64,000 nt of DNA from contig JAJRTK010000277.1 of the NCBI GenBank assembly GCA_024278345.1, positions 3,612 through 67,611 on the forward strand, in the 5' to 3' direction. The notes beneath the pieces were generated by a model. The model was not told where the DNA came from, ran no database searches, and saw nothing but the letters and a program-made list of their open reading frames with translations. Position 1 is the first letter of the stretch. Each line of letters starts with the position of its first letter. The position numbers were made by a program, and so were the translations under genes. This stretch comes from a bacterium. Lineage in GTDB: Bacteria; CSSED10-310; JAJRTK01. Below are positions 1-64,000 of this stretch, piece by piece.

Positions 1-1
1 T

Positions 2-54
2 GGGTTGACTTCCGCTCACGTCGCTCACGTCCGTTGCACGCCGCTCGCCCATGA
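2..54. repeat. Dispersed repeat R2, copy 1: GGGTTG..TTCCGCTCACGTC(G)CTCACGTCCGT..CGCCGCTCGCCC. The window start may truncate it. It lies 135 nt upstream of the FadL-like gene.
   Basis: Near-identical ~50-nt copy at 59300-59354 (about 45 of 53 positions). It contains a tandem direct repeat of CTCACGTC with 10-bp periodicity. Confidence 0.6.
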
Positions 55-188
55 TCGCCGTCTGGACAGAGCCCCTGTCCGGCAGGCGCTATCCCGATGC
101 CAAGATGGAACCCGGATCGGCGGTGGCTCCACTTTTTTGCGGAAGCCGAGATTGACAGAAGTTGGTTGTTGGCTGAAAAGTTGAGGTT

Positions 189-1550
189 ATGAAGGTTTGC
201 CTCTCCAAGTTCACCGCGCGGGCCGGTTTGTCTGGTGCGATGCTTATTGCAGCGTGGGTAGCGGCTATTTCATTCTGTTCCCCTCGAGCCGAAGCAAGCG
301 GCTTTTTCTTTCCCCAGGTGGGGGCGAGAGCCGCGGGGATGGGATCGAATTTCGTGGCCCTTGCCGATGACGCCTCGGCGATTTTTCACAACCCCGCCGG
401 GCTGATCAACGTGCCGGACAAGAGCCTGTACGGGAGCCTCAGCCTGCTGGTGCCCAGCGTGACCTACACGCGCCACGACGGGCCAGTGGTCTTTGAACCA
501 GTCAAATCGCGGAATCCGTTGACTCCAGTCCCCTACCTTGGTTTTTCCCGGCGCTCCGAGACAGGTCGCTATGCCACCGGCGCCGCGATCTACGGTGCCT
601 GGGGCACGGTCCTCCACTACCCGGAGAAGGGCCCGCAACGTTATCAGGTGCAAAACCAGTTCTTCATGGTGCTTCACGCCACCGCGGCAGCGGCCTATCG
701 GCTGACGCCGAGCCTTTCCGTGGGCGGACAGGCCTCCTTCATCTATTCGAAGCTCGATTTCCGGCGGAGCATCGACGCACGGGATCTTGTGGGACTGCCG
801 GAGCTGATTCAGCCGGGCTTTGACGATCCTGAATTCGAGGCCGTCATCGATTTTGGGACATCGGGGACCGGTTTTGGCGGGGGCCTGGGCCTGTTGTGGG
901 AACCGAGCCGAGCCTTCAGGCTGGGGATTTTCGGGACCCTTCCCACCACGGTTGCCATGTCGGGCTCCGCTGTGGCGGATATTTCCGAGATCCTCTTGCT
1001 CCGGACAATTCTTGGGGAAACCTTCGACACGCGGGCGGAGCTGGATCTTTATTTGCCGGCTGTGGTTCGGGCGGGACTCCTGGTGCGGCCCACCTTGGGG
1101 ATCAAGTTTACAGCGGATCTGGTATGGGTGGATTGGAGCCGGGTCAAGCGGCAAGTCCTGGTTCTGGAGAGTATTCCCGGCATCCCCGAGATCACCCTCA
1201 TCAGGAACTGGTCGGACGGCTGGACCGTGGGAGCGGGAGTGGAATGGTCGGCGCCCAGAGGGTTGGAAATCAGAGCGGGTTGGTTCTACGAACCGTCCGT
1301 CGTTCCGAGCTCGACGATTCTCTTGGATGGCCCGGATGCCGATAAGCACGGGCTGGCGCTTGGAATCACACTCCCTTTTGGCCCAAGGCTACTGCTGGAT
1401 CTCACCGGAGAATGGCGAATCTTTTCCGAGGTCGTGGCGGAAGACTCCGTCTACGATACGCTTGATCCGGAGGTCATCGGCGTCAATTCCAACGGCGTCT
1501 ATGGAGTGGGAGTCATTGCGGTTAGCACGGGAATCCGCTATCGATTCTGA
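189..1550 (+). CDS. FadL/OmpP1/TodX-family outer-membrane transporter of hydrophobic compounds or long-chain fatty acids.
   Basis: N-terminal signal peptide (…AAWVAAISFCSPRAEA). FadL-type motif AGMGSNFVALADDASAIFHNPAGL. Glycine-rich beta-strand pattern and C-terminal aromatic residue (…GIRYRF). GAGG ribosome-binding site before the ATG. Confidence 0.75.
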   Translation: MKVCLSKFTARAGLSGAMLIAAWVAAISFCSPRAEASGFFFPQVGARAAGMGSNFVALADDASAIFHNPAGLINVPDKSLYGSLSLLVPSVTYTRHDGPVVFEPVKSRNPLTPVPYLGFSRRSETGRYATGAAIYGAWGTVLHYPEKGPQRYQVQNQFFMVLHATAAAAYRLTPSLSVGGQASFIYSKLDFRRSIDARDLVGLPELIQPGFDDPEFEAVIDFGTSGTGFGGGLGLLWEPSRAFRLGIFGTLPTTVAMSGSAVADISEILLLRTILGETFDTRAELDLYLPAVVRAGLLVRPTLGIKFTADLVWVDWSRVKRQVLVLESIPGIPEITLIRNWSDGWTVGAGVEWSAPRGLEIRAGWFYEPSVVPSSTILLDGPDADKHGLALGITLPFGPRLLLDLTGEWRIFSEVVAEDSVYDTLDPEVIGVNSNGVYGVGVIAVSTGIRYRF

Positions 1551-1630
1551 GAAAATCAGCGCCAAACAGGGCGCTACGATGTCTGGCCCGAAGTCTTTGG
1601 CGAGATCTTCGAGCCCCACACACGGGGGAA

Positions 1631-2425
1631 TTGCCAGTGGAATTCCATAATCTCGTCCGCGAAAACATGGAGGGCATCACCCTCTTGACCATCAATCGGC
1701 CCAAGGTCTACAACGCCTTGAACTTCCAGACCCTGAAGGAACTGGACCGGGCCTTTACCGAGCTGGGAGAAGCGGCCCAGACCCGGGCGGTAATCCTCAC
1801 CGGTGCCGGGAGCAAGAGTTTCGTGGCTGGCGCCGATATCTCCGAGCTGGCCAAGCTTTCGGGAAACGCCTTGAAAGGCAAACGATACGCGGCCCAAGGC
1901 CGCGCCGTGATGGATCGGATTGCGGCCATGTCGAAGCCGGTGATTGCCGCCATCGGCGGCTTCGCCCTGGGTGGCGGTTGTGAGCTGGCCCTGGCCTGCA
2001 CCCTTCGCGTGGCTTCAAAGAGCGCCAAGATCGGGCTTCCCGAAGTGGGGCTCGGAATCTTGCCCGGTTTTGGCGGCACGCAGCGCCTCCCCCGCCTCGT
2101 GGGCCGCGGAGTCGCCCTGGACCTCCTGCTCACCGGACGCCATGTAGGAGCTGACGAAGCCCTGGAGATGGGGCTGGTCAACCGGGTGGTGGAACCAGAC
2201 GAGCTGATTCCCGCCGCAAGGGAGCTGGCCGAAACGATCTTGAAAAATGCGCCACTTTCCATCGAAGCTTGCCTGGAAGCTGTCAACCGTGGACTCGATC
2301 TGGACTCCGAGGCTGCTGGCGAGGTAGAATCGGATCTTTTCGGTCTGCTCTGCGGAACAGCGGACATGGAGGAGGGAATGCGAGCGTTTCTGGACAAGAG
2401 ACGCGCCGCCTTTCAAGGATGTTAG
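1631..2425 (+). CDS. Enoyl-CoA hydratase/isomerase (crotonase superfamily).
   Basis: Crotonase fold signatures: ITLLTINRPKVYNALN, AVILTGAGSKSFVAGADISE, KPVIAAIGGFALGGGCELALACTLRVA and GLPEVGLGILPGFGGTQRL. Confidence 0.85.
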   Translation: MPVEFHNLVRENMEGITLLTINRPKVYNALNFQTLKELDRAFTELGEAAQTRAVILTGAGSKSFVAGADISELAKLSGNALKGKRYAAQGRAVMDRIAAMSKPVIAAIGGFALGGGCELALACTLRVASKSAKIGLPEVGLGILPGFGGTQRLPRLVGRGVALDLLLTGRHVGADEALEMGLVNRVVEPDELIPAARELAETILKNAPLSIEACLEAVNRGLDLDSEAAGEVESDLFGLLCGTADMEEGMRAFLDKRRAAFQGC

Positions 2426-2673
2426 ACTGGGAGTTCTCATTAGGGATCGTGACGCGGCGGGCTGAGACGCGGGCCCACCAAGGAGAGGCGCTCACCGGCG
2501 GTGCCCGTGGCCGATTTCAACCCACCCGCTGGCTCAATGGAAAGGACTCCCCACAAGGAAGCCGGTGGGACGATGGAGCAGCCGCGACGAACTCGTGATA
2601 AGGGCTCCGGATTAGAGAATGTCAGGTGAACCAGTGCCCGGTTTTTTGCCCGTGCGCTCCCCACAGGAGGTCG

Positions 2674-3939
2674 ATGAAAATGGAAGCGACTCCTTCCATG
2701 AGCCAGCTCATCCACGATTGGAATAGGGAACAACCCGACATTGACAAGCCCTCGCGGCCTGTCTGCCTGGACGACGAAACCCTTCGGGACGGACTTCAAA
2801 GCCCCTCTGTACGAGATCCCGAGATCGAGGAGAAACTGGAACTCTTGCACCTTATGGCCGAGGTTGGCATCGATTCGGCCAATCTTGGGCTTCCCGGCGC
2901 GGGACCGCGAGCAAAAGAAGATGTGCGGCGACTCATCCGAGAAATCCGAGACCAAAAGCTTCCCATTTCCCCCAATTGCGCGGCGCGGACACTCCAGGTC
3001 GATATCGAGCCCATTGTGGAGATAAGCTCCACCGCCGGAACCCCCATCGAGGCATCACTCTTCATTGGTTCGTCGCCCATCCGGCTTTTTGCCGAAGGTT
3101 GGACCTTGGACGATTTGCTCCGGCACTCCCGGGCGGCCATTGACTTCGCCGTAAAAAACGGGCTGCCGGTCATGTACGTGACAGAAGATACCACGCGGGC
3201 TGCGCCCGAGGTCGTGGAGCGTCTGTACCGGAATGCCGTGGAATGTGGAGCGCGGCGGGTCTGTATCGCCGACACGGTCGGCCATGCCACACCAGCGGGA
3301 ACTCGGGCGCTGGTGCGCTTCGTCCGGAACGTCGTGGACCAAACAGGTGAAGAGGTCAAGGTCGATTGGCACGGACACCAGGACCGGGGGCTTGGGCTGA
3401 TCAACTCTTTGACCGCCCTGGCCGCGGGAGCTGATCGGGTCCACGGCTGCGCCCTGGGTGTGGTAGAGCGCGTAGGCAACACCCCCATGGACCTGTTACT
3501 CATCAATCTCAAACTGCTTGGCTGGATCGACCACGATCTGTCGAAACTCAAGAACTACGTGGCTACGGCAAGCCGCATCTGTGATTGGCCGGTGCCGAAG
3601 AACTATCCAGTTTTCGGCCTCGACGCATTCCGCACGGCGACCGGAGTCCACGCCGCGGCTATCATCAAGGCTCAAAACAAGGGCGATGCATGGTTGGCGG
3701 ATCGGGTTTATTCCGGCGTGCCAGCCGGCATGGTAGGGTTGTGCCAGGCCATTGAAATCGGCAACATGAGCGGCCTCTCCAATGTGCTCTACTGGCTGGA
3801 ACAACGTGGAGTTGAGCCTGACAAGGATCTTGCGCGAGAAATCCTGCGCCATGCGAAAAAAGGCTCCCGAGTTCTATCGGACAAGGAGATTTGGGAGGTG
3901 ATCGGGAGCCACCGGGACGACATCAAGGCAGGCACTTGA
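2674..3939 (+). CDS. DRE-TIM metallolyase: HMG-CoA-lyase / 2-isopropylmalate-synthase / citramalate-synthase-like pyruvate carboxyltransferase-domain protein.
   Basis: N-terminal TLRDGLQS motif (HMGL/LeuA signature), metal-binding HGHQDRGLG…ALAAGADRVHG…GERVGNTPMD, and a perfect AGGAGG ribosome-binding site 4 nt before the ATG at 2674. At 421 aa it is larger than classical HMGL, so the exact enzyme is unresolved. Confidence 0.65.
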   Translation: MKMEATPSMSQLIHDWNREQPDIDKPSRPVCLDDETLRDGLQSPSVRDPEIEEKLELLHLMAEVGIDSANLGLPGAGPRAKEDVRRLIREIRDQKLPISPNCAARTLQVDIEPIVEISSTAGTPIEASLFIGSSPIRLFAEGWTLDDLLRHSRAAIDFAVKNGLPVMYVTEDTTRAAPEVVERLYRNAVECGARRVCIADTVGHATPAGTRALVRFVRNVVDQTGEEVKVDWHGHQDRGLGLINSLTALAAGADRVHGCALGVVERVGNTPMDLLLINLKLLGWIDHDLSKLKNYVATASRICDWPVPKNYPVFGLDAFRTATGVHAAAIIKAQNKGDAWLADRVYSGVPAGMVGLCQAIEIGNMSGLSNVLYWLEQRGVEPDKDLAREILRHAKKGSRVLSDKEIWEVIGSHRDDIKAGT

Positions 3940-3956
3940 TTCAACAGATTCTAGGG

Positions 3957-4631
3957 ATGGAGGATGAACTTGGAATGTTTCGTAAACCGGGCCACGGCTG
4001 GAGCCTTCAGGAGACTGCCGTTCTCTCTCTTCTCTTACTGATTGGGAACATGATGAAAAACTTACTCGACCGAGTGAAGGAAAAGGGCGAGGAGCAGTTT
4101 CAACACCTGACCTCGGAAATCTTGGGGAACGAACGGCTCATGAATGCCGTGGAAACCGTTCTCAACACGAAGGGCTACTTCGAGCGCAAGGTCGGCGTTG
4201 TACTCAACACCATGAATCTCGCTTCCCGGGTGGATGTCGATGAAATCAATGGGACACTCAAAGCCCAAGAGCGGCGGTTGAAGCAGCTCACGAAGAAACT
4301 CGAGCTGATGAACCGCAAACTGGGAGAGTGGATGGCGAAAAACGAAGACCTGGCTGGAGCCGTCATGGCAGCCAATCGCCGCGTCGAAGCATTGACCGTT
4401 GAGCTTGCTTCGGCGAAAGCCAAGCCGGTCACGGCCTCCAAAAGGAAGCGCTCGCCAGCCAAGAAAACCAAGGGCCGCTCCACTGCCAAGAGGCCCAAAC
4501 AAGGCAGTCTAGCCAAATCCACCGCCACTTCCAGAGAAATGGAAGAAATGTGTCCTGTCTGCCATAAGCGTTTCCGCAAGAAAACCTACAACCAACGCTA
4601 TTGCAGTGCGAAGTGCCGGACAGCGGGATAG
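3957..4631 (+). CDS. Phasin-family (PHA-granule-associated protein-like) coiled-coil protein with a C-terminal C4 zinc ribbon.
   Basis: NLASRVDVDEINGTLKAQERRLKQLTKKLELMNRKL resembles the phasin-family NL(P/A)SR-DV(D/E) coiled-coil motif. Lys-rich linker (SKRKRSPAKKTKGRSTAKRPK). C-terminal CPVCHKRF…YCSAKCR motif (CxxC…CxxC). The start is chosen at the first in-frame ATG after the upstream stop. Confidence 0.5.
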   Translation: MEDELGMFRKPGHGWSLQETAVLSLLLLIGNMMKNLLDRVKEKGEEQFQHLTSEILGNERLMNAVETVLNTKGYFERKVGVVLNTMNLASRVDVDEINGTLKAQERRLKQLTKKLELMNRKLGEWMAKNEDLAGAVMAANRRVEALTVELASAKAKPVTASKRKRSPAKKTKGRSTAKRPKQGSLAKSTATSREMEEMCPVCHKRFRKKTYNQRYCSAKCRTAG

Positions 4632-4750
4632 CCAGTGACAACCGATGTTCCATCTGCTTACCCATGAGGCACGACCCGCCCACTCTGAGTCCACCGTTCG
4701 TTTCGGGTGGATCGTTCACCGTCGCGGCCTCTGCAGGATAGAGTCCCACC

Positions 4751-6139
4751 ATGCTCACGTGCTCACGCTGCGGACTAGACAATCCGGAAACGAGGCTGTT
4801 TTGCCAAAACTGTGGGTTGGGCCTGGAGATCGTGGAGGGCTCCGGAGTCAGCGGACGGGATGCGCCGGTGGGAGACTTCTATTTTGCCGGTCTCGTGGGC
4901 GGAGCCCTGAGCTTGCCCCTGTCAGGCGCTCTTTTCCTGGGACTGATGGAGTGGCTGAAAGCACCTGAAGACCCGGTGAGCGCGGCCCAAGTGTTGACTT
5001 TTTACCTGTCCAGGATCATGCCTCTATTGTTTGTTCTTGGCTGTGCGACTGGCACTGCCTGGCGAGCGAACCGACGGGGTTTTGGCGCCTCTTATGGCCG
5101 AAGCTTCCTTGGTGCAGCCTGGGTCTGGGCCTTGGGCTCCATGCTAGCCAGTTGGGGAGGCGAAATCGCCTTGCTGGCCGCTTGCCTTCTTTCGCCTCTT
5201 GCAGCGGGCCGGGCGGGAGTCGGCCTCTTTCGCCCATGGCTTCCCCTGAGTCGTTTGCTTTGGTTGACGGCTGGAACCGTGGCGGTCTCTGGTCTCCTCA
5301 GTTTGAAAAGCCCCTCTCTTTACAAGCCAAGCCTCCTGGATGGCGCGGGGAAAAAAATTCTCCTGGCCCATGGCGGAGAGGGCTGGGTCCTGCAGGCGGG
5401 AACCTCGCCCACACGCCTTGGCGCCCTGCCGGCAAACAGCATCGCGGTGGCTTGGATCGAGGGATCGCCCTGGGCGTTGACCACGGATTGTAGGCTCGTG
5501 GGGTTAGGCAATCCCAAGCGGGAAGAACAACATCTGTTTCAGTCTAACTGTTTGAAGGCTCTCCGGATCGGCGACGCCATTTTTGCCCAAACCGGCAAGG
5601 GAATCCTTCGGTGGAACCCGGCAGTAGGAAGCTCGGTACTCTGGGCAACGGAGAGGGGAGCAGTCTTGTGGATGCAGCCTGGGGAGCTTGCGGAAGATCT
5701 CTTGGTGCAGATCAATCGGAACGATATTCTCTCCGCGAACCCGGGCGGCAAAACCAAGATGTATCGGGGAGCAGCGCTTCCGCTCTCGGCAAGAACGGCC
5801 ATCAATCGTTCGGGAGATCAGGCTTGTTCGGTCATGGGGCAGAGTCTCTATTGCCACCACCTGCCGGGGGGGAGATGGGAGGAGCGAGGGACAGGGCTTC
5901 GGGTCCGGGAGATCCGCGGGATTGCGTTCCTTGGCGGGCAACTGGTGGTGGGCTCGGAACGGGGGCTCTACCTGGGGCAAGGAACAGCCAATCACCCGTT
6001 CCGGCGACAGATTGCCGATGAATTTATGGAGGTTCGTGCCATCGACGGCGGCGTAGTGGCCGTGGGTACTCTAGGAATGGTCCATCTCGATCCCAGGGGC
6101 CGATGGAACCAGCTAGATTATCCGAAAGGAGCGGAATGA
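4751..6139 (+). CDS. Hypothetical membrane protein with an N-terminal zinc-ribbon (CxxC…CxxC), about 4 TM helices and a C-terminal soluble domain.
   Basis: MLTCSRCGLDNPETRLFCQNCG zinc ribbon. Hydrophobic helices between residues 40 and 190. Glycine-rich C-terminal region. No recognisable catalytic motif. Confidence 0.45.
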   Translation: MLTCSRCGLDNPETRLFCQNCGLGLEIVEGSGVSGRDAPVGDFYFAGLVGGALSLPLSGALFLGLMEWLKAPEDPVSAAQVLTFYLSRIMPLLFVLGCATGTAWRANRRGFGASYGRSFLGAAWVWALGSMLASWGGEIALLAACLLSPLAAGRAGVGLFRPWLPLSRLLWLTAGTVAVSGLLSLKSPSLYKPSLLDGAGKKILLAHGGEGWVLQAGTSPTRLGALPANSIAVAWIEGSPWALTTDCRLVGLGNPKREEQHLFQSNCLKALRIGDAIFAQTGKGILRWNPAVGSSVLWATERGAVLWMQPGELAEDLLVQINRNDILSANPGGKTKMYRGAALPLSARTAINRSGDQACSVMGQSLYCHHLPGGRWEERGTGLRVREIRGIAFLGGQLVVGSERGLYLGQGTANHPFRRQIADEFMEVRAIDGGVVAVGTLGMVHLDPRGRWNQLDYPKGAE

Positions 6140-7191
6140 CTCTCTTGTGGACCGAAAAAAACTCCACGGCGGACATCCCAAGGAATGACCTTGTCAAAGT
6201 CCTGCTTTTTCCTCCTCATTTTGGACGATCCTTCACCGGCTGCCTCTTTTTCTTTTTGCTCTTCACAGCCTGTGGACTCTCCAAGCGGTCGCCACTGAGA
6301 TCTTTCCACCCCAAAGCAGAGCTTTTCCTGGAAAGCGCATCCGAAGGCGTCCCGTCACCAGACGGAAAATACCTGGCTTTTGTTCGGTCCTTGGGCGGGC
6401 GGGCATGGAATGCCGACCTCTTCTTGCTACAGAGAGAAACCGGCGAAATACAACGACTCACCAATAACCCCGACTATGACGGACAACCGAGTTGGGCACC
6501 AAATTCCGAGCTCTTGGTCTACACGTCACGCCGGGGCGGAACGTCGAACCTCTTCTTGCTCTCCATCATCGATGGTGCTTCGAAACAGCTCACCTGGGGC
6601 GGGGGAAGCCAGCCAGATTTTTCACCCGATGGCGTGAGCATTGTCTATGTGGGAGAAGCCGCGGGCAATGCCGATCTGTTTGTCACTTCACCACGAGGGG
6701 GGCTTTCTCAGCAGATCACGAAACATCCCGCAAAAGACCGGTTCCCTCGGTACAGCCCCAGTGGACGGTGGTTGGCTTTTTCCTCCGATCGCCTTGGCAC
6801 CGAGGATATTTTCCTTCTGGATCTCACAACAAAGAAGATGCGGCGACTCACGGACCTCCCGGGTTCCGAGGTCCAACCATGCTGGGCACCTGACTCCCGG
6901 ACCATCGTCTTTTCCGGCACCGTTCCAAGTCGGCGAGGGACACCGAAAAGAGCGCTTTTCTCCACAGAGCTGCCCACCGGCGATTCGCCGCCAGAACCCC
7001 ATCCGCTGACCCAGTGCATCGGCACCGTGTACTGTTTGGCCGAATGGCCGAGGTTTGGCGACGAAGGGGCGCGGCTCTTCTTCACCGTGTCTACGACCCC
7101 CGTGCAGACCCATATCGCAAGTATCGAGACAGTGGAATTCGGACTGGCTACAAGAACTCCGGCTCAAGGAGATCTAACCGGTGAAGAATGA
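6136..7191 (+). CDS. TolB-like beta-propeller (PD40/WD40-like repeat) lipoprotein.
   Basis: Lipobox LLFTACG. Repeated PD40-type motifs: SPDGKYLAFV, QPSWAPNSELLVYTS, QPDFSPDGVSIVYV, FPRYSPSGRWLAFSSDR, QPCWAPDSRTIVFSG. Start chosen at the ATG with an upstream AAGGAG. Confidence 0.7.
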   Translation: MTLLWTEKNSTADIPRNDLVKVLLFPPHFGRSFTGCLFFFLLFTACGLSKRSPLRSFHPKAELFLESASEGVPSPDGKYLAFVRSLGGRAWNADLFLLQRETGEIQRLTNNPDYDGQPSWAPNSELLVYTSRRGGTSNLFLLSIIDGASKQLTWGGGSQPDFSPDGVSIVYVGEAAGNADLFVTSPRGGLSQQITKHPAKDRFPRYSPSGRWLAFSSDRLGTEDIFLLDLTTKKMRRLTDLPGSEVQPCWAPDSRTIVFSGTVPSRRGTPKRALFSTELPTGDSPPEPHPLTQCIGTVYCLAEWPRFGDEGARLFFTVSTTPVQTHIASIETVEFGLATRTPAQGDLTGEE

Positions 7192-8965
7192 ACACCCCAA
7201 GCTCCCTTGGCCAGTACGCAACTGTCACGCCGGATTGAAAGACTCTGTTCTAGGGGACATCACAGGCTGGCTGATGCTCCTCGTCTTGGCAGGTGCCCTC
7301 TTCGCGAATCACCCTGCAACCGCGGGAAACAGGCACGCGACCGCATCCAAAAACTCGAGGATCGCGCAACTCGGAATGGCAAACGGTGGTACTGCCGTCC
7401 TGCCTGGAGTGCTCATGCGCCAAGCGGAGCAACCGGGCAACATCGATGGAGGGCGACGAAACCGGGCGGTGCAAACCGCAAACCCAATCCCCCATTTAGC
7501 GAGGGAAATGACAAAGGAACTTCTGGCGGCCTTTCCGGCGATCCAGGGGGAAGTCATCTCTGTGGACGGTGATCTGCTGGAGATCAGGGTCAAGGAGCCG
7601 GCGCGGCTCTGGACGCGACAGGTGGAGATTTACCGCTGCGAGCCCAAAGACCCCGACGGCCGCCCAACACTGGCCGACAAGATTGGCCAAGGCCGGATCA
7701 TCAGCCTTGACCCTCCACTGGCGTACGTGGAAGTAGCAGCACAAACCACAGACATTTTACCCGGAGATCCGATTCGTTCTCAGAGCGGCACCATCACTCT
7801 AGGAATACCACCCTTGAAAGCGGCCCGGGGAACACCCCGAACATTGCGGGAATTGCTGCTTACGCGAATTGTCCACGAATTGAGGACCACGGGCCGATTC
7901 CGTGCCAGTTTGCTCAAAGAGGACCTTTCCACCACCAACGGAGAGAACTCACACAGCTCTCTTGCCTGGCGAGGAGTCAACTATCTCCTCCACCTGCAGT
8001 ATGTCGAGCAGGGTGGAGAAGCAACCCTCCTGGGACGCCTCCAGCGGGTGGAGGATGGCCGCAATGTTCAAGTGGTGGCCGTAGAAGCATTTCTTGGCCC
8101 AAGCTGGCCGACACTCGTGGCAAGTCTGGAGGAAAGCGGACGAACACCTCGTCTCCAAGTCATCCACCGGCAAATCGATCTCGGTACTCGAATCGTAGCC
8201 TTGCGAATCGTGGAGAGAGCCGACTCTCCACAGCTCCTGGCCTTGAGCCGAAATGCCCTTCACGTCTTGTCAACATCCGGCGGGGGGATCCAAGAGGGCC
8301 AAACTTACCATTGGCCGGCAAGTATGGCCACAAAGCGGTACTCCAAGGACTACACTGGCGCTATCGTGCCGGTGAGCAAGAGCCGTATCCTCCTTGGGCA
8401 CACGTTGCTGGAACGGGGCCTGGCTCTCAACCCATCGACGGGAAAATTCCAGCAGCTTGGCGGTGAGATCAACCTTAGCGCATCACCGAACTGGCTTTGG
8501 GCAAGCTATTTTCGAGGTGGCAATACTTTTCGTTCGATCCGAGCCGGGGATCGCCCCCTTCCCCAGCCCGAAGCAGGACTGCGTTTTGCCAACTGGATAG
8601 CCCCCAACAAAGCTCTTGTGCAAGAACCTGACTACCGCTTGGCCCTCCTCGATCTCCGGACCGGCGAGCGGCGGACTTTTTCTGGCTCCGTGGGAGCTGG
8701 TGTTTCCCTTATCCGAAAACCGATTGTCGCGGTTGCGGTCACGGAGCCTCTGGCGGGAGAGGAGTTGCGGCAAGTGGGAGATCGCGTTTCGCTTTACCGG
8801 CTAGGAAGCCGAGGACTGGAACTGATTTGGCGTTCAAGCTCGATCTCTGGTCCTGTACGTGCCACAACGCTGGGGTGGGCAGGCAACCAGCTCCACCTTC
8901 TTGCGGCTGAGGAGCGTCCCCACGGCAGTCGCCTTCATCTTTACTCGGGAATCGGCTTCCCTTGA
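7181..8965 (+). CDS. Large secreted hypothetical protein.
   Basis: N-terminal signal-like hydrophobic stretch (LMLLVLAGALFANHPATAG). A 594-aa ORF with a coherent high-GC codon pattern. No recognised motif. Confidence 0.45.
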   Translation: MKNEHPKLPWPVRNCHAGLKDSVLGDITGWLMLLVLAGALFANHPATAGNRHATASKNSRIAQLGMANGGTAVLPGVLMRQAEQPGNIDGGRRNRAVQTANPIPHLAREMTKELLAAFPAIQGEVISVDGDLLEIRVKEPARLWTRQVEIYRCEPKDPDGRPTLADKIGQGRIISLDPPLAYVEVAAQTTDILPGDPIRSQSGTITLGIPPLKAARGTPRTLRELLLTRIVHELRTTGRFRASLLKEDLSTTNGENSHSSLAWRGVNYLLHLQYVEQGGEATLLGRLQRVEDGRNVQVVAVEAFLGPSWPTLVASLEESGRTPRLQVIHRQIDLGTRIVALRIVERADSPQLLALSRNALHVLSTSGGGIQEGQTYHWPASMATKRYSKDYTGAIVPVSKSRILLGHTLLERGLALNPSTGKFQQLGGEINLSASPNWLWASYFRGGNTFRSIRAGDRPLPQPEAGLRFANWIAPNKALVQEPDYRLALLDLRTGERRTFSGSVGAGVSLIRKPIVAVAVTEPLAGEELRQVGDRVSLYRLGSRGLELIWRSSSISGPVRATTLGWAGNQLHLLAAEERPHGSRLHLYSGIGFP

Positions 8966-9071
8966 TCCCGGCGCCCATGGGGTGGAAAAATTTTGTAACA
9001 GTGAGCGATCTGCGCTGTTCGCGGCGTGTTGGAGGAGTTATCCCAAAATCTCCAACAAGAAACTTGACGAC

Positions 9072-9092
9072 AACGCACTCAACTATTATATA
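9072..9092. promoter_or_regulatory. HAIR-like HspR operator: inverted repeat CTTGAcg-N7-ACTCAAc overlapping the dnaK promoter.
   Basis: Matches the HAIR consensus CTTGAGT-N7-ACTCAAG at 11 of 14 positions with exact spacing. It overlaps the -35 element and spacer of the predicted promoter. A MerR-family hspR-like gene lies downstream in the same operon. Confidence 0.6.
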
Positions 9093-9101
9093 GTAGCCAG
9101 A
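9073..9101 (+). promoter_or_regulatory. Sigma-70-type promoter for the dnaK operon: -35 TTGACG (9073-9078), 17-nt spacer, -10 TATATA (9096-9101).
   Basis: Canonical spacing. AT-rich -10 element inside an otherwise GC-rich intergenic region, 150 nt upstream of the dnaK ATG. Confidence 0.5.
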
Positions 9102-9250
9102 ACAATTCAAGACGGGGCCGGGTGAAAATCTCCTCGCTGAAGGAATTCATGGTTGGCTTGCGGCGACGAGACAAAAGAGCATGAAGTCGTGCAAGGAGGC
9201 TGACCCTAGCTCCCAGACACCGAACGTTCAAGCCTGGAGGCAAAGGCAAG

Positions 9251-11164
9251 ATGGGTAAAGTTATCGGGATTGATCTTGGAACGACGAACAGTGTCGTGGC
9301 GGTGATGGAAGGCGGCGAGGCAACCATCATTCCGAATCCGGAAGGCGCACGAACAACGCCATCGGTTGTTGCATTTGCCAAGGATGGGCAGAGGCTCGTG
9401 GGGCAGGTGGCGAAGCGGCAGGCCATCACGAATCCGGAGAAGACCGTCTATTCCATCAAGCGCTTCATGGGGCGACGGTATGAAGAAGTCAGTGAAGAGA
9501 TCAGCCTGGTCCCGTACAAGGTGATCCGCAACTCCAACGGCGATGCTCGCGTCGATATCGATGGCTCAGCTTTTTCGCCGCCAGAGATCTCCGCGATGGT
9601 GTTGCAAAAGCTCAAGGCGGCAGCGGAGGACTATCTGGGCGAGAAGGTTACTGAAGCGGTGATTACGGTTCCCGCGTATTTCAACGATGCTCAGCGGCAA
9701 TCGACGAAGGATGCTGGAAAGATCGCGGGGCTGGAGGTGAAGCGTCTGGTCAACGAGCCAACGGCGGCGGCTCTCGCATTTGGCTTGGATAAAAAGAAGG
9801 AAGAGACCATCGCGGTTTACGATTTTGGTGGCGGGACGTTTGACATCTCGATCCTCGAAGTCGGAGACGGTGTGGTCGAGGTAAAATCGACGAACGGTGA
9901 CACGCACCTTGGTGGAGACAACATCGATCAGCGGGTCATCGACTGGATCGTCACGGAGTTTAGGAAAGAACAGGGGATCGACCTTTCGCAGGATGCCATG
10001 GCAGCGCAGCGCCTCAAGGAGGCGGCGGAAAAAGCCAAGTGTGAGCTATCTACGCTGTCGGAGACAGATATCAACTTGCCATTTATCACCGCGGACGCCA
10101 GCGGCCCCAAACACCTGAACCTCCGGCTATCCCGGAGCCGATTTGAGCAGCTCTGCGACGATCTGTTCGAGCGGACTCTGGAGCCTTGTCGACGAGCATT
10201 GGCGGATGCGGGGCTCAAGGCAGGCGATATCGACGAAGTGGTTCTGGTTGGTGGATCGACGCGAATCCCAAAGATCCAAGAGCTCGTGGAAAAGCTCTTT
10301 GAAAAACGGCCACACAAAGGCGTCAACCCCGACGAAGTCGTTGCTGCCGGAGCAGCCATTCAGGCCGGTGTTCTCTCCGGTGACGTGAAGGACCTGCTTC
10401 TCCTGGACGTCACCCCCCTCTCCCTGGGAATTGAGACTCTTGGTGGGGTCTTCACGAAGCTCATCGAACGAAACACGACGATCCCGACGAAGAAGAGCGA
10501 GATCTTCTCCACGGCAGCCGACAACCAGTCCAGTGTGGAGATCCACGTTCTCCAGGGCGAACGTGAAATGGCCCGGCACAACCGGACGTTGGGCAAGTTT
10601 CATTTGGTGGGCATCCCGCCAGCGCCCCGGGGAGTTCCTCAGGTCGAGGTGACGTTTGACATTGATGCCAACGGTATTGTGAACGTCTCGGCCAAGGATC
10701 TTGCCACGGGCAAGCAACAGCAAATCACGATCACATCTTCCAGCGGCCTGAGCGACGGTGAGATTGAGCGCATGGTTGATGACGCGGAATCGCACGCCGA
10801 CGAGGATCGTGCAAATCGTGAGCTCATCGATCTTCGAAATCGGGCAGACAGCCTGGTTTACGGAACCGAAAAGACGCTCAAGGAGCACAGGGAAAAACTT
10901 CCATTGGCCGACGTTACAGAGATCGAGAAGGCGATGGAGGAGACGAAGAAGGCCATCGAATCGAATGAGCGAGCCAGCATCGAATCAGCCCTGGAGCGTC
11001 TCACAACCGCGTCGCACAAGATGGCCGAAATCATGTACAAGCAGGCGGCTGAGCGGAACCAAGCCCAAGGATCTACCTCCGGTGATTCGGGGCCCAGCAC
11101 GGACGGCGAAACCGCCGCCCATGCAGATGATGTCGTTGATGCGGAATTCGAAGACGTGGACTAA
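9251..11164 (+). CDS. dnaK: Molecular chaperone DnaK (Hsp70).
   Basis: [39 protein letters not shown] and a C-terminal acidic EEVD-like tail (AEFEDVD). Confidence 0.97.
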
Positions 11165-11316
11165 GCAAGAGAATCGAACGGTACTCCCTGAGTTCCCGGA
11201 AACGGGAGCTCGGGAACCACTCATGGCGGTGGCGCCAATCGAGGCTTCCGGCTCGATAGGCCCGCCGCGCTTCCCTGGGAGCAGCTCGGTCTTGGAACCA
11301 TGAGCTGTGAACATGC

Positions 11317-12423
11317 ATGTCGATGGACTTCTACCAGATAATGGGCGTGGACAAGGACGCGACTGGGAGCGAAATCAAGCAGGCCTACCGGCGGCTGGCC
11401 CGGCGGCACCACCCCGATCTCAACCCTGGCGACACAGAAGCCGCGAAACGTTTTCAGGAGCTCCAGCATGCGTATGAAGTACTGAGCGACCGCGGCAAGC
11501 GCCGCCGTTATGATCGCTTTGGTGCGGCGGCTTTTGGAGCCCAAAAGCCCGAAGCGCCCTTCGGGTTCGACTTTGCCTTCGATTCGGCCCGCTCCTGGGG
11601 AAAGAGCCTTGGAGAGCTCTTCAGCGACCTGTTTGCAGGCGGGGGCAGCGACAAGAAGCTGAGCCGGGGCAAAGATATCCAGTACAACATGGAGCTGAGT
11701 TTCGAAGATTCGCTTCGCGGAGTCACGGCCACGATCAAGCTCCAGAAGGATGTGCGATGTTCACGATGCCAGGGCCGTGGTCGCATCCCCAGCGACCAGG
11801 AAACTCCCTGCCCTAGATGCGAGGGAACAGGAAAAGAAGAAGTGCGGCGGGGTCCTTTTCGTTTCTCCAGAGAATGTAGCCGCTGCAACAGCTCTGGCGT
11901 TGTCAGGGACGAAACTTGCGAGCCTTGTTCGGGGCAAGGGCTGAAGAGAACGGAAGAACGGATCACTGTCAAAATCCCCGCCGGAGTCGATGAGGGGTCC
12001 ATCGTGCGGCTCCCTGGAAAAGGGGAGGCGGGGCCCTATGGAGGGGAATCAGGCGACCTCGTGATCCAGACTCACGTGGTGCCTCATCCGTTTTTCGAAA
12101 GAAAAAACCTCAACATTTACTGCGAGATTCCCATCACTTTCGCCGAAGCCGCGCTGGGCGCAAGGATTCCCGTCCCCACCATCGATGGAATGGCCTCCAT
12201 GAAGATTCCTCCGGGAACTCAAAGCGGGCAAGTCTTTCGGCTCCGGGAAAAAGGCGTCTCTCAAATGGACGGCAACGGGCGGGGAAACCAATATGTCAAA
12301 GTAACCATCGCCGTTCCCAGCCTTATCGACGAAGACTCCAAAGAACTCATCCGCCATCTGGCCCACCGGCTGGCGCAAGAACCACGGGAAAAACTCTATC
12401 TCGAATCGGGGCTTCTGACCTAA
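11317..12423 (+). CDS. dnaJ: DnaJ-family co-chaperone (paralog 1): J domain, G/F region, four CxxCxGxG zinc motifs and a C-terminal domain.
   Basis: DFYQIMGV…HPDLNPGD J domain with the HPD triad. CSRCQGRG, CPRCEGTG, CSRCNSSG and CEPCSGQG motifs. Confidence 0.85.
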   Translation: MSMDFYQIMGVDKDATGSEIKQAYRRLARRHHPDLNPGDTEAAKRFQELQHAYEVLSDRGKRRRYDRFGAAAFGAQKPEAPFGFDFAFDSARSWGKSLGELFSDLFAGGGSDKKLSRGKDIQYNMELSFEDSLRGVTATIKLQKDVRCSRCQGRGRIPSDQETPCPRCEGTGKEEVRRGPFRFSRECSRCNSSGVVRDETCEPCSGQGLKRTEERITVKIPAGVDEGSIVRLPGKGEAGPYGGESGDLVIQTHVVPHPFFERKNLNIYCEIPITFAEAALGARIPVPTIDGMASMKIPPGTQSGQVFRLREKGVSQMDGNGRGNQYVKVTIAVPSLIDEDSKELIRHLAHRLAQEPREKLYLESGLLT

Positions 12424-12434
12424 GAGGATGCAAA

Positions 12435-12827
12435 ATGAAGACAGGCTGCTACTCCATTGGCGTCGTCTCGGAAATGTTGGGAATCCACCCTCAAACCATC
12501 CGCTACTACGAAAAAGTTGGGCTACTCCAACCGGCGCGCAGCCCCGGAAATACTAGGCTCTACTCCGACGAAGATGTTCAGCGCGTCCAGGTGGTCCACA
12601 GCCTGGCTCGGGAACATGGCGTCAATATGGCTGGAATCCGGATCATTCTGAAGCTCCGGGACAAGTACGAGGAAGAACTCCGGCAAGTGGAAATGGAATA
12701 CAGCGAGATGGTGGAGTATCTGATGCGCCTTGTGAAGAGCCACCTGGAGGATGATCTCGACAAGAATAGCGGGACTCTGGTTCCAGTTTTTGCTAGAATG
12801 CCAATGCGGTGTGATCTGAGAGTTTAG
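12435..12827 (+). CDS. hspR: MerR-family heat-shock repressor HspR. A CbpM-like modulator is the alternative.
   Basis: N-terminal MerR helix-turn-helix (YSIGVVSEMLGIHPQTIRYYEKVGLL…RLYSDEDVQRVQ). It sits downstream of dnaK-dnaJ as in actinobacterial dnaK-grpE-dnaJ-hspR operons. A HAIR-like operator lies upstream of dnaK. Confidence 0.7.
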   Translation: MKTGCYSIGVVSEMLGIHPQTIRYYEKVGLLQPARSPGNTRLYSDEDVQRVQVVHSLAREHGVNMAGIRIILKLRDKYEEELRQVEMEYSEMVEYLMRLVKSHLEDDLDKNSGTLVPVFARMPMRCDLRV

Positions 12828-12986
12828 TCCGTTGGCAGCGCTCCCGTGAACTGTCATCACCTTAGAGAACATGATGTTTCACGACCGGACTTGGAGAAAA
12901 ACAATTTGCCTAGACTCACTCCGGCCTTTGAGGCTTGATCGACTGACAACCACCTGAAAAAAAGAAACTTTCCGGAGCCACCAACG

Positions 12987-14102
12987 ATGTACTCAAATAA
13001 AACAGAGCCGGACTACTACGAACTCCTGGGCTTGCGGCGAGACGCCTCGGCGCCAGAAATCAAGCGTGCTTATCGCAAAAAAGCGCTCGAATTTCACCCG
13101 GATCGCAACCCGGGAAACAAAGTCGCGGAAGAAAACTTCAAACTGGTAGCAGAGGCTCATGAAGTTCTCTCCGACCCAACAAAACGTGAAATTTACAATC
13201 GCTACGGCCGCCAGGGACTCAGAGGAAGAGGTGCCCAGCCAGGGTTTGGGGATCTGGGCGATATTTTCGGGAGTGTTTTCGAGGAGTTCTTTGGCGGCGG
13301 CGGAAATCGGCACTCTGGCCCGCGTCCGACCCGTGGACGGGACTACCGTCAAGACATGACCATCAGCTTTGAAGAAGCGGCTTTTGGCACCCAAAAGGAA
13401 ATCGACTTCAAGCGGGTCGTCCGCTGCGAACCCTGCCAGGAAACTGGCTGCCAACCCGGTAGCCCATCCGAGGTTTGCTCCACCTGTGGCGGCCGCGGAC
13501 AGGTGGCGCGGTCTCAGGGTTTCTTTACACTCACCACCACTTGTCCGCACTGCAATGGCATGGGAGAAACGTTCCGAGACCCTTGTCTCGAATGCAAGGG
13601 AAGAGGACGAAAAGTCGTCGAAAAAACGATCACTGTGTCCGTTCCCGCGGGAGTAGACAACGGCGTGCGCATCCGCGTAGCCCGTCAAGGGGAAGATGGC
13701 GAACATGGAGGTCCACCAGGAGATCTCTATGTTTTCTTGACCGTTGAGCCCCACGAGTTTTTTGTTCGGGACGGAGACGACCTACGAATCGAGATCCCCA
13801 TTTCGTTTTCGCAAGCCGCCTTGGGAGATCAGGTGGAGGTTCCCACCCTGCAAGGGATGCGAAAAATTACGATTGAGCCGGGTACTCAGACAGGAGCCGA
13901 GCTCAGGATCCGGAAGGCAGGGATGCCGAATCCCAGAGGATTCGGTGTAGGCGATCTCATGGTAAGCCTGAGAGTTTCCACGCCTACCAAGCTAGATCCT
14001 AGAGCCGAAGAGCTTTTGCGAGAGCTTGCGGAGATTGAAGGCCGCGAATTGACGGAACACAAGAGCTTTTTCGATCGGGTCCGGGATAGCCTCCACCTAT
14101 AG
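12987..14102 (+). CDS. dnaJ: Chaperone DnaJ (canonical paralog 2).
   Basis: DYYELLGL…HPDRNPG J domain. G/F region. [27 protein letters not shown] and CLECKGRGR zinc-finger motifs. C-terminal peptide-binding domains. Confidence 0.9.
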
Positions 14103-14121
14103 GATAGACTGCTGGTCCCAT

Positions 14122-14526
14122 TTGGGCTTCAGGTATGGGAAGAAAAAGCAAATGATGCTTCTGGCCGGACACGATCCGCCAGAAACCAGGGAGGTTCACG
14201 TGAACCGCAACGAACAGATCGAACGGCTGATCCACGAACTTGTAGAGTCCATTGACGATGCTCTGCGGGGATCGGGAAAAATCCGAGAGCTCTTGGGGCA
14301 AATCGAAGATCAGGGCTACGAAATCCGTATTTCCGTGTTGGCGGGCATCGTTTTGAAAGAGGCAAGCTCCCTTCTGGATACGCTCTCAGGTCTTTTCGGC
14401 GATGACACTTTTGATGATGATGAAGAAGCGGAGAGTTCCTCTGGCGGCTGGGACCCTGAAAATGGCGACATTTTTACGGCGGCGGACCTTCGGTTCCTCC
14501 ATTCTCTGGGAATTACACCAGAGTAG
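14122..14526 (+). CDS. Small acidic hypothetical protein.
   Basis: ORF immediately downstream of dnaJ with consistent codon usage and a strongly acidic C-terminus (DDTFDDDEEAESS). No recognised motif. The true start may be an internal Met (MMLLAG). Confidence 0.4.
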   Translation: MGFRYGKKKQMMLLAGHDPPETREVHVNRNEQIERLIHELVESIDDALRGSGKIRELLGQIEDQGYEIRISVLAGIVLKEASSLLDTLSGLFGDDTFDDDEEAESSSGGWDPENGDIFTAADLRFLHSLGITPE

Positions 14527-14556
14527 ACGCCCAACCCGTGCTCGGAAGGAGCCACC

Positions 14557-15645
14557 GTGATCGCGAAGACGGTTGGGGAGCGGATAGGAACTCAGTCTTT
14601 GGCGCCAAGTACATCGGCCAGGCTTTCGGTCCTGATCGCTGGGTGTGGCGGGCAGTCAGTCGGCGCGGGCATTATCAAGGCACTGGCTCCACTACCTCGG
14701 TATCGCCTGGTCGCAGCCGATATGCGGCTGGATTGCGCGGCCCTTTTGAATGCGGAGGCGGCCTACCAGTTGCCCTCCGCCAGAGATCCCGCATACGGAA
14801 AAGCTGTCTTGCGCCTATGCCGACAAGAAGGCGTCCAGGCCATCTTGCCGGGCTCACACCCGGACACGATCCAACTCAGCAAAATGGCGGAGACGTTGGA
14901 AGATCAGGGAGTTCGGGTCATCGGCAATCCCTGGCCCTGCGTCAAAGCGGCAACGGACAAGTTGAAATGCATGCGTCTTCTGGCCAGGCACGGCGTTCCT
15001 GTTCCTGACACCGAACCGGGTGACAATTGGGACTCTCTGGTGAAGCGCGTGGGGTTTCCCATCATTCTCAAACCCCGTTGGGGCCAAGGAAGCAAGGGCG
15101 TTCGGCTGGTGAGTAGTCGACGAGAGGTGGCTCTGTTGCTGGAACTTCACGAGATCTCCGGAGATGAAGTGATCGTCCAGGAGGCCATCGGCTCTGATGG
15201 AGAGGAGTTCACGACGGGCCTGATCCTAGGGTTTTCAGGCGATCTTTTGGGAGCGGTGACGCTCCGGAGGAAGATCTGTAGTGGCTACACGGGAACGGCT
15301 CTTTGCGAGCCTTCCTTGGAGTGCGAAACCGTGGCAAGACAGGCGGCGGCGGCGCTGGGAGCTCGGGGCCCGTTCAATGCTCAAATGCGCCTTCATCGCG
15401 GCGTGCCAACGATTTTCGAAATCAACCCAAGGTTCTCAGGTACGACTCCCATGCGGGCATGGCTGGGTCTGAACGGCCCCCATCTCCTGATTCAGAGTTT
15501 TCTTTTGGGAATCGAAAAAATCTCTGCTCCGCCGCGGAGGGGGGTCCTCGTGCTTCGGGATCTTCGAGAGAGCTATTTCGAAGAAGCCGATTTGGAGAAG
15601 ATTATCTCTTTGGAGGACCGGGTTTCGATCTTTCCCAGGGGCTGA
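14557..15645 (+). CDS. ATP-grasp domain protein (carboxylate-amine ligase-like).
   Basis: ATP-grasp hallmarks: PVPDT…FPIILKPRWGQGSKGVRLV, EEFTTGLI, and a C-terminal MRLHRGVPTIFEINPRFSG (E-x-N Mg-binding). GTG start with an upstream GGAAGGAG. Confidence 0.65.
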   Translation: MIAKTVGERIGTQSLAPSTSARLSVLIAGCGGQSVGAGIIKALAPLPRYRLVAADMRLDCAALLNAEAAYQLPSARDPAYGKAVLRLCRQEGVQAILPGSHPDTIQLSKMAETLEDQGVRVIGNPWPCVKAATDKLKCMRLLARHGVPVPDTEPGDNWDSLVKRVGFPIILKPRWGQGSKGVRLVSSRREVALLLELHEISGDEVIVQEAIGSDGEEFTTGLILGFSGDLLGAVTLRRKICSGYTGTALCEPSLECETVARQAAAALGARGPFNAQMRLHRGVPTIFEINPRFSGTTPMRAWLGLNGPHLLIQSFLLGIEKISAPPRRGVLVLRDLRESYFEEADLEKIISLEDRVSIFPRG

Positions 15646-15698
15646 GAGACACGCCTTTTCGCCGGTTTTACGCCTCCAGGGACAGGGCCCAGCAGACG

Positions 15699-17867
15699 AT
15701 GCGAACGAGTTTTCCAGCGTGGCGACGACCAGCACTTGCCGGTTGTCTAATGGCTGTTGCCATCCAGCTTCTTTTTCTGGACAAGCCACTCCACATCGAT
15801 GATGCTCTCTTCGTTCGAATTGCGCGGAATATCTTGCAGTTCCCCCTGGCGCCCTTTACAGGCCCCGATCTGTTTACGGGCGAGGTCCGCCAGCTCTTCA
15901 TCCACAACAATCCTCCGCTGGCACCGGCCTGGCTGGCGGGGCTTCTGTGGCTGGGTGGCAGTCGTCTTTGGTTCCTGCACCTAGGGCAGATCCCTTTCGT
16001 GCTTCTGTCTGTCTTTTCTTTTGCCTATTTGGCGGCTGGAGTGTGCCGACGACCCCTTTGGCCAACGCTGTTGTGGGCGACAAACACTGGTTTTCTACTG
16101 ACGGGGCAACACCTGATGGCCGATCTTCCTGCCCTTGCCCTAGTTCAAGGGGGGACAGCGGCGCTGGTGGCCATGAAAAGAGACGAGAACCCTTTCTGGC
16201 TTGTGGTCGCTGGCCTTTTGACGGGGCTGGCCATCGTGACGAAATATTCCATGGTCTTTTTTGTGATCTATCTTCCTTTCTTGGGGTTTGTCTTGGGGAT
16301 ACCGGCAAGCCGACTCGTCCTCATGACACTGCTGGCGGCGACACCCATGACTGTTTGGTGTGCGCACAACTGGGTCGTTCATGGAGAGCTTCACATCCTG
16401 GCGGACGGCCGGATGGGAAGAAGCTCACCTCTGGGGTTGAACTGGATGGCGGTGAACTGGATTGGTCAGAAGGCCATGGCCACCCTGTCGGAAATCGGCC
16501 AAATCGGAATTTTTCCAGGCCTGACGCTTTTCGTAAGCCTGCGCTGGAAGCAGCGCCGGATACTGTACTTTCCGGCAGTCGTTGCGGGGCTGATGGCTGC
16601 TCAGCTACCGGGTTACACCCCTTGGCAAGTGGCTCAGTATTTTTGTTGGGCGTTTCTTGGGTTGACGGTCATCTTGCTTTGTTGCATGACGACCCTTGAG
16701 TGGTTGGGGAAAAACCGGACAACAGGGGGAATCGGCTCGCTAGAGCTCCTGGCCTGGGGCCTTCTTTTTTGCGCGGCGAGCGTCGTGGCCCTCCCCTTCG
16801 CCAGCGTGCGAATGCTTTTGCCGGCCGTGCCGCCAATGCTGCTTCTGGTTTGGCTCCAGGCGGAGCGGGTCGGGCTATCTGACGGGCAGGCTGGCGCCAT
16901 CGTGGTTGGGGGACTGATCTTCAGTCTGGCAATATCGGCGGCCGACGCGCAGTATGTAGGCCTGTACCGAGGGCTTGCTCGGGGCGCGGCGGAAATCTCC
17001 CGCGGGGAGGGCGCAGAGCTTTGGTTTGCCGCGGAGGGTGGATTGCGACCTGAGCTTGAGCGAGTGGGTGGCCGCTACCTTCGAAAGCGTGTCGATAAGT
17101 TGCCGGTCGGGTCTCTTCTGGCTTTTCCTGTCAACGGTCACCGTTTTCGGATCTCGCCAAAACTGGCCGTTCTCCTTCACAAGGACCATGTGCTGGACGC
17201 GAATTACAGCCTTCCATTCCGCTTGGAGTCGATGAAGGCCAGAGCCGGATTCTACGCCCATCCCAGCGGTTATCTGCCGGTGGCTTTTTCCATGGCCACC
17301 GCGGAGCGGCTCTACTTGATGCGAGTGGGAAGAGCGAATCCTTTCGCGAGGGCATTCCTGGAGGAACGAGATAAGGTGGTCGTGGCTGGCGCCGTGGAGG
17401 AAAATCTCCATCAGGTTGGAGCGGGGGTCTGGTCCTCCTTCCGTGCCCATCCGCCATCACTTCTCCGATTCCAGTTGGTGGCAGAACCTGGCGCCGGTCT
17501 CGAAGTAGGCTTTGGGATGATGGCCGAAATCAGTGGCCCCCGGTACGGGGACGGAGTCACCTTTCGAGTCTGGGGGTACACCGACAAGAGTACAGACCCC
17601 ACTTTTGGGAAGGAACGGGACAGGGAAAAGCTTGACGACAACCCCGAAGTCAAGGGCCGAACGTTATTGTTGGAATCGTATATTGACCCAAAAAGCAGGG
17701 CCGAGGACCGCCGAATTCAGACGCACCAGATTCCGTTGAGAAAGCTTGTTGGAAGAATCGTCCTGGAGTTGGAAAACGACTGCGGTCCACTGGACGACTG
17801 TCGGTGGGATTGGGCACTCTGGACAATGCCAAGCCTCATACCGCCGACCAAGTTTGCCGGCGATTGA
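15699..17867 (+). CDS. Polytopic membrane protein resembling a GT-C fold glycosyltransferase (ArnT/PMT-like), with about 12 TM helices and a C-terminal soluble domain.
   Basis: At least 11 hydrophobic helices. Acidic DD motif in the first extracytoplasmic loop (LDKPLHIDDALF). A C-terminal ~250-aa non-membrane domain. The upstream part of the listed ORF (15303-15698) is Arg/Gly-rich low complexity overlapping the ATP-grasp gene and is excluded. Confidence 0.45.
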   Translation: MRTSFPAWRRPALAGCLMAVAIQLLFLDKPLHIDDALFVRIARNILQFPLAPFTGPDLFTGEVRQLFIHNNPPLAPAWLAGLLWLGGSRLWFLHLGQIPFVLLSVFSFAYLAAGVCRRPLWPTLLWATNTGFLLTGQHLMADLPALALVQGGTAALVAMKRDENPFWLVVAGLLTGLAIVTKYSMVFFVIYLPFLGFVLGIPASRLVLMTLLAATPMTVWCAHNWVVHGELHILADGRMGRSSPLGLNWMAVNWIGQKAMATLSEIGQIGIFPGLTLFVSLRWKQRRILYFPAVVAGLMAAQLPGYTPWQVAQYFCWAFLGLTVILLCCMTTLEWLGKNRTTGGIGSLELLAWGLLFCAASVVALPFASVRMLLPAVPPMLLLVWLQAERVGLSDGQAGAIVVGGLIFSLAISAADAQYVGLYRGLARGAAEISRGEGAELWFAAEGGLRPELERVGGRYLRKRVDKLPVGSLLAFPVNGHRFRISPKLAVLLHKDHVLDANYSLPFRLESMKARAGFYAHPSGYLPVAFSMATAERLYLMRVGRANPFARAFLEERDKVVVAGAVEENLHQVGAGVWSSFRAHPPSLLRFQLVAEPGAGLEVGFGMMAEISGPRYGDGVTFRVWGYTDKSTDPTFGKERDREKLDDNPEVKGRTLLLESYIDPKSRAEDRRIQTHQIPLRKLVGRIVLELENDCGPLDDCRWDWALWTMPSLIPPTKFAGD

Positions 17868-17955
17868 TGGCCCGCCGGTAGTGACCGCTAAGGGGAAGGT
17901 GGGAAGAGACCGGGAGTTGGCTGAAAATGTCAGAATCACTATACTTCGTTCGGAA

Positions 17956-18105
17956 TCTATCAGATCCGGTTTACAAGTCCACGCCCTATAGGAACCCACC
18001 GTTCAATTGCGTGAATCCCGTCCGGCACGCCACCGGCAAGATGCCGGTGCCACCAGGGCGGCACTGCGGAGTGTAAAGCAAAAACACGACAATTTGATAG
18101 GTGCC
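17956..18105 (+). ncRNA. Conserved structured element R1, copy A: a candidate cis-regulatory RNA or riboswitch-like leader ending 50 nt before the BNR-protein start codon.
   Basis: About 85-90% identical to 36694-36843. 5' CUAUCA pairs with 3' UGAUAG as a closing stem. Conserved internal hairpin CACCGGC-AAGAU-GCCGGUG. A second stem GUGCC/GGCAC carries a covariation (A to G, giving a U-G wobble) between the copies. Confidence 0.5.
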
Positions 18106-18155
18106 CTTAGTTCCGGTTTCGAAGCGCTGTGCCTGTCAGTCATGGTAGGGGTTTG

Positions 18156-20225
18156 ATGAAGATTGTTTCTCTAGTCATCACCGTTGGTCTCTTGGTTACG
18201 GGATTGGCTCTCTGGGTTCCGCCAGTGGATGCGGGAAGTCGTGCGTGGAGTCTTGAAGGTCCCGATGGAGGCATTCCCGACTATTTGTTTGTCAGCCCCA
18301 GCAAGAAGAATGTCTGGATGGTCTCCAGGGGCTTCCTTTTTCGATACCGCGATACGAAAAGGGCCTGGGAAAGCGTGCCTCTGGACACGACGTTCGATTT
18401 TGTGCGAAGCGTGGCATTTTCTCCGGACAATGACGAACATATCCTTGTTTCCACTAGCAGAGGCCGGGTCCTTCGGTCCTTCGACGGCGGTCAAACCTGG
18501 GAGGCTGCGGTCTTGGTGCCGGGATTGCTAGTCTGGCATGTTGCGGTGGATCCATTCGATAGCTCCCATGCTTTGGCGTCGATCTCGAGTATCGCGGCTG
18601 GGCTTTTTGAGACTCGGGACTTTGGGGCAACGTGGAAGAGGAGGGGGTTGGAAGGGGTCAAACCGGGAAAGATCTATTTCGATCCTAACCAAGAGGGACA
18701 TGTCTATGTTGCAAGTTCAAACTCTGGGACAATTTTCCTGACAACTGATGGCGGGGCAACCTACAAGCGCCTCTCGGGGGCATTGGGCGGGTTTCTCGAG
18801 CCGATCGATCTGCACCTGGGTAATACGACGATCCGGAAGAACGTGATGTTCGCGGGCACAACCAGCGGTGTCATCAAGAGCGTCGATGGGGGAAGGCGCT
18901 GGCACCTGGCGGGATTCCGGGACGCGGTGACGGGGCTGGCGATCCGGCGTGATGGTGTGATCATCGCGGCTTCCCTTCGGGGTTTGTGGGCGGGAGATCC
19001 TCGAGGTGACACCTTCGAACAGCTCATTCCCAAAGAGAATCCTCTGTACGGCTCGAGGTTCGATGCCGCGATCTTGCGGAATGACTTGCTCTATTTGGGA
19101 TCGACGATTGGGGGCGTTCAGACGACCTCGACCCTTGGGTTGAGCTTCAACGCGCAAAACCGGGGCTTCAAGGGGGTCAGTCTCCTTTCCCTGGACGTCG
19201 ATGAAACGACGGGAGATATTCTTGTGGGCGCCAGCTCGGGAGCCGGGCTGTATCTCCAGCGGGGAGACGACCTCTGGCGGCGGTGGCAAGAAACGGGGCG
19301 AAGCCTCAATCTCTCCGCGCCGAGGCTTCTGGCGGTCCGAAGTCGTCAAGATCGCAACAAATTGTATGTCGCTTCCACCAATGGAGGCATCATCTACAGC
19401 ACTGATGAAGGGGAGAACTGGACGAGTATCACCCTGAACACTTCCGGGGCTCTTCCCCTCCGCGTGGTTCTTCCGCCTGGCATCGACGGGCCGGACGGGT
19501 TGGTGATGGCAACGAATCTAGGTGTTTTCCAGTTTAGACGGGAGGTCAATGCCTGGGTGAAGCTCTTTCCCGAAAGCCTGGGTGAGGCCACGGAGTTAGT
19601 GTACAACCCGGAGAATCCGGATCGGGTCTACTTGGGAACCGAGATCAGCCTCTACCGGAGCGATGACGGGGGAACGACCATGGTGGATCTTTCGAAGCCG
19701 GTGCGGGATCTGTTCGGAGACCCGCCGGGTGATCCGCTGCCCCTCTATGTTCAGGATATCGCGTTGGATCCTACGGACCCGAGGCGACTCTTGGTATCGT
19801 TTCGGGACCGGGGGGTTTGGCAGAGCAGGAATGGGGGAAACAGATTGGATCCCTACATTTTCATCGAGGCTCCCGAGTCTTTCCAGTCGCTGGCCATCAG
19901 CCCCCGGCAATTTGCCCATCAGTATTTCGGGACCCTTTTCAACGGCGTCATTCGGACGGCCAATGGCGGAAAGGACTTTGAGTCTTTTAGCGATGGGCAA
20001 GGATATCCGAACATCTTGGAGCTGGTTTTCGACAGGAAGAGACCGCTGACCCTGTACGCGCGCTTGAGGAATCTCGGGCTCGATGCGTATACTTTCGGGG
20101 ACGTGCCGGACCCTGAGCCGGTCGTTCCTGGACTTGGCGCCGCGGGAGTGGTTGTGCTTCTCCTGCTGTTTGGCCTCCTCCTGAACCCTGTTTGTTGGAG
20201 GAAGTTGACAAGCCAGGCTCAATGA
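18156..20225 (+). CDS. Secreted BNR/Asp-box repeat protein (Ycf48 or sialidase-like beta-propeller) with a C-terminal PEP-CTERM-like sorting signal.
   Basis: Signal peptide MKIVSLVITVGLLVTGLALW. At least six Asp-box motifs: SFDGGQTWEA, TTDGGATYKRL, SVDGGRRWHL, STDEGENWTSI, SDDGGTTMVDL, TANGGKDFESF. C-terminus VPDPEPVVPG-LGAAGVVVLLLLFGLLL-NPVCWRK reads as PEP, then TM helix, then basic tail. Confidence 0.7.
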   Translation: MKIVSLVITVGLLVTGLALWVPPVDAGSRAWSLEGPDGGIPDYLFVSPSKKNVWMVSRGFLFRYRDTKRAWESVPLDTTFDFVRSVAFSPDNDEHILVSTSRGRVLRSFDGGQTWEAAVLVPGLLVWHVAVDPFDSSHALASISSIAAGLFETRDFGATWKRRGLEGVKPGKIYFDPNQEGHVYVASSNSGTIFLTTDGGATYKRLSGALGGFLEPIDLHLGNTTIRKNVMFAGTTSGVIKSVDGGRRWHLAGFRDAVTGLAIRRDGVIIAASLRGLWAGDPRGDTFEQLIPKENPLYGSRFDAAILRNDLLYLGSTIGGVQTTSTLGLSFNAQNRGFKGVSLLSLDVDETTGDILVGASSGAGLYLQRGDDLWRRWQETGRSLNLSAPRLLAVRSRQDRNKLYVASTNGGIIYSTDEGENWTSITLNTSGALPLRVVLPPGIDGPDGLVMATNLGVFQFRREVNAWVKLFPESLGEATELVYNPENPDRVYLGTEISLYRSDDGGTTMVDLSKPVRDLFGDPPGDPLPLYVQDIALDPTDPRRLLVSFRDRGVWQSRNGGNRLDPYIFIEAPESFQSLAISPRQFAHQYFGTLFNGVIRTANGGKDFESFSDGQGYPNILELVFDRKRPLTLYARLRNLGLDAYTFGDVPDPEPVVPGLGAAGVVVLLLLFGLLLNPVCWRKLTSQAQ

Positions 20226-20264
20226 CCTATTAAACAATAGGTAGGTGAGCAATCAAGAGTTTAG

Positions 20265-20888
20265 GTGGATGAGTGGATGAGTGTGAAAGGAAGGAGGACA
20301 ACCTTGAAAAGGTGCCTTTCGCTTGCAGCTATGATCGTTGTTCTTGGATTTGCAGGAGCAAACTTCGCCACGGCGAACACGTTTGTTTTCTCGCATCTCC
20401 TTGAGCAGTCGGGAACCCTTCTCGATACCCAAAACACTTTCGACACCACGATTTTCGTGGCTTATACCGAAGGCCAGGGTGGCGTGCCGGCAGATGCAAC
20501 GGCGTCTTCTATCGACATTTTCATTTTCGATGAAGTCACCGGTGATCTGTTGTTGGCGGACGATGGCTCGACGGCCATCTGTGCTCCGTGCAATTTCCCC
20601 ATGGGTTCGGATGGTTTGACCAACTCGTTCGATCCAACCGTGGGTGACAACAACACGGGTATCAGCCCTCGCAAGAGGAAGCTGAGCATCGAGCAGATGA
20701 TCAAGGATAAAAACGGCGGCAGTTTCCTTTCCGCCGGGATTGTGCTCGGTTATGTTATCGCGGTAACCAACGGAAACGTTGACGCCATGAATCTGACGAG
20801 CGCCGTGGTCAATGCCCGAAGCGGTCCCGCGGATCTTGCGGTGTTCGTTTTCGAGCCTCAGCCAATTGCGGCGGCGGCAGTGCGTTAA
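20265..20888 (+). CDS. Secreted hypothetical protein encoded in a lower-GC segment.
   Basis: Signal peptide (CLSLAAMIVVLGFAGANFATA). Local GC about 50% against about 62% in the flanks. No motif recognised. Confidence 0.45.
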   Translation: MDEWMSVKGRRTTLKRCLSLAAMIVVLGFAGANFATANTFVFSHLLEQSGTLLDTQNTFDTTIFVAYTEGQGGVPADATASSIDIFIFDEVTGDLLLADDGSTAICAPCNFPMGSDGLTNSFDPTVGDNNTGISPRKRKLSIEQMIKDKNGGSFLSAGIVLGYVIAVTNGNVDAMNLTSAVVNARSGPADLAVFVFEPQPIAAAAVR

Positions 20889-21017
20889 GACGGTCGGATG
20901 ATCGTTTTGTAGAAAGGGCCAGGGTCTTATGCTCCTGGTCCTTTCTGCCGTTTTTCAGGGCTGGGAAAGTAGCAGCCCGAGTCTTCGAGGAAGCCCCATG
21001 TCACGACGGTTCACTAT

Positions 21018-22100
21018 TTGTCTTCTGGTGCTCCTGGTTTTGCGGGATGCGAGCAGAAGCCCCGCGAGACTTTCGCGCAGATCCAAAAACAGTTTGAGGG
21101 AAAGAAAGTCATTCCCGTGGGGGCCGCGGCGAACCGAGCCGCTCTGGCTGAGAAGGAGGCGGGTGCAAAGAGGAATCCAGAGGATTTCGCGACTCAGTAC
21201 AACTTAGCAGTCACCGCGCTTCAGGCGCGAAAGTGGGAGATCGCCCTGGCTGCGGCGGCCAAAGCCCACAGTCTCAAACCAGATTCTAACGTCGCGCGAG
21301 AAATCTACGCCTACTGTCTTCAGCAGCAGGGAAAGCTCGATGAAGCCGCCAAGATCTGGGAATTGATCGTCACGAGCGAAAAGCCCTTTAAGTCGATGAT
21401 CCGCAACAACCTCTGCAACTATTACAAGATCCGGAAGCAGTTCCAGAAGGCGGAGATGGAATGTCTTCAGGCACTTGAGGACAAAGATCTTTTCAGTCCT
21501 GAGATCGTCCACCTGAACTTGGGGGATGTCTATTTGCAGCAGGGACGCTTCCCCAAAGCAATCCAGGCGATCCAGGAAGGGCTTAAGATCTCTCCCAACC
21601 TCCGGTACGCCCATCACCAACTTGGGCGGATCGCGCTCCTGCAGGAAGACTACTCTGGCGCGATGGAGGAATTTGAAAAGGAGACGGCCAATCCCAGGGC
21701 GTCGTGGGAAAGCCACTACTATCTGGCGGTGGCGGCGTCCCGCGTGGTTCCTCCTCAACTGGACCGAGCAAGAAAGGCCATGGAGAAAGTCGATGAGCTA
21801 CGGCCAGGAGAGAGCGCATATCATCGGGCCGTCCTGGCAGAGCTGTACCTTGACGCAGGCAAGAGCGAGGAGGCTGGGAAACTCGCCAAAGAAGCAGTTG
21901 AAGGAATGCCTATTTTTCGCAAGGATCAGCGAAATCTTGCTTATTACGTCCTGGCTCGGAGCCTATCAGAGCTGGGCGAGACAGAAAAAGCGAAAGATTC
22001 CTACCAGAAGTTCCGAGAGACGGAATCGGCTGTCGATGGAACAGATCCCCAGCAGCGGAGGCGGATGAATGCGCTGGAACGCCTATTTGGCTCACATTAG
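21018..22100 (+). CDS. TPR-repeat protein, probably a lipoprotein.
   Basis: Multiple 34-residue TPR units with the W-LG-Y / A-F-A-P pattern (e.g. YNLAVTALQARKWEIALAAAAKAHSLKP…, LNLGDVYLQQGRFPKAIQAIQEGLKISPN). The listed start is TTG. GFAGC looks like a lipobox. The signal peptide appears in the adjacent frame (see findings). Confidence 0.6.
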   Translation: MSSGAPGFAGCEQKPRETFAQIQKQFEGKKVIPVGAAANRAALAEKEAGAKRNPEDFATQYNLAVTALQARKWEIALAAAAKAHSLKPDSNVAREIYAYCLQQQGKLDEAAKIWELIVTSEKPFKSMIRNNLCNYYKIRKQFQKAEMECLQALEDKDLFSPEIVHLNLGDVYLQQGRFPKAIQAIQEGLKISPNLRYAHHQLGRIALLQEDYSGAMEEFEKETANPRASWESHYYLAVAASRVVPPQLDRARKAMEKVDELRPGESAYHRAVLAELYLDAGKSEEAGKLAKEAVEGMPIFRKDQRNLAYYVLARSLSELGETEKAKDSYQKFRETESAVDGTDPQQRRRMNALERLFGSH

Positions 22101-22605
22101 CTTGGTGGCGGGCCTACTTCTGTTGCTCCCGGCCTGCCGGACGGAGCAGAAACCCAAATCCCAGCAGACGCCCCAGATAGAAACTCACGACATCGACCCC
22201 AAGCTGGCTCGGCATATTCGGGAGCGAGCCGAAGCCTATCTTGAGGCATTGAAGAACGACGACTTTGACGCAATGTGGGCCATGATCGACGAGGGCTCGA
22301 AGAAAAAAACCGGCATCGCCAAGTTTGTAAGAATGAACGGGTACCGGAATGTGGGAGCCTTCTTTGGAATGCGGGTGGCATCGGTGAGGGGTATCGATGA
22401 GAAGGCGGTCCTGGTCAAGTCGGTGGTCCGGTTCCAGTATTTCGGCACGATCTTCCCCGACCCGGATCCGACTCCCGTCGTTTTCAACTGGGAGGAGAAA
22501 TGGAAACTTGCCCCGGACGGCGAGTGGTACCGAGTGATTCCCGAACCCGATCCCGAGCGGCAGAAACAGCTTGAATCGGTCTGTAGCAGCAAGCGCCGGC
22601 AATGA
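22069..22605 (+). CDS. Hypothetical lipoprotein.
   Basis: Lipoprotein signal MRWNAYLAHISLVAGLLLLLPAC. Soluble 150-aa domain with no recognisable motif. Confidence 0.5.
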   Translation: MRWNAYLAHISLVAGLLLLLPACRTEQKPKSQQTPQIETHDIDPKLARHIRERAEAYLEALKNDDFDAMWAMIDEGSKKKTGIAKFVRMNGYRNVGAFFGMRVASVRGIDEKAVLVKSVVRFQYFGTIFPDPDPTPVVFNWEEKWKLAPDGEWYRVIPEPDPERQKQLESVCSSKRRQ

Positions 22606-22647
22606 CGGGGGCTGCTCGCCCTCTGGGCTCGGCTTTCCGGTGCCTCT

Positions 22648-23223
22648 TTGGGGCCGGCGGCGGCCCATGAAAGGAATGGCATGTTCTTTCGGACCCGGCA
22701 ATTGATTCGGGAGAACCGGGTTCTGCTCCGGTTCTACCTTCTCTTCGCGTACCTGGTCCTGCTCCTGTACCTCTGTTTGCAGATGGAGTTGACTCACCGT
22801 TGGATCGCCGTAAGTCTTCCTGGGTTCGTCGCCGGGCTGGTGGCTTGGTTCTTGTCTGTGGTGGGGATGGATGCGCAGGCGTTTGGCACGACGGTGAGTA
22901 TTGTGGATGGATTGAGTTTCCGTATCATCTACCACTGCACCGGACTCTTCCTGATGTCCATCTACGCTTCTGCTGTCTGGGCCTATCCGGCCACCTGGTT
23001 GGAGCGGCTTTTAGGTCTCGTACTGGGTTTGCCTGTCCTATTCGGGCTCAACGTCCTTCGTTTGGCCGCACTGGGGATCGTGGGAAAGTATTTTCCCCAG
23101 TATTTCGATCTTTCCCACGAATATCTTTGGCAGGGCTTGCTCATCGTCTTCGTGCTGGTCCTTTGGGTCCAATGGCGGGATCGGATCGTGACGGGCCGGG
23201 GACAGCTTCGACTAGCGACATGA
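22648..23223 (+). CDS. Minimal exosortase/archaeosortase-family-like polytopic membrane protein (speculative).
   Basis: Five TM helices. Intramembrane Cys in FRIIYHCTGLFLMSIY, comparable to the exosortase ACSG(L/I)RS active-site Cys motif. A downstream N-x-x-R motif (LNVLRLAALGIV) and further Arg residues about 40 residues later. It sits next to a TPR protein and a protein with a PEP-CTERM-like tail. Confidence 0.35.
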   Translation: MGPAAAHERNGMFFRTRQLIRENRVLLRFYLLFAYLVLLLYLCLQMELTHRWIAVSLPGFVAGLVAWFLSVVGMDAQAFGTTVSIVDGLSFRIIYHCTGLFLMSIYASAVWAYPATWLERLLGLVLGLPVLFGLNVLRLAALGIVGKYFPQYFDLSHEYLWQGLLIVFVLVLWVQWRDRIVTGRGQLRLAT

Positions 23224-23224
23224 A

Positions 23225-23839
23225 TTGGTGGTGCGGGTGAAGAGTTCGGCAGGGCAGTCAACGCAGTTCTCCGCGGCCTATGTTGGGCGTTTTTTTCTTT
23301 TGTCGGCGGGTATCTTCCTGCTCTATCCGGTTCTTCTGCCCGCTTATGCAACCCTTCTGGTGACGCCGATTACCGTGGCCATCACCGAGCTTCACGCGAT
23401 GAGAGACGGGGTTTCCTTTGCCTTTGAATGGCGGGACTGGAGCACGATTCGCGGTTTGGCCTCGGTGAACTTCGCGCCGCTGTGCCAAAACACGGTGGTA
23501 TTGAGCGCGCTGATCCTGGCCCTCCAATGGCCATTGGCAAAGCGGATTCGAACTCTTGCCATCGCCTCGATGCTATTGTTTCTGCTGAACGAGCTGCATC
23601 TGGCGCTGATCGTTTTGTACAATTATCATGTGACTTTCCCTTCTCCTGATCCTGGCTTCTGGAAAGACCTGGGTTGGAGGATCGTTTCCATCGCGTATCA
23701 CCAGGGCAGGCAGGTGGGAACCATGCTCTTCCCCTTCGCACTGTTTCTCCTCCTGCTGCTCCGCCAAGCAAAAAGCCCCGCCAACGGCGGGGCTTTTTGC
23801 AACAAGAAAGAGGAGCATGGGCCATCTCAAGTGGGTTGA
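23225..23839 (+). CDS. Polytopic membrane protein (4-5 TM), possibly functionally linked to or originally fused with the upstream exosortase-like gene.
   Basis: Hydrophobic helices (FFLLSAGIFLLYPVLLPAYATLLVTPITVAI; TVVLSALILALQWPL; LAIASMLLFLLNELHLALIVL). The first ATG lies far downstream, so the start is TTG or GTG (23225-23237), 1-5 nt after the upstream stop and in a different frame. Confidence 0.35.
   Translation: MVVRVKSSAGQSTQFSAAYVGRFFLLSAGIFLLYPVLLPAYATLLVTPITVAITELHAMRDGVSFAFEWRDWSTIRGLASVNFAPLCQNTVVLSALILALQWPLAKRIRTLAIASMLLFLLNELHLALIVLYNYHVTFPSPDPGFWKDLGWRIVSIAYHQGRQVGTMLFPFALFLLLLLRQAKSPANGGAFCNKKEEHGPSQVG
23775..23799. terminator. Bidirectional rho-independent terminator: GCCCCGCC-aacg-GGCGGGGC flanked by A5 and T5.
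   Basis: Perfect 8-bp GC stem with a 4-nt loop and a T-run on both strands. It lies at the 3' end of the + strand membrane-protein gene and 28 nt downstream of the minus-strand small ORF that ends at 23827. Confidence 0.7.
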
Positions 23840-24051
23840 GTACGGCTTCCTTCCTGAAACCGGCTCACGTGATAAACATCGCCATCCTTGTAGCGGATCT
23901 CATAGAGGATATAGCGTTCTCCTTTAACAGCGCGAAAGTAGGCAACCCCCCGCTGCTTGCCTCCACGGAGATAGCCCATGGCGTTCTTTTTGTCTCTCAC
24001 GTACATTTGCTGAAGGTAGCGGACGCCTTCTTCGTCTCCAGTCACTCTCAA
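23827..24051 (-). CDS. Small basic hypothetical protein (74 aa), possibly toxin-like.
   Basis: Non-random composition rich in Lys, Tyr and Arg (GYLRGGKQRGVAYFRAVKGERYILYEIRYKDGDVYHVSRFQE), unlike spurious high-GC ORFs. It is followed by the strong terminator at 23775-23799. Confidence 0.4.
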   Translation of the reverse strand: MRVTGDEEGVRYLQQMYVRDKKNAMGYLRGGKQRGVAYFRAVKGERYILYEIRYKDGDVYHVSRFQEGSRTQPT

Positions 24052-24238
24052 CGCACGCCCTCCGACTTGGAAAAGACCCTTCTAGGTTCTGTTTGATGGA
24101 ATCGAGGCACGTCTAAAGGGAGGATACCACATCTGGTGGCAAGCTCGCAGCATCGCGACGGGACAACGGGTTGGAATGAGATTTGCTGTTCCTGTTTGAT
24201 CACTCGTAGAGTCCAAGAGGATAGAGGGAGGCCATAGA

Positions 24239-25408
24239 ATGCTTGGATCAAATAGTTGGATCGAGGTCGATGCGGGGGCTTTGGAGCATAATCTTGGTGT
24301 CTTTCGCACGAGGATTGGCCCCAGACGACGCCTGGCGGCCGTGGTGAAAGCAAATGCTTACGGTCATGGCATGGTAGAGGTCTCGTCCATCGCCGTGAAG
24401 GCCGGAGCCGACTGGCTGGCGGTTCACTGCCTGGAGGAAGGATTGGCTTTGAGGCAAGTTGGCCACACCTGTCCAATTTTGCTCCTGGGGCCGGTCCATC
24501 ACAAGGCCTTGGAAGAGGCTGTGGAAGCCGACTTGCGGTTAACCGTCTACGACCCGGCGATGCTGCGCCACCTGTCGAAGGCCGCTTGCCGCCTTGGCCG
24601 GACGGCGCGGGTCCATTTCAAGCTGGAAACGGGGACTCATCGGCAGGGGATACCCTCGGAGCAGCTTGACAGGATGGCAGAAATGGCACTGAGGTTGCCT
24701 GGAATCGAGCTGGAGGGTGCATCGACACATTTCGCCAACATTGAAGACACCACGGATCACTCCTATGCCAAGGGGCAGCTCCTGGAGTTCGAGGCGGCAT
24801 CCGGTCGGCTGCGGCGGAAGGTTGCTTCCGGGTTGCTCACGCACTGCGCTTGCAGCGCGGCGGCAATTCTCATGCCTCAAACCCATATGGAGATGATTCG
24901 GCTGGGAATCAGTCTTTACGGGTATTGGCCGTCCAAGGAGACCTTGATTTCGGCGCGAGAGCTTCTTGCTGAGCCGATGGAGCTTCGCCGGTGCTTGAGC
25001 TGGAAGGCGCGTTTGGCCCAGATCAAGGAGGTTGAGGCAAATCGATTGATTGGCTACGGCTGTTCCTACAAGACAACGCGAAGGACGATTCTTGGAGTTC
25101 TGCCGGTGGGCTATTCCGATGGCTACGCCCGCGGGCTTTCCAACCGAGCTCACGTTCTGGTTCGTGGTTGCCGCGCCCGGGTATTGGGCCGGATCTGCAT
25201 GAACTTGATGATGGTGGATCTCACCGACGTGGGACCGGTGACATTGGAGGATGAGGTGGTCCTCATTGGCAAGCAAGGGCGGGAAGAGATCACGGCGGAA
25301 GATCTGGCGCAATTGTTGGGAACCATCCACTACGAAATCATGGCGCGAATGGACCGGGGCATTTCCCGGGTTCTGGTTCGGCGGGGCGGGCTGGAAGCGG
25401 CGGACTAG
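24239..25408 (+). CDS. alr: Alanine racemase.
   Basis: PLP-binding motif AVVKANAYGHGMVEV. Overall length and composition fit a fold-III racemase. Confidence 0.85.
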   Translation: MLGSNSWIEVDAGALEHNLGVFRTRIGPRRRLAAVVKANAYGHGMVEVSSIAVKAGADWLAVHCLEEGLALRQVGHTCPILLLGPVHHKALEEAVEADLRLTVYDPAMLRHLSKAACRLGRTARVHFKLETGTHRQGIPSEQLDRMAEMALRLPGIELEGASTHFANIEDTTDHSYAKGQLLEFEAASGRLRRKVASGLLTHCACSAAAILMPQTHMEMIRLGISLYGYWPSKETLISARELLAEPMELRRCLSWKARLAQIKEVEANRLIGYGCSYKTTRRTILGVLPVGYSDGYARGLSNRAHVLVRGCRARVLGRICMNLMMVDLTDVGPVTLEDEVVLIGKQGREEITAEDLAQLLGTIHYEIMARMDRGISRVLVRRGGLEAAD

Positions 25409-25448
25409 GTTGGAGTTGATTGTCTTTTTGCATCTCTTGGGGATTTCG

Positions 25449-26336
25449 GTGAATGGGACTGGAGATCATGGGCTTTGCGTAGTCCTTGTAGAACCTCGGA
25501 CTCCTGGAAATGTGGGCGCGGCGGCACGGGCGATGAAAAACATGGGGTTGGCCGATCTGCGATTGGTCCGGCCCTGCCGTCACCTCTCCCCCGAGGCGCG
25601 GCGCATGGCCCCCGGTGCCGTGGAAATCCTGGAAGGAGCGGGCCTCCATGAGAATCTTGCCGATGCTGTGGGGGATTGCCTCCGGGTGGTGGGATTCACG
25701 GCCCGGCGGGGGCAAGATCGGCCTTTGTCGGACGTGCGCGAATTGGGCGAAGTACTCCATCCAATCGTTGGTGGAGGTCGGATCGCCTTGGTCTTCGGTC
25801 GGGAGGACCGAGGTTTGACGAACCGGCATCTCGATCTGTGTCAAGAACTGGCGACGATCCCGACGGCTTCGGAGCACCGTTCCCTCAATCTTGCCCAAGC
25901 AGTGCTTCTTGCCTGCTACGAGATCCGGCGGGTCTTGTCCCAAAGGCACCAGGGCCGTGAGGCTTCCGGTTTGGTTTTCCCCGCTCAGGGGAAGAAGGAC
26001 GGTCTGAGAGGCAACGTGTCTCCGGCGAGATTTCCCTGTCCATCGGCGGATCTGGAAGGTTTGCTTGAGGACGCCATCTCGACGCTGCTTGGGATTGGGT
26101 ATTTGCGGGAAGAGCAATTTGATCGACAGCAAAGGATCTTGCGGCGGATCGCCGGAAAGGCGGCTCTGGATTCCCAAGAGGTCCGGTTCCTTCGGGGCAT
26201 TTTGCGGAAAGTCCGGTGGTGGGTGGGCCGTGCCCACGGGTTGGAGCTTGAGTTGTCGGCGCATGCTGGGAGCGATGGGAGCGGCCGCGAGCAGCGCGAC
26301 CGGAACGCAACAGAAGAAAAAGGCCGGAAAAGTTGA
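25449..26336 (+). CDS. trmJ: SpoU/TrmH-class RNA 2'-O-methyltransferase (TrmJ-like) with a C-terminal extension.
   Basis: N-terminal VVLVEPRTPGNVGAAARAMKNMGL (TrmJ signature), IALVFGREDRGLTN, and LNLAQAVLLACYEI (SPOUT knot motifs). The start is uncertain (GTG near 25449). The listed ORF start at 25251 overlaps alr. The last 20 codons coincide with repeat R3. Confidence 0.65.
   Translation: MNGTGDHGLCVVLVEPRTPGNVGAAARAMKNMGLADLRLVRPCRHLSPEARRMAPGAVEILEGAGLHENLADAVGDCLRVVGFTARRGQDRPLSDVRELGEVLHPIVGGGRIALVFGREDRGLTNRHLDLCQELATIPTASEHRSLNLAQAVLLACYEIRRVLSQRHQGREASGLVFPAQGKKDGLRGNVSPARFPCPSADLEGLLEDAISTLLGIGYLREEQFDRQQRILRRIAGKAALDSQEVRFLRGILRKVRWWVGRAHGLELELSAHAGSDGSGREQRDRNATEEKGRKS
26268..26326. 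repeat. Dispersed repeat R3, copy 1: AGCGATGGGAGCGGCCGCGA(G)CAGCGCGA(C)CGGAAC(G)CAA..AAG.
   Basis: About 90% identical to 54626-54682. It contains the NotI-type palindrome GCGGCCGC. Confidence 0.55.
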
Positions 26337-26414
26337 CGTCGGGGCCGGTTCAGGAACCGATCTATTGGGGAAGCTCCGACTGTTACTGGCGGTCAGCAGC
26401 GGCGGGAGAAAGAT

Positions 26415-27941
26415 TCAATCGGTTATGGGCCAATTTTTTTCTTTCGGTTCGACGTAGGGAGCGGCAGCGGCATAGAAGTTCTTGAGCTCCTGTTTCATGC
26501 GTTTCCAGGTGGGTCGGCGAGAATAGCTCATGTGCCCAGCCCGGTAGAGGTTTGTGGTGACCCGCTGGAGCACGCTTTTTGAGGGTCCCAGGTGATTGAG
26601 GGTGTATTTGGTGCAGAGAGGCGGTGTGGCGAGGTCGAAATAACCAAGAGCAACAAAGAGTTTCAGCGCGGGATTCTGGCACATGGCACGATAGAGTCTG
26701 GGGGCGACGTTGAGCGAGGCTTGGGAGTCCTCGCCAAAGTCCCACGGCCGGACGCTCATGGTGAGGATTTCGTAGGGGAGATCGTTTTCGACCTTGAGCT
26801 GGGTGCGGAGGTAGTGATTGAGGGCGCCGGTAAAGGGCCCTTGAATGGAGGCATAGCTGGGATCGTAGTCGATATCCCTTCCCTCGGCATCGCGTGCGCT
26901 CCCGGTAAACCTGGCGTCGAGTCTACCCACAAGGAGATCTTCGGTCTTCAGGAGCTCCTTTCCGAAACGTGGCATATCGATCCGAAGGTTGCAGGACTCC
27001 AGAAGAGATTGTGGAAGGCCGGTGAACCGGGAGAGCTCGTGCAGGGTGTCCTGCCAGAGTTCTTCGGGAGTATCGTGGCCGAGGATCAGGACGTGGAGGT
27101 ATTGGCCCAGGGCAAACTCCTCGGCCATTGTGACGGCGGCTTCAAGGTCATCTTGCAGCCCGGGCTCGAGCCTACCGTGGTACCATGCCACGGCGGTGTA
27201 TGTTGGGAGGAAGAGAGCGTAGATGAGGTCGTTTCCCGGGTGAAAAAAGACGGTTTTGAAATCGAGTGCCGGGGAGATGAGGACAAGGCCGTTGAGAAAC
27301 ATGCCGTGCTTCTGTTGCAAGAGTTCGGCGAGGCCGGCGCTTCTGGTGGTTCCGTAGCTGGCGCCGGCCAGGAACTTGGGGGAGGCCCAGCGTTGATTTC
27401 TGGTGGTCCAAAGGCGGATGAATTCGCCGATGGATTCGAGGTCCTCTTCGACGCCGTGAAACTTCTTGGCGTCGGCGGGGGGCAGCGCCCGGCTGAACCC
27501 GGTTGTGACGGGATCGATGAAGATGAGGTCACTGACTTCCAGGAGTGTGTCGGGATTGGACTCGACGCGGTAGGGTGGGGGCGGCGGATCGCCTTCTTCG
27601 CCGAGCTCGACGCGCTTTGGCCCGAGACCTCCCAGATGAAGCCAGACTGATGAGGACCCGGGCCCGCCGTTGAAAGCGAAAGTGATGGGACGGTGCTGAG
27701 GGTTCGCCTCGATCTGGGTGTAGGCGACATAGAAGATGCTTGCCCGCGGTTTTCCCTCTTCGTCTTTCAGGATGTAGTTGCCGGCGGTGGCCTTGTAGCG
27801 AAGCCTGGCGCCGCCGACCCGAATAGAATACTCGGTTTCGGAAGAAAGCTCTTTGGGAGGCTCTTTCTTGTGCGGCAGGTCACCTTTGTTTCCTTGATGT
27901 CCGCTGTTCTTTTCTTGATCTGCCGCTGACTCGTTGCCCAT
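26415..27941 (-). CDS. Peptidase S10-family serine carboxypeptidase-like protein.
   Basis: S10 signature NGGPGSSSVWLHLGGLGP (compare GGPGCSS). A nucleophile-region-like FLAGASYGTT (compare GESYAG). Length about 500 aa. Confidence 0.55.
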   Translation of the reverse strand: MGNESAADQEKNSGHQGNKGDLPHKKEPPKELSSETEYSIRVGGARLRYKATAGNYILKDEEGKPRASIFYVAYTQIEANPQHRPITFAFNGGPGSSSVWLHLGGLGPKRVELGEEGDPPPPPYRVESNPDTLLEVSDLIFIDPVTTGFSRALPPADAKKFHGVEEDLESIGEFIRLWTTRNQRWASPKFLAGASYGTTRSAGLAELLQQKHGMFLNGLVLISPALDFKTVFFHPGNDLIYALFLPTYTAVAWYHGRLEPGLQDDLEAAVTMAEEFALGQYLHVLILGHDTPEELWQDTLHELSRFTGLPQSLLESCNLRIDMPRFGKELLKTEDLLVGRLDARFTGSARDAEGRDIDYDPSYASIQGPFTGALNHYLRTQLKVENDLPYEILTMSVRPWDFGEDSQASLNVAPRLYRAMCQNPALKLFVALGYFDLATPPLCTKYTLNHLGPSKSVLQRVTTNLYRAGHMSYSRRPTWKRMKQELKNFYAAAAPYVEPKEKNWPITD

Positions 27942-27956
27942 GTCTATGCCCTCGTC

Positions 27957-28856
27957 CTAGTGATAGTAGCGAACGGCTGCCCGGAACAAGGCAAGTCCGT
28001 CGCCGGCCTCTGGCAATTCGCGGCCCTGGCGCCGGAGTTTGTCGGCGATGGAGGGCCAATCCTCCCGCTGCACGAAATCGATGGCTCGTTCCGGGTGTGG
28101 CATCATTCCCATGACACGGCCGGTGGGATCGCAGACCCCGGCGACGTCCAGGGCGGCGCCGTTGGGGTTCCAAGGGGCTTCCCCGTGGGCCGGTTTCCCG
28201 TCCCGCGCATAGCGAAGGACAAGCTGGCCGGCGTTGGCAAGTCGGGCTAGCTCCGCTGGCGGTGCCCAAAATCGTCCTTCCCCGTGGGCCACCGGCAAGT
28301 GGAGAGCCCCAGAGTCCCGGAGCCAGGGTGAAGTGGTCTTCTCCGCCAGTAGATCGACCCAGCGGCAGACGTAGCCCGGCGGGCGGTTGGAGAGAAGCGC
28401 CACGCGTCTGGAATCCGTGGCGCATCCCGGAGCAGGCGAGGTAGAATCTTGGCCGGTGGCGCGGAATTCCGGGTTGAGCTTGGCCGTGAAATCGGGGGCG
28501 CCAGCGGGCTCACCTGGCAGGAGACCGAGGTGAGTAAGCACCTGAAATCCGTTGCAAATCCCAAGAATCAGGCGGTCACTCTCGACGAAGCGCCGCAGGA
28601 AGGTAGCTAGGCCATGACGCAGGCGGATCGCCAGGGCGTTTCCCGATCCCGTGTGGTCACCGTAGGAAAACCCGCCGGGCAAGACCAGGATCTGGCTTTG
28701 GAAAAGGCGCTGGGGAGATTCCATGAGATCCGCCACGTGGATGATCTTGGTTCGGGCTCCTGCCCGCCGGAAGGCGAAGGCGGTCTCCAGATCGCAGTTG
28801 ATCCCGGTCCCTGTGAGCACCATGACGGCCGGCGCGGTCATTTCGTATCCCTCCAA
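27957..28856 (-). CDS. purQ: Phosphoribosylformylglycinamidine synthase, glutamine amidotransferase subunit PurQ.
   Basis: Class-I GATase pattern (VLTGTGINCDLE…; GFSYGD; catalytic Cys-His context …GICNGFQVL…HMMPHPER). It sits immediately downstream of purL and overlaps it. Confidence 0.8.
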   Translation of the reverse strand: MEGYEMTAPAVMVLTGTGINCDLETAFAFRRAGARTKIIHVADLMESPQRLFQSQILVLPGGFSYGDHTGSGNALAIRLRHGLATFLRRFVESDRLILGICNGFQVLTHLGLLPGEPAGAPDFTAKLNPEFRATGQDSTSPAPGCATDSRRVALLSNRPPGYVCRWVDLLAEKTTSPWLRDSGALHLPVAHGEGRFWAPPAELARLANAGQLVLRYARDGKPAHGEAPWNPNGAALDVAGVCDPTGRVMGMMPHPERAIDFVQREDWPSIADKLRRQGRELPEAGDGLALFRAAVRYYH

Positions 28857-31800
28857 TCGGTCCCATAGGCGGAAGCAAGCTCGACCAACGCCGTGTCAAC
28901 GAGCACTGTGCCGCCGGCTCCACGAATTCGGAGGCGACCGCTCCCGGAGATTAAACCAATCCTTGCCACCGGAAGGTCCCAGCTTTGGAAGATTTCTTCG
29001 AAGGCGGCGGCGTTTTCTGGCGAGCAAGTGACGAGAAGTCGGCCGGGCGATTCGGAAAAGAGAATTGCCCGATCAGGGGCTTCATCACAGCAGCCATGGC
29101 TGCGGATCTGGTCTAGATCCACCTCGGCGCCAAGCTGGGCGGCCAGGCAGGCCGTGGCGACTGCCACAGCGAGGCCCCCGCGCCCAAGGGCCTGTGCGGA
29201 CGCTACCAGGCCGCGATCCACTGCCTGGGCGTGAAGCCCGTAGAGCCGTTTGGAGGTGGAGAGATCGAGCTCCGGCACGGCGCCGCCGGCGAGTTTCCTG
29301 TGGGCACGGTAGACGCTCCCCCCCAGGGCTCGCCTGGTGGTGCCAAGGAGAAAAATGAGATCGCCCGCGGCCTTGGGGTCGGGGCTGGCGATCCGCCGAA
29401 CATCATCGAGGATGGCCAAAGAGGAGATAAGAAGCGTCGGGGGGATGGAGAGTCTAGTGGTACGTCCCTGTCCGTCGTACCCGGAGAAATCGTTGTGCAT
29501 ACTATCCTTCCCCGAAATGAAAGGCGTCCCCCAGGCCACGGCCACTTCGTAGCAGGCCCGGGCGGATTCCTTCAAGAGCCAGAGTCGTTGGGGATCCTTT
29601 GGTTTTGACCAGCAAAAGTTATCGAGGAGGGCGATCCGCCCGAGTCTAGCGCCGAGGGCGACAAGTGGCCGTACGGCGGCATCCATGGCGCCGGCGGCGG
29701 CAGAATAGGGATCGAGCAGTGTCGCCTCTGGCCAAAGGCCCTGAGAAACGCCGATACCGCGATAGGAATCGGGTCGCGGCCGCACCACGGTGGCGGCGGA
29801 ATCGACTCGGCCGGGGCCCACCAGGGGTTTGAGGACTGAACTGCCCTGGACCTCGTGATCGAAGCGGAGGGCAAGTTCTTGGCGGCTGGCGATCCCGGGT
29901 CTCGCAAGGATCTCCAGCAAGAGGCGCTGGATCTCGCCGGGAGGCGGCGGGAGGGTTTTCTCGGCCTCCAGCTCAGGATCGGAAGCTCTGTCAGGCGGCA
30001 GGGCGACCTCGCACGGAAGCTCGCGGGCGGGCCACCCGTCTAGAAGGAAGTCGAGGGCGAGGTCCATGACCAGTTTGCCGCCATGGCTTACGACGCACTG
30101 GCCGGTGTCAGTGAACTGGCCGATCTCCGTGGCTTCGACATCCCGGCGCCGAAAGAGCTCAAGAATCTCATCAAGATGCTCGGGTGGAACCGCAAGGGTC
30201 ATCCTTTCCTGAGATTCACTCACCCAGATCTGCCAGGGTGCCATGCCGGGGTATTTCAGGGGCACCTTGGTCAGATCGACGATGCAGCCACCGGACTCTT
30301 GGGCCATTTCTGGGACGGAGCATGAGAGGCCGCCGGCTCCGTTGTCGGTGAGGCTCGTGTAGAGAGCCCGGTGGCGGGCTTCCCGAATCAGGGCGTCGGT
30401 GAGAAGCTTCTGCCCAATGGGATCTCCTATCTGCACGGCGGTGGCCGGGCTCCCTGAATCCAGGGCCTCGCTTGAAAAGGTAGCGCCATGAATCCCGTCC
30501 AAGCCAACGCGGCCGCCGACTACGACAATTCTATTCCCTGGGCGCGCTCGTTTTTGGTGCAGCCGACGCCCCTTCTCTTCCCGTGGAATCAAGCCCACGG
30601 TCCCGACGAAAACCAGAGGCTTGGCCCGGTAGTCCTCGTGGAACCACCAGAATCCTTGTGGCGTTGGAATGCCGGAGCAGTTTCCTCCCACCTCGACGCC
30701 GCGAAAAATGCCCTCCGCCAAGAGCCGAGGAGGCAAGAGGGGCTCTGACTCACCATCGGGAACACGGTATAGCTCCCGGCGGTCGCCTGGCCAAGGCAAA
30801 CAGAATCCATACCGGTTCAGGATGGGCCGGGCCCCCAGTCCAAATCCGACGGCGTCGCGGTTCACGCCCAGGATTCCCGTGAGCGCGCCTCCGAAGGGAT
30901 CCAGGGCGGACGGACTGTTGTGGGTCTCCACCTTATCTGTGACAAGGTAATCCTCATCGAAGACAATCGCTCCTGAATTGTCTACGAAGACTGATGCGCA
31001 AAAGCTGTCGTCTCGCGCTCTTTGGATCTCCAGGGTAGCGCGGCGGATATAGTGGTGGAAAAGGCCCGCCCGCGCTTCGCCCAAGGGGGAATTGAAAATG
31101 AGGTGGCGACAGTGTTCCGACCAGTTCTGCGCCAAGGATTCCAGCTCTAGATCGGTGGGATGGCGCCCGATCTTTCGGAAGTGGCGCTGGATGACCAGGA
31201 GTGATTCGAGATCGAGTGCAAGGGGGCCTCGGCGGGGCAGACCGCGACCCTTTTCTCCGGGATTCTGAGGTAGGCCGGCTTTTCCCAGTAGCAGGAGCTC
31301 TGCCTCTGAAACCTCGAGGTTCACTTCGTCGGCTTCTGGATGGGGATTCAAGGCGACCCCGGGTGCGACACGGTCCATTCCCCCATCACGGGAATAGTGC
31401 GTCCAGGATTTAATGGACACCCTTTCTACCAATGGGTTTGCCAGCTCCGCGGCAATGGCCTGGAGGTCTGCGTCGGGCAAGGTTCCGCGGAGCAGATAGA
31501 GGCGAGAACCGTGGCAACTCTCGGCATCTTCCAGGGAGCGCCCCCACAAGACGGGGAGCAGTTTGGCCACGGTTCGGCCTACGTTGTCGGTAACACCAGG
31601 CAGAAAACCGACTTCAAGAGCCCAGTGGAAGCCCGTGAGGACCAATGGCCGGTCGATGCTGGCGGGACGAGTCAAGGGATGGCCCAAGGCTTTTGCCAGG
31701 ACGGTAAGATCGTGTTGGCGGAAGCAACCCCGCAAGGTGATGACATCGATCCTGACGACCCCCTCCAACGACGGTGCGCAGCCGCCGCGCCGGAGGCGCG

Positions 31801-31909
31801 CCAAGAGCTGGGCGGCCACCGGATCATCCTGGGGAAACCCCACTTCGATTCGGTGGTTCTCCAAGCCAGTTTTTCCGTTCACCATCTTCTCCTCATTAGA
31901 CTCGACCAC
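28838..31909 (-). CDS. purL: Phosphoribosylformylglycinamidine synthase PurL (1023 aa): a synthetase with an N-terminal large-PurL-type domain but no fused glutaminase.
   Basis: AIR-synthase-related repeats with conserved DNxGAGG-like elements (SLTDNGAGGLSCSVPEMAQ) and HxSPSALDPFGGALTGI. About 150 aa of N-terminal extension compared with 740-aa small PurL. Confidence 0.8.
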   Translation of the reverse strand: MVESNEEKMVNGKTGLENHRIEVGFPQDDPVAAQLLARLRRGGCAPSLEGVVRIDVITLRGCFRQHDLTVLAKALGHPLTRPASIDRPLVLTGFHWALEVGFLPGVTDNVGRTVAKLLPVLWGRSLEDAESCHGSRLYLLRGTLPDADLQAIAAELANPLVERVSIKSWTHYSRDGGMDRVAPGVALNPHPEADEVNLEVSEAELLLLGKAGLPQNPGEKGRGLPRRGPLALDLESLLVIQRHFRKIGRHPTDLELESLAQNWSEHCRHLIFNSPLGEARAGLFHHYIRRATLEIQRARDDSFCASVFVDNSGAIVFDEDYLVTDKVETHNSPSALDPFGGALTGILGVNRDAVGFGLGARPILNRYGFCLPWPGDRRELYRVPDGESEPLLPPRLLAEGIFRGVEVGGNCSGIPTPQGFWWFHEDYRAKPLVFVGTVGLIPREEKGRRLHQKRARPGNRIVVVGGRVGLDGIHGATFSSEALDSGSPATAVQIGDPIGQKLLTDALIREARHRALYTSLTDNGAGGLSCSVPEMAQESGGCIVDLTKVPLKYPGMAPWQIWVSESQERMTLAVPPEHLDEILELFRRRDVEATEIGQFTDTGQCVVSHGGKLVMDLALDFLLDGWPARELPCEVALPPDRASDPELEAEKTLPPPPGEIQRLLLEILARPGIASRQELALRFDHEVQGSSVLKPLVGPGRVDSAATVVRPRPDSYRGIGVSQGLWPEATLLDPYSAAAGAMDAAVRPLVALGARLGRIALLDNFCWSKPKDPQRLWLLKESARACYEVAVAWGTPFISGKDSMHNDFSGYDGQGRTTRLSIPPTLLISSLAILDDVRRIASPDPKAAGDLIFLLGTTRRALGGSVYRAHRKLAGGAVPELDLSTSKRLYGLHAQAVDRGLVASAQALGRGGLAVAVATACLAAQLGAEVDLDQIRSHGCCDEAPDRAILFSESPGRLLVTCSPENAAAFEEIFQSWDLPVARIGLISGSGRLRIRGAGGTVLVDTALVELASAYGTDWRDTK

Positions 31910-32213
31910 GAAAGTGCATGATATTTCGGCACAACCATAACGGTTCCGCTCCGGAGTGCAAGAGGAGCGTATCGATAAGAGTGTGGCGGAAGAGCAGGGA
32001 AAGCTCTTTGGAGTTGCCGAACAGAGTATCGGGTGCGATATTGTGGGATCTTAGACCGATGCCGGTCATCGTGGGCCGCCTTTGGCGGCTTGACCATGGC
32101 GCGGCACTGAGACTTGGTGGCCCATGCGTGAAAGATAGCTCCGGGTCCACTTGTTTCCGGCTGGCGCCGGGCAAAACAAAGGCCCTGACCGGCCGTGAAC
32201 CAATAGAGCCCCC

Positions 32214-35200
32214 ATGAGCATGACGGATGGAATTCGCATCGGACCGTACGAGGTGCTCGGCACTTTGGGGCACGGTGGGATGGGGATCGTCTATCGGGCC
32301 AGGCATGGAACCACCGGTGATCTCGTGGCCTTGAAGACGGTACGCATCCCGCATGCGCGGCAACTTCAGGGAATCCGGCGGGAGATCCATGCCCTGGCCC
32401 GGATCCGCCATCCGGGGATCGTGCGGATTGTCGATGAAGGAGTCCGGGACGGGATTCCCTGGTATGCCATGGAGCTCCTGGAGGGAACCTCACTGCGGAA
32501 ACATGCAGCTCGCCTCACGGGATGGCAAACGGACAAAGCCGAGACCCACTCGGTGAAGCTCCCCACTCGCCCGGAACTTGGGAACCGCTCCACGAAAATT
32601 GGCTCCGCCCCCGCAACCGTCCGAGAGCCAAATTCGGCGGCGGACCGGAATGATCCTACGGCGGGCCACTGGCGACTCGGCGATGCAGAGGAGCTTGGAT
32701 CGGCTCCTGGCCCCGGGGAGACGCAAAGCTCGCCCCACGCCGTCACATTTCGGCCCGACTCCTCTCCAGGCCAGGATAGCACGGCCTCTGTATCGGTTGC
32801 CTCCGACAACCACGTGCCGCCAGAGACTCCGGAACAATGGGAACCTATGGTGCCACCGAGCCGCCCGGCGGCAGGCGGCGCCCTACTGCCAATTCTTGAG
32901 CTCATCCAACGCCTCTGCGACCCACTTTCCTATTTTCATGGTGAAGGTATCGTTCACCGCGATCTCAAGCCAGAGAACATTCTTATCCGCCACGACGGAA
33001 CGCCGGTACTCGTCGATTTCGGGTTGATGTCGCAATTTGCTCCAGCAGGCGGCCGGGAGCGGATGATCGTCGATGGCCTGGCCATTGGCACCGTTGCGTA
33101 CATGGCGCCGGAACAGATCCGCGGCGAGCTCGTGGATGCCAGAGCCGACCTCTATTCTCTTGGCTGTATTCTCTACGAACTGGTTACGGGGCGGCAGCCA
33201 TTCCGCGCCAAGAGCGATAGCAGCATTCTATGGCTTCATCTCAACGGAGATCCACGGCGCCCATCGGAACTGGTGATGGACATTCCCACAGCCCTCGACG
33301 ACCTTATTCTGCGCTTGCTGGCCAAGCAGCCCGAAGAACGTCTGGGATACGCCGACGATGTGGCGGCGGCCTTAGAACGGCTAGGCGCCTGTGCCAAACC
33401 TCATGGAACCAAACTCCGGCCAAAAGCCTACCTCTACCGGTCGCGCCTTGCAGGGCGCGCCGACGACATGGAGGTCATCCAGGGCCATCTGTCGAGTCTC
33501 CAGAGAGGTAGTGGAGGCCTTCTCTTGATCCGGGGCGCGGCGGGAATGGGAAAAACCCGGCTCGCCATGGAGGCGGCCAGGATGGCGGAACACCGGCGCA
33601 TCCCGGTATTGACCAGCCAATGCGTGGCGGTGAGCAGTGACGGCCCCCACAGCCGCGGAGAACCCCTCTCGGCACTCCGCCCGCAACTCAGGGCTATCGC
33701 CGACCACTGCCGGCAAATGGGGGACGAGGAAACCCGCCGCATCCTGGGGCCGCGGGCTCGAATCCTGGCCCGATACGAACCCACCATCGCTCGCCTTCCA
33801 GGACTGGGAGCGTACGACGATCCGCCGAAGCTGTTTCCTGAAGCCGCCGTCATTCGGCTCTACAGTTTCCTCTGCCAAACTTTCACCGAGCTCGCCCGAA
33901 ATGCCCCGATTCTCTTGGTCCTCGACGATCTCCAATGGGCCGATGAACTGACGCTCGGTTGGCTTCGTTTCAGTCTCCAGCCACGCTATCTGGCATCCAT
34001 GCGCACGCTGATCATTGCGACGCTCCGCCACGGGCCCACCAACGAATCGACTTCTCCCCTGCTCCACCACCCGGAAGTTCACAAGCTCGAGCCCAATCCG
34101 CTGGATCTCCACGGGATCCGCCGCGTCATTCGAGACATGCTTGCCCTTCCGGCGCCGCCGGAGGGCCTTGTACAGTTCCTGTTCCAGGAGTCGGAGGGGA
34201 ACCCCTTCTACGTCGCGGAAGTCCTTCACGCGGCCATATCGGAAGGCTTGCTCAGCCGCGACGAGGCCGGCGCCTGGCATATGACCCAGGAGTTCCACCA
34301 CTGGGACGACACGACGGACAAAAAACTCCCTCTCCCTTCCTCCTTGCTACAGTTGTCCTACCGCCGCCTCGAAGGCCTTCCCCCACGGGAGCTCGAGCTC
34401 ATCGAAGTCGCGGCGCTGCTGGGCCGCATCGTCGATCCGGAGCTCCTGGCGGAGCTCACGGGACTCGATGACCTCGATCTCATGTCGTTAACACGAGAAC
34501 TCCTGCGACGAAAGCTGCTGGAGGAAACCAGTTCCTCCGCCGCCCTTCGCTTCGGTCACGATACCCTTCGCGAGGCAGCCTATTCCAGAATCGCAGTCCA
34601 AGAACGGCGACGGCTCCACCACCAGGCAGCCCGCCTACTAGAAGAGCGGATCGCCCGGGGCCGGGAAGTCTCCCTGCGCGTCGTGGGGTACCATTGGGAA
34701 AACGCTCAAAAAACCAACAAGGCGCGGGACTGCTACTTGGCAGGCGCTCGAAAAGCCGTGTCCAAACACGCCCATGCCGACGCCGAGTCTCTCTACCGAG
34801 CCTTCCTGCGTCTGTCGCCGGAGCATGCGCCGCGTAATGTCGTCGTCCTCAACGAGCTAGCGGAAAAGGTTCTCCGCATCCAGGGCCGAGCCACCGACGC
34901 CATGGCCCAGCTCAGGACAGCCCTGGAGCTCGCCCGAGAACAGGGCGATTACGAAGGAGAGGCCGCCAGTTGGCGGAACTTGGGGCGAATCAGCGCCAGC
35001 ACCGGCCAGCTTGACGATGCCCGCGCCTTCTATGAACGTGCGCTGGGGCTTTACCGTCTTCTTGGCCTCCAGACCGAAGAGGGGGTCACCCTCATCGGCC
35101 TCGCTTATATCCACGGCTGTCAGGGGCGCTTGCCTCTAGCCCAGGAAAACTACGCGAAGGCAATGGAGCTCCAGATCGCTACTGGCGACCGCCACTTTGA

Positions 35201-36290
35201 AAACGTCGCGCGCCTTGGGCTGGCCAGCATCATGCAGCGCCGTGGCCAAACAGCGACGGCACTGGCCCTCATCGAAGACGTACAACAGGGAGATACTGGA
35301 GCGGGAAGCCTCCACTCCAAGGCCGAGATTCTCACGGTCCAAGCACGGGTCAAGGCCGATAGTGGACACCTCGAAATGGCCCTCCAACTCTTCCAGCAGG
35401 CTCAAGAGCTCTATGGCGAATTGGGGAACCGCCGAAACGAAGCGATGCTCCTTTCCGAGATCGCCGAAGTCCGTTATCTCCTGGGTGATGTTCGGGGATC
35501 CAATGAACCCCAGGAACGTGCGCTACGCCTTCTCAGGGAGGTCGGCGAACGCAGACTCGAAGCCGATGCCCTGCTCTCCCTTGGCAGACGCCTTCGGGAA
35601 CAAGGCTTCTTCGAGGCGGCTCTGTCCCTTACTCAGGACGCTCAAAAGATCCACACCCAGATCGACGACTGCTATGGAATCGCCCAGTCCACAACTTCAT
35701 TGGCACGGCTAAGGGCTGATCAATCCCGCCATGACGATGCCAGGAGCCTTGCGCACCAGGCGCTGGAATCCCTCGAAAATACACTGGACCCCGGCCTACG
35801 CTGCACCAATCTTCTGATCCTGGCCGGAGCGGCACTGGCGGACGGCAGGCTCGACGACGCCCGCGAACACTGCGAGCAAGCCATCAGGAGGCTATCTTCC
35901 GGAGAGGCGCCCTTTGTTCTTGGCGAACACCAAGCCCTCCTTGCCCGAGTCGAGCGTCTCTCTGGCACACCGGGAGAAAAACCACAAAGCTACCTCGAAG
36001 CCGCACTTCACACGGCCCGCAGCCGAAGGCGGACACTCCTACAAATTCAGTGTTTCTGTGAGCTCGGCCACCACAAGCTCGCCCACGGCCAATCCGCAAA
36101 AGAAGAGCTCCACATCGCAAAGCGCCTGATCCGGCCCAGGAGAATGCGACGAGAAAGCCGCCTTGCCACCCTGATCACAGATCTCGCCAAAGCGGAAACC
36201 GCCTTTGAGGATGGTCAAGTGAACCGCCTCTTCCGGGGAGCGATCCTCGATGACTTGCCAGACAACCTTCGAGCAAGGCTTACGAGATAG
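32214..36290 (+). CDS. Multidomain Ser/Thr protein kinase fused to an AAA/STAND-type NTPase and TPR repeats (PknK/MalT-like).
   Basis: Hanks kinase motifs: GHGGMGIVYRA (Gly loop), VALK (Lys), HRDLKPENIL, DFG, APE. Walker A GAAGMGKTRLA about 430 aa in. A long C-terminal TPR array (…EAASWRNLGRISASTGQLDDARAFYERALGLYR…). Confidence 0.8.
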   Translation: MSMTDGIRIGPYEVLGTLGHGGMGIVYRARHGTTGDLVALKTVRIPHARQLQGIRREIHALARIRHPGIVRIVDEGVRDGIPWYAMELLEGTSLRKHAARLTGWQTDKAETHSVKLPTRPELGNRSTKIGSAPATVREPNSAADRNDPTAGHWRLGDAEELGSAPGPGETQSSPHAVTFRPDSSPGQDSTASVSVASDNHVPPETPEQWEPMVPPSRPAAGGALLPILELIQRLCDPLSYFHGEGIVHRDLKPENILIRHDGTPVLVDFGLMSQFAPAGGRERMIVDGLAIGTVAYMAPEQIRGELVDARADLYSLGCILYELVTGRQPFRAKSDSSILWLHLNGDPRRPSELVMDIPTALDDLILRLLAKQPEERLGYADDVAAALERLGACAKPHGTKLRPKAYLYRSRLAGRADDMEVIQGHLSSLQRGSGGLLLIRGAAGMGKTRLAMEAARMAEHRRIPVLTSQCVAVSSDGPHSRGEPLSALRPQLRAIADHCRQMGDEETRRILGPRARILARYEPTIARLPGLGAYDDPPKLFPEAAVIRLYSFLCQTFTELARNAPILLVLDDLQWADELTLGWLRFSLQPRYLASMRTLIIATLRHGPTNESTSPLLHHPEVHKLEPNPLDLHGIRRVIRDMLALPAPPEGLVQFLFQESEGNPFYVAEVLHAAISEGLLSRDEAGAWHMTQEFHHWDDTTDKKLPLPSSLLQLSYRRLEGLPPRELELIEVAALLGRIVDPELLAELTGLDDLDLMSLTRELLRRKLLEETSSSAALRFGHDTLREAAYSRIAVQERRRLHHQAARLLEERIARGREVSLRVVGYHWENAQKTNKARDCYLAGARKAVSKHAHADAESLYRAFLRLSPEHAPRNVVVLNELAEKVLRIQGRATDAMAQLRTALELAREQGDYEGEAASWRNLGRISASTGQLDDARAFYERALGLYRLLGLQTEEGVTLIGLAYIHGCQGRLPLAQENYAKAMELQIATGDRHFENVARLGLASIMQRRGQTATALALIEDVQQGDTGAGSLHSKAEILTVQARVKADSGHLEMALQLFQQAQELYGELGNRRNEAMLLSEIAEVRYLLGDVRGSNEPQERALRLLREVGERRLEADALLSLGRRLREQGFFEAALSLTQDAQKIHTQIDDCYGIAQSTTSLARLRADQSRHDDARSLAHQALESLENTLDPGLRCTNLLILAGAALADGRLDDAREHCEQAIRRLSSGEAPFVLGEHQALLARVERLSGTPGEKPQSYLEAALHTARSRRRTLLQIQCFCELGHHKLAHGQSAKEELHIAKRLIRPRRMRRESRLATLITDLAKAETAFEDGQVNRLFRGAILDDLPDNLRARLTR

Positions 36291-36325
36291 AGCGCTGGTT
36301 GGTGCGCCGGCCTTAGAGAAGAACT

Positions 36326-36643
36326 CTACCCGACGTCAGCCGTGGCCTCCATCTCACGCTTGTGCTCCATAAGATCGTCCATAAGGCGCTTTGTGTGGTC
36401 GTGGGCGATCATGGCGCGAAGGGTCCGGTATTTGCCTTCTGGTGCCCCATAATTCACCAGAATCGCCACCATACGCTCCCGAGCCTCCATGAAACTATCG
36501 TTAAACTGCTCGAAATCCTCGGTATCAAGAAGCCTCTCGATGACATCGTATTCGCCGGCACCGCTTTTTCCAAGCCCCATCCTGCGAAGGCTTTCGCTGT
36601 AGTCGATCTCCAGCTTCTTCGGTGGATTTTCCGTCATATCCAT
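36326..36643 (-). CDS. Small hypothetical protein (105 aa).
   Basis: Coherent ORF with balanced, protein-like composition, divergent from the R1 copy B region. No motif recognised. Confidence 0.4.
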   Translation of the reverse strand: MDMTENPPKKLEIDYSESLRRMGLGKSGAGEYDVIERLLDTEDFEQFNDSFMEARERMVAILVNYGAPEGKYRTLRAMIAHDHTKRLMDDLMEHKREMEATADVG

Positions 36644-36693
36644 CTCTCCTCAAGGGGTTCTGACAACAGCGGACTCCTTGATTTATACGGGAC

Positions 36694-36843
36694 CTATCAG
36701 ATCTGGTTGACAAGTCCCCGCACGCAAGGAACCCACCGTTCAATTCCGTGAATCCCGTCCGGCCCGCCACCGGCAAGATGCCGGTGCCACCATGGCGGCG
36801 CCGCGGAGTGTAAAGCAACACCGCGGGGATTTGATAGATCCCA
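36694..36843 (+). ncRNA. Conserved structured element R1, copy B. It is preceded by TTGACA and followed at about 36870-36918 by a weak hairpin plus U-run. It may be an independent small RNA or a leader for the gene at 37110.
   Basis: Same closing stem (CUAUCA/UGAUAG) and identical internal hairpin CACCGGC-AAGAU-GCCGGUG as copy A. TTGACA at 36707-36712 lies inside the element's 5' end. Confidence 0.5.
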
Positions 36844-37109
36844 TTTATACACTCTCTTACCGGGGAACAAAAAGCCCGGTCAGGTGGCACCTCCACCGGC
36901 GCACTTCATTTTTGGGGGCGCAAAGGAAGAAAACCCCGATTTCCTTTTGGGTTGGCTTCCGCTCCCATGGCTCGCGGCCGCTGCGCGCCAGTCGCCCTGA
37001 ATCTTCCCAAAAAGTTGCTCTCTCTTGAAGAATAGAGCATGATGGACGGGAAGACATCTGATGGTTCTCCTTAGGCGAGACCAGTTCGTGAGCCCCTCAA
37101 CTCAAGGGT

Positions 37110-37982
37110 ATGGATATGCGGATTTCTTTCTTTGCAGCGGTCTTTCTTGGGGCGGCATGCTTACCTGGCCCCGCCGCGGCACTCGCTCCATCTGAGTTGC
37201 CGGGCACGTACCAGGGAATCCAGCGCATCCGAACCGACATACTTCAGAAACTGGGGATTGGCCCCTCCGGGATGGCGAAGGGAGAGGGAAGGGGACGACC
37301 CGGTCTGGTTGGCGATCCACTCCAAGCCACGCTGGTCTTGGCGGCAAACAGCCACTTCACAATTGATTTGGGTGGATTTGACGAGGGCAGATGGGTCATC
37401 CTCACGCACGAGGAGACCGGCAAGCAATACCTACGCTTCCAGGGGAAAAAAGCGAGTTACGAGGCTCTCTTCCAGCAAGAATGGGGCCTCTCTTCCAACG
37501 AGATAGGGATCTGGAAGGAAGAGGGAGGAGCCTGGTGGATGCTTCAATTCCGGAAGGTGGGCCAGACAGGCTACACGCCTCCGGACCTGACGGAATACAC
37601 CGAAGCGGCCATGGCTCAGGCCTTCGGAAAAGGCCGGCTACAAGCCGATTTTGAAAGCGTAGGCCAGGGTTCAGCCAGCGGCAGCCGGATCCAAGAAGGC
37701 CGCTTTTCCCCGGGCACGCGCTTTTCCGGATCGATGGGCGCCCCTCAGACAAACGAGCAGATCGCCTTGACTTTTCTGCCCGACGGCCGCTTCACCGTGA
37801 GCGCCATGCTTGCTGGCGTCTCCACTAGCGGCATCTACGAAGTCAAGGGAAACGCTCTGTGGCTCCAGCTTGAAGGTACGGCCAAGGAGGAATGGCAATT
37901 GGCGCGGGACAAGCTGTCGGGGCAGTTCCTTATCCGGCAAAAGGGAACGGAAGACTGGCTTGTGGAGGTCTCCCTGCGGTGA
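37110..37982 (+). CDS. Secreted hypothetical protein.
   Basis: Signal peptide MDMRISFFAAVFLGAACLPGPAAALA. A 290-aa ORF with consistent codon usage. No motif recognised. Confidence 0.5.
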   Translation: MDMRISFFAAVFLGAACLPGPAAALAPSELPGTYQGIQRIRTDILQKLGIGPSGMAKGEGRGRPGLVGDPLQATLVLAANSHFTIDLGGFDEGRWVILTHEETGKQYLRFQGKKASYEALFQQEWGLSSNEIGIWKEEGGAWWMLQFRKVGQTGYTPPDLTEYTEAAMAQAFGKGRLQADFESVGQGSASGSRIQEGRFSPGTRFSGSMGAPQTNEQIALTFLPDGRFTVSAMLAGVSTSGIYEVKGNALWLQLEGTAKEEWQLARDKLSGQFLIRQKGTEDWLVEVSLR

Positions 37983-37984
37983 CC

Positions 37985-38968
37985 ATGGGGCGCATTCCAA
38001 AGTTACCTCCCGCCTCACTGAGTGTGGTCATCGTAACCCACAACCACTCCGAGGTCTTGGGGGAGTGTCTTCAAGCAGCCACCGAGGTCCTGCCCTCCGA
38101 TACTCAATTCCTTCACATCGATAATGCCTCCACCGACGGAACATGGAAGGTTGCCGGGAGATTCTCCAACGTGATCACCATCCGATCCGAGGCAAACGTG
38201 GGGTTTTCCGAGGCCATGAATCGGGGGATCGGGGCGACACGCTCGGATCTTGTCCTGACCCTCGGGCCGGACGTCTATCTCCAACCCGGCTTCCTTGATG
38301 CCCTCCTCCCCGCTCTTTCGGAACCTGGAGTTGCCATGGCGGGCCCGATTCTCCTGGACGCTCAAAACTCCTCCGTCATCGATGATGCGGGTACAATTCT
38401 CACTGCCGGCTGGCAGTTCAAGAGCCGAGGCTCGGGAGAGCCCGACGTGGATCAGTACCGGGCTGGCAACGTTCTGGCCATCTGCGGTGGTTGCTGCCTC
38501 CTGCGTCGCCGGGCCGTAAAAGATCTCGCGCTGTCGGGCGAACTGTTCGATTCAGATTTCTTCGCCTACAAAGAGGATATCGACCTGGGATGGCGCGCCC
38601 ATCTCTTGGGCTGGACCTGCCGTTTCGAGCCAGCGGCAAGGGCACTTCACGGCCGCAAAGGGGGGAAGGAGTTCTCGCCGCTGGTCCGGGAGCTCTCCAT
38701 CCGAAACCGATGGTGCCTCCTCCTCAAAAACGGGGATGCCGTAACTCTGGCTCGGCAACTCCACTCCCTCGTAGGCCTGGAACTCTACCAAGTCATCAAT
38801 CACGCGCCCGCCTATGGCATCCGCCGCTTTCTATCGGTCATTCCGTCCATGCTCCGCAAGCGGCGGGCGCTGAGACAGCGGCGCCGGCTCACGCCACGGC
38901 AAATGCGACAACGATTCAGAGACCTGCGGACCGAAACCCCGTATTGTATAACAAAGGACCCGGTATGA
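37985..38968 (+). CDS. Family-2 glycosyltransferase (GT-A fold).
   Basis: SVVIVTHNHSEVLGECLQ…FLHIDNASTDGT…ANVGFSEAMNRGI (GT2 N-terminal DxD region). ATG chosen 3 nt after the upstream stop. Confidence 0.75.
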   Translation: MGRIPKLPPASLSVVIVTHNHSEVLGECLQAATEVLPSDTQFLHIDNASTDGTWKVAGRFSNVITIRSEANVGFSEAMNRGIGATRSDLVLTLGPDVYLQPGFLDALLPALSEPGVAMAGPILLDAQNSSVIDDAGTILTAGWQFKSRGSGEPDVDQYRAGNVLAICGGCCLLRRRAVKDLALSGELFDSDFFAYKEDIDLGWRAHLLGWTCRFEPAARALHGRKGGKEFSPLVRELSIRNRWCLLLKNGDAVTLARQLHSLVGLELYQVINHAPAYGIRRFLSVIPSMLRKRRALRQRRRLTPRQMRQRFRDLRTETPYCITKDPV

Positions 38969-40092
38969 GCTCGGGCGCAGTCTCTCCAAAGTCTCAACCA
39001 GATCCGGTGACAAAAGTCACTCCGCGAACAAAGGACCCAGGCCCTTGCTTCTCCCTCCTTCTTGTGTGCCATAACAGCCACACACTTCTTCCCCGCTGCC
39101 TGGAAGCCATGGAAACCGGACTCCGAGCCAGCTCCTCCTCTGCCCAGGTGGAGCTCGTTGCCATCGACAATGCCTACTCCGACGGCTCCGTGGATCTCCT
39201 GAAAGAGCACTGGCCCGGACAACTACTCCTTCCGGGCAAAAACCTGGGTTTCGGCGGCGCATTGAATCTGGGCATCGCCCATACGAAGGCGCCCTGGATC
39301 ATCGGCATCAACCCCGATATTCTTCTGGCACCGGATTTCTTCCGCCAACTGGCAATAGACGTGGCAGCGCTCGAGGATTCCCCCGGCATCGGGATGCTGG
39401 CTCCAAAACTGCTTCACATCACCCTTGAGTGTTTCTTGACAGGCTCGCCTCCGGAGCAGAAAATCCTCGATTCTACCGGGCTCTTCCTTGACCGGCGCCG
39501 ACAGCCTTACGACCGGGGCCAGGGCGAGCCCGATTCCCGCCAATTCGATACCTCCCTGGAAGTCCTTGGCCCCTGCGGCGCCTGTGCCATCTACCGCCGT
39601 TCGATGCTAGAAAAACTGGCCATCGGCGGAGAGATCTTCGATGAACGCCTCTTCCTCTACTACGAAGACGTGGATCTTGCCTGGCGTGGGCGGCGTAGTG
39701 GGTTTCGGGCCATCCATGTACCGAAGGTACTGGCTTGGCACATCAGGCAAGGTGCTGACTCGGTTCGCCGATCAGCGCGGATTCCAGGGCACCGGAAGAT
39801 CGCCGCCCGAGCCCTGGCAAACCGCTACCTGGTCCTTCTGAAAAACGAGTCTCCGGGCCATTTTCTCCGAGCTCTCCCGGCCATCCTCTTTTGGGATACG
39901 ATTCGCTTGGGATACACGCTGTTCCGAACACCGGGTCTCTTCGTCCAGGCCATGGAACACCTGATCCTGGATGCCCGCGCCACCTGGAAAAAACGGCACG
40001 CCTCCCGCGGGGAGACGGGTGTGGATCCCTTCCTCAGGAACTCGCCCCGGAGTCGTACGGCCCCGGAAAAAAGGGGAAGACCGCGGCAGTAG
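38965..40092 (+). CDS. Family-2 glycosyltransferase (second, paralogous, translationally coupled).
   Basis: FSLLLVCHNSHTLLPRCL…VELVAIDNAYSDGS…KNLGFGGALNLGI, and LFLYYEDVDLAWR (GT2 ED motif). Its ATG overlaps the upstream TGA (ATGA). Confidence 0.75.
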   Translation: MSSGAVSPKSQPDPVTKVTPRTKDPGPCFSLLLVCHNSHTLLPRCLEAMETGLRASSSSAQVELVAIDNAYSDGSVDLLKEHWPGQLLLPGKNLGFGGALNLGIAHTKAPWIIGINPDILLAPDFFRQLAIDVAALEDSPGIGMLAPKLLHITLECFLTGSPPEQKILDSTGLFLDRRRQPYDRGQGEPDSRQFDTSLEVLGPCGACAIYRRSMLEKLAIGGEIFDERLFLYYEDVDLAWRGRRSGFRAIHVPKVLAWHIRQGADSVRRSARIPGHRKIAARALANRYLVLLKNESPGHFLRALPAILFWDTIRLGYTLFRTPGLFVQAMEHLILDARATWKKRHASRGETGVDPFLRNSPRSRTAPEKRGRPRQ

Positions 40093-40273
40093 CTCGAGTT
40101 TTTTTGCGATGGCATGGATTCGTGGCGAGTTCGTTATTCGTTTCTGGTTTCTGAGCAGTTCAAAAAAACTTGAACATCGAGTTTCAGGGCAAGAAGCCTG
40201 GTTCGAGGGCGGCAAAGGTGTGAGTGACGGCGGACGGATTGCCGCCGGCACGATACGGAACTCAACCCGTAAG

Positions 40274-42457
40274 CTACCGCTCAATGGTCAAGGAACTCGA
40301 TCCATCCGCCCTGAACCGACCGGAACTCTCGTCTGGGGACAAGCCCGGCGACTCCTCCTCCTCCAGAACCTCTGCAAGCCGGCCTAGCAATTCGTCGAAG
40401 GTGAAGGGCTTGGGCAAAAAAACCGCTCCGGTCTTCCCCAAAAAGGAGGTCAGCTCCTGGTTGAAGAGATCGCCGGAAGTCCAGACACACCTCCGCATCA
40501 AGCCCGGGGCAACCTCGAAAAACCGCTCGTAAAGCTCGACACCACTAATGTCTGGGAGCCTCCAGTCCACCAGGGCTGCGGCGAATTCCGAGCCTTGGCA
40601 GGCTTCCAAGGCGCAGGTCCCGTCAGCGACACCGGTAACCTCGAAGCCTCGGCGATGCAACAGCGACTGCAGCGCTTCAAGAATTGACTTCTCGTCATCG
40701 ACCAACAGGATCTTGCGGCCATGGCCTTTGAGTCTAGCTCCCTCGTCGGCGGCCAATTCCGATTCCCCGCCGCCTGTTTCCGCGAGCCACTGGGGCGCGG
40801 CAGGAAACCTCAAGAGCACCTGTGTTCCGCCGCCAATCTCGCTGGTGACCTCCAGGGTCCCCCCGTGTTCCTCGACGATGCCCTTGACGATGGTCATCCC
40901 AAGACCGGCCCCCGAACCGATGGCCTTCGTCGTGAAAAAGGGTTCGAAGATATGCTCCTGCACCTCGGGCCTCATGCCCGGGCCATTGTCGATGATGAGA
41001 AGCTCGCTCCGCTGTTCCTCGGTCCGGCGGGTCACGACGCTCAATACCGGCGGCTCCGTGTTGTGCGCCAGAGCAGCCACGGCATTGTCGAAAAGGTTGG
41101 AAAGAACCTGCTGGAGCTGATGCACGTTCGCCCCTGCAGGCGGCAGACCGGCTTCCAGTTCCGTTTTCAGTTGGATGCCGCTGGAAGCCAGGCGGTCCCG
41201 CCAGTCGATCAAAAAATGATCCACCAGTTGACTCAGATCGACTGCCTCCTTCTCCACCGAATGCGTTTGCGAAAACGAAAGCAGATTCTTGGCAACCCGG
41301 ACGCACCGCTCCGTTTCTTCCACCACTCGGGCCAGGTTCTGCCTTAGGAATGGGCTGTGCTGGCTCTTGTGCAAGAGCTTTACGGAACCCAGAATGTTGA
41401 GGAGGGGATCGTTGAGCTCTCTGGCTATTCCGGCGACGAACTGACCCAGGGAAGAAAGGCGCTCGCTCTTGAGGAGGCGATCCCGCGCCTGGCGGAGCTG
41501 CCGGAGATGACGCTCTAACTGTTTGTGGAGGTTGTGATTTCTGAGCATCGCGCCCAGGGCGTCCCCAATGAGGCGACAGAGCCACAGATCCCGCTCGGTG
41601 AAGGGACCCTGGGCGGCAGAGCGCCGGAGCAGCAAAGCCGTATGAACGACGTCGCCCTCAAGAATCGGCACAGCGAGAACGGATCGAATATCGACTCCCG
41701 CCAGGCGGTGGGAAACCGGTCGCATGAGTTGGTCTTGGCCGACATCGCGAACCAAAACAACCTCCTGAGTGTCCAGGAGGCGCTGGACTTCTGGATACTT
41801 CCACATCTCCAGCTGCAATCCACCGGCGGCGGCGGAATCGGTGGAAGAAAGCACGCGAAGCCGTTCGCCTGTATCGCCGGGCAGGAGCAGAGAAACGCGT
41901 TGCGCCTCGAAAAGCATGGAGATCTGATGGAGGATGTTCTGATGGATGTCCTGCCTTGGATCGCTCCTAAGCAAGGCGCCGGTAAATTCAAGCGTCTGGT
42001 GGAGAGAGGCGCGATCGTGTTCCACCTGCTCGTATAGGAGCTTGTGGCGCAGGTGGGATCGGACGCGGGCAAGGAGCTCCGGGAAAAAGATCGGCTTCGT
42101 GATGTAGTCGTCAGCACCATTCTCGAACGCCAGTAACAGGTTCTGCCGATCGGTGCGGGCGGTCAAGATGAGAACCGGCACATAGTGGGCGAACGGATGG
42201 TGCTTCAGCGTGTAGCAAACCTCAATCCCATCGATATCGGGAAGTCCCAGGTCCAGCAGGACCAAGTCTGGATGCTCACTGCCAAAAACCGAAAGTCCTT
42301 CACTCCCGGAGCGGCAGACCAAGACCTGGTAACTCTGTTCGCTCAGAAACTCGACGACGGTCTGGGCCACTCCCCGGTCGTCCTCGATCAACAGGATCTT
42401 GGGTCGGCGCACCAGGCTCATTCTTTGTTCCTCCCTAGTCCCAGGTTCTTTTGGCAC
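40274..42457 (-). CDS. Hybrid sensor histidine kinase with REC-GAF-HisKA-HATPase-REC architecture.
   Basis: N-terminal receiver (ILLIEDD…LLDLGLPDIDG). GAF-like middle region. H-box LGQFVAGIARELNDPL. N, G1 and G2 boxes (LSNLFDNA, DNGPGM, GSGAGLGMTIVKGIV). C-terminal receiver (ILLVDDEKSILE…VDWRLPDISG). Confidence 0.85.
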   Translation of the reverse strand: MPKEPGTREEQRMSLVRRPKILLIEDDRGVAQTVVEFLSEQSYQVLVCRSGSEGLSVFGSEHPDLVLLDLGLPDIDGIEVCYTLKHHPFAHYVPVLILTARTDRQNLLLAFENGADDYITKPIFFPELLARVRSHLRHKLLYEQVEHDRASLHQTLEFTGALLRSDPRQDIHQNILHQISMLFEAQRVSLLLPGDTGERLRVLSSTDSAAAGGLQLEMWKYPEVQRLLDTQEVVLVRDVGQDQLMRPVSHRLAGVDIRSVLAVPILEGDVVHTALLLRRSAAQGPFTERDLWLCRLIGDALGAMLRNHNLHKQLERHLRQLRQARDRLLKSERLSSLGQFVAGIARELNDPLLNILGSVKLLHKSQHSPFLRQNLARVVEETERCVRVAKNLLSFSQTHSVEKEAVDLSQLVDHFLIDWRDRLASSGIQLKTELEAGLPPAGANVHQLQQVLSNLFDNAVAALAHNTEPPVLSVVTRRTEEQRSELLIIDNGPGMRPEVQEHIFEPFFTTKAIGSGAGLGMTIVKGIVEEHGGTLEVTSEIGGGTQVLLRFPAAPQWLAETGGGESELAADEGARLKGHGRKILLVDDEKSILEALQSLLHRRGFEVTGVADGTCALEACQGSEFAAALVDWRLPDISGVELYERFFEVAPGLMRRCVWTSGDLFNQELTSFLGKTGAVFLPKPFTFDELLGRLAEVLEEEESPGLSPDESSGRFRADGSSSLTIER

Positions 42458-42542
42458 TGCCCCGCTGAGGGCGGTTCATTCGGCTTCGTCACTCCCATAG
42501 TCTCCCCGCGGCGCCCAAGGTCGGGAAGCCGTCCGGGAACCG

Positions 42543-44681
42543 TCACGGCACCTCTGTGACCCGGGGTCTGAGAGTCTCTCCTATCTGTGCCAACAACTGA
42601 TCGAAGGTGAATGGCTTTGCCAAGAACCTCTCCTCGATCCGCTGCATGGCCAAGCGCTGGCGAGCGGCATAGGGATCTCCGGAACTGAAGATGAAGCGGC
42701 CTTCAATCTCAGGATCAACGTCCACCAACCGCTGGTAAAGCTGCTCTCCACTCATATCTGGCAATTTCATGTCGATGAACAGGACATCAAACCGTTTTTC
42801 CCGGCAAAGCTCCATCGCTTGACGCCCCGTGGCCGCTCGCCCAACCTCGAACTGGCAATGCTTGAGAAAAGTGGAAAGAGCTTCCAGGATTGAACGCTCA
42901 TCATCAACGAGCAAGACAGACTTGCTCTTCGTATCATCGGCGGCCACTCCATGACCTAGAGAAGAAGAAAAGCCAACGGCCTCTTCCGGCAGCTTCTCCA
43001 CTGACTCCCGCTCCACGGCTTGTGCCAACGGAAAGTGTATGGTCACCGTTGTGCCGCGGCCCGGGCTGCTCGAAAGGTCGATCTTGCCTCCATGGTCTTC
43101 GACGATCCCCTTGACAATGGTCAGGCCAAGCCCTGTACCGCTCCCCATGGTGCTCGTCGTAAAATAGGCCTCGAAAACTCGGCTCCGAACCTCTTCCCGC
43201 ATTCCAGGCCCATTGTCGTGAACCAATAGTTCGATCTCAGCCTCCCGCACCCGTGCGGAAATACTCAGACACGGCGGTTCGGCCGCGTGGGCCAATGCCG
43301 CGGCGGCATTGTCAAAAAGGTTCCCGAAAACCTGCTGCAACTGGTGCTTGCTTGCCATGATCGGTGGAAGCCGAGGCTCCAGGGCAATCCGAACCTGGAT
43401 TCCCGCCATGTCAAACCTGCGCGACCGATCCTGCAACGCCAACTGTAATACGTCGGCAAGGTCCACGCGGTTCTTCTCCGCCGAATAGGTCTCAGAAAAG
43501 GTAAGCAGATTCCGCACCATCCCGGAACAATGCTCGGCCTGCTGGAGAACGCGATTCAACCCCTGCCGCACATAGGGGTTCTGCTGCCCACGCATCAACA
43601 GGCGGCTGTAGCTGGCAATGCTCGTGAGAGGCGCACTGAGCTCCTTGGCGATTCCAGCCACGAACTGTCCCAGCGAAGAAAGCCGTTCGCTCTTGAGCAA
43701 TCGATCCCTGGTCTCCGTGAGCTGCTGAACCTTTCGCTCGAACTCAAGATGCAGGCTCGTATTGCGCAGCAAGGCCCCCAGCGCGTGTCCGATTAGCTGG
43801 CAAAGCCAGAGATCCCGCTCCTCGAACGGGGGCTGGTCCAGTGACCGGCGCAACAGGAGAGTCGCATGGAGCTCATCCCCCTCAAAAATAGGAATGACCA
43901 AGACCGACCGAAGATCCACCTCGGCAAGGTGCTCCGCCACAGCCGACATCAGCCGATTGCTCCGGATGTCCCGAACCATCACGACTTCTCGCGTCTCGAT
44001 GGAATGTTGGACCTCGGGATACCTCCACATTTCAAGCTGCAACCCGCCCACAGTGGCTGAATCCGTCGATGACAAGACCCTGAGAAGCTCCCCGCCGCTT
44101 TCCGGGAGCAAAAGCGAAACTCGCCGGGAATTGAAGAGCACCCGGAGCTGTTCCAAGATGCTCTGGTAAACGTCGTCCTGGGGCCCGGATCGAAGAATCG
44201 TACCGGTGAAGTTCAAGATCTGCTGGAGCGTCGTGCGATCTTGATCCATCCGCTCGCAAAGGTGCTTCACACGAAGATGCGCTCGGACCCTGGCGAGCAA
44301 CTCCTCCAAGAACACCGGCTTGATGATGTAGTCATCCGCGCCGGCCTCAAAAGCGTCGATGAGGTCGCCCCGCCGCTCACTACCGGTCAAAATCAGAACC
44401 GGAACATACTTCGCGAACGGGTGATGCTTCATGGAATAGCAAACATCCAGTCCCGGCATGTCCGGTAATCCAAGGTCCAGAAGCACAAGATCGGGGACAT
44501 TGTCCGAAAACTGCCGTAGCGCCTCCTCCCCGGTGCCACAGGCCTGAGACTCGTACCATCGCTCAGAAGCAAGGTACTCCGTCACAACCCCCACAACGTG
44601 AGGGTCGTCCTCTACAAGGAGAATCCTAGATTTGCGCATTCCGGAAGTTCCCTGGGAAGCCAAATGACCGAGCCGATCCAC
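42543..44681 (-). CDS. Hybrid sensor histidine kinase, a tandem paralog of the previous gene with the same REC-GAF-HisKA-HATPase-REC layout.
   Basis: Same motif order: ILLVEDD…, LGQFVAGIAKELSAPL, FGNLFDNA, DNGPGM, GSGTGLGLTIVKGIV, and a C-terminal VLLVDDERSILE receiver. About 50% identical to its neighbour by eye. Confidence 0.85.
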   Translation of the reverse strand: MDRLGHLASQGTSGMRKSRILLVEDDPHVVGVVTEYLASERWYESQACGTGEEALRQFSDNVPDLVLLDLGLPDMPGLDVCYSMKHHPFAKYVPVLILTGSERRGDLIDAFEAGADDYIIKPVFLEELLARVRAHLRVKHLCERMDQDRTTLQQILNFTGTILRSGPQDDVYQSILEQLRVLFNSRRVSLLLPESGGELLRVLSSTDSATVGGLQLEMWRYPEVQHSIETREVVMVRDIRSNRLMSAVAEHLAEVDLRSVLVIPIFEGDELHATLLLRRSLDQPPFEERDLWLCQLIGHALGALLRNTSLHLEFERKVQQLTETRDRLLKSERLSSLGQFVAGIAKELSAPLTSIASYSRLLMRGQQNPYVRQGLNRVLQQAEHCSGMVRNLLTFSETYSAEKNRVDLADVLQLALQDRSRRFDMAGIQVRIALEPRLPPIMASKHQLQQVFGNLFDNAAAALAHAAEPPCLSISARVREAEIELLVHDNGPGMREEVRSRVFEAYFTTSTMGSGTGLGLTIVKGIVEDHGGKIDLSSSPGRGTTVTIHFPLAQAVERESVEKLPEEAVGFSSSLGHGVAADDTKSKSVLLVDDERSILEALSTFLKHCQFEVGRAATGRQAMELCREKRFDVLFIDMKLPDMSGEQLYQRLVDVDPEIEGRFIFSSGDPYAARQRLAMQRIEERFLAKPFTFDQLLAQIGETLRPRVTEVP

Positions 44682-44775
44682 TCCGTCCCCCCAATGGACC
44701 CGATTGCCACGCCTACCAAGTTAGTGCCTTTTTCCAAAAAATGCCAACCTCTTATCTCAGGCAGTTCTCCATGGT

Positions 44776-45789
44776 CTAGTGCTCAACCCATTCCAGGCGA
44801 TAGGGACCACCTGCCACGGTGAAGCTCCCTCGCAACTTCCAACCCACAAGATCGATGACCATCACCGAATCGTCCACCGGGGAAACCACCCATGCCGCCT
44901 CTCCCCAAGGATGAAGCAGGATGTCCGTCACACCACGCCCCACCGCAAGACGATCCGCAACCTCCTTCGTATCCGTATCGATCTTCACCAAGTCTCTGAT
45001 CCCGTCGGTCTCCAGGAGCAGATAGGGTGATCGCGGCAGATGGCGCAAGCTCCGTACGCGACCCTCAACCTTGATGACTCCTTCCAAGTCACCTGCTTCC
45101 GGATCAAAAAAACTGACGCCCCCCGGACTCGCCTTCACCAACGCCACCACTCCCGACTGAGGATCCAACGCCAGCTCAGTCACGCCCGACACCGCCTCCA
45201 CCTCCTCCAAGGCACGATTCTCCAAATCGAGCAAGAACAGCTCCCCGCTTTCACGCAAAACAAGAACCTGCCTAGTCGATGGATGAAACAGTAAATCCCT
45301 CATTCCGAAACCAACGGAATAGGATCTACGCACCAACCCGCTGATCGCCGACAAGACCAAGATGCGCCCAGATTCCACGCATCCAACCAGAACGCTCTTT
45401 TTCCCAAAGGCGCGAAGAAGACCGGGCTTCCGGCAACCGTTCAAAACCACCGACCGTTCAGCACTCCCCGTCAGCGCCCCGAACCACGTCAATACGCCCC
45501 CCATCCTCCCTTTGAGAGCCGTGCTCGAGACCAATAGATAGAGTGTCTCCGGAACCCGGAGCAGATCGAGCGGCTTTCCCACAAGCTCCGTCTCCCGCAG
45601 GATCTTGCCTTCCGTAGACTCAAAAAAACGGACCTTTCCATCCTTGCGGCAAAGGGCGGCAAGAGTGTCGGCCCCGCTCTCTAAAACGGATACGCCCAAC
45701 AAAAACAGTACCATAGAGCAAAGAAGCCACCAGAATTTTCGGCCATGAGACCTTCCGTCAACCGCCATTCGGATCATGAGGCCCCTCAT
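44776..45789 (-). CDS. Secreted beta-propeller-like hypothetical protein.
   Basis: N-terminal hydrophobic signal or anchor (WWLLCSMVLFLLGVSVL). A repetitive ~40-aa beta-strand pattern (…VLVLRESGELFLLDLENR…, …GVVALVKASPGGVSFFDP…). Confidence 0.45.
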   Translation of the reverse strand: MRGLMIRMAVDGRSHGRKFWWLLCSMVLFLLGVSVLESGADTLAALCRKDGKVRFFESTEGKILRETELVGKPLDLLRVPETLYLLVSSTALKGRMGGVLTWFGALTGSAERSVVLNGCRKPGLLRAFGKKSVLVGCVESGRILVLSAISGLVRRSYSVGFGMRDLLFHPSTRQVLVLRESGELFLLDLENRALEEVEAVSGVTELALDPQSGVVALVKASPGGVSFFDPEAGDLEGVIKVEGRVRSLRHLPRSPYLLLETDGIRDLVKIDTDTKEVADRLAVGRGVTDILLHPWGEAAWVVSPVDDSVMVIDLVGWKLRGSFTVAGGPYRLEWVEH

Positions 45790-45868
45790 CCTTCTCTTTG
45801 TTGGGTTCCGCTCTCATCGGCGGCGGTCCCACCGCCGCTGCTCGCCGCTCCACCGGCAAGGCCAAGGG

Positions 45869-47296
45869 CTAGCCCCCTCCCGCAAGACGCTTCCCCAGAT
45901 CAAAGGCGTTCTCCACACAATTATTCATCGCCACCCCATGGTACGAGTTCCCCGACAGGTGCAGCCCTGGCCACCGGTCGGCCAGCGCCTCCACCTTCGC
46001 TACCCGATCCAGGTGGCCGAGAGTGTACTGTGGAATCGCCCGCGGGTAACGGTAAATCCGCACCAGCTCGGGGTCTCCCTCGAGCCCGAGGACCGGCCGG
46101 AGCAACTCCAAGGTCTTTGAAAGCAAGATCTCTTCCCCCTCCTCCACAATCCGACCCTGCCTCCGGCCACCCAACATTGCCCGGAGAAGAACCCGGCCCT
46201 CCGGCGCACGGCCAGGGTAGATGGAAGAGCTGAAAAGGCATCCCAAAATCGGCAAACCCTCTCGCCCCGGAACCAGGAACCCGAACCCCTCAGGCGTCCG
46301 CGTCACCTTTTTCGCCTCGAAGCCCAGGCAAACCACGGCGACGGGGGCGTAAGGAAAATCCTCCAGCCCGCGGGCCAGTTCTTCCGAAAGCCCCGACAAC
46401 ATCGGTGCTGCTCGATATGATGGCACGGTGACCACGACCTGATCCACCGGAATCCCGCCGGCCGAAGTCCGCACCTCAAGACCATTCTCCGCCTCGACAA
46501 TCGCGGCCACGGGTGTACCAAGCTCAATTTTTTCAAGTCCGATCCTCTGAACCAAAGCGTCAATGAGCTCGCCCAGCCCGCCGCGCAGGGAGGTTAAACT
46601 ACCGCTCGGGCCGGTCTGGATAGCCGGGCCATCCCTGTCGCCGCCCTCGCTCTTCCGCTTCCGCCGCTTCTCTCGCGCCAGAGCGATGGCCCCACGGATC
46701 AAGCTCCCGTGATTCGTCTCCAACCGCCGAAGCCGTGGGAAAGCCGCATCTACGGAAAGCTCGCCGGGATCGCCGCCATAGATCCCCGTCACCATGGCGT
46801 CCACAAGGGTCGTCGCCAAACCCCGGCCCAACCGCCGCGAGGCGAACTCGAGCACAGTCTCTTCCCCCTTCCCCCGCGGGATAAAAGGCTCCAATGCCAC
46901 CCGAAGACGAGACCAAAACGGCAGGATCGGACTCCGAAGAAAACTGGGAGGAGAGATCGGCACCGGTTCCAATCGCCCCGAAAGCAACAAAAACCGGTTC
47001 TTCGAAGCTGCCTCACTGGCCCCCACAAGCCGAGCGCCCACCCCCAACATCGAACAAAGCTCCAATGTCGGGGGCGAATTGTTCAAAAAACCGTTGGGAC
47101 CCCATTCGCAAAGGTAGCCATCCACTGAATCCGTCCGGATCTTGCCGCCTGGCCGGGTATCGGCTTCCAAGATGACCAGATCCGCCTCGGTTCCTCGCTT
47201 CCGGCTCTCCTCCAACAAGGCGAAAGCCGTCGTCAGTCCGCTGATCCCGGCGCCGATGATCGCGGTTTTTCCCATCTTCACACTCTCGCTTCCCAC
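45869..47296 (-). CDS. hemY: Protoporphyrinogen or coproporphyrinogen oxidase, FAD-dependent (HemY/CgoX family).
   Basis: N-terminal Rossmann motif AIIGAGISGLTTAF, a length of about 475 aa, and genomic linkage with hemE. Confidence 0.7.
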   Translation of the reverse strand: MGSESVKMGKTAIIGAGISGLTTAFALLEESRKRGTEADLVILEADTRPGGKIRTDSVDGYLCEWGPNGFLNNSPPTLELCSMLGVGARLVGASEAASKNRFLLLSGRLEPVPISPPSFLRSPILPFWSRLRVALEPFIPRGKGEETVLEFASRRLGRGLATTLVDAMVTGIYGGDPGELSVDAAFPRLRRLETNHGSLIRGAIALAREKRRKRKSEGGDRDGPAIQTGPSGSLTSLRGGLGELIDALVQRIGLEKIELGTPVAAIVEAENGLEVRTSAGGIPVDQVVVTVPSYRAAPMLSGLSEELARGLEDFPYAPVAVVCLGFEAKKVTRTPEGFGFLVPGREGLPILGCLFSSSIYPGRAPEGRVLLRAMLGGRRQGRIVEEGEEILLSKTLELLRPVLGLEGDPELVRIYRYPRAIPQYTLGHLDRVAKVEALADRWPGLHLSGNSYHGVAMNNCVENAFDLGKRLAGGG

Positions 47297-47302
47297 AAGA
47301 GG

Positions 47303-48394
47303 TCAAACAGCCCAGGGGGGCCGCCAATTCACAACCTCGTCCACCATCCAGCCCACTGCCTCTACGGGAGTTCCGGGCAGAACGCCGTGACCAAGGTTGA
47401 AGATGTGGCCACGACCGCCCCCGACATCGAGAATCGCTCGGGTTTTTGAGCGAACATGCGATTCCGGCCCAAAGAGAGTCACCGGATGAAGATTCCCCTG
47501 AACCGAAGAACCGCCCAAGCGCTGCCAGCACTCATCCACGGGAAGCTGCCAATCAATACCCACGACGTCGGCGCCGGCCTCCGAGACATCCTCCAAGAAT
47601 GCCGAGCACCCCTTGGGAAAGTAGATCACGGGAACTCGCCCGGAGATTCTCTGGACGATCTCCCGGACGAAAGGTAGGCAATAGCGGCGAAACTCCTCCC
47701 GTCCAAGGTTCCCGGCCCAAGTATCAAAAATTTGCACGGCTTGGGCACCCGCGTCCACTTGCGCCTCCAAATAAGCGGCAACCGTCTGGGTCAGCTTTTC
47801 AAGGAGTAAGAGTCCCGCGGATTCGTCATGGGCCAGGAAGCGGCCAAGCCAGGTAAACTGCTTGGCTCCGCTGCCCTCCACAAGATAGGTGGCCAAGGTA
47901 TATGGGGCGCCGGCAAACCCGATGAGAGGAACCCCCCGGCTCTCAAGTTCCCGACGCAGGAGACGCACCCCCTCCAAGACGTAGGGCACGGATTCCCGAG
48001 GATCGGGAACCCTCAATGCCTCCACTTGCTTTCGGCTGCGAATGGGATCACCGATAACCGGTCCAGGATTGAAAGTCAGATCGATCCCCATGGCCTCCAG
48101 CGGGACCATGATATCGGAAAAGAGGATCGCCGCGTCGAATCGGTACCGTTCGATGGGCTGAAGGGTCACCTCGCAGAGGAGATCGGGGCTCTTACAGAGC
48201 TCCAAGAAACTGACCTTCTCCCGCACCGCGCGATATTCAGGAAGGTATCGCCCAGCCTGGCGCATCATCCAGACGGGGGGTCTGTCCACGGACTCGCCTC
48301 GGCAAGCCTGCAAAAAACGTTGGTTCACGTTGTCTCCAATTGGGTGTTCGTTTCCCGGTGGCGGGATCAAGCCTCCACCCGGTGCCGGCGCCAA
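47303..48394 (-). CDS. hemE: Uroporphyrinogen decarboxylase.
   Basis: URO-D signature PPVWMMRQAGRYLPEYR. Length 363 aa. The first ~14 codons of the listed ORF overlap the 3' end of the giant gene and may not be translated. Confidence 0.9.
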   Translation of the reverse strand: MAPAPGGGLIPPPGNEHPIGDNVNQRFLQACRGESVDRPPVWMMRQAGRYLPEYRAVREKVSFLELCKSPDLLCEVTLQPIERYRFDAAILFSDIMVPLEAMGIDLTFNPGPVIGDPIRSRKQVEALRVPDPRESVPYVLEGVRLLRRELESRGVPLIGFAGAPYTLATYLVEGSGAKQFTWLGRFLAHDESAGLLLLEKLTQTVAAYLEAQVDAGAQAVQIFDTWAGNLGREEFRRYCLPFVREIVQRISGRVPVIYFPKGCSAFLEDVSEAGADVVGIDWQLPVDECWQRLGGSSVQGNLHPVTLFGPESHVRSKTRAILDVGGGRGHIFNLGHGVLPGTPVEAVGWMVDEVVNWRPPWAV

Positions 48395-51300
48395 ATAATC
48401 CGGCCAGCTCCAACCAGCAAGAGTAGCAAGGCCAAGAGAAGGAGAGCTTCCGACATCGCTCCCACGCTGGGGAGCAGGTCCGTCGCCTCCGTCCAGGTTC
48501 CATTGCCGCTATCAGGGTCGTCCGTGACCGCCGTGACGACAAAGCTCGTGCTCAAAGGAGTCACGGCCGTTGAAGAAACCGTTGTCTCCACCATGACGAT
48601 AGCGGTCTGCAGGGAAGCCAGCGAACCCAAATCGCAGGTCAAAGTCCCGCTATTGTCGGTGCAGCCCAGGGCGGAGACCAAGGTCAATCCTCCATCCAAA
48701 GTCACTTCCAAAGTGACTCCCGAGGCATCTGACGGCCCACCATTGGTCACCGTGGCCGTGTAATTTAGTTTTCCACCCACAGCGGCCGGATCCAGATCGT
48801 CGGCGACGCTCACCGAAAGATCGGCCGATGTCGTGACAACGATGCTCCCGGTTCCACTGTCATTCGCCGAGTTTTGGTCTCTGGTCGATGATGTCACCGT
48901 CCAAATCATGTCGGCCAAAGAGCTGGCGGAGGAATCGAGAAGGGCATCCAGATCCACCGAAATCGCACTGCCAGACGGGATGTCGCCAAGATCGCAGGTG
49001 ACCAGCCCTCCGCTTTCCGAGCAGCTCGCCGAAGTCGCCCGCACGGGCGCAACGAAGGTCAGGCCGTTGGGCAACGCCCCTGATAAGCTGCCACCACTGG
49101 CTGTCCGTGGTCCGTTGTTCGTCACCGTGACCGTATAGGTCACCGCCGAACCCGCAATGGCAGGACTGGTTGTCGAAACGGAAGTCACCTCCAGATCGGC
49201 ATACTCTTCCCCTTGCACGAAGAGCACCAGAGGATCGTGATCGGATGCACGCACGGGAGTGTTTGGATCGGCGGCGGCGCTCCCCTCATCGGGAGCGTCG
49301 GCGTTGACCCGACCGAACTCGATGCCCGTGACGGTTTGGGCCATGCTTTCGGAAGTTAAAATGTGATCCAGCACCTGCGCGGACCCGTTGGCCTGCCACG
49401 AATAGCGCTCTTCCAGAGCAAGATTCAGCACCTGATTGGTCATGTCCGGAGTGACCTCATCCGTCACGGGGATCACCGAATCATTGGGATCCGTCAGACC
49501 CCTTATCTGCCCCACGACATCGTAATAGCCGTCGGAGAACTCGAAGGCATTGAAATCCCCCAGCACAATGATGGGCATGTTCGGATCAGCAGTCTGGAGG
49601 GACTGGATATACTGGGAAAGCCTCGTCGCCTGCTCCAATCGCTTCTGCCGTGCAAACTCGCTGGAGTCCACGCCGATGAACGACCGCAAATGCACGGCGA
49701 TGGCCGTGAACGAGAAACTCGTGCCAACTCCGTCCACCTGACCTTCCAACACCAAGGGCACGCGGTCGTAGAGATCGTATGTCTGGCCATCGAGATCGAA
49801 GGTGTCGCTCAGGCCGAACTGGGAAAGGACGATGTTCGACACCTTCCCCTTGGTCAAGAAGCCCACCTGCTGAGAACCGGCGTTGGGGCTATCCATCAGA
49901 TGAGAAGTGTAGATCGTGTTGGGATCTTCGGTGGCAATCTGGGCCACCAGAGCATCGAGAGTCGCCTGATCCTGGACCTCCTCGATGGCCAAAATATCGG
50001 GTGCCTTGAGAACGTCGAGCACAAGCTTCGAAAACTTCTTCAGCCGGTCGGTCTCCGTGTTCCGAAGGAACTCCGTGTTCAACGTCGCCAGCGTGAATTC
50101 CCCGGGCAGCCGATCGCGGACGGCCCGGTAGGTAAAGGTGTTGGAAACGGAAAGGCTCTTGGGCTGAATCTGGTAGTCGCCAAAAACGAAGCCCAGCGGT
50201 CCCTCGGCCGTAAAGGTATCTCCGGCGGACATCTCCACCATGGGCAGGCCAAGAGCGTTGGGATCGAGTTCGAACAGCTCGGGGTTGCCATCCCAAACCG
50301 GGATTCCCGTGAGGCCCGGATACTCGATCCCCGCCTCTCTCAGCGCCCGGGCACGGCCGGGGGCCACCGCCATGAAGTCTCCGTACCGATTGCTGGCTCC
50401 ACTGACGATACCGTCGGTCACCTGGACAAGCATCCCCTCGAACCTCTCCAGAGGCGGCGGATCCGCTGGACTCGACGCCGGCGTCGTGCCGTCGAAAACC
50501 ACTGCCGCGGGAAGCGGATTGCCGGACGAAACCACCGTGACAACAGGAGATCGGGTGATCTCGGTGAAGCTGTAATACTCGTCCACAAGTCCTGTTACAT
50601 CCACCTCGTCGCCCACGGTCACCGATGGGGCGACCTCCGTGAAAACGAAGAGCCCTTCGGAGGTCGCCGGATCGCCATCATCCGTGCCATCGGGCGTCTG
50701 GATGTAGAATCCATCGGCGGCCACGGCTGTCACAAGGTTTCCTTTCAAAACCACGGCCCGGTCGATGTACGGTGACTTGCTGGCGGCCCCTTGGACCTCA
50801 TAAATCTTCAGCTCCGGCAGTGCCACGCAGCCGGAGAAACTCGTGCCATCGATGCGGACGCCCGGGGAGAAACGGCTCCCACCGGAACCCGTCGCCTGAG
50901 AATGCTGAACGTACGGCGGACTCCCAAGAATATCGGGATCGAGAGTGATGGAGTCGCCATTGGCCGCTTCCGCTCCATAGGTGACATCCACCACGTTGCT
51001 CGTGGGATCGTTGGGATCGCGGTAGACTTGAAGGGTGTCGCCAGCGTCATCAAGCCCCAGCCCGCCGGTGGAAGCCGTCTGGACAAGGGCGCCTCCAAAC
51101 GCATTTGGATCGGGAGTTCCACCGCCGAAAACCAGGACGGAGCACTGGTCGGGAAGAAAGCTCCCCGGAGGAAAAACATGGCGCGTGGCCGCGGCATCCT
51201 GCACGACCCACCCGTCTAGGTTGATGTCCACTCCGGAGTCGTTCACGAGTTCCAGGAACTCGTCTTGAGCGGCATCCACGGTGCCATCCCCATTGGCGTC

Positions 51301-54300
51301 GCCCGCGTTGGGATCCGGGGCCGAGTGGATTTCGTTCAGCACGGCCATGGGCGGTCGGCGGCCCGGGGTTGGGATCATGGAATCCCATGTTACCGACAGA
51401 TCCTCCGAGGTCTCGTCATTCCCCCGAAGCCCGTTTCCACCGTAGGGCACCTCGTTTCCCTCCCACGGGTCGATCCGCTGGAACGACTTCCCCGCCGAAT
51501 GCGCGGACGTGGAAATGACATCCTGGCTCGCCGTCACCGTGTCGGCCAAATAGGAGGTGGCCGCCGTATCACCGTCGGGGCCATCCACGGAGATTCCCGT
51601 CTTGTCCACGGCCTCCGCCTTGTCCCCCCAAACAGCATAGTCCAGATCCACGACAAGATCGGACTGGCCGTCCCACTGGTAGAGCACCATCACCTCGCCA
51701 CCACTCAAGCCACTGGAATCCAGGCTCCCATCCTGCTCCCACGGAAGATCGATGGAGCCGCTGAACGCCTCCAACATGTCGGGAACGTTAGGGTCCGTTC
51801 CATACAGCTCGTACGTGGGAGCCGACCCGTAAACAGCCTGAAAATCCAGCGCCCCCTGGACCGCAACCGTCTGGAAATCCCCCGACGCAATGGTCGCTCC
51901 AGAGGGGAACTTCGCATGAAAATCCCTGAAGCTCCCGCCACCAGCCAGGCAGGCGGCTACATTCCCCCCGCCGGTACAATCCGCCGTCACGATGTTGTAA
52001 TAGTAATCTCCCCCGCTGCTATAAGTCGCGTCGGTCAAATAGACGTCGGTCAAATCGATGGTGGCTGTGGTGGGGTTGTGGATCTCCACGAACTGCCCGG
52101 AATCCTGGCTCACCACCAGCTCAGAAAGCTGTAACGTTCGCTCTGGCGCGGGACAACCGGCAAATGGAACTCCGTCACTTTGGGTTCCAGGCGAAAACTG
52201 GACTCCCGGAGGGCCAGCCCCGGCGGTGGTGTGAGGCACGTATGGCATGGAACCGGTAATATCCGGATCCAGAGTGATCGACTGACCCTTCAAAGCCTCG
52301 GCGCCGAATGTCACCTGGACATCCGGATTGTTGGGATCCGCCGGGTTCGGAAGCAAAGAGATGGTGTCGCCGCCATCCACCAACCCCAGACCGCCGGAAG
52401 CCACCTGGACCGTGGTCTTCCCGAAATCCCCCACGGGAGTACCGCCGCCAAACAACACAAGTGCGCAGCCATCGGGAACAACGGTCCCCGAAGGAAAGGT
52501 GTGGACCAATCCCTGTCCCGTTGCCAGGCCCCAGCCCGAAAGATCCGCGGCGGCGCCGGTATTGTTCACCAGCTCGATAAACTCATCGGCGACTCCGTCT
52601 CTCGTGCCGTCGCCATTAGCGTCTCCCAATACGGCGTTCGGATCGATGAGATCTCCCGAATTCGGGTCGGTTATGGGATCGGAGTAGATCTCGTTCACCA
52701 CCCACTGGAATGGCGCCGGCTGGCCCGGCGTCACAGCCGCTGCTCTCCAAGTGGCCGATAGGTTCTCCGAGGTCTCGTCATGCCCCGTGACACCATTCCC
52801 TGCCACTTTGGTTTCCGTGCCCTCATTGAGATCAATCCGGTGCCACGACGAGCCGAAGGGGTGGGCTCCGGTGCTGACGATATCCTGGCTGGAAATTGCG
52901 GTATCGGCGGCATAAGCCGTCCCGGTGACGTCCAGGTCGGGACCATCAACGGAAACCCCCGTCTTGTCCACGGCTTCGACCTTATCGCCCCACACGGCGT
53001 AATCGATATCCCGCACCAGGTCCGAGACGCCATTCCAACGGTAAAGGATGACCACCTCACCGCTATTGGTCAAAGAACCCTGGTTGTTGATGGAACCCGC
53101 GGACGCCTCCCGCATATCCGGGATGGAGTCGGCGGCACCATCTTCGTAAAGCTCGTAGGTGGGGCTCACTCCCCACTGTGTCAGGAATGCGTCGGACCCC
53201 GCTAACGACACGGTTTGGTACTCCCCCGGGGCGATGGAGGACCCGGCGGGAAAACGGGCGTGAAAATCACCAAAATCGCCACCACCGGCGTTGGAACCGG
53301 TCACGATGTTGTAGTAGTAGTTCCCCCCCGTTGAGTAAGTGGCATCGGTCAAATAGAGATCATCCAGGGAAATCGTCACGGGCGTCGGGTTGTGGATTTC
53401 GATGAATTCACCTCCGGTAGGCGTCACCACGATCTCGCTCAAAAGGAGTGTCGGGCCTCCATTGGTCCCGCCCATGGTACAAGGCTGGTCCACCAAGGTC
53501 ACGCCGCCACCGGACGAGCTCCAGTCGTAACCGTCGTTGGGACCGGCTCCGTCGGGAAGCCTGGAAAAACAGCCCGTCTCCGTTCCCCCGCTCCAGCCAA
53601 GCTGATCCACCCGAACCCCCGAACCATCCATGAGATAGGCCACGTCACTGCCGGTGAAGTTCATGGTGCCGGAAAAATCTACTCCAGAAACCAACACGAG
53701 CCAGCCACCGGGTGCCACGGTGCCCCCGGCCAAAGGTGAAAGCTCATCTCCGTCGCTCAACACCCACCCTGTCAGATCGACCGCCACCGAGCCAGGGTTG
53801 TAGAGTTCCACCTGGTCCACGGCATTGGGATCGGGGAAGACATCGATCTCGTTCAGGATGGCGGATGTCCCCAGCGCCGTTCCCCCAACGTCGTTGGCAA
53901 CCCCCTGCGTGGGAGTGGCGTCAAGGTTCCAGTCCACGGCATCCACCCCGGTATCCAGGCCATCGGCGGTCCTGGCCGCACTGGATCCCACGGGAGCGAC
54001 GGGGGCTCCACCCTTCGTCCCATAGGCGACTCGGTCCACTTCCGCTCCGGTATTGTCGCACAGGACCAAGAAATCCCCCACATTGCTCAATGCAAAATTG
54101 TCTCCCGCTCCTCCCGCGGTCACAACGAAAAAACCGCCGTCGGCGATGTTCGTCCCCCCTGGAATCGTGCTGACTCCAACCCCGCAAGCCGCATCGTCAA
54201 GATACCAACCCGCCACGGAAATCACGCCGCTTCCAACGCTGTTATGAAGTTCCACCCACTCCGTGCCCTTCGGCACGAACTCGTTGATGGTGACCGCCGC

Positions 54301-54507
54301 TCCCGCCCCTGCTTCAAAGAAGATTAGCACCACCATCCAGGCAAGAACCGGGAGCCATCCTCCAACTGAAGGGAAACCGACCCGACTCGCCGCTCTTTCC
54401 ATGGGCGGCAAGGTCGAGGCCAGAGCTCCGTTCGGCAGACCAGAAAACGGGGCGTCGAACTCAGAACAGCGGCTTCCGGCGGGATTCATGGCACGTCCTC
54501 TCCTCAA
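48367..54507 (-). CDS. Giant (2046 aa) secreted, cell-anchored protein: six lamin-tail domains, an OB-like segment, an endonuclease/exonuclease/phosphatase (EEP) nuclease domain, two DUF11-type repeats, and a C-terminal TM anchor with a basic tail.
   Basis: Six LTD units with the NE(I/F)…(I/V)EL(H/Y/V)N…(D/N)L(S/T)GW signature (e.g. INEFVPKGTEWVELHN…AGWYL; ELVNNTGAAADLSGWGL). EEP C-terminal motif SDHDPL. DUF11-like TVTNNGP and TVTNGGP repeats. C-terminus LLPSVGAMSEALLLLALLLLLVGAG-RIIWRRHR. Confidence 0.8.
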   Translation of the reverse strand: MRRGRAMNPAGSRCSEFDAPFSGLPNGALASTLPPMERAASRVGFPSVGGWLPVLAWMVVLIFFEAGAGAAVTINEFVPKGTEWVELHNSVGSGVISVAGWYLDDAACGVGVSTIPGGTNIADGGFFVVTAGGAGDNFALSNVGDFLVLCDNTGAEVDRVAYGTKGGAPVAPVGSSAARTADGLDTGVDAVDWNLDATPTQGVANDVGGTALGTSAILNEIDVFPDPNAVDQVELYNPGSVAVDLTGWVLSDGDELSPLAGGTVAPGGWLVLVSGVDFSGTMNFTGSDVAYLMDGSGVRVDQLGWSGGTETGCFSRLPDGAGPNDGYDWSSSGGGVTLVDQPCTMGGTNGGPTLLLSEIVVTPTGGEFIEIHNPTPVTISLDDLYLTDATYSTGGNYYYNIVTGSNAGGGDFGDFHARFPAGSSIAPGEYQTVSLAGSDAFLTQWGVSPTYELYEDGAADSIPDMREASAGSINNQGSLTNSGEVVILYRWNGVSDLVRDIDYAVWGDKVEAVDKTGVSVDGPDLDVTGTAYAADTAISSQDIVSTGAHPFGSSWHRIDLNEGTETKVAGNGVTGHDETSENLSATWRAAAVTPGQPAPFQWVVNEIYSDPITDPNSGDLIDPNAVLGDANGDGTRDGVADEFIELVNNTGAAADLSGWGLATGQGLVHTFPSGTVVPDGCALVLFGGGTPVGDFGKTTVQVASGGLGLVDGGDTISLLPNPADPNNPDVQVTFGAEALKGQSITLDPDITGSMPYVPHTTAGAGPPGVQFSPGTQSDGVPFAGCPAPERTLQLSELVVSQDSGQFVEIHNPTTATIDLTDVYLTDATYSSGGDYYYNIVTADCTGGGNVAACLAGGGSFRDFHAKFPSGATIASGDFQTVAVQGALDFQAVYGSAPTYELYGTDPNVPDMLEAFSGSIDLPWEQDGSLDSSGLSGGEVMVLYQWDGQSDLVVDLDYAVWGDKAEAVDKTGISVDGPDGDTAATSYLADTVTASQDVISTSAHSAGKSFQRIDPWEGNEVPYGGNGLRGNDETSEDLSVTWDSMIPTPGRRPPMAVLNEIHSAPDPNAGDANGDGTVDAAQDEFLELVNDSGVDINLDGWVVQDAAATRHVFPPGSFLPDQCSVLVFGGGTPDPNAFGGALVQTASTGGLGLDDAGDTLQVYRDPNDPTSNVVDVTYGAEAANGDSITLDPDILGSPPYVQHSQATGSGGSRFSPGVRIDGTSFSGCVALPELKIYEVQGAASKSPYIDRAVVLKGNLVTAVAADGFYIQTPDGTDDGDPATSEGLFVFTEVAPSVTVGDEVDVTGLVDEYYSFTEITRSPVVTVVSSGNPLPAAVVFDGTTPASSPADPPPLERFEGMLVQVTDGIVSGASNRYGDFMAVAPGRARALREAGIEYPGLTGIPVWDGNPELFELDPNALGLPMVEMSAGDTFTAEGPLGFVFGDYQIQPKSLSVSNTFTYRAVRDRLPGEFTLATLNTEFLRNTETDRLKKFSKLVLDVLKAPDILAIEEVQDQATLDALVAQIATEDPNTIYTSHLMDSPNAGSQQVGFLTKGKVSNIVLSQFGLSDTFDLDGQTYDLYDRVPLVLEGQVDGVGTSFSFTAIAVHLRSFIGVDSSEFARQKRLEQATRLSQYIQSLQTADPNMPIIVLGDFNAFEFSDGYYDVVGQIRGLTDPNDSVIPVTDEVTPDMTNQVLNLALEERYSWQANGSAQVLDHILTSESMAQTVTGIEFGRVNADAPDEGSAAADPNTPVRASDHDPLVLFVQGEEYADLEVTSVSTTSPAIAGSAVTYTVTVTNNGPRTASGGSLSGALPNGLTFVAPVRATSASCSESGGLVTCDLGDIPSGSAISVDLDALLDSSASSLADMIWTVTSSTRDQNSANDSGTGSIVVTTSADLSVSVADDLDPAAVGGKLNYTATVTNGGPSDASGVTLEVTLDGGLTLVSALGCTDNSGTLTCDLGSLASLQTAIVMVETTVSSTAVTPLSTSFVVTAVTDDPDSGNGTWTEATDLLPSVGAMSEALLLLALLLLLVGAGRIIWRRHRVEA

Positions 54508-54625
54508 AACGGGGCAGAGCGGGTGAAAAGTGAGACCCGTGGGGATTTTTCTTTCTTGACTGTCCTATATCACTTCGGGGCAAGGCGAGCCAGACGGCTT
54601 GCCGATCCAGATTGCGGGCCGACGG

Positions 54626-54682
54626 GTGAGCGATGGGAGCGGCCGCGATCAGCGCGAACGGAACTCAAACAAAAGCCTCGAC
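54626..54682. repeat. Dispersed repeat R3, copy 2, in the divergent intergenic region between the giant nuclease gene and the kinase-FGE gene.
   Basis: About 90% identical to 26268-26326. Confidence 0.55.
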
Positions 54683-54859
54683 TTCGCCATGGTGTTGCCT
54701 GGCGAACAAGTTTCTGGAACCATGGCAGCAAAAGAGTTAGAGTCCGTAAGAAGATGAACTCCTGTCCTGAAGGTCGCAGTCTTCGGTGGTCAGTGCATCA
54801 GGGAAATCCCAAACGGGAAAACTAACTTTTGCAGCCCTTTAGCATGGCTGAAACACGCC

Positions 54860-57313
54860 GTGGAACAGGCGGGCGGAACGAAGATGAACAACACCAAACC
54901 CGGGCAAGATCCAGGGAATGGCAACGAAGAGAGAATCGTTGATCCAGGCCGTGCTCTGCTTCGGGCGGCGGTGCGTGCTGTAGCCCTGGGCCTGATACCG
55001 GGCGGTCTTTTTGTGGGCTCGCTTTTCGAGGAAGTTGTCTCGCCCTGGTGCGAGGCCGGCTGGAAGTGGTTGAATAACCGCAAAAAGAAGGAACAGCAAC
55101 AGGCCATTGACGGGCTTGCGCGGATCCCTGTGGAGGATGCGCGGCGGATCGCGGAAGAGGAGCTCGGCGGATCGAAGCTGACGCCCGAGGAACGGGAAAA
55201 AGTCGCCGACTATCTGGCGGTCATCCCCATGACGGCGCGGCGTGCCATCCAGCATACCCAAGATGGAGGAAAACCGGCGACCCTCCTGTCTCAGCTCCCG
55301 GCACACCAAGACTCGCTGATGAAGTTCCTGCCTCTCCGGCCTCCTCGGTTCAAGGCCGGGCACAAGGTTCCTTCCTACGATTTCGAACTGGAGCTGCTCC
55401 TGGGCCAGGGTGGTTTCGGCGAAGTCTGGAAGGCGCGGCACATTCGCCGGCAGTCGGTGCCGCCCAGAGCCTTCAAATTTTGCCTGGACGAGTCGGTGAG
55501 GGTAAGCCTTGAGCGGGAGCTCGATCTTCTGGACCATATCGAGGCTAAGGGCCGACACCCGGGGATCGTCCAGCTCCTTGGAACAGCGATGACGGCGGCC
55601 CCCCCCTTCTTGATGTACGAGTACATCGACGGCGGAGACCTGGTGGCCTGGCTGGCGAGCTTCGACGGACGCCCTCCGCCGGCACGGGACGTGATGCGCA
55701 TCCTTTGGATGACGACCGAAGCTCTTGGCTTCGCCCATGAGCTCAATATTGTTCACCGCGATCTCAAGCCCGCGAACCTGCTCATCACCCGAAAAGGGCG
55801 CATCAAGATCGCCGACTTCGGCATCGGAGCCTTGAACGCTCACGCCGCCGCGGTTGGCGAAGCAAGCCCGGCGGCATCACAGATGTCCCTGCTCCAAGGG
55901 GCCTGCACGCCCATGTACGCTGATCTTGCGCAACAACGGGGAGAAAGGGTCGATGCCCGCGCCGACGTCTATGCCCTTGGGGTGATCGTCTATCAGCTCC
56001 TCCTAGGCGACGTCACTCAGGCACTCTCCCCCTACTGGAGGGAAGAGCTCGAGGATCGGCAGATTCCCGGTTCCGTCGTGGATCTCGTGGCATCGTGCAT
56101 CTGCTCTCCAAAGCGCCGGATTCCCGATGCCAATGCCCTCCTTGCGGAAATGCAAAGGCTCAGAAAAGCCTCTCGAAAGGGCCGGACATCCGCGCCAACC
56201 TCTCCCGGCCCGGCACAAAAAAATCGCCAACCGGCACAAACGGCGACTCTGGCACCACCAATGCCTGGCCCACAGCCTCCGGTATCGTCCATGGTGCCAC
56301 CGCTTGGGCCGCCAGTAGAGGCGACATCGCCTCCTAAAAGCGCCCGCTTCTCCAATTCCGGGCCCTCCACCCGGGAGCTGCTTCTGGCAACCTTCGAGAC
56401 GGATTCCGACGGCAAGACTGGGCAGCCCTCATCAACCGCTCTTCCACCCTCCTTCCAACAAATGATCCACCGGACGATCCACCGGTTCGATAGCGTGACG
56501 CCCACCTCCATGTCCATGGTCGTCGATGAAGAATCTGAAACCTCTTCGGGTCCCAGCATCGGTGATACTCGCTGGATTCCACTCTCTGAAACAGCCAGGC
56601 TGGGATTCGTCTGGGTTCCAGGTGGCACCTTCCAGATGGGGGCAACCGGTGACGACCGCCATGCCGAGCCGGACGAGAAACCGCCACACATGGTGCGCCT
56701 CACCGGATTTTGGCTGAGCCGAACTCCGGTGACGCAAGAAGAGTGGGACGCGGTCATGCGGGGCGCCACGGTGACGCAGGGCTGGGTCTTTCGCAAGACT
56801 TCCTCCCTGGAGTCGCCCAGCGCCTTCCGCGGCCCGGCCCGACCGGTGGAAAACGTGTCCTGGAACGATCTCCAGGTTTTTCTGAAACGAGCTCCTCTCA
56901 GCCTCCGCCTCCCCACGGAAGCCGAATGGGAATACGCGGCTCGGGGCGGATTGACGGCAATCCGCTACGACGCAGTGGACGAGGTGGCATGGTACGCCGG
57001 CAACAGCAAACGGCAGACCCAACCCGTGGGCCTCTTAAAACCCAACCAATACGGACTTTACGACATGCTGGGCAACGTATGGGAGTGGTGCCTGGACGTG
57101 TACCACGTGGATGCCTACAAGAGCCGTCGCGGGATCACCGACAACCCCCGCGTCAACAGCCCCTCCACCGGAGATCGAGTCCTCCGCGGAGGCGCCTGGT
57201 ACACACCGGCCCCCATCATCCGAGCCTCGAACCGCTTCGCCGACTCTCCGGATCGAAGAAGCCCCAACACCGGATTCCGCGTCGTCCTCCGCGACCGGTG
57301 GGACACGGTTTAA
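54860..57313 (+). CDS. Ser/Thr protein kinase fused to a C-terminal formylglycine-generating-enzyme (FGE/SUMF1-like) domain.
   Basis: Kinase motifs GQGGFGEVWKA, HRDLKPANLLI, DFG and a PE-containing activation segment. C-terminal FGE-type motifs: GFWLSRTPVTQEEW, NVWEWC, RGGAWYT…RFADSPDRRSPNTGFRVV. A Pro-rich linker (SAPTSPGPAQKNRQPAQTATLAPPMPGPQPP) lies between them. Confidence 0.75.
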   Translation: MEQAGGTKMNNTKPGQDPGNGNEERIVDPGRALLRAAVRAVALGLIPGGLFVGSLFEEVVSPWCEAGWKWLNNRKKKEQQQAIDGLARIPVEDARRIAEEELGGSKLTPEEREKVADYLAVIPMTARRAIQHTQDGGKPATLLSQLPAHQDSLMKFLPLRPPRFKAGHKVPSYDFELELLLGQGGFGEVWKARHIRRQSVPPRAFKFCLDESVRVSLERELDLLDHIEAKGRHPGIVQLLGTAMTAAPPFLMYEYIDGGDLVAWLASFDGRPPPARDVMRILWMTTEALGFAHELNIVHRDLKPANLLITRKGRIKIADFGIGALNAHAAAVGEASPAASQMSLLQGACTPMYADLAQQRGERVDARADVYALGVIVYQLLLGDVTQALSPYWREELEDRQIPGSVVDLVASCICSPKRRIPDANALLAEMQRLRKASRKGRTSAPTSPGPAQKNRQPAQTATLAPPMPGPQPPVSSMVPPLGPPVEATSPPKSARFSNSGPSTRELLLATFETDSDGKTGQPSSTALPPSFQQMIHRTIHRFDSVTPTSMSMVVDEESETSSGPSIGDTRWIPLSETARLGFVWVPGGTFQMGATGDDRHAEPDEKPPHMVRLTGFWLSRTPVTQEEWDAVMRGATVTQGWVFRKTSSLESPSAFRGPARPVENVSWNDLQVFLKRAPLSLRLPTEAEWEYAARGGLTAIRYDAVDEVAWYAGNSKRQTQPVGLLKPNQYGLYDMLGNVWEWCLDVYHVDAYKSRRGITDNPRVNSPSTGDRVLRGGAWYTPAPIIRASNRFADSPDRRSPNTGFRVVLRDRWDTV

Positions 57314-57336
57314 CTCCGACTCCCCGGCGCCTCAGA

Positions 57337-58056
57337 CTATTCGGCGGGACCAGGCGGAACTGGCGTGAACTGGTAACCGACGCCTCGAAGCGTGTGGATG
57401 AACCTTGGCCGGGCAGGATCTACTTCGAACCTTCTCCGCAGCCGCGCAATAAAATTGTCGATGGTTCTTGGCGTCGGAAAGCTATCCCGGCCCCAAACGC
57501 GGTCAAGGATCTCGTCCCTGGACACGACATCTCCCGAACGCTCCGCCAGCAGCTTGAGGAGCAGGCACTCCTTTTGCGTCAATCGCGTCGCCTTCCCATC
57601 GACGCCCACGGCTTCGAAGCGGCCAAAATCAACGCGGTTGGCGCCAAACTCGAGGATCGCGCCAGCACCTGTCTGGTCCGCGTACCACGCACGACGCCGC
57701 AACATTCCCTCCACCCGAAGCAAAAGCTCCTTGAGGTGAAAAGGTTTCGCCAAGTAGTCGTCCGCTCCCAACTCCAAGCCTCGGATACGGTCCTCAGCCC
57801 GCGCCTTCACGGTCAAAAAGAGAATCGGTGTCCGATCCCCCGTGGCCCGAATCCTCTGGCAAACTTCGTAGCCGCTCTTGCCGGGCATCATCACGTCAAG
57901 AATGAGCAGTTCCGGCCGATCCTCGCGCCAGAACTCCAGCGCCTCGTCGCCGTCCTTAGCCCAGAGTACCCGGTACCCCTCGGCCTCCAAGTTGAGGCAG
58001 ACCGCCTCTCCAATATGCTCCTCGTCCTCCGCCAGCAAGATGAGATTCTGGCTCAT
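57337..58056 (-). CDS. OmpR/PhoB-family response regulator.
   Basis: Receiver ILLAEDEEHIGEAVCLNLEAEGYRV…LLILDVMMPGKSG. Winged-helix output domain …TRLTQKECLLLKLLAERSGDVVSRDEILDRVWG. The ATG overlaps the stop of the upstream kinase gene (ATGA). Confidence 0.85.
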   Translation of the reverse strand: MSQNLILLAEDEEHIGEAVCLNLEAEGYRVLWAKDGDEALEFWREDRPELLILDVMMPGKSGYEVCQRIRATGDRTPILFLTVKARAEDRIRGLELGADDYLAKPFHLKELLLRVEGMLRRRAWYADQTGAGAILEFGANRVDFGRFEAVGVDGKATRLTQKECLLLKLLAERSGDVVSRDEILDRVWGRDSFPTPRTIDNFIARLRRRFEVDPARPRFIHTLRGVGYQFTPVPPGPAE

Positions 58057-59240
58057 ACATCCTCCTGCTCTGCCTCCGGAAACTCCACGAATATCGCTGT
58101 TCCCTTGCCCCTCCCAGCACTCTCGGCCCATACATTTCCGCCACCTGCCCGAGCCAGTTGCCGGACAAGATAGAGGCCAAGGCCGCTCCCCCGGACTCTT
58201 CTCACCAATTCATCGCCCTCACGGAAGAAGCGTTCGAAAATCTGCTCCAGGTTCTCCCGCCGAACCCCCACTCCGCAATCTCTCACCACCAGCAGTGACC
58301 GACGCCCCTTCTTCCGAAGCTCCACGCTGATCTTCGGTTTCTTTCCACCATATTTGCGGGCATTGTCCAGCAAGTTCCTTAGGATCAAACGGAGAGTGTC
58401 GAGATCGACGCGGGCTTCGATCCCAGGCTCGATCCGCTTTTCCAGATCCACACCCGCGCGAAGAAGCCAAGGCTCGAGCTCCGAAACGAAAAGTTCCAAC
58501 CGCTCGCTCAAACGAACATCCTCCAAATCGAGCCGGAGCATCCCCCGCTCCATTCGAGCCACCTCCAAAAGGTTCTCCACGAGCTGCTCCAACCGCTCGA
58601 TATCCGATAGCATATTCTCCGAATAGCGGCGCCGCTTATCCAGATCAAGGACGCGCCCCATCAAGAAGGTCTCCACGTAGAGGCGGAGCGAGGCCAAAGG
58701 GCTCTTGAGCTCGTGGCTTACGGCCGCAATGAAGTTCGACTGTTGGAGCTTCAGGGCAACCTCCCGCCAGAGCGTCCTGTAGATGATCGCTAACCCCGCG
58801 AGGATCAGCATCAACAGAAAACTACCTTCGCTGAGGAACATCACAATCTTGTGACGCCGCTCATGGTCGAGCTCTTCCAAAACGCCTGAACAAACGGCAA
58901 TGGAAAAGCCCGCATGACGAGGAATCGGGACTGCTTTCACCAGGCTATCAGAATCGACCACGCAGATTCTTGGAGCGCTCTTCAACGGCCCCAAAACCGG
59001 CGTCCAGTCAGGTGGGAAACCACAGGCGAGCTCGTGACGCCGAGCCTGAAGCTCTCCCCACGTGACCTCGCGGAGCCGCGACGATTGCTCGATGTGGAAA
59101 TAGACCCACCACCCCAACTGCAGCAAATAGAGGAGCGCCACCACGATGAACAACAACAGAACCCGACGGCTCGGTCCCTTTGCGGACGGCGATGGGATGC
59201 TCGTTTCCTTCCCCCTCATCCGGCCATGCTCTTTGGCCAA
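58053..59240 (-). CDS. Sensor histidine kinase (PhoR/EnvZ-like) with two TM helices.
   Basis: H-box AAVSHELKSPLASLRLYVE. N-box LLDNARKYG. G-boxes RDCGVGV and GSGLGLYLV. Two hydrophobic segments flank a ~110-aa periplasmic region. Confidence 0.85.
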   Translation of the reverse strand: MAKEHGRMRGKETSIPSPSAKGPSRRVLLLFIVVALLYLLQLGWWVYFHIEQSSRLREVTWGELQARRHELACGFPPDWTPVLGPLKSAPRICVVDSDSLVKAVPIPRHAGFSIAVCSGVLEELDHERRHKIVMFLSEGSFLLMLILAGLAIIYRTLWREVALKLQQSNFIAAVSHELKSPLASLRLYVETFLMGRVLDLDKRRRYSENMLSDIERLEQLVENLLEVARMERGMLRLDLEDVRLSERLELFVSELEPWLLRAGVDLEKRIEPGIEARVDLDTLRLILRNLLDNARKYGGKKPKISVELRKKGRRSLLVVRDCGVGVRRENLEQIFERFFREGDELVRRVRGSGLGLYLVRQLARAGGGNVWAESAGRGKGTAIFVEFPEAEQEDV

Positions 59241-59299
59241 CAGGCACCCCCTTTTTTTTCCTCCAACCCCATGATCGTCAACAATGGCGATGACATTCC

Positions 59300-59354
59300 G
59301 GGTTGCGTTCCGCTCACGTCACTCACGTCCGTGTCGCGCCGCTCGCCCTATGAC
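59300..59354. repeat. Dispersed repeat R2, copy 2, in the promoter region of the PhoR-like/OmpR-like operon.
   Basis: GGGTTGcgTTCCGCTCACGTCaCTCACGTCCGTgtCgCGCCGCTCGCCC matches window positions 2-54. It lies 60 nt upstream of the kinase start codon (minus strand). Confidence 0.6.
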
Positions 59355-59361
59355 CTCTATA

Positions 59362-61068
59362 TCAAGCCACGGGCCGCCATCCCAGAGCCTCCTCCATCCC
59401 TTCGAGGCTAGCGACGAAAGCCTGGAGCACCACTTCTCCCCCTGCCTCCCGGACAGCTTCCGTCGTCGTCGGGCCAATGGAGAGAATCGCGGGCAAACGC
59501 CCATCCATGGCCTCCACCAAAGATCGGGCCGCCGATGGCGAGCCCACGAGAACTAGGGTGTCCGGCGTGAGCAACGCGATCTCCGGCTCGGTGAGAGGAA
59601 CAGAAACCGTTTCGTACAGATCGACCTCTTCCACCCTCCATCCGGCATCCCGGAGAGTCTCTTGAAACTCCGTCCGCCCGCCACGGGCTCGGAGCACCAA
59701 CGCTCGGCCAGGCCCGGAAACTCCGCCATCCCGAAGCAAGCGCCTGGCCAGGTCTCCCGACGACTCGCCCGGACTGGCCTCAAGAATCCCATGGACTCCA
59801 AGATCTCCCCGAATCGCGGCGGCGGATGCCCGCCCCATGGCAAGAACCCGAGCGCCCGACAAAGCAGGACAATCCCCCATTCGCCTCTCCACGTCGTTCA
59901 AATGTTCCCGAAAACAACGAACCGCCATCTTGCTCGTGAAAAGGCAAACCTCGAAATCTTCGTCCGCCCGGCAAACCCGCGCCAACTCTTCTCCGCAATC
60001 CAACATCCGCTGCCGAATGAGAGGCCGGACGCGGACCTTGGCGCCCCTCCGCCGAAGCCTCTCCGCCAGGGACTCGGTTCGCTGGTCAAAGCTGGTTCCG
60101 ATCCAGACCGAAACCCCTTCCAGGTCGCCCCGGCGCCCAGCTTTCCAGTGGAGCGTCGCCGCAGCCCGGGCGACCAGGTCTTCGCCTCCAGCCACAAAAG
60201 ATCGAACAACCCCTGCTCCCGGAATCTTGGGATCTCCTTCCTGGCCCTCTTTCGACGGCGCCCAGGCCGCCCAAAGCTCCTTCCGGCCCGTTCTCCGGTC
60301 GATCCGACAATGGGCGCCCAGCGGGATCTGGCAACCGCCGCCAAGAGCGGCCAGGAGTCCCCGCTCCACGGCCACCGCTTCCGCCGTGGCCGGATGGTGA
60401 AGGCGCTCCAGAATCGCCCGGGTGGTCTTGTCACCGGATCGGCACTGGATCCCCAGTGCCCCCTGTGCCGCAGCCGGGACCATTTCGTCAAGACGGAGCT
60501 CCCGCAAAACCATGCCCTCACGCCGCGCCTCCGCGTCAAGGCCCAACCGCTCCAACCCGGCAGCCGCCAGCACAATGGCATCGAATCGGCCTTCCACCAA
60601 CCGCCGAAGACGGGTGGGCACATTTCCCCGGAGTGGCTCAACCCGTAGATCACACTGCCGCGCCAAAAGCTGAAACCGGCGGCGATTAGAGCTCGTCCCC
60701 ACCACGGAGCCCGGTGCCAGACAAAGGGGCTGCTCCGGATCGTGGGCCGAAGGACGAATTAAAAGCAGATCCAGGGAGTTGGCGCGAACCGGAATCGCCG
60801 CCACCGTCAAGCCCTCCGGCTCCTCCGTGGGCAGATCTTTCAGGGAATGAACCGCAATGTCCACCGTCGAAGAAAGAAGTGCCTTCTCAAGCTCCGAAGT
60901 GAAAAAACCCTTCCCCTCCAGTTTGTCGAAGGTCACGTCCTGGATTCGATCACCCTGGGTCCGAATAATCTGAAGCTCACAATTCCCCACACCGGCAGCC
61001 AGAAGCAGACCCTTCACATACTCCGCCTGCCAAAGAGCCAGACGGCTTCCACGCGTTCCCAAAATCAT
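59362..61068 (-). CDS. hemC: Bifunctional porphobilinogen deaminase (hydroxymethylbilane synthase) / uroporphyrinogen-III synthase, HemC-HemD fusion.
   Basis: N-terminal HemC signature MILGTRGSRLALWQAEYV…IIRTQGDRIQD and the cofactor-Cys region GGCQIPLGAHC. The C-terminal ~250 aa are HemD-like (Rossmann-like halves with conserved Gly/Thr patterns). The listed ORF's first 38 codons are unlikely to be translated. Confidence 0.8.
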   Translation of the reverse strand: MILGTRGSRLALWQAEYVKGLLLAAGVGNCELQIIRTQGDRIQDVTFDKLEGKGFFTSELEKALLSSTVDIAVHSLKDLPTEEPEGLTVAAIPVRANSLDLLLIRPSAHDPEQPLCLAPGSVVGTSSNRRRFQLLARQCDLRVEPLRGNVPTRLRRLVEGRFDAIVLAAAGLERLGLDAEARREGMVLRELRLDEMVPAAAQGALGIQCRSGDKTTRAILERLHHPATAEAVAVERGLLAALGGGCQIPLGAHCRIDRRTGRKELWAAWAPSKEGQEGDPKIPGAGVVRSFVAGGEDLVARAAATLHWKAGRRGDLEGVSVWIGTSFDQRTESLAERLRRRGAKVRVRPLIRQRMLDCGEELARVCRADEDFEVCLFTSKMAVRCFREHLNDVERRMGDCPALSGARVLAMGRASAAAIRGDLGVHGILEASPGESSGDLARRLLRDGGVSGPGRALVLRARGGRTEFQETLRDAGWRVEEVDLYETVSVPLTEPEIALLTPDTLVLVGSPSAARSLVEAMDGRLPAILSIGPTTTEAVREAGGEVVLQAFVASLEGMEEALGWRPVA

Positions 61069-61196
61069 ATCGATCCCCGAGATGAGGCACCGCCCCAAAC
61101 CCAGGGCGCCGCAGTGAAACAAGGGGGAAACTATACCAGATGAGGACCCTTGCTTCGAGCCGCCGGAGCGCCGGCTGGCCAATCGTCCGGCACCGG

Positions 61197-62750
61197 TTAC
61201 TGGCAGGGGCAGAGCGTCTCGAATTCGCCGACGACCCGGTCCATCAGCTCTCCGACTTTCGGGACCTGCCGCTCAAACCAGCTATCGAGCTCCGCCTTTT
61301 CCAGATCCGACAAAGACCGGTATGCTTTTCTGTGCAGCTTCTTCGGTGTGGCAAGGGCGCAGATGAAATCACCGCGGCGACAGATCCCGACAGCCCCGGT
61401 GCCAATGGCTTCCACAGCTTGGTCGAGTCTATCGCACGGCCGGAAACAATCACAGCCACCGAGCATTCCACGAAGCTCCGTCATGAGAACCTTGTGCGCA
61501 CGGCGAACCAGGAGGCCGGACCAACTCTCGCCTTTTTCTGAAAGCCCCGGTCTGGAGACATACCGTTCCAAACCCGCCGACAAGGCACCCGCTGTCCTCG
61601 CAAGCTGCTCTTCCCGTTCCACCTTGCGAATTTCAAGGAGCGCCTTGTCCAATAGCTCAAGCGCCTTCCCAAGCTCAGCCTGGCGAGAATCCCGCGTTTC
61701 GTCGGCCCGCCGGCGGAGGTCCTCCACTCCAACAAGCTCTACACCGCGGAGATCAGCGACATTCCGTTCCACATCCGCCGGCACCGCAAGATCGATGATG
61801 AGAAGCTCGGTGACATCCTTGTCCACGGGAAGCATGGACGCAACTTCCCTTTTCCCCACCAGCGCCGTGGGAGCTGAAGTCCCGGTCACCAAGAGATCAA
61901 GCTTGGGAGGAGCATCCAAGAAACTCCGCAAATCACGGGCGACGCCTCCATAAATCCGCGCCAGGTCTTCCGCGCGCTCCAAGGTCCGGTTCACGAAAAG
62001 AAGACGCCCTCGTCCCTCCTCCTTCAGAAGCGCTGCAACTTTGATGATGATCTCTCCGGCACCAAGGAGCGCCACCACCGGCTCCGCCACCCACCGAAGG
62101 TGTTCCCGCACCTGCTGGGCCACCAGCGAGACCATGGAAACCCGCCCAGCTCCAAGGCCAGTCTCCCGCCGGACCTTCCGGGCCAGCCGCGCCGCGGCGT
62201 CAAACAAGCTCGAGACCCGAGGCCCCACGCGCTTTTCTACCCGAGCCACCTGAAAGGCTCGCTTCATCTGTCCCAGGATTTGGGCTTCGCCAAGAACCAT
62301 GGAATCCAGTGAAGCCGCCATCCGGAAAACGTACCGAACTGCTTCCCGGCCCGCGTAGTAGTGGAGATCTTCCGGGCCAAATTCCTCTTCCCCACACCCA
62401 AAAAGCCTCAGAAGCTCCCCGGACCGCGGATCGGAGGCTCCAGCCAAAGGCTCTTCAGAGCTGTACACCAGCTCAATTCGGTTGCAGGTGCCCACGTAGA
62501 CCAATTCGTCGAATCCAAGGCGCTCCTGAACGCGGTCCAAAACCTCGGCTCGGCTCTCTTCGGTTAGCCGCATTCCCAGGGATCGCTCGAAAGCCGAACT
62601 CCGGAAACTGATCCCCACAACTCCCAGCTTGACCGCCAGCTTATCCGAAAGCGGCGGGACGGGGAGAGACGAATCATCCACTACGCGAGCTTCTCTCTGG
62701 GACGCACGATTGCACAACAACATCGTCTTTGTTCCGGTTGGGCTTGACAC
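61197..62750 (-). CDS. hemA: Glutamyl-tRNA reductase (HemA) with an unusual Cys-rich C-terminal extension of about 85 aa.
   Basis: Catalytic motif VYVGTCNRIELVY. NADPH-binding LLGAGEIIIKVAALL. Dimerisation helix. The extra C-terminus CDCFRPC…ICRRGDFIC…LCPCQ is not present in standard HemA. The real start is probably downstream of the listed ATG. Confidence 0.8.
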   Translation of the reverse strand: MSSPTGTKTMLLCNRASQREARVVDDSSLPVPPLSDKLAVKLGVVGISFRSSAFERSLGMRLTEESRAEVLDRVQERLGFDELVYVGTCNRIELVYSSEEPLAGASDPRSGELLRLFGCGEEEFGPEDLHYYAGREAVRYVFRMAASLDSMVLGEAQILGQMKRAFQVARVEKRVGPRVSSLFDAAARLARKVRRETGLGAGRVSMVSLVAQQVREHLRWVAEPVVALLGAGEIIIKVAALLKEEGRGRLLFVNRTLERAEDLARIYGGVARDLRSFLDAPPKLDLLVTGTSAPTALVGKREVASMLPVDKDVTELLIIDLAVPADVERNVADLRGVELVGVEDLRRRADETRDSRQAELGKALELLDKALLEIRKVEREEQLARTAGALSAGLERYVSRPGLSEKGESWSGLLVRRAHKVLMTELRGMLGGCDCFRPCDRLDQAVEAIGTGAVGICRRGDFICALATPKKLHRKAYRSLSDLEKAELDSWFERQVPKVGELMDRVVGEFETLCPCQ

Positions 62751-63339
62751 TCAGGCCTTCAAGTGAGACAGGGTCGGGGCGAAAAGGATAGCGGACCATC
62801 AAACAAGGGCTGAAAACAGCTCGGGGGATCGTCATTTTTCCTGGCGTGCGTTCCGCTCGGGCCGCTCAGCGCTCTTAGCCCTCACCGCTTCGCCGGCCAA
62901 CGGGTCGGAAGGTCCAACCAAATGACTCACCCCACCTTGGTTTCCATTAATAAACCCTGGCTGGCGATCTTTTGTCACCGAAATGTCACGAGGCAAAGGA
63001 AAATAATGGGACAGAGATGGTCCTGTTTCTCCCCCGCGAGCCGGCCCTCGTTGGCAATCACCCGAGCTCGGGGGTCTTCACGCAAAACGGGACAAGGGGT
63101 CGCCGGGGAAAAACTTGAGCCCATTTTGCCCGTTTCTCGCCCATTTTCCGCGCAACCCTTCCCTCAACGGGGGCCTCGTCCATCGGTGGTGCCTTCGGCA
63201 GCTCTCGCTATCCATCGGCCCCAGGCCCCCATGAAATTGGGACACAGCGCCAGGGCTTCCAGCCCTGGAACCTGGCGGAGACGCCGGCTATCGCCCGCGG
63301 CGATGTTCTCCGCCGCGCTGACGCTCCGCCCCAAGAAGG

Positions 63340-63951
63340 CTAGAGTGGCCAGTCCTCTTCCACGCTTCGCGCTCGTTTGTAAATGAAGACATCGGGGTCG
63401 GGACTCTGGCCGATGGCCAGCATCCACGTGATCAAGAATGCGTGGAAAGAGACTGTCCCAGAGAGGACCAACCAACTGGGGATAAAGCTGTACCCCAATG
63501 CAGCGTAAACATCCGGGAAGTCGCTCAGGTCGCGGGCGAGACCGACATGACCGTTCTGAAAATCGACCTCCGTCAAAACACGCAACAGCCAACTGCCGAG
63601 CAAAATGAGGAAAACCCATATATAGTTCCGCCGCAACCGCGATCCCGTGGCCTTCCAAAAGCTCATCTTGTAGGAAGGCATCAAGAGATCCTCCGCAAGC
63701 TGCTCCCGCCATCGGCCCTGAAGAATCGGAGCATCAAACATGAGCATGGGAACCATGAGGTGGGCTTCCAAAAGCCGGGTCCTGGCACGCCAGACGTCGT
63801 AAAACCGGTATCTCCGGCCCTCTATGCACATCAACAGGAAGACGATGACCCCGCCCAGGGGGATCAGCAAGTGGGGTGCATCGGGGCGGCTGAAAGTGAA
63901 CGAGATTGTGGCCACTGCCGCACCGATGGCCCAGTTGGTCGTCGCATCCAT
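63340..63951 (-). CDS. Hypothetical integral membrane protein (4 TM).
   Basis: Four hydrophobic helices with Arg-rich cytoplasmic loops. Coherent ORF. No motif recognised. Confidence 0.4.
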   Translation of the reverse strand: MDATTNWAIGAAVATISFTFSRPDAPHLLIPLGGVIVFLLMCIEGRRYRFYDVWRARTRLLEAHLMVPMLMFDAPILQGRWREQLAEDLLMPSYKMSFWKATGSRLRRNYIWVFLILLGSWLLRVLTEVDFQNGHVGLARDLSDFPDVYAALGYSFIPSWLVLSGTVSFHAFLITWMLAIGQSPDPDVFIYKRARSVEEDWPL

Positions 63952-64000
63952 CCGGACTCGCCAAACATTCCCACGGGTGATCTCCGCCCGGTAGAAGTGG

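Follow-up and report, generated by a model that had tools for sequence, protein, structure and literature searches.

The locus described here, found in a 64-kb stretch of DNA (the window), is a known surface-protein sorting system made up of exosortase H (XrtH), a partner membrane protein and a target protein, in a divergent yet recognisable form. We consider it highly probable that it is an XrtH-class protein-sorting cluster of an uncultured bacterium, with a substrate, an enzyme and a partner. An exosortase-type sorting cluster had been proposed in a sequence-only reading, and this proposal is borne out by matches to XrtH-class models and by conserved gene order; all six plus-strand genes described in that reading are present where it placed them and carry the motifs it quoted (Table 1). 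A broken sortase and a new kind of sortase were rejected in favour of a divergent copy of the known system.

Table 1. Features of the sorting cluster and of a candidate second substrate (window coordinates).
Feature	Position	Strand	Basis or detail
Polytopic membrane protein, ~720 aa, C-terminal soluble domain	15699..17867	+	50% identity to L003 syntenic gene over 700 aa
BNR/Asp-box (Sortilin/Ycf48-like) beta-propeller, secreted	18156..20225	+	Pfam models, PDB sequence matches
Putative tripartite sorting signal of BNR protein (VPGLGAAG, hydrophobic helix, WRK)	20124..20222	+	Orthologue conservation
Secreted protein, 207 aa, signal peptide	20265..20888	+	Syntenic orthologues, 37-40% identity
GC-rich hairpin then T-run, intrinsic-terminator-like	20909..20948	+	16-bp stem, 8 GC pairs, then CGTTTTT; consensus match only
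TPR-repeat protein	21018..22100	+	Many TPR Pfam models
Small lipoprotein, lipobox LLPAC	22069..22605	+	Invariant Cys23 in six loci
XrtH-class exosortase, 180 aa	22681..23223	+	TIGR04177, TIGR04178, PF09721
Exosortase catalytic candidate Cys86	TGC 22936-22938	+	Invariant in homologues
Exosortase catalytic candidate Arg127	CGT 23059-23061	+	Invariant in homologues
Exosortase catalytic candidate His146	CAC 23116-23118	+	Invariant in homologues
Exosortase H-associated membrane protein (ORF2), very divergent	23237..23839	+	Position after XrtH; relatives' NF041730 matches
ORF2 Cys83	TGC 23483-23485	+	Pairs with exosortase Cys86
ORF2 His121	CAT 23597-23599	+	Occupies place of enzyme's Arg
Tail of 2046-aa surface protein (LLPSVGAMSE, hydrophobic helix, RIIWRRHR)	48370..48477	-	Candidate second substrate

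The exosortase gene and its neighbours

The exosortase open reading frame (22648-23223) encodes 191 aa from a TTG codon and 180 aa from the ATG at 22681. The size of 191 aa given in the sequence-only reading is that of the reading frame, while the protein is probably 180 aa long, its homologues having 179-186 aa. Membership of the exosortase family, as that reading had it, was confirmed by TIGR04177 (exosortase H; 88.8/89.1 bits, cut-off 86), TIGR04178 (exosortase/archaeosortase signature; 58.7 bits, cut-off 23) and PF09721 (Pfam Exosortase_EpsH; 34.4 bits, cut-off 25.7); of the models it had named for this check, the latter two matched and TIGR02602 and TIGR03109 did not. The exosortase matches, with E-values of 3.6e-25 to 5e-16, are far beyond chance. 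As positions 1-151 of the 158 in the XrtH model are matched, the 180-aa membrane protein is a complete exosortase. The TIGR04177 margin is only ~3 bits, with ArtB as the runner-up model (77.6 bits), and XrtH is the top model for all ten homologues (10/10); names assigned to homologues in JGI are exosortase H (four) and ArtB (one). The AF2 model of the enzyme has a pLDDT of 86.3.

Residues C86, N124, R127 and H146 are invariant among the 10 homologues. The segments IYHCTGLFL and NVLRLAAL, whose Cys and N-x-x-R had been likened to exosortase residues, both lie inside this reading frame, and with these residues invariant the likeness holds. Putative catalytic triad residues of sortases have been reported to be conserved in archaeosortases (review, PMC6098224).

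The gene order BNR protein, secreted protein, TPR protein, lipoprotein, XrtH and partner is shared with loci L001-L003, and the lipoprotein, XrtH and partner segment was also found in L084-L087; these loci are on independent metagenome contigs. The small lipoprotein belongs to no known family, and its gene lies directly 5' of the exosortase gene in every locus examined and shares its first 32 nt with the end of the TPR gene, an overlap also present in L003. Orthologues of the TPR protein are lipoproteins with an invariant lipobox Cys; in the window, the signal peptide of this gene is out of frame (ATG 20998). The 207-aa secreted protein, for which no family was found in Pfam/NCBIfam-type model searches, has orthologues with a conserved C-terminal FEPQ..AAA. 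Between its gene and the TPR gene stands the terminator-like hairpin, so that the cluster may comprise two transcription units. Immediately 5' of the BNR gene, the gene for the ~720-aa membrane protein is a further conserved neighbour, with its start (ATG 15699) placed from the alignment with L003 and no match in Pfam, NCBIfam or PDB. The TPR lipoprotein, the small lipoprotein, the 207-aa protein and the ~720-aa protein are proposed to be conserved accessory or cargo-associated components.

The BNR protein tail and candidate substrates

The BNR protein, encoded in an open reading frame of 18129-20225 with a likely start at ATG 18156, carries a signal peptide and matches Sortilin-Vps10 (55.8 bits), PSII_BNR (48.3) and BNR (35.6) in Pfam, all above cut-offs, with Ycf48/HCF136 as its PDB sequence matches; the score for the NCBIfam F510_1955 glycosylhydrolase model (118 bits) is under the cut-off of 175. 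Orthologues with 39-40% identity occupy the same position in L001-L003. This protein is proposed as the main exosortase substrate. Its C-terminus reads ...GDVPDPEPVVPGLGAAG-VVVLLLLFGLLLNPVC-WRK..., where VPGLGAAG is an IPTLxxWG-like motif. The orthologues keep V666, P667 and the layout of a helix followed by basic residues, and what is conserved in the tail is (D/E)P-x-x-x-VP-[GS] rather than 'PEP'; the sequence-only reading had called the tail PEP-CTERM-like.

No sorting-signal model, including those for PEP-CTERM and IPTL-CTERM, matched the window tail, which is too divergent to score. The basic patch is only W-R-K, the helix is unusually long with a Pro in it, and the tail could be an ordinary membrane anchor at the C-terminus. 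IPTL-CTERM is the cognate signal of XrtH. The tail of the L003 orthologue (VPSLGSAG...RRRR) passes the IPTL-CTERM model TIGR04174 (23.1 bits, cut-off 20.5) and hence fits an XrtH-class enzyme, not the EpsH/XrtA type that had been suggested. A predicted IPTL-CTERM domain has been described in the S-layer protein of Methylomirabilis lanthanidiphila (PMC8671808).

Substrate candidates were sought within the 64-kb window, in which the only other real ORF with a hydrophobic-plus-basic C-terminus encodes a 2046-aa protein (48367-54507) with lamin-tail domains, a nuclease domain and DUF11. Its tail matched no sorting-signal model; by eye only, LLPSVGAMSE resembles IPTLxxWG, making this protein a candidate.

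Relation to known systems and a proposed mechanism

Like the XrtH system, the locus has an enzyme that passes the TIGR04177 cut-off over its full length and retains the conserved Cys, Arg and His, a substrate whose L003 orthologue clears the IPTL-CTERM cut-off, and a small polytopic partner gene directly downstream. Unlike in the canonical system, all three components are at or under the edge of the curated models, the enzyme by its narrow margin and the window tail and partner by going undetected, and the signal is VP[GS]LGxAG in place of IPTLxxWG. A further possible difference is the conserved cassette in which the enzyme sits, with one large BNR substrate, the TPR lipoprotein, the small lipoprotein and the unclassified ~720-aa membrane protein.

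ArtB (TIGR04144, VPXXXP-CTERM) is the second-best model, matched over its full length of 156 positions, and the window tail contains a literal VPDPEP. However, the enzyme reaches only half of the ArtB cut-off of 150, and the VPxxxP string is not conserved, orthologues having INEPAT and VDEPAT. ArtB is archaeal, whereas the DnaK encoded in the window is closest to those of bacterial MAGs. EpsH/XrtA with PEP-CTERM and PrsT shares the enzyme superfamily (PF09721, TIGR04178), a tripartite C-terminal signal and a nearby TPR lipoprotein. XrtA has ~290-500 aa, 8 TM helices and an EpsI partner or domain. In contrast to that system, the window enzyme lacks TIGR02602 and TIGR03109 matches, the tail lacks a PEP-CTERM match, and the TPR protein scores only 51 bits against PrsT (TIGR02917, cut-off 312); the surroundings of the locus showed no EPS biosynthesis genes.

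The experimentally studied relative is ArtA with PGF-CTERM of Haloferax volcanii, the source of the mechanistic analogy; our literature search turned up no experiments with an XrtH. ArtA is larger (271 positions), has another signal motif and is from another domain of life, and the window exosortase reaches only 44.8 bits against its model (cut-off 75). The catalytic activity of ArtA has been reported to depend critically on conserved residues (Abdul Halim et al. 2018, as cited in PMC6098224), and PMC7157517 describes its substrates as lipid-anchored after processing of the C-terminal helix. In the mechanism we propose, the BNR beta-propeller protein would be exported by Sec via its N-terminal signal peptide and retained in the inner membrane by the C-terminal tripartite signal, with the motif recognised by the 180-aa polytopic exosortase. 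By analogy with ArtA and with sortases, the membrane-embedded Cys86, together with Arg127 and His146, would then remove the helix via a thioester intermediate, and the mature protein would be transferred to a lipid or an envelope polymer serving as the cell-surface acceptor.

The second membrane protein and alternative readings

As the sequence-only reading had noted, the second membrane ORF (ORF2) is in another frame and lacks an ATG; it is open from 23225 to 23839 with TTG and GTG starts only, and the deposited protein (P0011) begins at GTG 23237. In each of the 8 loci examined, ORF2 directly follows XrtH and is a distinct gene; the junction varies between a 4-nt overlap and a 76-nt gap. Its family is very small, with 6 representatives among 1.84 billion. 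The window protein matched neither Pfam nor NF041730 ("exosortase H-associated membrane protein"); two relatives match NF041730 weakly (22.6 bits, E 7e-5; E 0.48; cut-off 35).

In hhalign, the ORF2 family aligned with the XrtH family with a score of 29.2 (P 9e-4) and a probability of 19-23%, which in absolute terms is a weak signal. Of 300 composition-preserving shuffles, none attained this score (maxima 23.5 and 28.2), and both reversed-profile controls gave ~14.5. ORF2 aligns in parallel with the entire XrtH, not as a continuation of it, with RF, Cys and N-x-x-R/H in the same order, C83 opposite C86 and NELHL opposite NVLRL (N-x-x-His versus N-x-x-Arg). The AF2 model of ORF2 (pLDDT 74.6) and that of XrtH begin alike, with a long N-terminal helix, three strands and a helix starting at the Cys, and end alike, with a long helix bearing N-x-x-R/H and then a final helix. 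Cys83 is kept in 8/9 family members, His121 in 7/8 and Asn85 in all; P0015 has Ser for the Cys, and P0012 has Tyr at each of the two His positions.

The two membrane ORFs, lying 1-13 nt apart in different frames and summing to ~380 aa, had been read as a possible split or frameshifted exosortase. On that view a frameshift, or an indel in the assembly, would have cut a single canonical EpsH/XrtA-type enzyme with 8 TM helices in two, and its substrate would be of the PEP-CTERM type. That is next to impossible, given that the first ORF alone spans the XrtH model end to end and has homologues of its own length, that ORF2 is separate at variable junctions in every locus and parallels the whole of XrtH, and that neither TIGR02602 nor TIGR03109 matches the enzyme and no PEP-CTERM model the tail. 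A new minimal sortase class with its own signal, outside XrtH, is very unlikely. The marginal XrtH score, the close ArtB and XrtX scores, the window tail and ORF2 below model thresholds, the small clade (10 clusters) and the lack of a close relative in the species-representative genomes searched would suit it. However, the enzyme passes the curated XrtH cut-off, XrtH is the best model for every member, the orthologous substrate clears the IPTL-CTERM cut-off and relatives of the partner point to the XrtH-associated family, giving three independent links to one known system. Small size is also usual in the class, being common to at least seven curated NCBIfam families of 150-175 positions (XrtH, ArtB, XrtX, XrtY, XrtF, XrtM and ArtE); for this reason, and because the XrtH cut-off is passed, the earlier "novel mini-sortase" is unsupported.

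For ORF2 itself, a second active sortase with Cys/His chemistry and its own substrate, such as the 2046-aa nuclease-like protein, is improbable. The largely conserved Cys83, His121 and Asn85, the XrtH-like predicted topology and the other tail type in the window would agree with such a two-enzyme locus, but the candidate catalytic residues vary, the Arg that is invariant in XrtH-like homologues is missing, and ORF2 never occurs alone, being with XrtH in all loci seen. Less easily set aside, though still doubtful, is the reading of ORF2 as a small membrane protein of other ancestry, which would accompany XrtH as, for instance, a scaffold or acceptor-handling protein and resemble exosortases through TM composition. 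The low hhalign probability, TIGR04178 E-values of 0.4-1.2, the lack of a Pfam match and a structural likeness consisting of element order in predicted models speak for it; against it are a score above all shuffles and both reversed controls, collinear motifs, and an identical order of secondary structure, in which a three-stranded sheet immediately precedes the Cys. On the alignment and the predicted models, ORF2 is probably a distant exosortase paralogue; it appears to be degenerate, and its most likely role, we infer, is that of a non-catalytic or specificity subunit.

The exosortase H-class enzyme

All six co-directional ORFs described in the sequence-only reading at 18.1-23.9 kb are present in the window, and the core idea of that reading, an exosortase protein-sorting locus, held up against curated profile models. 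The polytopic protein encoded directly downstream of the lipoprotein gene scored above the cut-offs of the exosortase H (XrtH) model TIGR04177 (88.8 bits, E 3.6e-25; cut-off 86), the exosortase/archaeosortase signature TIGR04178 (58.7 bits; cut-off 23) and PF09721, Exosortase_EpsH (34.4 bits; cut-off 25.7), the last two being searches that the reading had proposed. The TIGR04177 cut-off is passed narrowly both by the 191-aa ORF and by the deposited 180-aa form, which starts at ATG 22681 and scores 89.1 bits. Matches to archaeosortase B (ArtB, TIGR04144; 77.6 bits) and to XrtX (NF046081; 72.5 bits) did not reach the respective cut-offs of 150 and 170 bits.

Features of the sorting cluster and its surroundings in the window
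Feature	Coordinates	Strand	Remarks
dnaK and two dnaJ genes	9251-14102		dnaJ at 11317-12423 and 12987-14102
ATP-grasp gene	14557-15645		PylC-like/ATPgrasp_Ter
Membrane protein	15699-17867		about 700-720 aa; many TM helices, soluble C-terminal domain
BNR protein	18129/18156-20225	+	698 aa, signal peptide; Pfam BNR, Sortilin-Vps10 and PSII_BNR above cut-offs
Secreted protein	20265-20888	+	207 aa; no family
Hairpin and T-run	20909-20948		16 bp, GC-rich
TPR protein	21018-22100	+	
Lipoprotein	22069-22605	+	178 aa
XrtH-class enzyme	22648-23223	+	polytopic; contains IYHCTGLFL and NVLRLAAL
Second membrane ORF (ORF2)	23225-23839	+	other frame; TTG/GTG starts only
Convergent ORF	23827-24051	-	74 aa; overlaps 3' end of ORF2; no Pfam family
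Surface protein	48367-54507	-	2046 aa; five lamin-tail domains, Exo_endo_phos nuclease (ExeM/NucH-like), DUF11, CARDB; tail at 48370-48477

A database search recovered ten clusters of homologues of 179-186 aa (55-62% identity by BLASTP), for all of which XrtH was the top-scoring subfamily. Four carry the JGI name 'exosortase H (IPTLxxWG-CTERM-specific)' and one 'archaeosortase B'. The EpsH/XrtA models TIGR02602 and TIGR03109, which had also been put forward, found no match to the window enzyme at E<=1; three of the ten homologues matched TIGR02602 (best E 5.7e-8) and one TIGR03109 (E 4e-7), whereas their matches to XrtH were far stronger. The score in the window against the PrsT model TIGR02917 was 51 bits versus a cut-off of 312, and no EPS genes were seen near the locus. 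In an alignment of the ten homologues (53-60% identity to the window protein), Cys86, Asn124, Arg127 and His146 are invariant, in agreement with the Cys and N-x-x-R motif picked out from the sequence. The putative triad of catalytic residues in sortases is reportedly retained in archaeosortases (PMC6098224). No relatives of this exosortase clade were found in the species-representative genomes searched or in the plasmid collection, and a scan of genome and metagenome contigs with the clade alignment gave pattern matches and no confirmed relative.

The small size of the enzyme, and the membrane ORF that follows it in another frame, had been taken to indicate either a split or frameshifted exosortase or a novel mini-sortase. 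Neither explanation is supported by the data. The match to TIGR04177 spans positions 1-151 of the 158-position model within a single ORF, and a gene of the ORF2 type lies immediately 3' of the XrtH-like gene in eight of eight loci, the window included. In the seven other metagenome loci (L001, L002, L003 and L084-L087) it encodes 181-196 aa, being cut short in L085 and L086 where the contig ends, and the two genes overlap by 4 nt at one extreme and lie 76 nt apart at the other. A separate downstream gene with varying junctions excludes a frameshift, and the split-enzyme explanation was rejected on model coverage and synteny. As for novelty, the protein passes the curated XrtH cut-off, and there are many curated families of exosortases and archaeosortases with 150-175 positions (XrtH, ArtB, XrtX, XrtY, XrtF, XrtM and ArtE), which makes a small size usual in this branch. 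By profile match, this small polytopic protein is a complete exosortase of the XrtH class, and the locus is a divergent addition to the already known XrtH/IPTL-CTERM system.

The downstream membrane protein

HMMER, run exhaustively against 1.84 billion representatives, identified six members of the ORF2 family, and a profile search contributed one further member. A 1073-aa protein (P0017; E 4e-7 to ORF2) was judged an artefact of tandem repeats, a short 'WRDW' match recurring seven times. ORF2 itself matched no curated family, including the exosortase H-associated membrane protein family NF041730 (cut-off 35 bits). Two relatives gave matches to NF041730 below this cut-off, namely P0015 (22.6 bits, E 7.3e-5) and P0012 (10.1 bits, E 0.48, over the full model length). 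On these scores ORF2 is a distant relative of NF041730 and a non-member by the curated threshold. Given the matches of its relatives and its gene position, it is most plausibly interpreted as a strongly diverged member, or a relative, of this known family of XrtH-associated partners.

When the profile of the ORF2 family was aligned to that of the XrtH clade, the score was 29.2 (P 9e-4, probability 19-23%), with Cys83 of ORF2 placed against Cys86 of the enzyme and N-E-L-His121 against N-V-L-Arg127. Under relaxed settings the alignment is collinear from end to end, and N-terminal Arg-Phe motifs are also paired. Reversed profiles scored 14.5-14.7, while 150 local column shuffles gave 13.9 ± 2.7 (maximum 23.5) and 150 block shuffles 16.1 ± 3.4 (maximum 28.2), so that none of the 300 shuffles attained the observed value. 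The order of elements is identical in the AF2 models of ORF2 (pLDDT 74.6) and XrtH (pLDDT 86.3): a long helix at the N-terminus is followed by a sheet of three strands and a helix that begins with the Cys, then by a long helix with N-x-x-R/H and finally a terminal helix. No solved relative was found for model or profile. Together, the profiles and models are suggestive of ORF2 being a degenerate exosortase paralogue. Cys83 is retained in eight of nine family members (Ser in P0015) and His121 in seven of eight (Tyr in P0012), and this imperfect conservation argues for a non-catalytic or modified role.

By extension, the follower of XrtH, in the ORF2 family and in the curated XrtH-associated family, could be an ancient degenerate exosortase paralogue that has kept the fold and usually the Cys, with His in place of Arg, and XrtH-class sortases could be heterodimers of enzyme and pseudo-enzyme; we put the chances of this broader proposal slightly below even. 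No description of such a heterodimer was found in a literature search. If the partner were confirmed as a pseudo-exosortase, this would point to minimal sortases of this kind being heteromeric. The apparent paralogy is the sole element of the locus with some potential for novelty, and beyond it the locus amounts to a refined annotation, not a discovery.

The proposed sorting tail and candidate substrates

The proposed substrate, the BNR protein encoded 2.5 kb upstream of the exosortase, matches Ycf48/HCF136 propellers by sequence (PDB) and the F510_1955 glycosylhydrolase family below threshold. It ends in a motif, a TM helix and a basic tail that are kept in its orthologues (39-40% identity), whose tails retain ...TFGD-x-x-(D/E)P-x-x-x-VP-[GS], the hydrophobic helix and Arg/Lys. 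This tail had been called PEP-CTERM-like. However, the PEP-CTERM model TIGR02595 matched neither the whole BNR protein (E<=1) nor the isolated tails (E<=10), and the strings 'PEP' and 'VPxxxP' (VPDPEP, as in the VPXXXP-CTERM signal of ArtB) occur in the window tail and are missing from the orthologues; both signal types were rejected on these grounds. The L003 tail, VPSLGSAGLILASLLLLAAGAVRRRR, exceeds the cut-off of the IPTL-CTERM model TIGR04174 (23.1 versus 20.5 bits). Neither this nor the other sorting-signal models matched the tails of L001 and of the window (VPGLGAAG...WRK), and VPGLGAAG of the window lines up by eye with VPSLGSAG of L003. As judged by these motifs, the BNR tail looks IPTL-CTERM-like rather than PEP-CTERM, IPTL-CTERM being taken as the cognate signal of XrtH from the JGI protein names. 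The signal motif would have drifted from IPTLxxWG to VP[GS]LGxAG, with the system still recognisable via the enzyme and its partner.

When all ORFs of the window were screened for C-termini combining a hydrophobic and a basic part, one further genuine candidate emerged, the 2046-aa surface protein, which ends in LLPSVGAMSE, a helix and RIIWRRHR. Its tail matched none of the curated sorting-signal models and resembles IPTLxxWG by eye; the protein may be a second XrtH substrate. The S-layer protein of Methylomirabilis lanthanidiphila carries a predicted IPTL-CTERM domain (PMC8671808), which shows that the system is able to serve major surface proteins.

By analogy with ArtA and sortases, from which all sorting steps are drawn, the BNR protein would be exported by Sec and retained in the membrane by its C-terminal helix. 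XrtH would recognise the VP[GS]LGxAG motif, which Cys86 would attack with the help of Arg127 and His146; the helix would then be freed and the mature propeller moved to a lipid or envelope acceptor. ORF2 would be an obligatory partner subunit in this scheme. No experiments on any XrtH were found in the literature, and the compact, conserved cassette of one enzyme and one neighbouring substrate would be convenient for a first test of this class.

Gene order and host

The gene order that is conserved in L001-L003 runs (ATP-grasp), unclassified polytopic protein of ~700 aa, BNR, secreted protein, TPR lipoprotein, lipoprotein, XrtH, partner, convergent 74-aa ORF and alanine racemase. The large membrane protein, 50% identical to the product of the syntenic gene in L003, is always encoded directly upstream of the BNR gene. 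For this protein, the 207-aa secreted protein, the 178-aa lipoprotein and the 74-aa ORF, nothing usable was found in Pfam, NCBIfam or PDB. The 74-aa ORF is 67-69% identical in four other loci and is therefore more conserved than the sorting genes themselves. The ATP-grasp gene also precedes the cluster in L001. L001 and L003 have in addition a B12-binding radical-SAM gene at this position, on the opposite strand, that is absent there from the window; the regions concerned are 1-1874 of L001 and 219-1628 of L003.

The unusually long hairpin between the secreted-protein and TPR genes resembles an intra-cluster terminator or attenuator and may divide the genes into one operon for the substrate and one for the machinery. 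The TPR lipoprotein signal peptide, MSRRFTICLLVLLV (ATG 20998), is out of frame with the TPR body (TTG 21018, ...FAGCEQ). If the T4 run at 21038-21041 were one T longer, both frames would be joined to give MSRRFTICLLVLLVFAGCEQ, a good lipoprotein signal, and the lipobox Cys is invariant in TPR orthologues. The break (20998-21050) is probably an assembly homopolymer indel, or else a real frameshift.

The host is a bacterium from an uncultured and poorly sampled group. Its DnaK reaches at best 73% identity, and the MAGs concerned come from several phyla, with labels such as Deltaproteobacteria, Acidimicrobiia and Acidobacteriota. With this locus, XrtH/IPTL-CTERM sorting is extended to an uncultured lineage without a close relative among species-representative genomes. 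The dnaK gene is followed by two full-length DnaJ genes, each encoding J, CXXCXGXG and C-terminal domains.

Follow-up and report, generated by a model that had tools for sequence, protein, structure and literature searches.

The locus raises two questions: what a very long protein that combines six lamin-tail domains (LTDs) with a domain of the endonuclease/exonuclease/phosphatase (EEP) type may do, and how old the long repeat inside it is. The window examined was a 64,000-nt stretch of bacterial DNA, in which Rfam and tRNA scans found no RNA genes. On its minus strand, a single unbroken open reading frame (ORF) spans 48367..54507, with 2046 codons from TTG 54507 and zero internal stops, as the first-pass annotation had reported. 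The strings quoted in that annotation (SDHDPLVLFV, TVTNNGP/TVTNGGP, and two long paralogous strings) were all present in the translation.

Gene structure

The gene and its candidate ribosome-binding site are as follows.

48367..54489, minus strand: nuclease gene, ATG at 54489, 2040 codons plus a TGA stop at 48369-48367
54496..54505, minus strand: Shine-Dalgarno-like site GAGGAGAGGA, read from the sequence, 6 nt upstream of ATG 54489

The true start is likely ATG 54489, as placed by the strong Shine-Dalgarno site, which would give a product of 2040 aa. This product was identical to the NCBI protein prediction (P0001). Residue numbers throughout follow the 2046-aa numbering of the mechanical ORF from TTG 54507, not that of the 2040-aa product. 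A sigma-70 scan returned zero sites, and terminator-like matches occurred only at background level. Repeats in the upstream intergenic region were short and unremarkable. The protein is strongly acidic, with 13% D+E and 3.8% K+R.

Domain composition

The Pfam scan, which had been proposed as a check, recovered the complete earlier inventory of six LTDs, one EEP domain, and two DUF11 repeats. The domains are listed below from the N terminus.

54019..54306, minus strand: LTD1, canonical lamin-tail domain (aa 68-163; PF00932, 54.5 bits singly)
53590..53859, minus strand: LTD2, canonical lamin-tail domain (aa 217-306; PF00932, 49.2 bits singly)
52708..53451, minus strand: module A1, enlarged A-type LTD (LTD3; aa 353-600; Pfam LTD, 32.8 bits)
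52138..52707, minus strand: module B1, B-type LTD (LTD4; aa 601-790; Pfam LTD, 44.9 bits)
51346..52137, minus strand: module A2, second and more diverged A-type LTD (LTD5; aa 791-1054; Pfam LTD, 28.7 bits)
50812..51345, minus strand: module B2, second B-type LTD (LTD6; aa 1055-1232; Pfam LTD, 44.3 bits)
50098..50811, minus strand: two OB-like beta domains ahead of the nuclease (aa 1233-1470; ExeM/NucH match, 9SF8/9SF9 alignment, AF2 model)
49213..50097, minus strand: EEP (DNase I-like) catalytic domain (aa 1471-1765; PF03372, AF2 model, Foldseek)
48847..49197, minus strand: DUF11 repeat 1, Ig-like, putative stalk domain (aa 1771-1887; PF01345, 72.8 bits)
48496..48822, minus strand: DUF11 repeat 2 (aa 1896-2004; PF01345, 60.8 bits)

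Over the whole protein, PF00932 scored 223.4 bits in six stretches, against a gathering cutoff of 34.3 bits. Separate segment scans placed the LTDs at aa 68-163, 217-306, 352-493, 632-719, 788-884+, and 1057-1164. LTD1, LTD2, LTD4, and LTD6 each exceeded the cutoff singly; LTD3 and LTD5 fell below it and are divergent LTDs bearing inserts. PF03372 (Exo_endo_phos) matched aa 1474-1757 with 44.7 bits in the whole-protein scan (cutoff, 24.5 bits), and its score ranged from 44.7 to 49.9 bits across whole-protein and segment scans. PF01345 scored 113.6 bits in two stretches of the whole protein, above its cutoff, and TIGR01451 (B_ant_repeat) scored 54.9 bits against a cutoff of 24.

The catalytic core and its characterized relatives

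The assignment of the protein as a nuclease was upheld by the ExeM/NucH HMM match, the SpnA match, the invariant catalytic motifs, and the model of the EEP fold. The catalytic-motif residues N1477, E1510, H1606, D1651, N1653, D1714, D1756, and H1757 were all present, so that the N/E/H/D-x-N/D/D-H motifs of the EEP family are found together with its Pfam score and its fold, and conservation across 117 homologs was at least 97% for each of the eight. For the core, AF2 gave a model with a pLDDT of 86.2 and a pTM of 0.84, with beta-barrel segments in the OB-like region, and in Foldseek searches the EEP model matched TDP2, DNase I, ExoIII, and CNOT6L at E values of ~1e-11 to 1e-9. NCBIfam model NF033681 (ExeM/NucH) gave 124.6 bits against a 300-bit cutoff, with its best stretch at aa 1259-1367, and NF033680 (ExeM-GG) gave 54.8 bits against a 1300-bit cutoff. 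The protein is thus related to the ExeM/NucH family but lies outside the NCBI definition.

The only solved structure returned by the sequence search was that of SpnA (9SF8/9SF9), the cell-wall-anchored nuclease of Streptococcus pyogenes, which matched aa 1233-1762 (E = 2.6e-13) at low identity and in patchy aligned stretches. The OB-like region aligned to residues 2-307 of 9SF8/9SF9; its counterparts are the OB3 and OB4 domains in SpnA and, in ExeM, the YhcR-like region, and the metal ligands of SpnA, E592 and D842, fall at E1510 and D1756 in the alignment (PMC13601614). Both proteins share an OB-OB-EEP core, and SpnA has a C-terminal surface tether of the kind predicted here, but it has no LTDs, carries extra N-terminal OB domains, and ends in a true LPXTG signal.

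ExeM of Shewanella oneidensis and Xds of Vibrio cholerae have a signal, an LTD, an OB-like region, an EEP domain, a linker, and a C-terminal hydrophobic anchor with basic residues in the same order as in this protein, and their catalytic Asp and His lie in the same motifs. However, they are ~870 aa long rather than 2040 aa, have one LTD rather than six of three types, and carry an unstructured linker where this protein has two DUF11 repeats; their GlyGly-CTERM motif is absent here. ExeM needs Ca2+ together with Mg2+ or Mn2+, and its OB and EEP domains are essential, whereas its LTD is dispensable in vivo (PMC6085458). Xds is an exonuclease that requires its OB domain but not its LTD (PMC6746945). 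The need of these enzymes for Ca2+ and Mg2+ (PMC6085458, PMC6746945) fits the conserved acidic loops of this protein, described below.

A- and B-type modules

No part of the family was better conserved than the A-type LTD, which has ~245 aa, ~88 near-invariant positions, and a median identity across phyla of 71%, versus 41% for the catalytic domain. Module A1, with this median of 71% to 124 homologous modules, keeps 87 of the 88 family-invariant columns. It carries a long extension at its C terminus and a loop, YYYNIVTGxNAGGGxFxDFHARFP, that is invariant and rich in Gly and aromatic residues. Module A2 has a Cys-containing insertion, a median identity of 55% to homologs, and 79 of the 88 invariant columns. 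Module B1 has an inserted acidic loop, GDANGDGxxDxxxDEF, that was nearly invariant in 48 sequences, and B2 has a GDANGDGTVD loop. From its DxNxDG pattern, the B-type acidic loop is a probable Ca2+ site. The AF2 model of the A1-B1 pair matched the lamin A/C and B1 Ig domains with a Foldseek probability of 1.0; the invariant A1 loop was modeled with low confidence.

The A module was found in at least 478 protein clusters at the 50% identity level, and in 54 other A-module proteins sampled it co-occurred with EEP, OB-fold, and Endonuclease_1 domains. Its unusually strong conservation marks where an undescribed function may sit. We tentatively raise the possibility, though we think it doubtful, that the A-type module is more than a passive Ig spacer, has an undescribed function of its own, and binds phosphate, the DNA backbone, or another polymer. 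It could then supply substrate capture or processivity to these enzymes, and the module would have been duplicated repeatedly because copy number sets avidity. If so, the two A-B pairs of this protein would make it a multivalent machine for harvesting extracellular DNA (eDNA), and the A module would deserve a separate family definition.

Extent and age of the internal duplication

Sliding-window BLAST aligned aa 353-797 with aa 791-1238, at ~48 to 57% identity per 150-aa window; full-length self-BLASTP returned the identity match alone. The internal duplication described in the first-pass annotation is therefore real, with a length of ~445 aa instead of ~500 aa. The repeated block, described there as LTD-LTD-linker, does contain two LTDs and is better described as one A-type and one B-type specialized LTD.

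The earlier view that the tandem duplication was recent did not hold. The two copies shared 58% amino acid and 58% nucleotide identity, their third codon positions were saturated at 35% identity, and their longest common word was 21 nt. BLASTN between the copies found just three short patches of 72 to 83% identity. The one point in favor of a very recent duplication or an artefact is the protein-level similarity seen in the first-pass annotation, which had also advised a check for long-read assembly artefacts. However, the nucleotide identity, saturated third positions, and 21-nt longest word exclude an assembly artefact to near certainty, the frame is intact, and both copies keep 79 to 87 of the 88 family-invariant residues, so that either an artefact or a very recent duplication has a negligible probability.

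In the module tree, B1 and B2 were sisters. A1 shared more identity with the A modules of other phyla (median, 71%) than with A2, its partner copy (64.5%), and a sister relationship of A1 and A2 was not recovered in the neighbor-joining A-module tree because A2 lies on a long branch. Duplication of the A-B pair within the lineage thus rests on the sisterhood of B1 and B2 and on the collinear arrangement. The pair appears to have been duplicated long ago in this lineage, with less certainty for the A modules. The gene is a genuine and intact family member, and the age of its duplication is corrected here.

Membrane segments and cellular location

A Kyte-Doolittle scan detected exactly two hydrophobic segments, one at each terminus.

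54283..54381, minus strand: N-terminal hydrophobic segment VGFPSVGGWLPVLAWMVVLIFFEAGAGAAV (aa 43-75; Kyte-Doolittle scan)
48370..48480, minus strand: C-terminal three-part tail (aa 2010-2046) of a DLLPSVGA motif, the hydrophobic helix SEALLLLALLLLLVGAG, and the basic cluster RIIWRRHR

These two segments make the envelope or surface plausible as the location of the protein, and the earlier claim of a surface protein stands to that extent. The N-terminal segment may be either a Sec signal peptide, with a predicted cleavage-like site at AGA-A, or a signal anchor. The stretch ahead of its hydrophobic core is unusually long (~44 aa from M7), which counts against the secreted, tethered nuclease proposed below. 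The C-terminal tail has the three-part shape of a sorting signal. An LPXTG sortase signal was rejected because the TIGR01167 score was below threshold (13.4 bits, E = 0.096, versus a cutoff of 15.9), the motif is LPSVG and not LPXTG, and the nearest DnaK relatives are two-membraned. The other NCBIfam sorting-domain models (IPTL-CTERM, PEP-CTERM, etc.) gave zero matches at E <= 1. A GlyGly-CTERM is absent, as the tail reads DLLPSVGAMSEALLLL... and has no GG pair ahead of the helix. The ORF at 18129-20225 ends in a similar tail (VPGLGAAG-helix-WRK), and this tail and the three-part shape suggest a shared tag.

Distribution and architecture of the multi-LTD family

Related stretches numbered at least 563 among GTDB species representatives, and the best 80 loci were all at most 55% identical; the nearest relatives showed only 51% identity over half the length. 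The hosts of the homologs (P0002-P0120) were Thermoanaerobaculia and other Acidobacteriota, Woeseiaceae and other Gammaproteobacteria, Planctomycetota, and Calditrichota metagenome-assembled genomes. Homologs were annotated as "predicted extracellular nuclease" or "lamin tail domain-containing protein"; their signal peptides were ordinary and their C-terminal sorting tails varied, several being IPTL-like. The protein shares its A-type LTD, B-type LTD, OB, and EEP modules with this uncharacterized family at median identities of 41 to 71%. In contrast, its full order, LTD-LTD-A-B-A-B-OB-EEP-DUF11x2-TM, occurred in none of the 59 homologs with a listed architecture, the usual forms being A-B, A-B-B, or A-A-B with a Cys-rich or IPTL-CTERM-like C terminus. 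Across the family, shuffling and independent duplication have rearranged the A and B modules. Minimal nucleases of 707 to 709 aa in Thermoanaerobaculaceae (L045 and L050) have the order signal peptide-OB-EEP-DUF11 and were 40 to 44% identical over aa 1232-2006, but lack the LTD arm and the C-terminal membrane helix and have a single DUF11 repeat.

The protein, a probable membrane-anchored secreted DNase, belongs to a family widespread in soil and sediment and is related to the nucleases ExeM, Xds, and SpnA, but much larger. Genes for multi-LTD enzymes occur in hundreds of uncultured species of Acidobacteriota, Woeseiaceae, Planctomycetota, and other groups, and extracellular DNA is a major pool of phosphorus, nitrogen, and carbon in soils and sediments (PMC8289736). 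For annotation and the design of constructs, the module grammar of the family could serve as a guide: LTDs of the A type and of the B type, the latter with a putative Ca2+ loop, a core of OB-OB-EEP, and sorting tails at the C terminus that can be exchanged. As a single locus, the gene does not overturn current understanding and is an architectural variation on known nucleases.

Proposed function and alternative explanations

We consider it likely that the gene product is a DNA nuclease that is secreted but kept tethered to the cell envelope. The N-terminal segment would export the protein through the Sec pathway; the C-terminal helix and basic tail would hold it in the membrane or act as a sorting signal for a processing enzyme, and the two DUF11 Ig-like domains would form a stalk linking the anchor to the enzyme. 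The working part, as sequence and model show, is the OB-like pair and the DNase I-type EEP domain, a core like that of Shewanella ExeM, Vibrio Xds, and Streptococcus SpnA. By analogy with these enzymes, the OB domains may grip nucleic acid, the EEP domain may cut phosphodiester bonds with Mg2+, and Ca2+ may serve stability or activity. The arm ahead of this core, whose six lamin-tail Ig-like domains comprise two each of the canonical, A, and B types, might be a multivalent, Ca2+-stiffened device that reaches for and captures extracellular DNA or an envelope or matrix polymer; since catalysis by ExeM and Xds does not depend on an LTD, the arm would be accessory. By analogy, the protein probably serves to break down environmental DNA for nutrients or to remodel matrix; the role in eDNA, biofilm, and nutrient turnover named in the first-pass annotation rests on ExeM and Xds (PMC6085458, PMC6746945). 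The acidity of the protein counts against a DNA nuclease, as it is odd in a DNA binder unless contact is bridged by cations.

A substrate other than DNA, with the EEP domain acting as a phosphatase, sphingomyelinase, or other phosphodiesterase in a surface hydrolase of lipid or polysaccharide phosphates, is unlikely. EEP is a broad superfamily, Foldseek matches at E ~1e-10 also included neutral sphingomyelinase and the NADPH phosphatase Nocturnin, and CBM_56 occurred in 4 of the 54 other A-module proteins sampled. However, the OB-like pair that aligns with SpnA OB3 and OB4 lies directly upstream of the EEP domain throughout the family, the top family-level HMM match was the ExeM/NucH nuclease model, and the domains that accompany the A module elsewhere are EEP, OB-fold, and Endonuclease_1. 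The intact catalytic residues, invariant in the family, would be unexpected in a degenerate enzyme and argue against a mainly structural adhesin or matrix protein whose Ig-like domains would attach to eDNA or a different polymer, with nuclease activity secondary or lost. We give this explanation a low probability, even though the protein has ten Ig-like domains (six LTD, two OB-like, and two DUF11), ~70% of it is non-catalytic beta-sandwich, the A module is better conserved than the catalytic domain, and A modules also occur in proteins with no detected catalytic domain, some of which are perhaps gene fragments.

The protein might also be an inner-membrane or periplasmic enzyme that processes incoming DNA for uptake (competence) or for exclusion of foreign DNA, rather than scavenging outside the cell. 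The nearest DnaK relatives (KSB3, Acidobacteriota, and Schekmanbacteria; 75 to 76% identity) make a two-membraned host probable, the C-terminal helix and basic tail would fix the protein to the cytoplasmic membrane, and ExeM is membrane-associated (PMC6085458). If the host is two-membraned, such an anchor would leave the enzyme periplasmic unless it is processed. This explanation is nevertheless quite improbable: homologs bear outer-surface or secretion tags (T9SS tails, SLH domains, and IPTL-CTERM-like tails), no competence or defense genes were found nearby, and the nuclease had no PADLOC match. A defense-system role was rejected on the latter ground and because the kinase matches among the neighbors were generic kinase-domain matches.

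For the preferred explanation of a tethered DNA nuclease, the surroundings of homologs were compared at the best 80 of the at least 563 loci. Conserved neighbors of a scavenging pathway (nucleotidase, phosphatase, or transporter) were not found across these 80 loci, which counts against that explanation, and none of the window neighbors (hemE, hemY, hemCD, hemA, and a two-component system) recurred beside the homologs there. Clustering of all flanking ORFs of the same loci yielded no conserved partner; the top cluster, unannotated and starting MLSGLIARQGMV...TIDTLRADRLGCYGY, was present at 8 of the 80.

Domain architecture of the nuclease

The open reading frame at 48367-54507 on the minus strand runs without interruption for 2046 codons from a TTG. 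Because GAGGAGAGGA sits 6 nt upstream of an ATG at 54489 and an NCBI protein prediction (P0001) of 2040 aa is identical to the product from that ATG, the nuclease gene was taken as 48367-54489; residue numbers follow the 2046-aa version starting at TTG. Against the whole protein, Pfam matched the lamin-tail domain (LTD) in six stretches (223 bits), Exo_endo_phos (44.7 bits) and DUF11 in two stretches (113.6 bits), and domain borders were set by Pfam scans of ten separate segments.

Domain borders of the nuclease (Pfam segment scans)
aa 68-163, LTD1
aa 217-306, LTD2
aa 352-493, LTD3 (32.8 bits alone, just below the cutoff of 34.3)
aa 632-719, LTD4
aa 788-884+, LTD5 (28.7 bits alone, below the cutoff of 34.3)
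aa 1057-1164, LTD6
aa 1474-1757, endonuclease/exonuclease/phosphatase (EEP) domain
aa 1771-1887, DUF11 repeat 1
aa 1896-2004, DUF11 repeat 2

The motifs quoted in the first-pass annotation are all present in the translation, and these matches, together with the repeat found by self-BLAST, confirm its observation of a multi-LTD nuclease with EEP, DUF11 and an internal repeat. Its interpretation held for the domain inventory and failed for a recent duplication, as the copies are old.

Catalytic core and predicted function

Eight residues of the nuclease (N1477, E1510, H1606, D1651, N1653, D1714, D1756 and H1757) were at least 97% conserved across 117 homologs, and, by what is established for the EEP superfamily, they are the canonical DNase I/ExoIII-type motifs. 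The AF2 model of aa 1233-1765 (pLDDT, 86.2; pTM, 0.84) placed two beta domains ahead of an EEP fold, and its EEP part matched TDP2, DNase I, ExoIII, CNOT6L and Bacteroides EEP proteins with E values of about 1e-11 to 1e-9. The NCBIfam ExeM/NucH model matched aa 1259-1367 below threshold (124.6 bits; cutoff, 300 bits). A sequence search returned a single solved structure, 9SF8/9SF9 (E = 2.6e-13, aligned to aa 1233-1762), which is Streptococcus pyogenes SpnA, resolved as OB3-OB4-nuclease (PMC13601614). The SpnA metal ligands E592 and D842 align with E1510 and D1756 of the nuclease.

In SpnA, Mg2+ serves catalysis and Ca2+ serves stability (PMC13601614), and ExeM requires Ca2+ plus Mg2+ or Mn2+ (PMC6085458). 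The OB and EEP domains of ExeM are required and its LTD is dispensable in vivo (PMC6085458); in the exonuclease Xds, OB is likewise required and the LTD dispensable (PMC6746945). Because the core is shared with these three enzymes, and given their published biochemistry, we conclude that the protein is probably a Sec-exported, envelope-tethered DNase. It would leave the cytoplasm by the Sec pathway and stay attached to the envelope, with the two DUF11 domains as a putative stalk and the six LTDs as a putative accessory arm.

By hydropathy, the protein has two hydrophobic segments and no more, at aa 43-75 and aa 2010-2041. Its C-terminal tail is tripartite, with DLLPSVGA, a helix and RIIWRRHR in this order; it scored 13.4 bits against the LPXTG model, below the cutoff of 15.9, and no other sorting-domain model matched it. 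In the window, 18129-20225 on the plus strand encodes a 698-aa secreted-looking BNR/Ycf48-like protein that partially matches the F510_1955 glycosylhydrolase family. The C-terminal end of this protein, VPGLGAAGVVVLLLLFGLLLNPVCWRK (VPGLGAAG-helix-WRK), resembles the nuclease tail, LPSVGAMSEALLLLALLLLLVGAGRIIWRRHR. The likeness of the two tails suggests that they share a C-terminal sorting tag not described before, [LV]P[SG][VL]GA-helix-WR[RK], which may be specific to the source genome. The C-termini of homologs vary and include IPTL-CTERM-like tails, a Cys-rich motif, DGFESGD..W ends and SLH domains. Most family members (P0007, P0008, P0011 and P0020-P0061) end in a conserved four-Cys motif, DTAGCSCEQII..GLGKGH.KFGCS..M..W, within the C-terminal 45 aa or so. 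In the precomputed whole-protein listing, these homologs carried no Pfam accession beyond LTD/EEP, with TSP_3 or Calx-beta in some, and the motif may be an unrecognized C-terminal secretion or anchoring domain.

A modular family with A-type and B-type LTDs

Mapping the nuclease modules onto 60 homologs showed a modular family with the general order N-terminal domain, A module(s), B module(s), OB-like region, EEP and variable C-terminus. At about 245 aa, the A module is an enlarged LTD. The first-pass annotation described a repeated LTD-LTD-linker block; the repeat exists, but the "linker" is the C-terminal extension of the A module, which closes with the usual LTD end motifs (GSSWHRID...HDETSENLSATW...TPG). 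The B module, also an LTD, spans about 180 aa and has a GDANGDGxxDxxxDEF loop inserted between strands 1 and 2. This loop is almost invariant across 48 sequences and, by its resemblance to DxDxDG-type sites, is a putative Ca2+ site. The nuclease carries two modules of each type: A1 (aa 353-600), B1 (601-790), A2 (791-1054) and B2 (1055-1232). The AF2 model of A1-B1 (pLDDT, 79.8; pTM, 0.71) matched the Ig-fold domains of lamin A/C and lamin B1 with a probability of 1.0, and its best structural match was the Bacteroides DUF4876 structure 4q1z.

Median identities to homologs were 71% for A1, 50% for B, 48% for the OB region and 41% for EEP. At E ≤ 1e-30, 478 clusters or more contained the A module, and it stood with further LTDs in every one of 54 other sampled proteins, some of which also carry EEP, OB-fold, Endonuclease_1, CBM_56 or T9SS tails. 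Its extreme conservation, wide spread, domain company and invariant Gly/His/Arg loop (modeled by AF2 with low confidence) suggest that it may have a specific binding function.

Family arrangements include A-B, A-B-B (the commonest), A-A-B, A-B-B-B and B-A-B-A-B-B-B. Sister modules occur within single proteins, for example, P0010, P0011, P0021, P0033 and P0002, thereby indicating repeated independent duplications in the family. The LTD-LTD-A-B-A-B-OB-EEP-DUF11-DUF11-TM order of the nuclease was found in no other retrieved protein. In its architecture, the nuclease is a variation on an enzyme type already known, and it belongs to a large, uncharacterized but already annotated family. Minimal nucleases of 707 to 709 aa occur in Thermoanaerobaculaceae MAGs (locus L045, 2138-4267; locus L050, 357-2480); they are built from signal peptide, OB, EEP and a single DUF11 and lack LTDs. 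The OB-EEP-DUF11 core can therefore stand alone, and the LTD arm is an add-on.

Age of the internal duplication

Sliding-window self-BLAST matched aa 353-797 to aa 791-1238. The two copies shared 58.3% amino-acid identity over 427 aligned pairs in a global alignment and 58.4% nucleotide identity when codons were threaded onto the protein alignment. Third codon positions agreed at only 35.4%, indicating that synonymous sites are saturated. The longest nucleotide word common to both copies was 21 nt, and BLASTN between them returned only three short patches of 72 to 83% identity. These values contradict the proposed recent tandem duplication and indicate an old one. An assembly artefact was also rejected as the source of the repeat, because an assembler can neither create nor collapse a repeat this diverged.

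A1 shared a median of 71% identity with the same module in other phyla, against 64.5% with its partner A2, which is the diverged copy, with a median identity of 55% to homologs. Near-invariant family positions were kept at 87 of 88 in A1 and 79 of 88 in A2, so both copies are under selection. In neighbor-joining module trees, B1 and B2 were sisters on long branches; A2 also lay on a long branch, and its sister relation to A1 was not recovered. The best reading is that the A-B pair was duplicated long ago within the lineage of this nuclease.

Genomic context

The nuclease gene sits within a haem-biosynthesis cluster that is split in two, with the minus-strand order hemA, hemC-hemD fusion, OmpR-type two-component system, divergent kinase, nuclease, hemE and hemY. 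The two haem gene groups are about 11 kb apart, with the two-component system, kinase and nuclease in between.

Haem-biosynthesis genes
61197-62750, minus, hemA
59362-61182, minus, hemC-hemD fusion
47303-48328, minus, hemE
45869-47296, minus, hemY/protoporphyrinogen oxidase

The hemE start, a GTG with its own GGAGA Shine-Dalgarno sequence, is 38 nt downstream of the nuclease stop codon. Because of this short gap and the lack of a convincing terminator between the two genes, their cotranscription is possible. The neighboring genes were not conserved near nuclease homologs in 80 loci, no partner gene recurred there, and the nuclease gave no defence-system signal. A 370-bp intergenic region separates the nuclease gene from the divergent 54860-57313 (plus strand), which encodes an 817-aa Ser/Thr kinase fused to a C-terminal FGE-sulfatase-type domain (GldK/PvdO/EgtB-like). 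The PADLOC matches of this protein (mad6 and PD-T4-6) look like generic kinase-domain matches.

Elsewhere in the window, dnaK (9251-11164, plus strand) precedes the genes of two distinct J-domain proteins (11317-12423 and 12987-14102). The DnaK was at most 75 to 76% identical to that of any named taxon, the nearest being KSB3/Moduliflexota and Acidobacteriota, with Schekmanbacteria in this range too, so the lineage behind this contig is a poorly sampled one. A tandem pair of paralogous hybrid sensor kinases, of 727 and 712 aa, is encoded at 40274-42457 and 42543-44681 on the minus strand; both have the same receiver, GAF, HisKA and HATPase layout, with two receiver-domain stretches matched. 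In the 1,358-aa protein encoded at 32214-36290 (plus strand), a Ser/Thr kinase domain is joined to a long TPR/AfsR-like C-terminal region; the protein partially matched the TOMM kinase/cyclase family.
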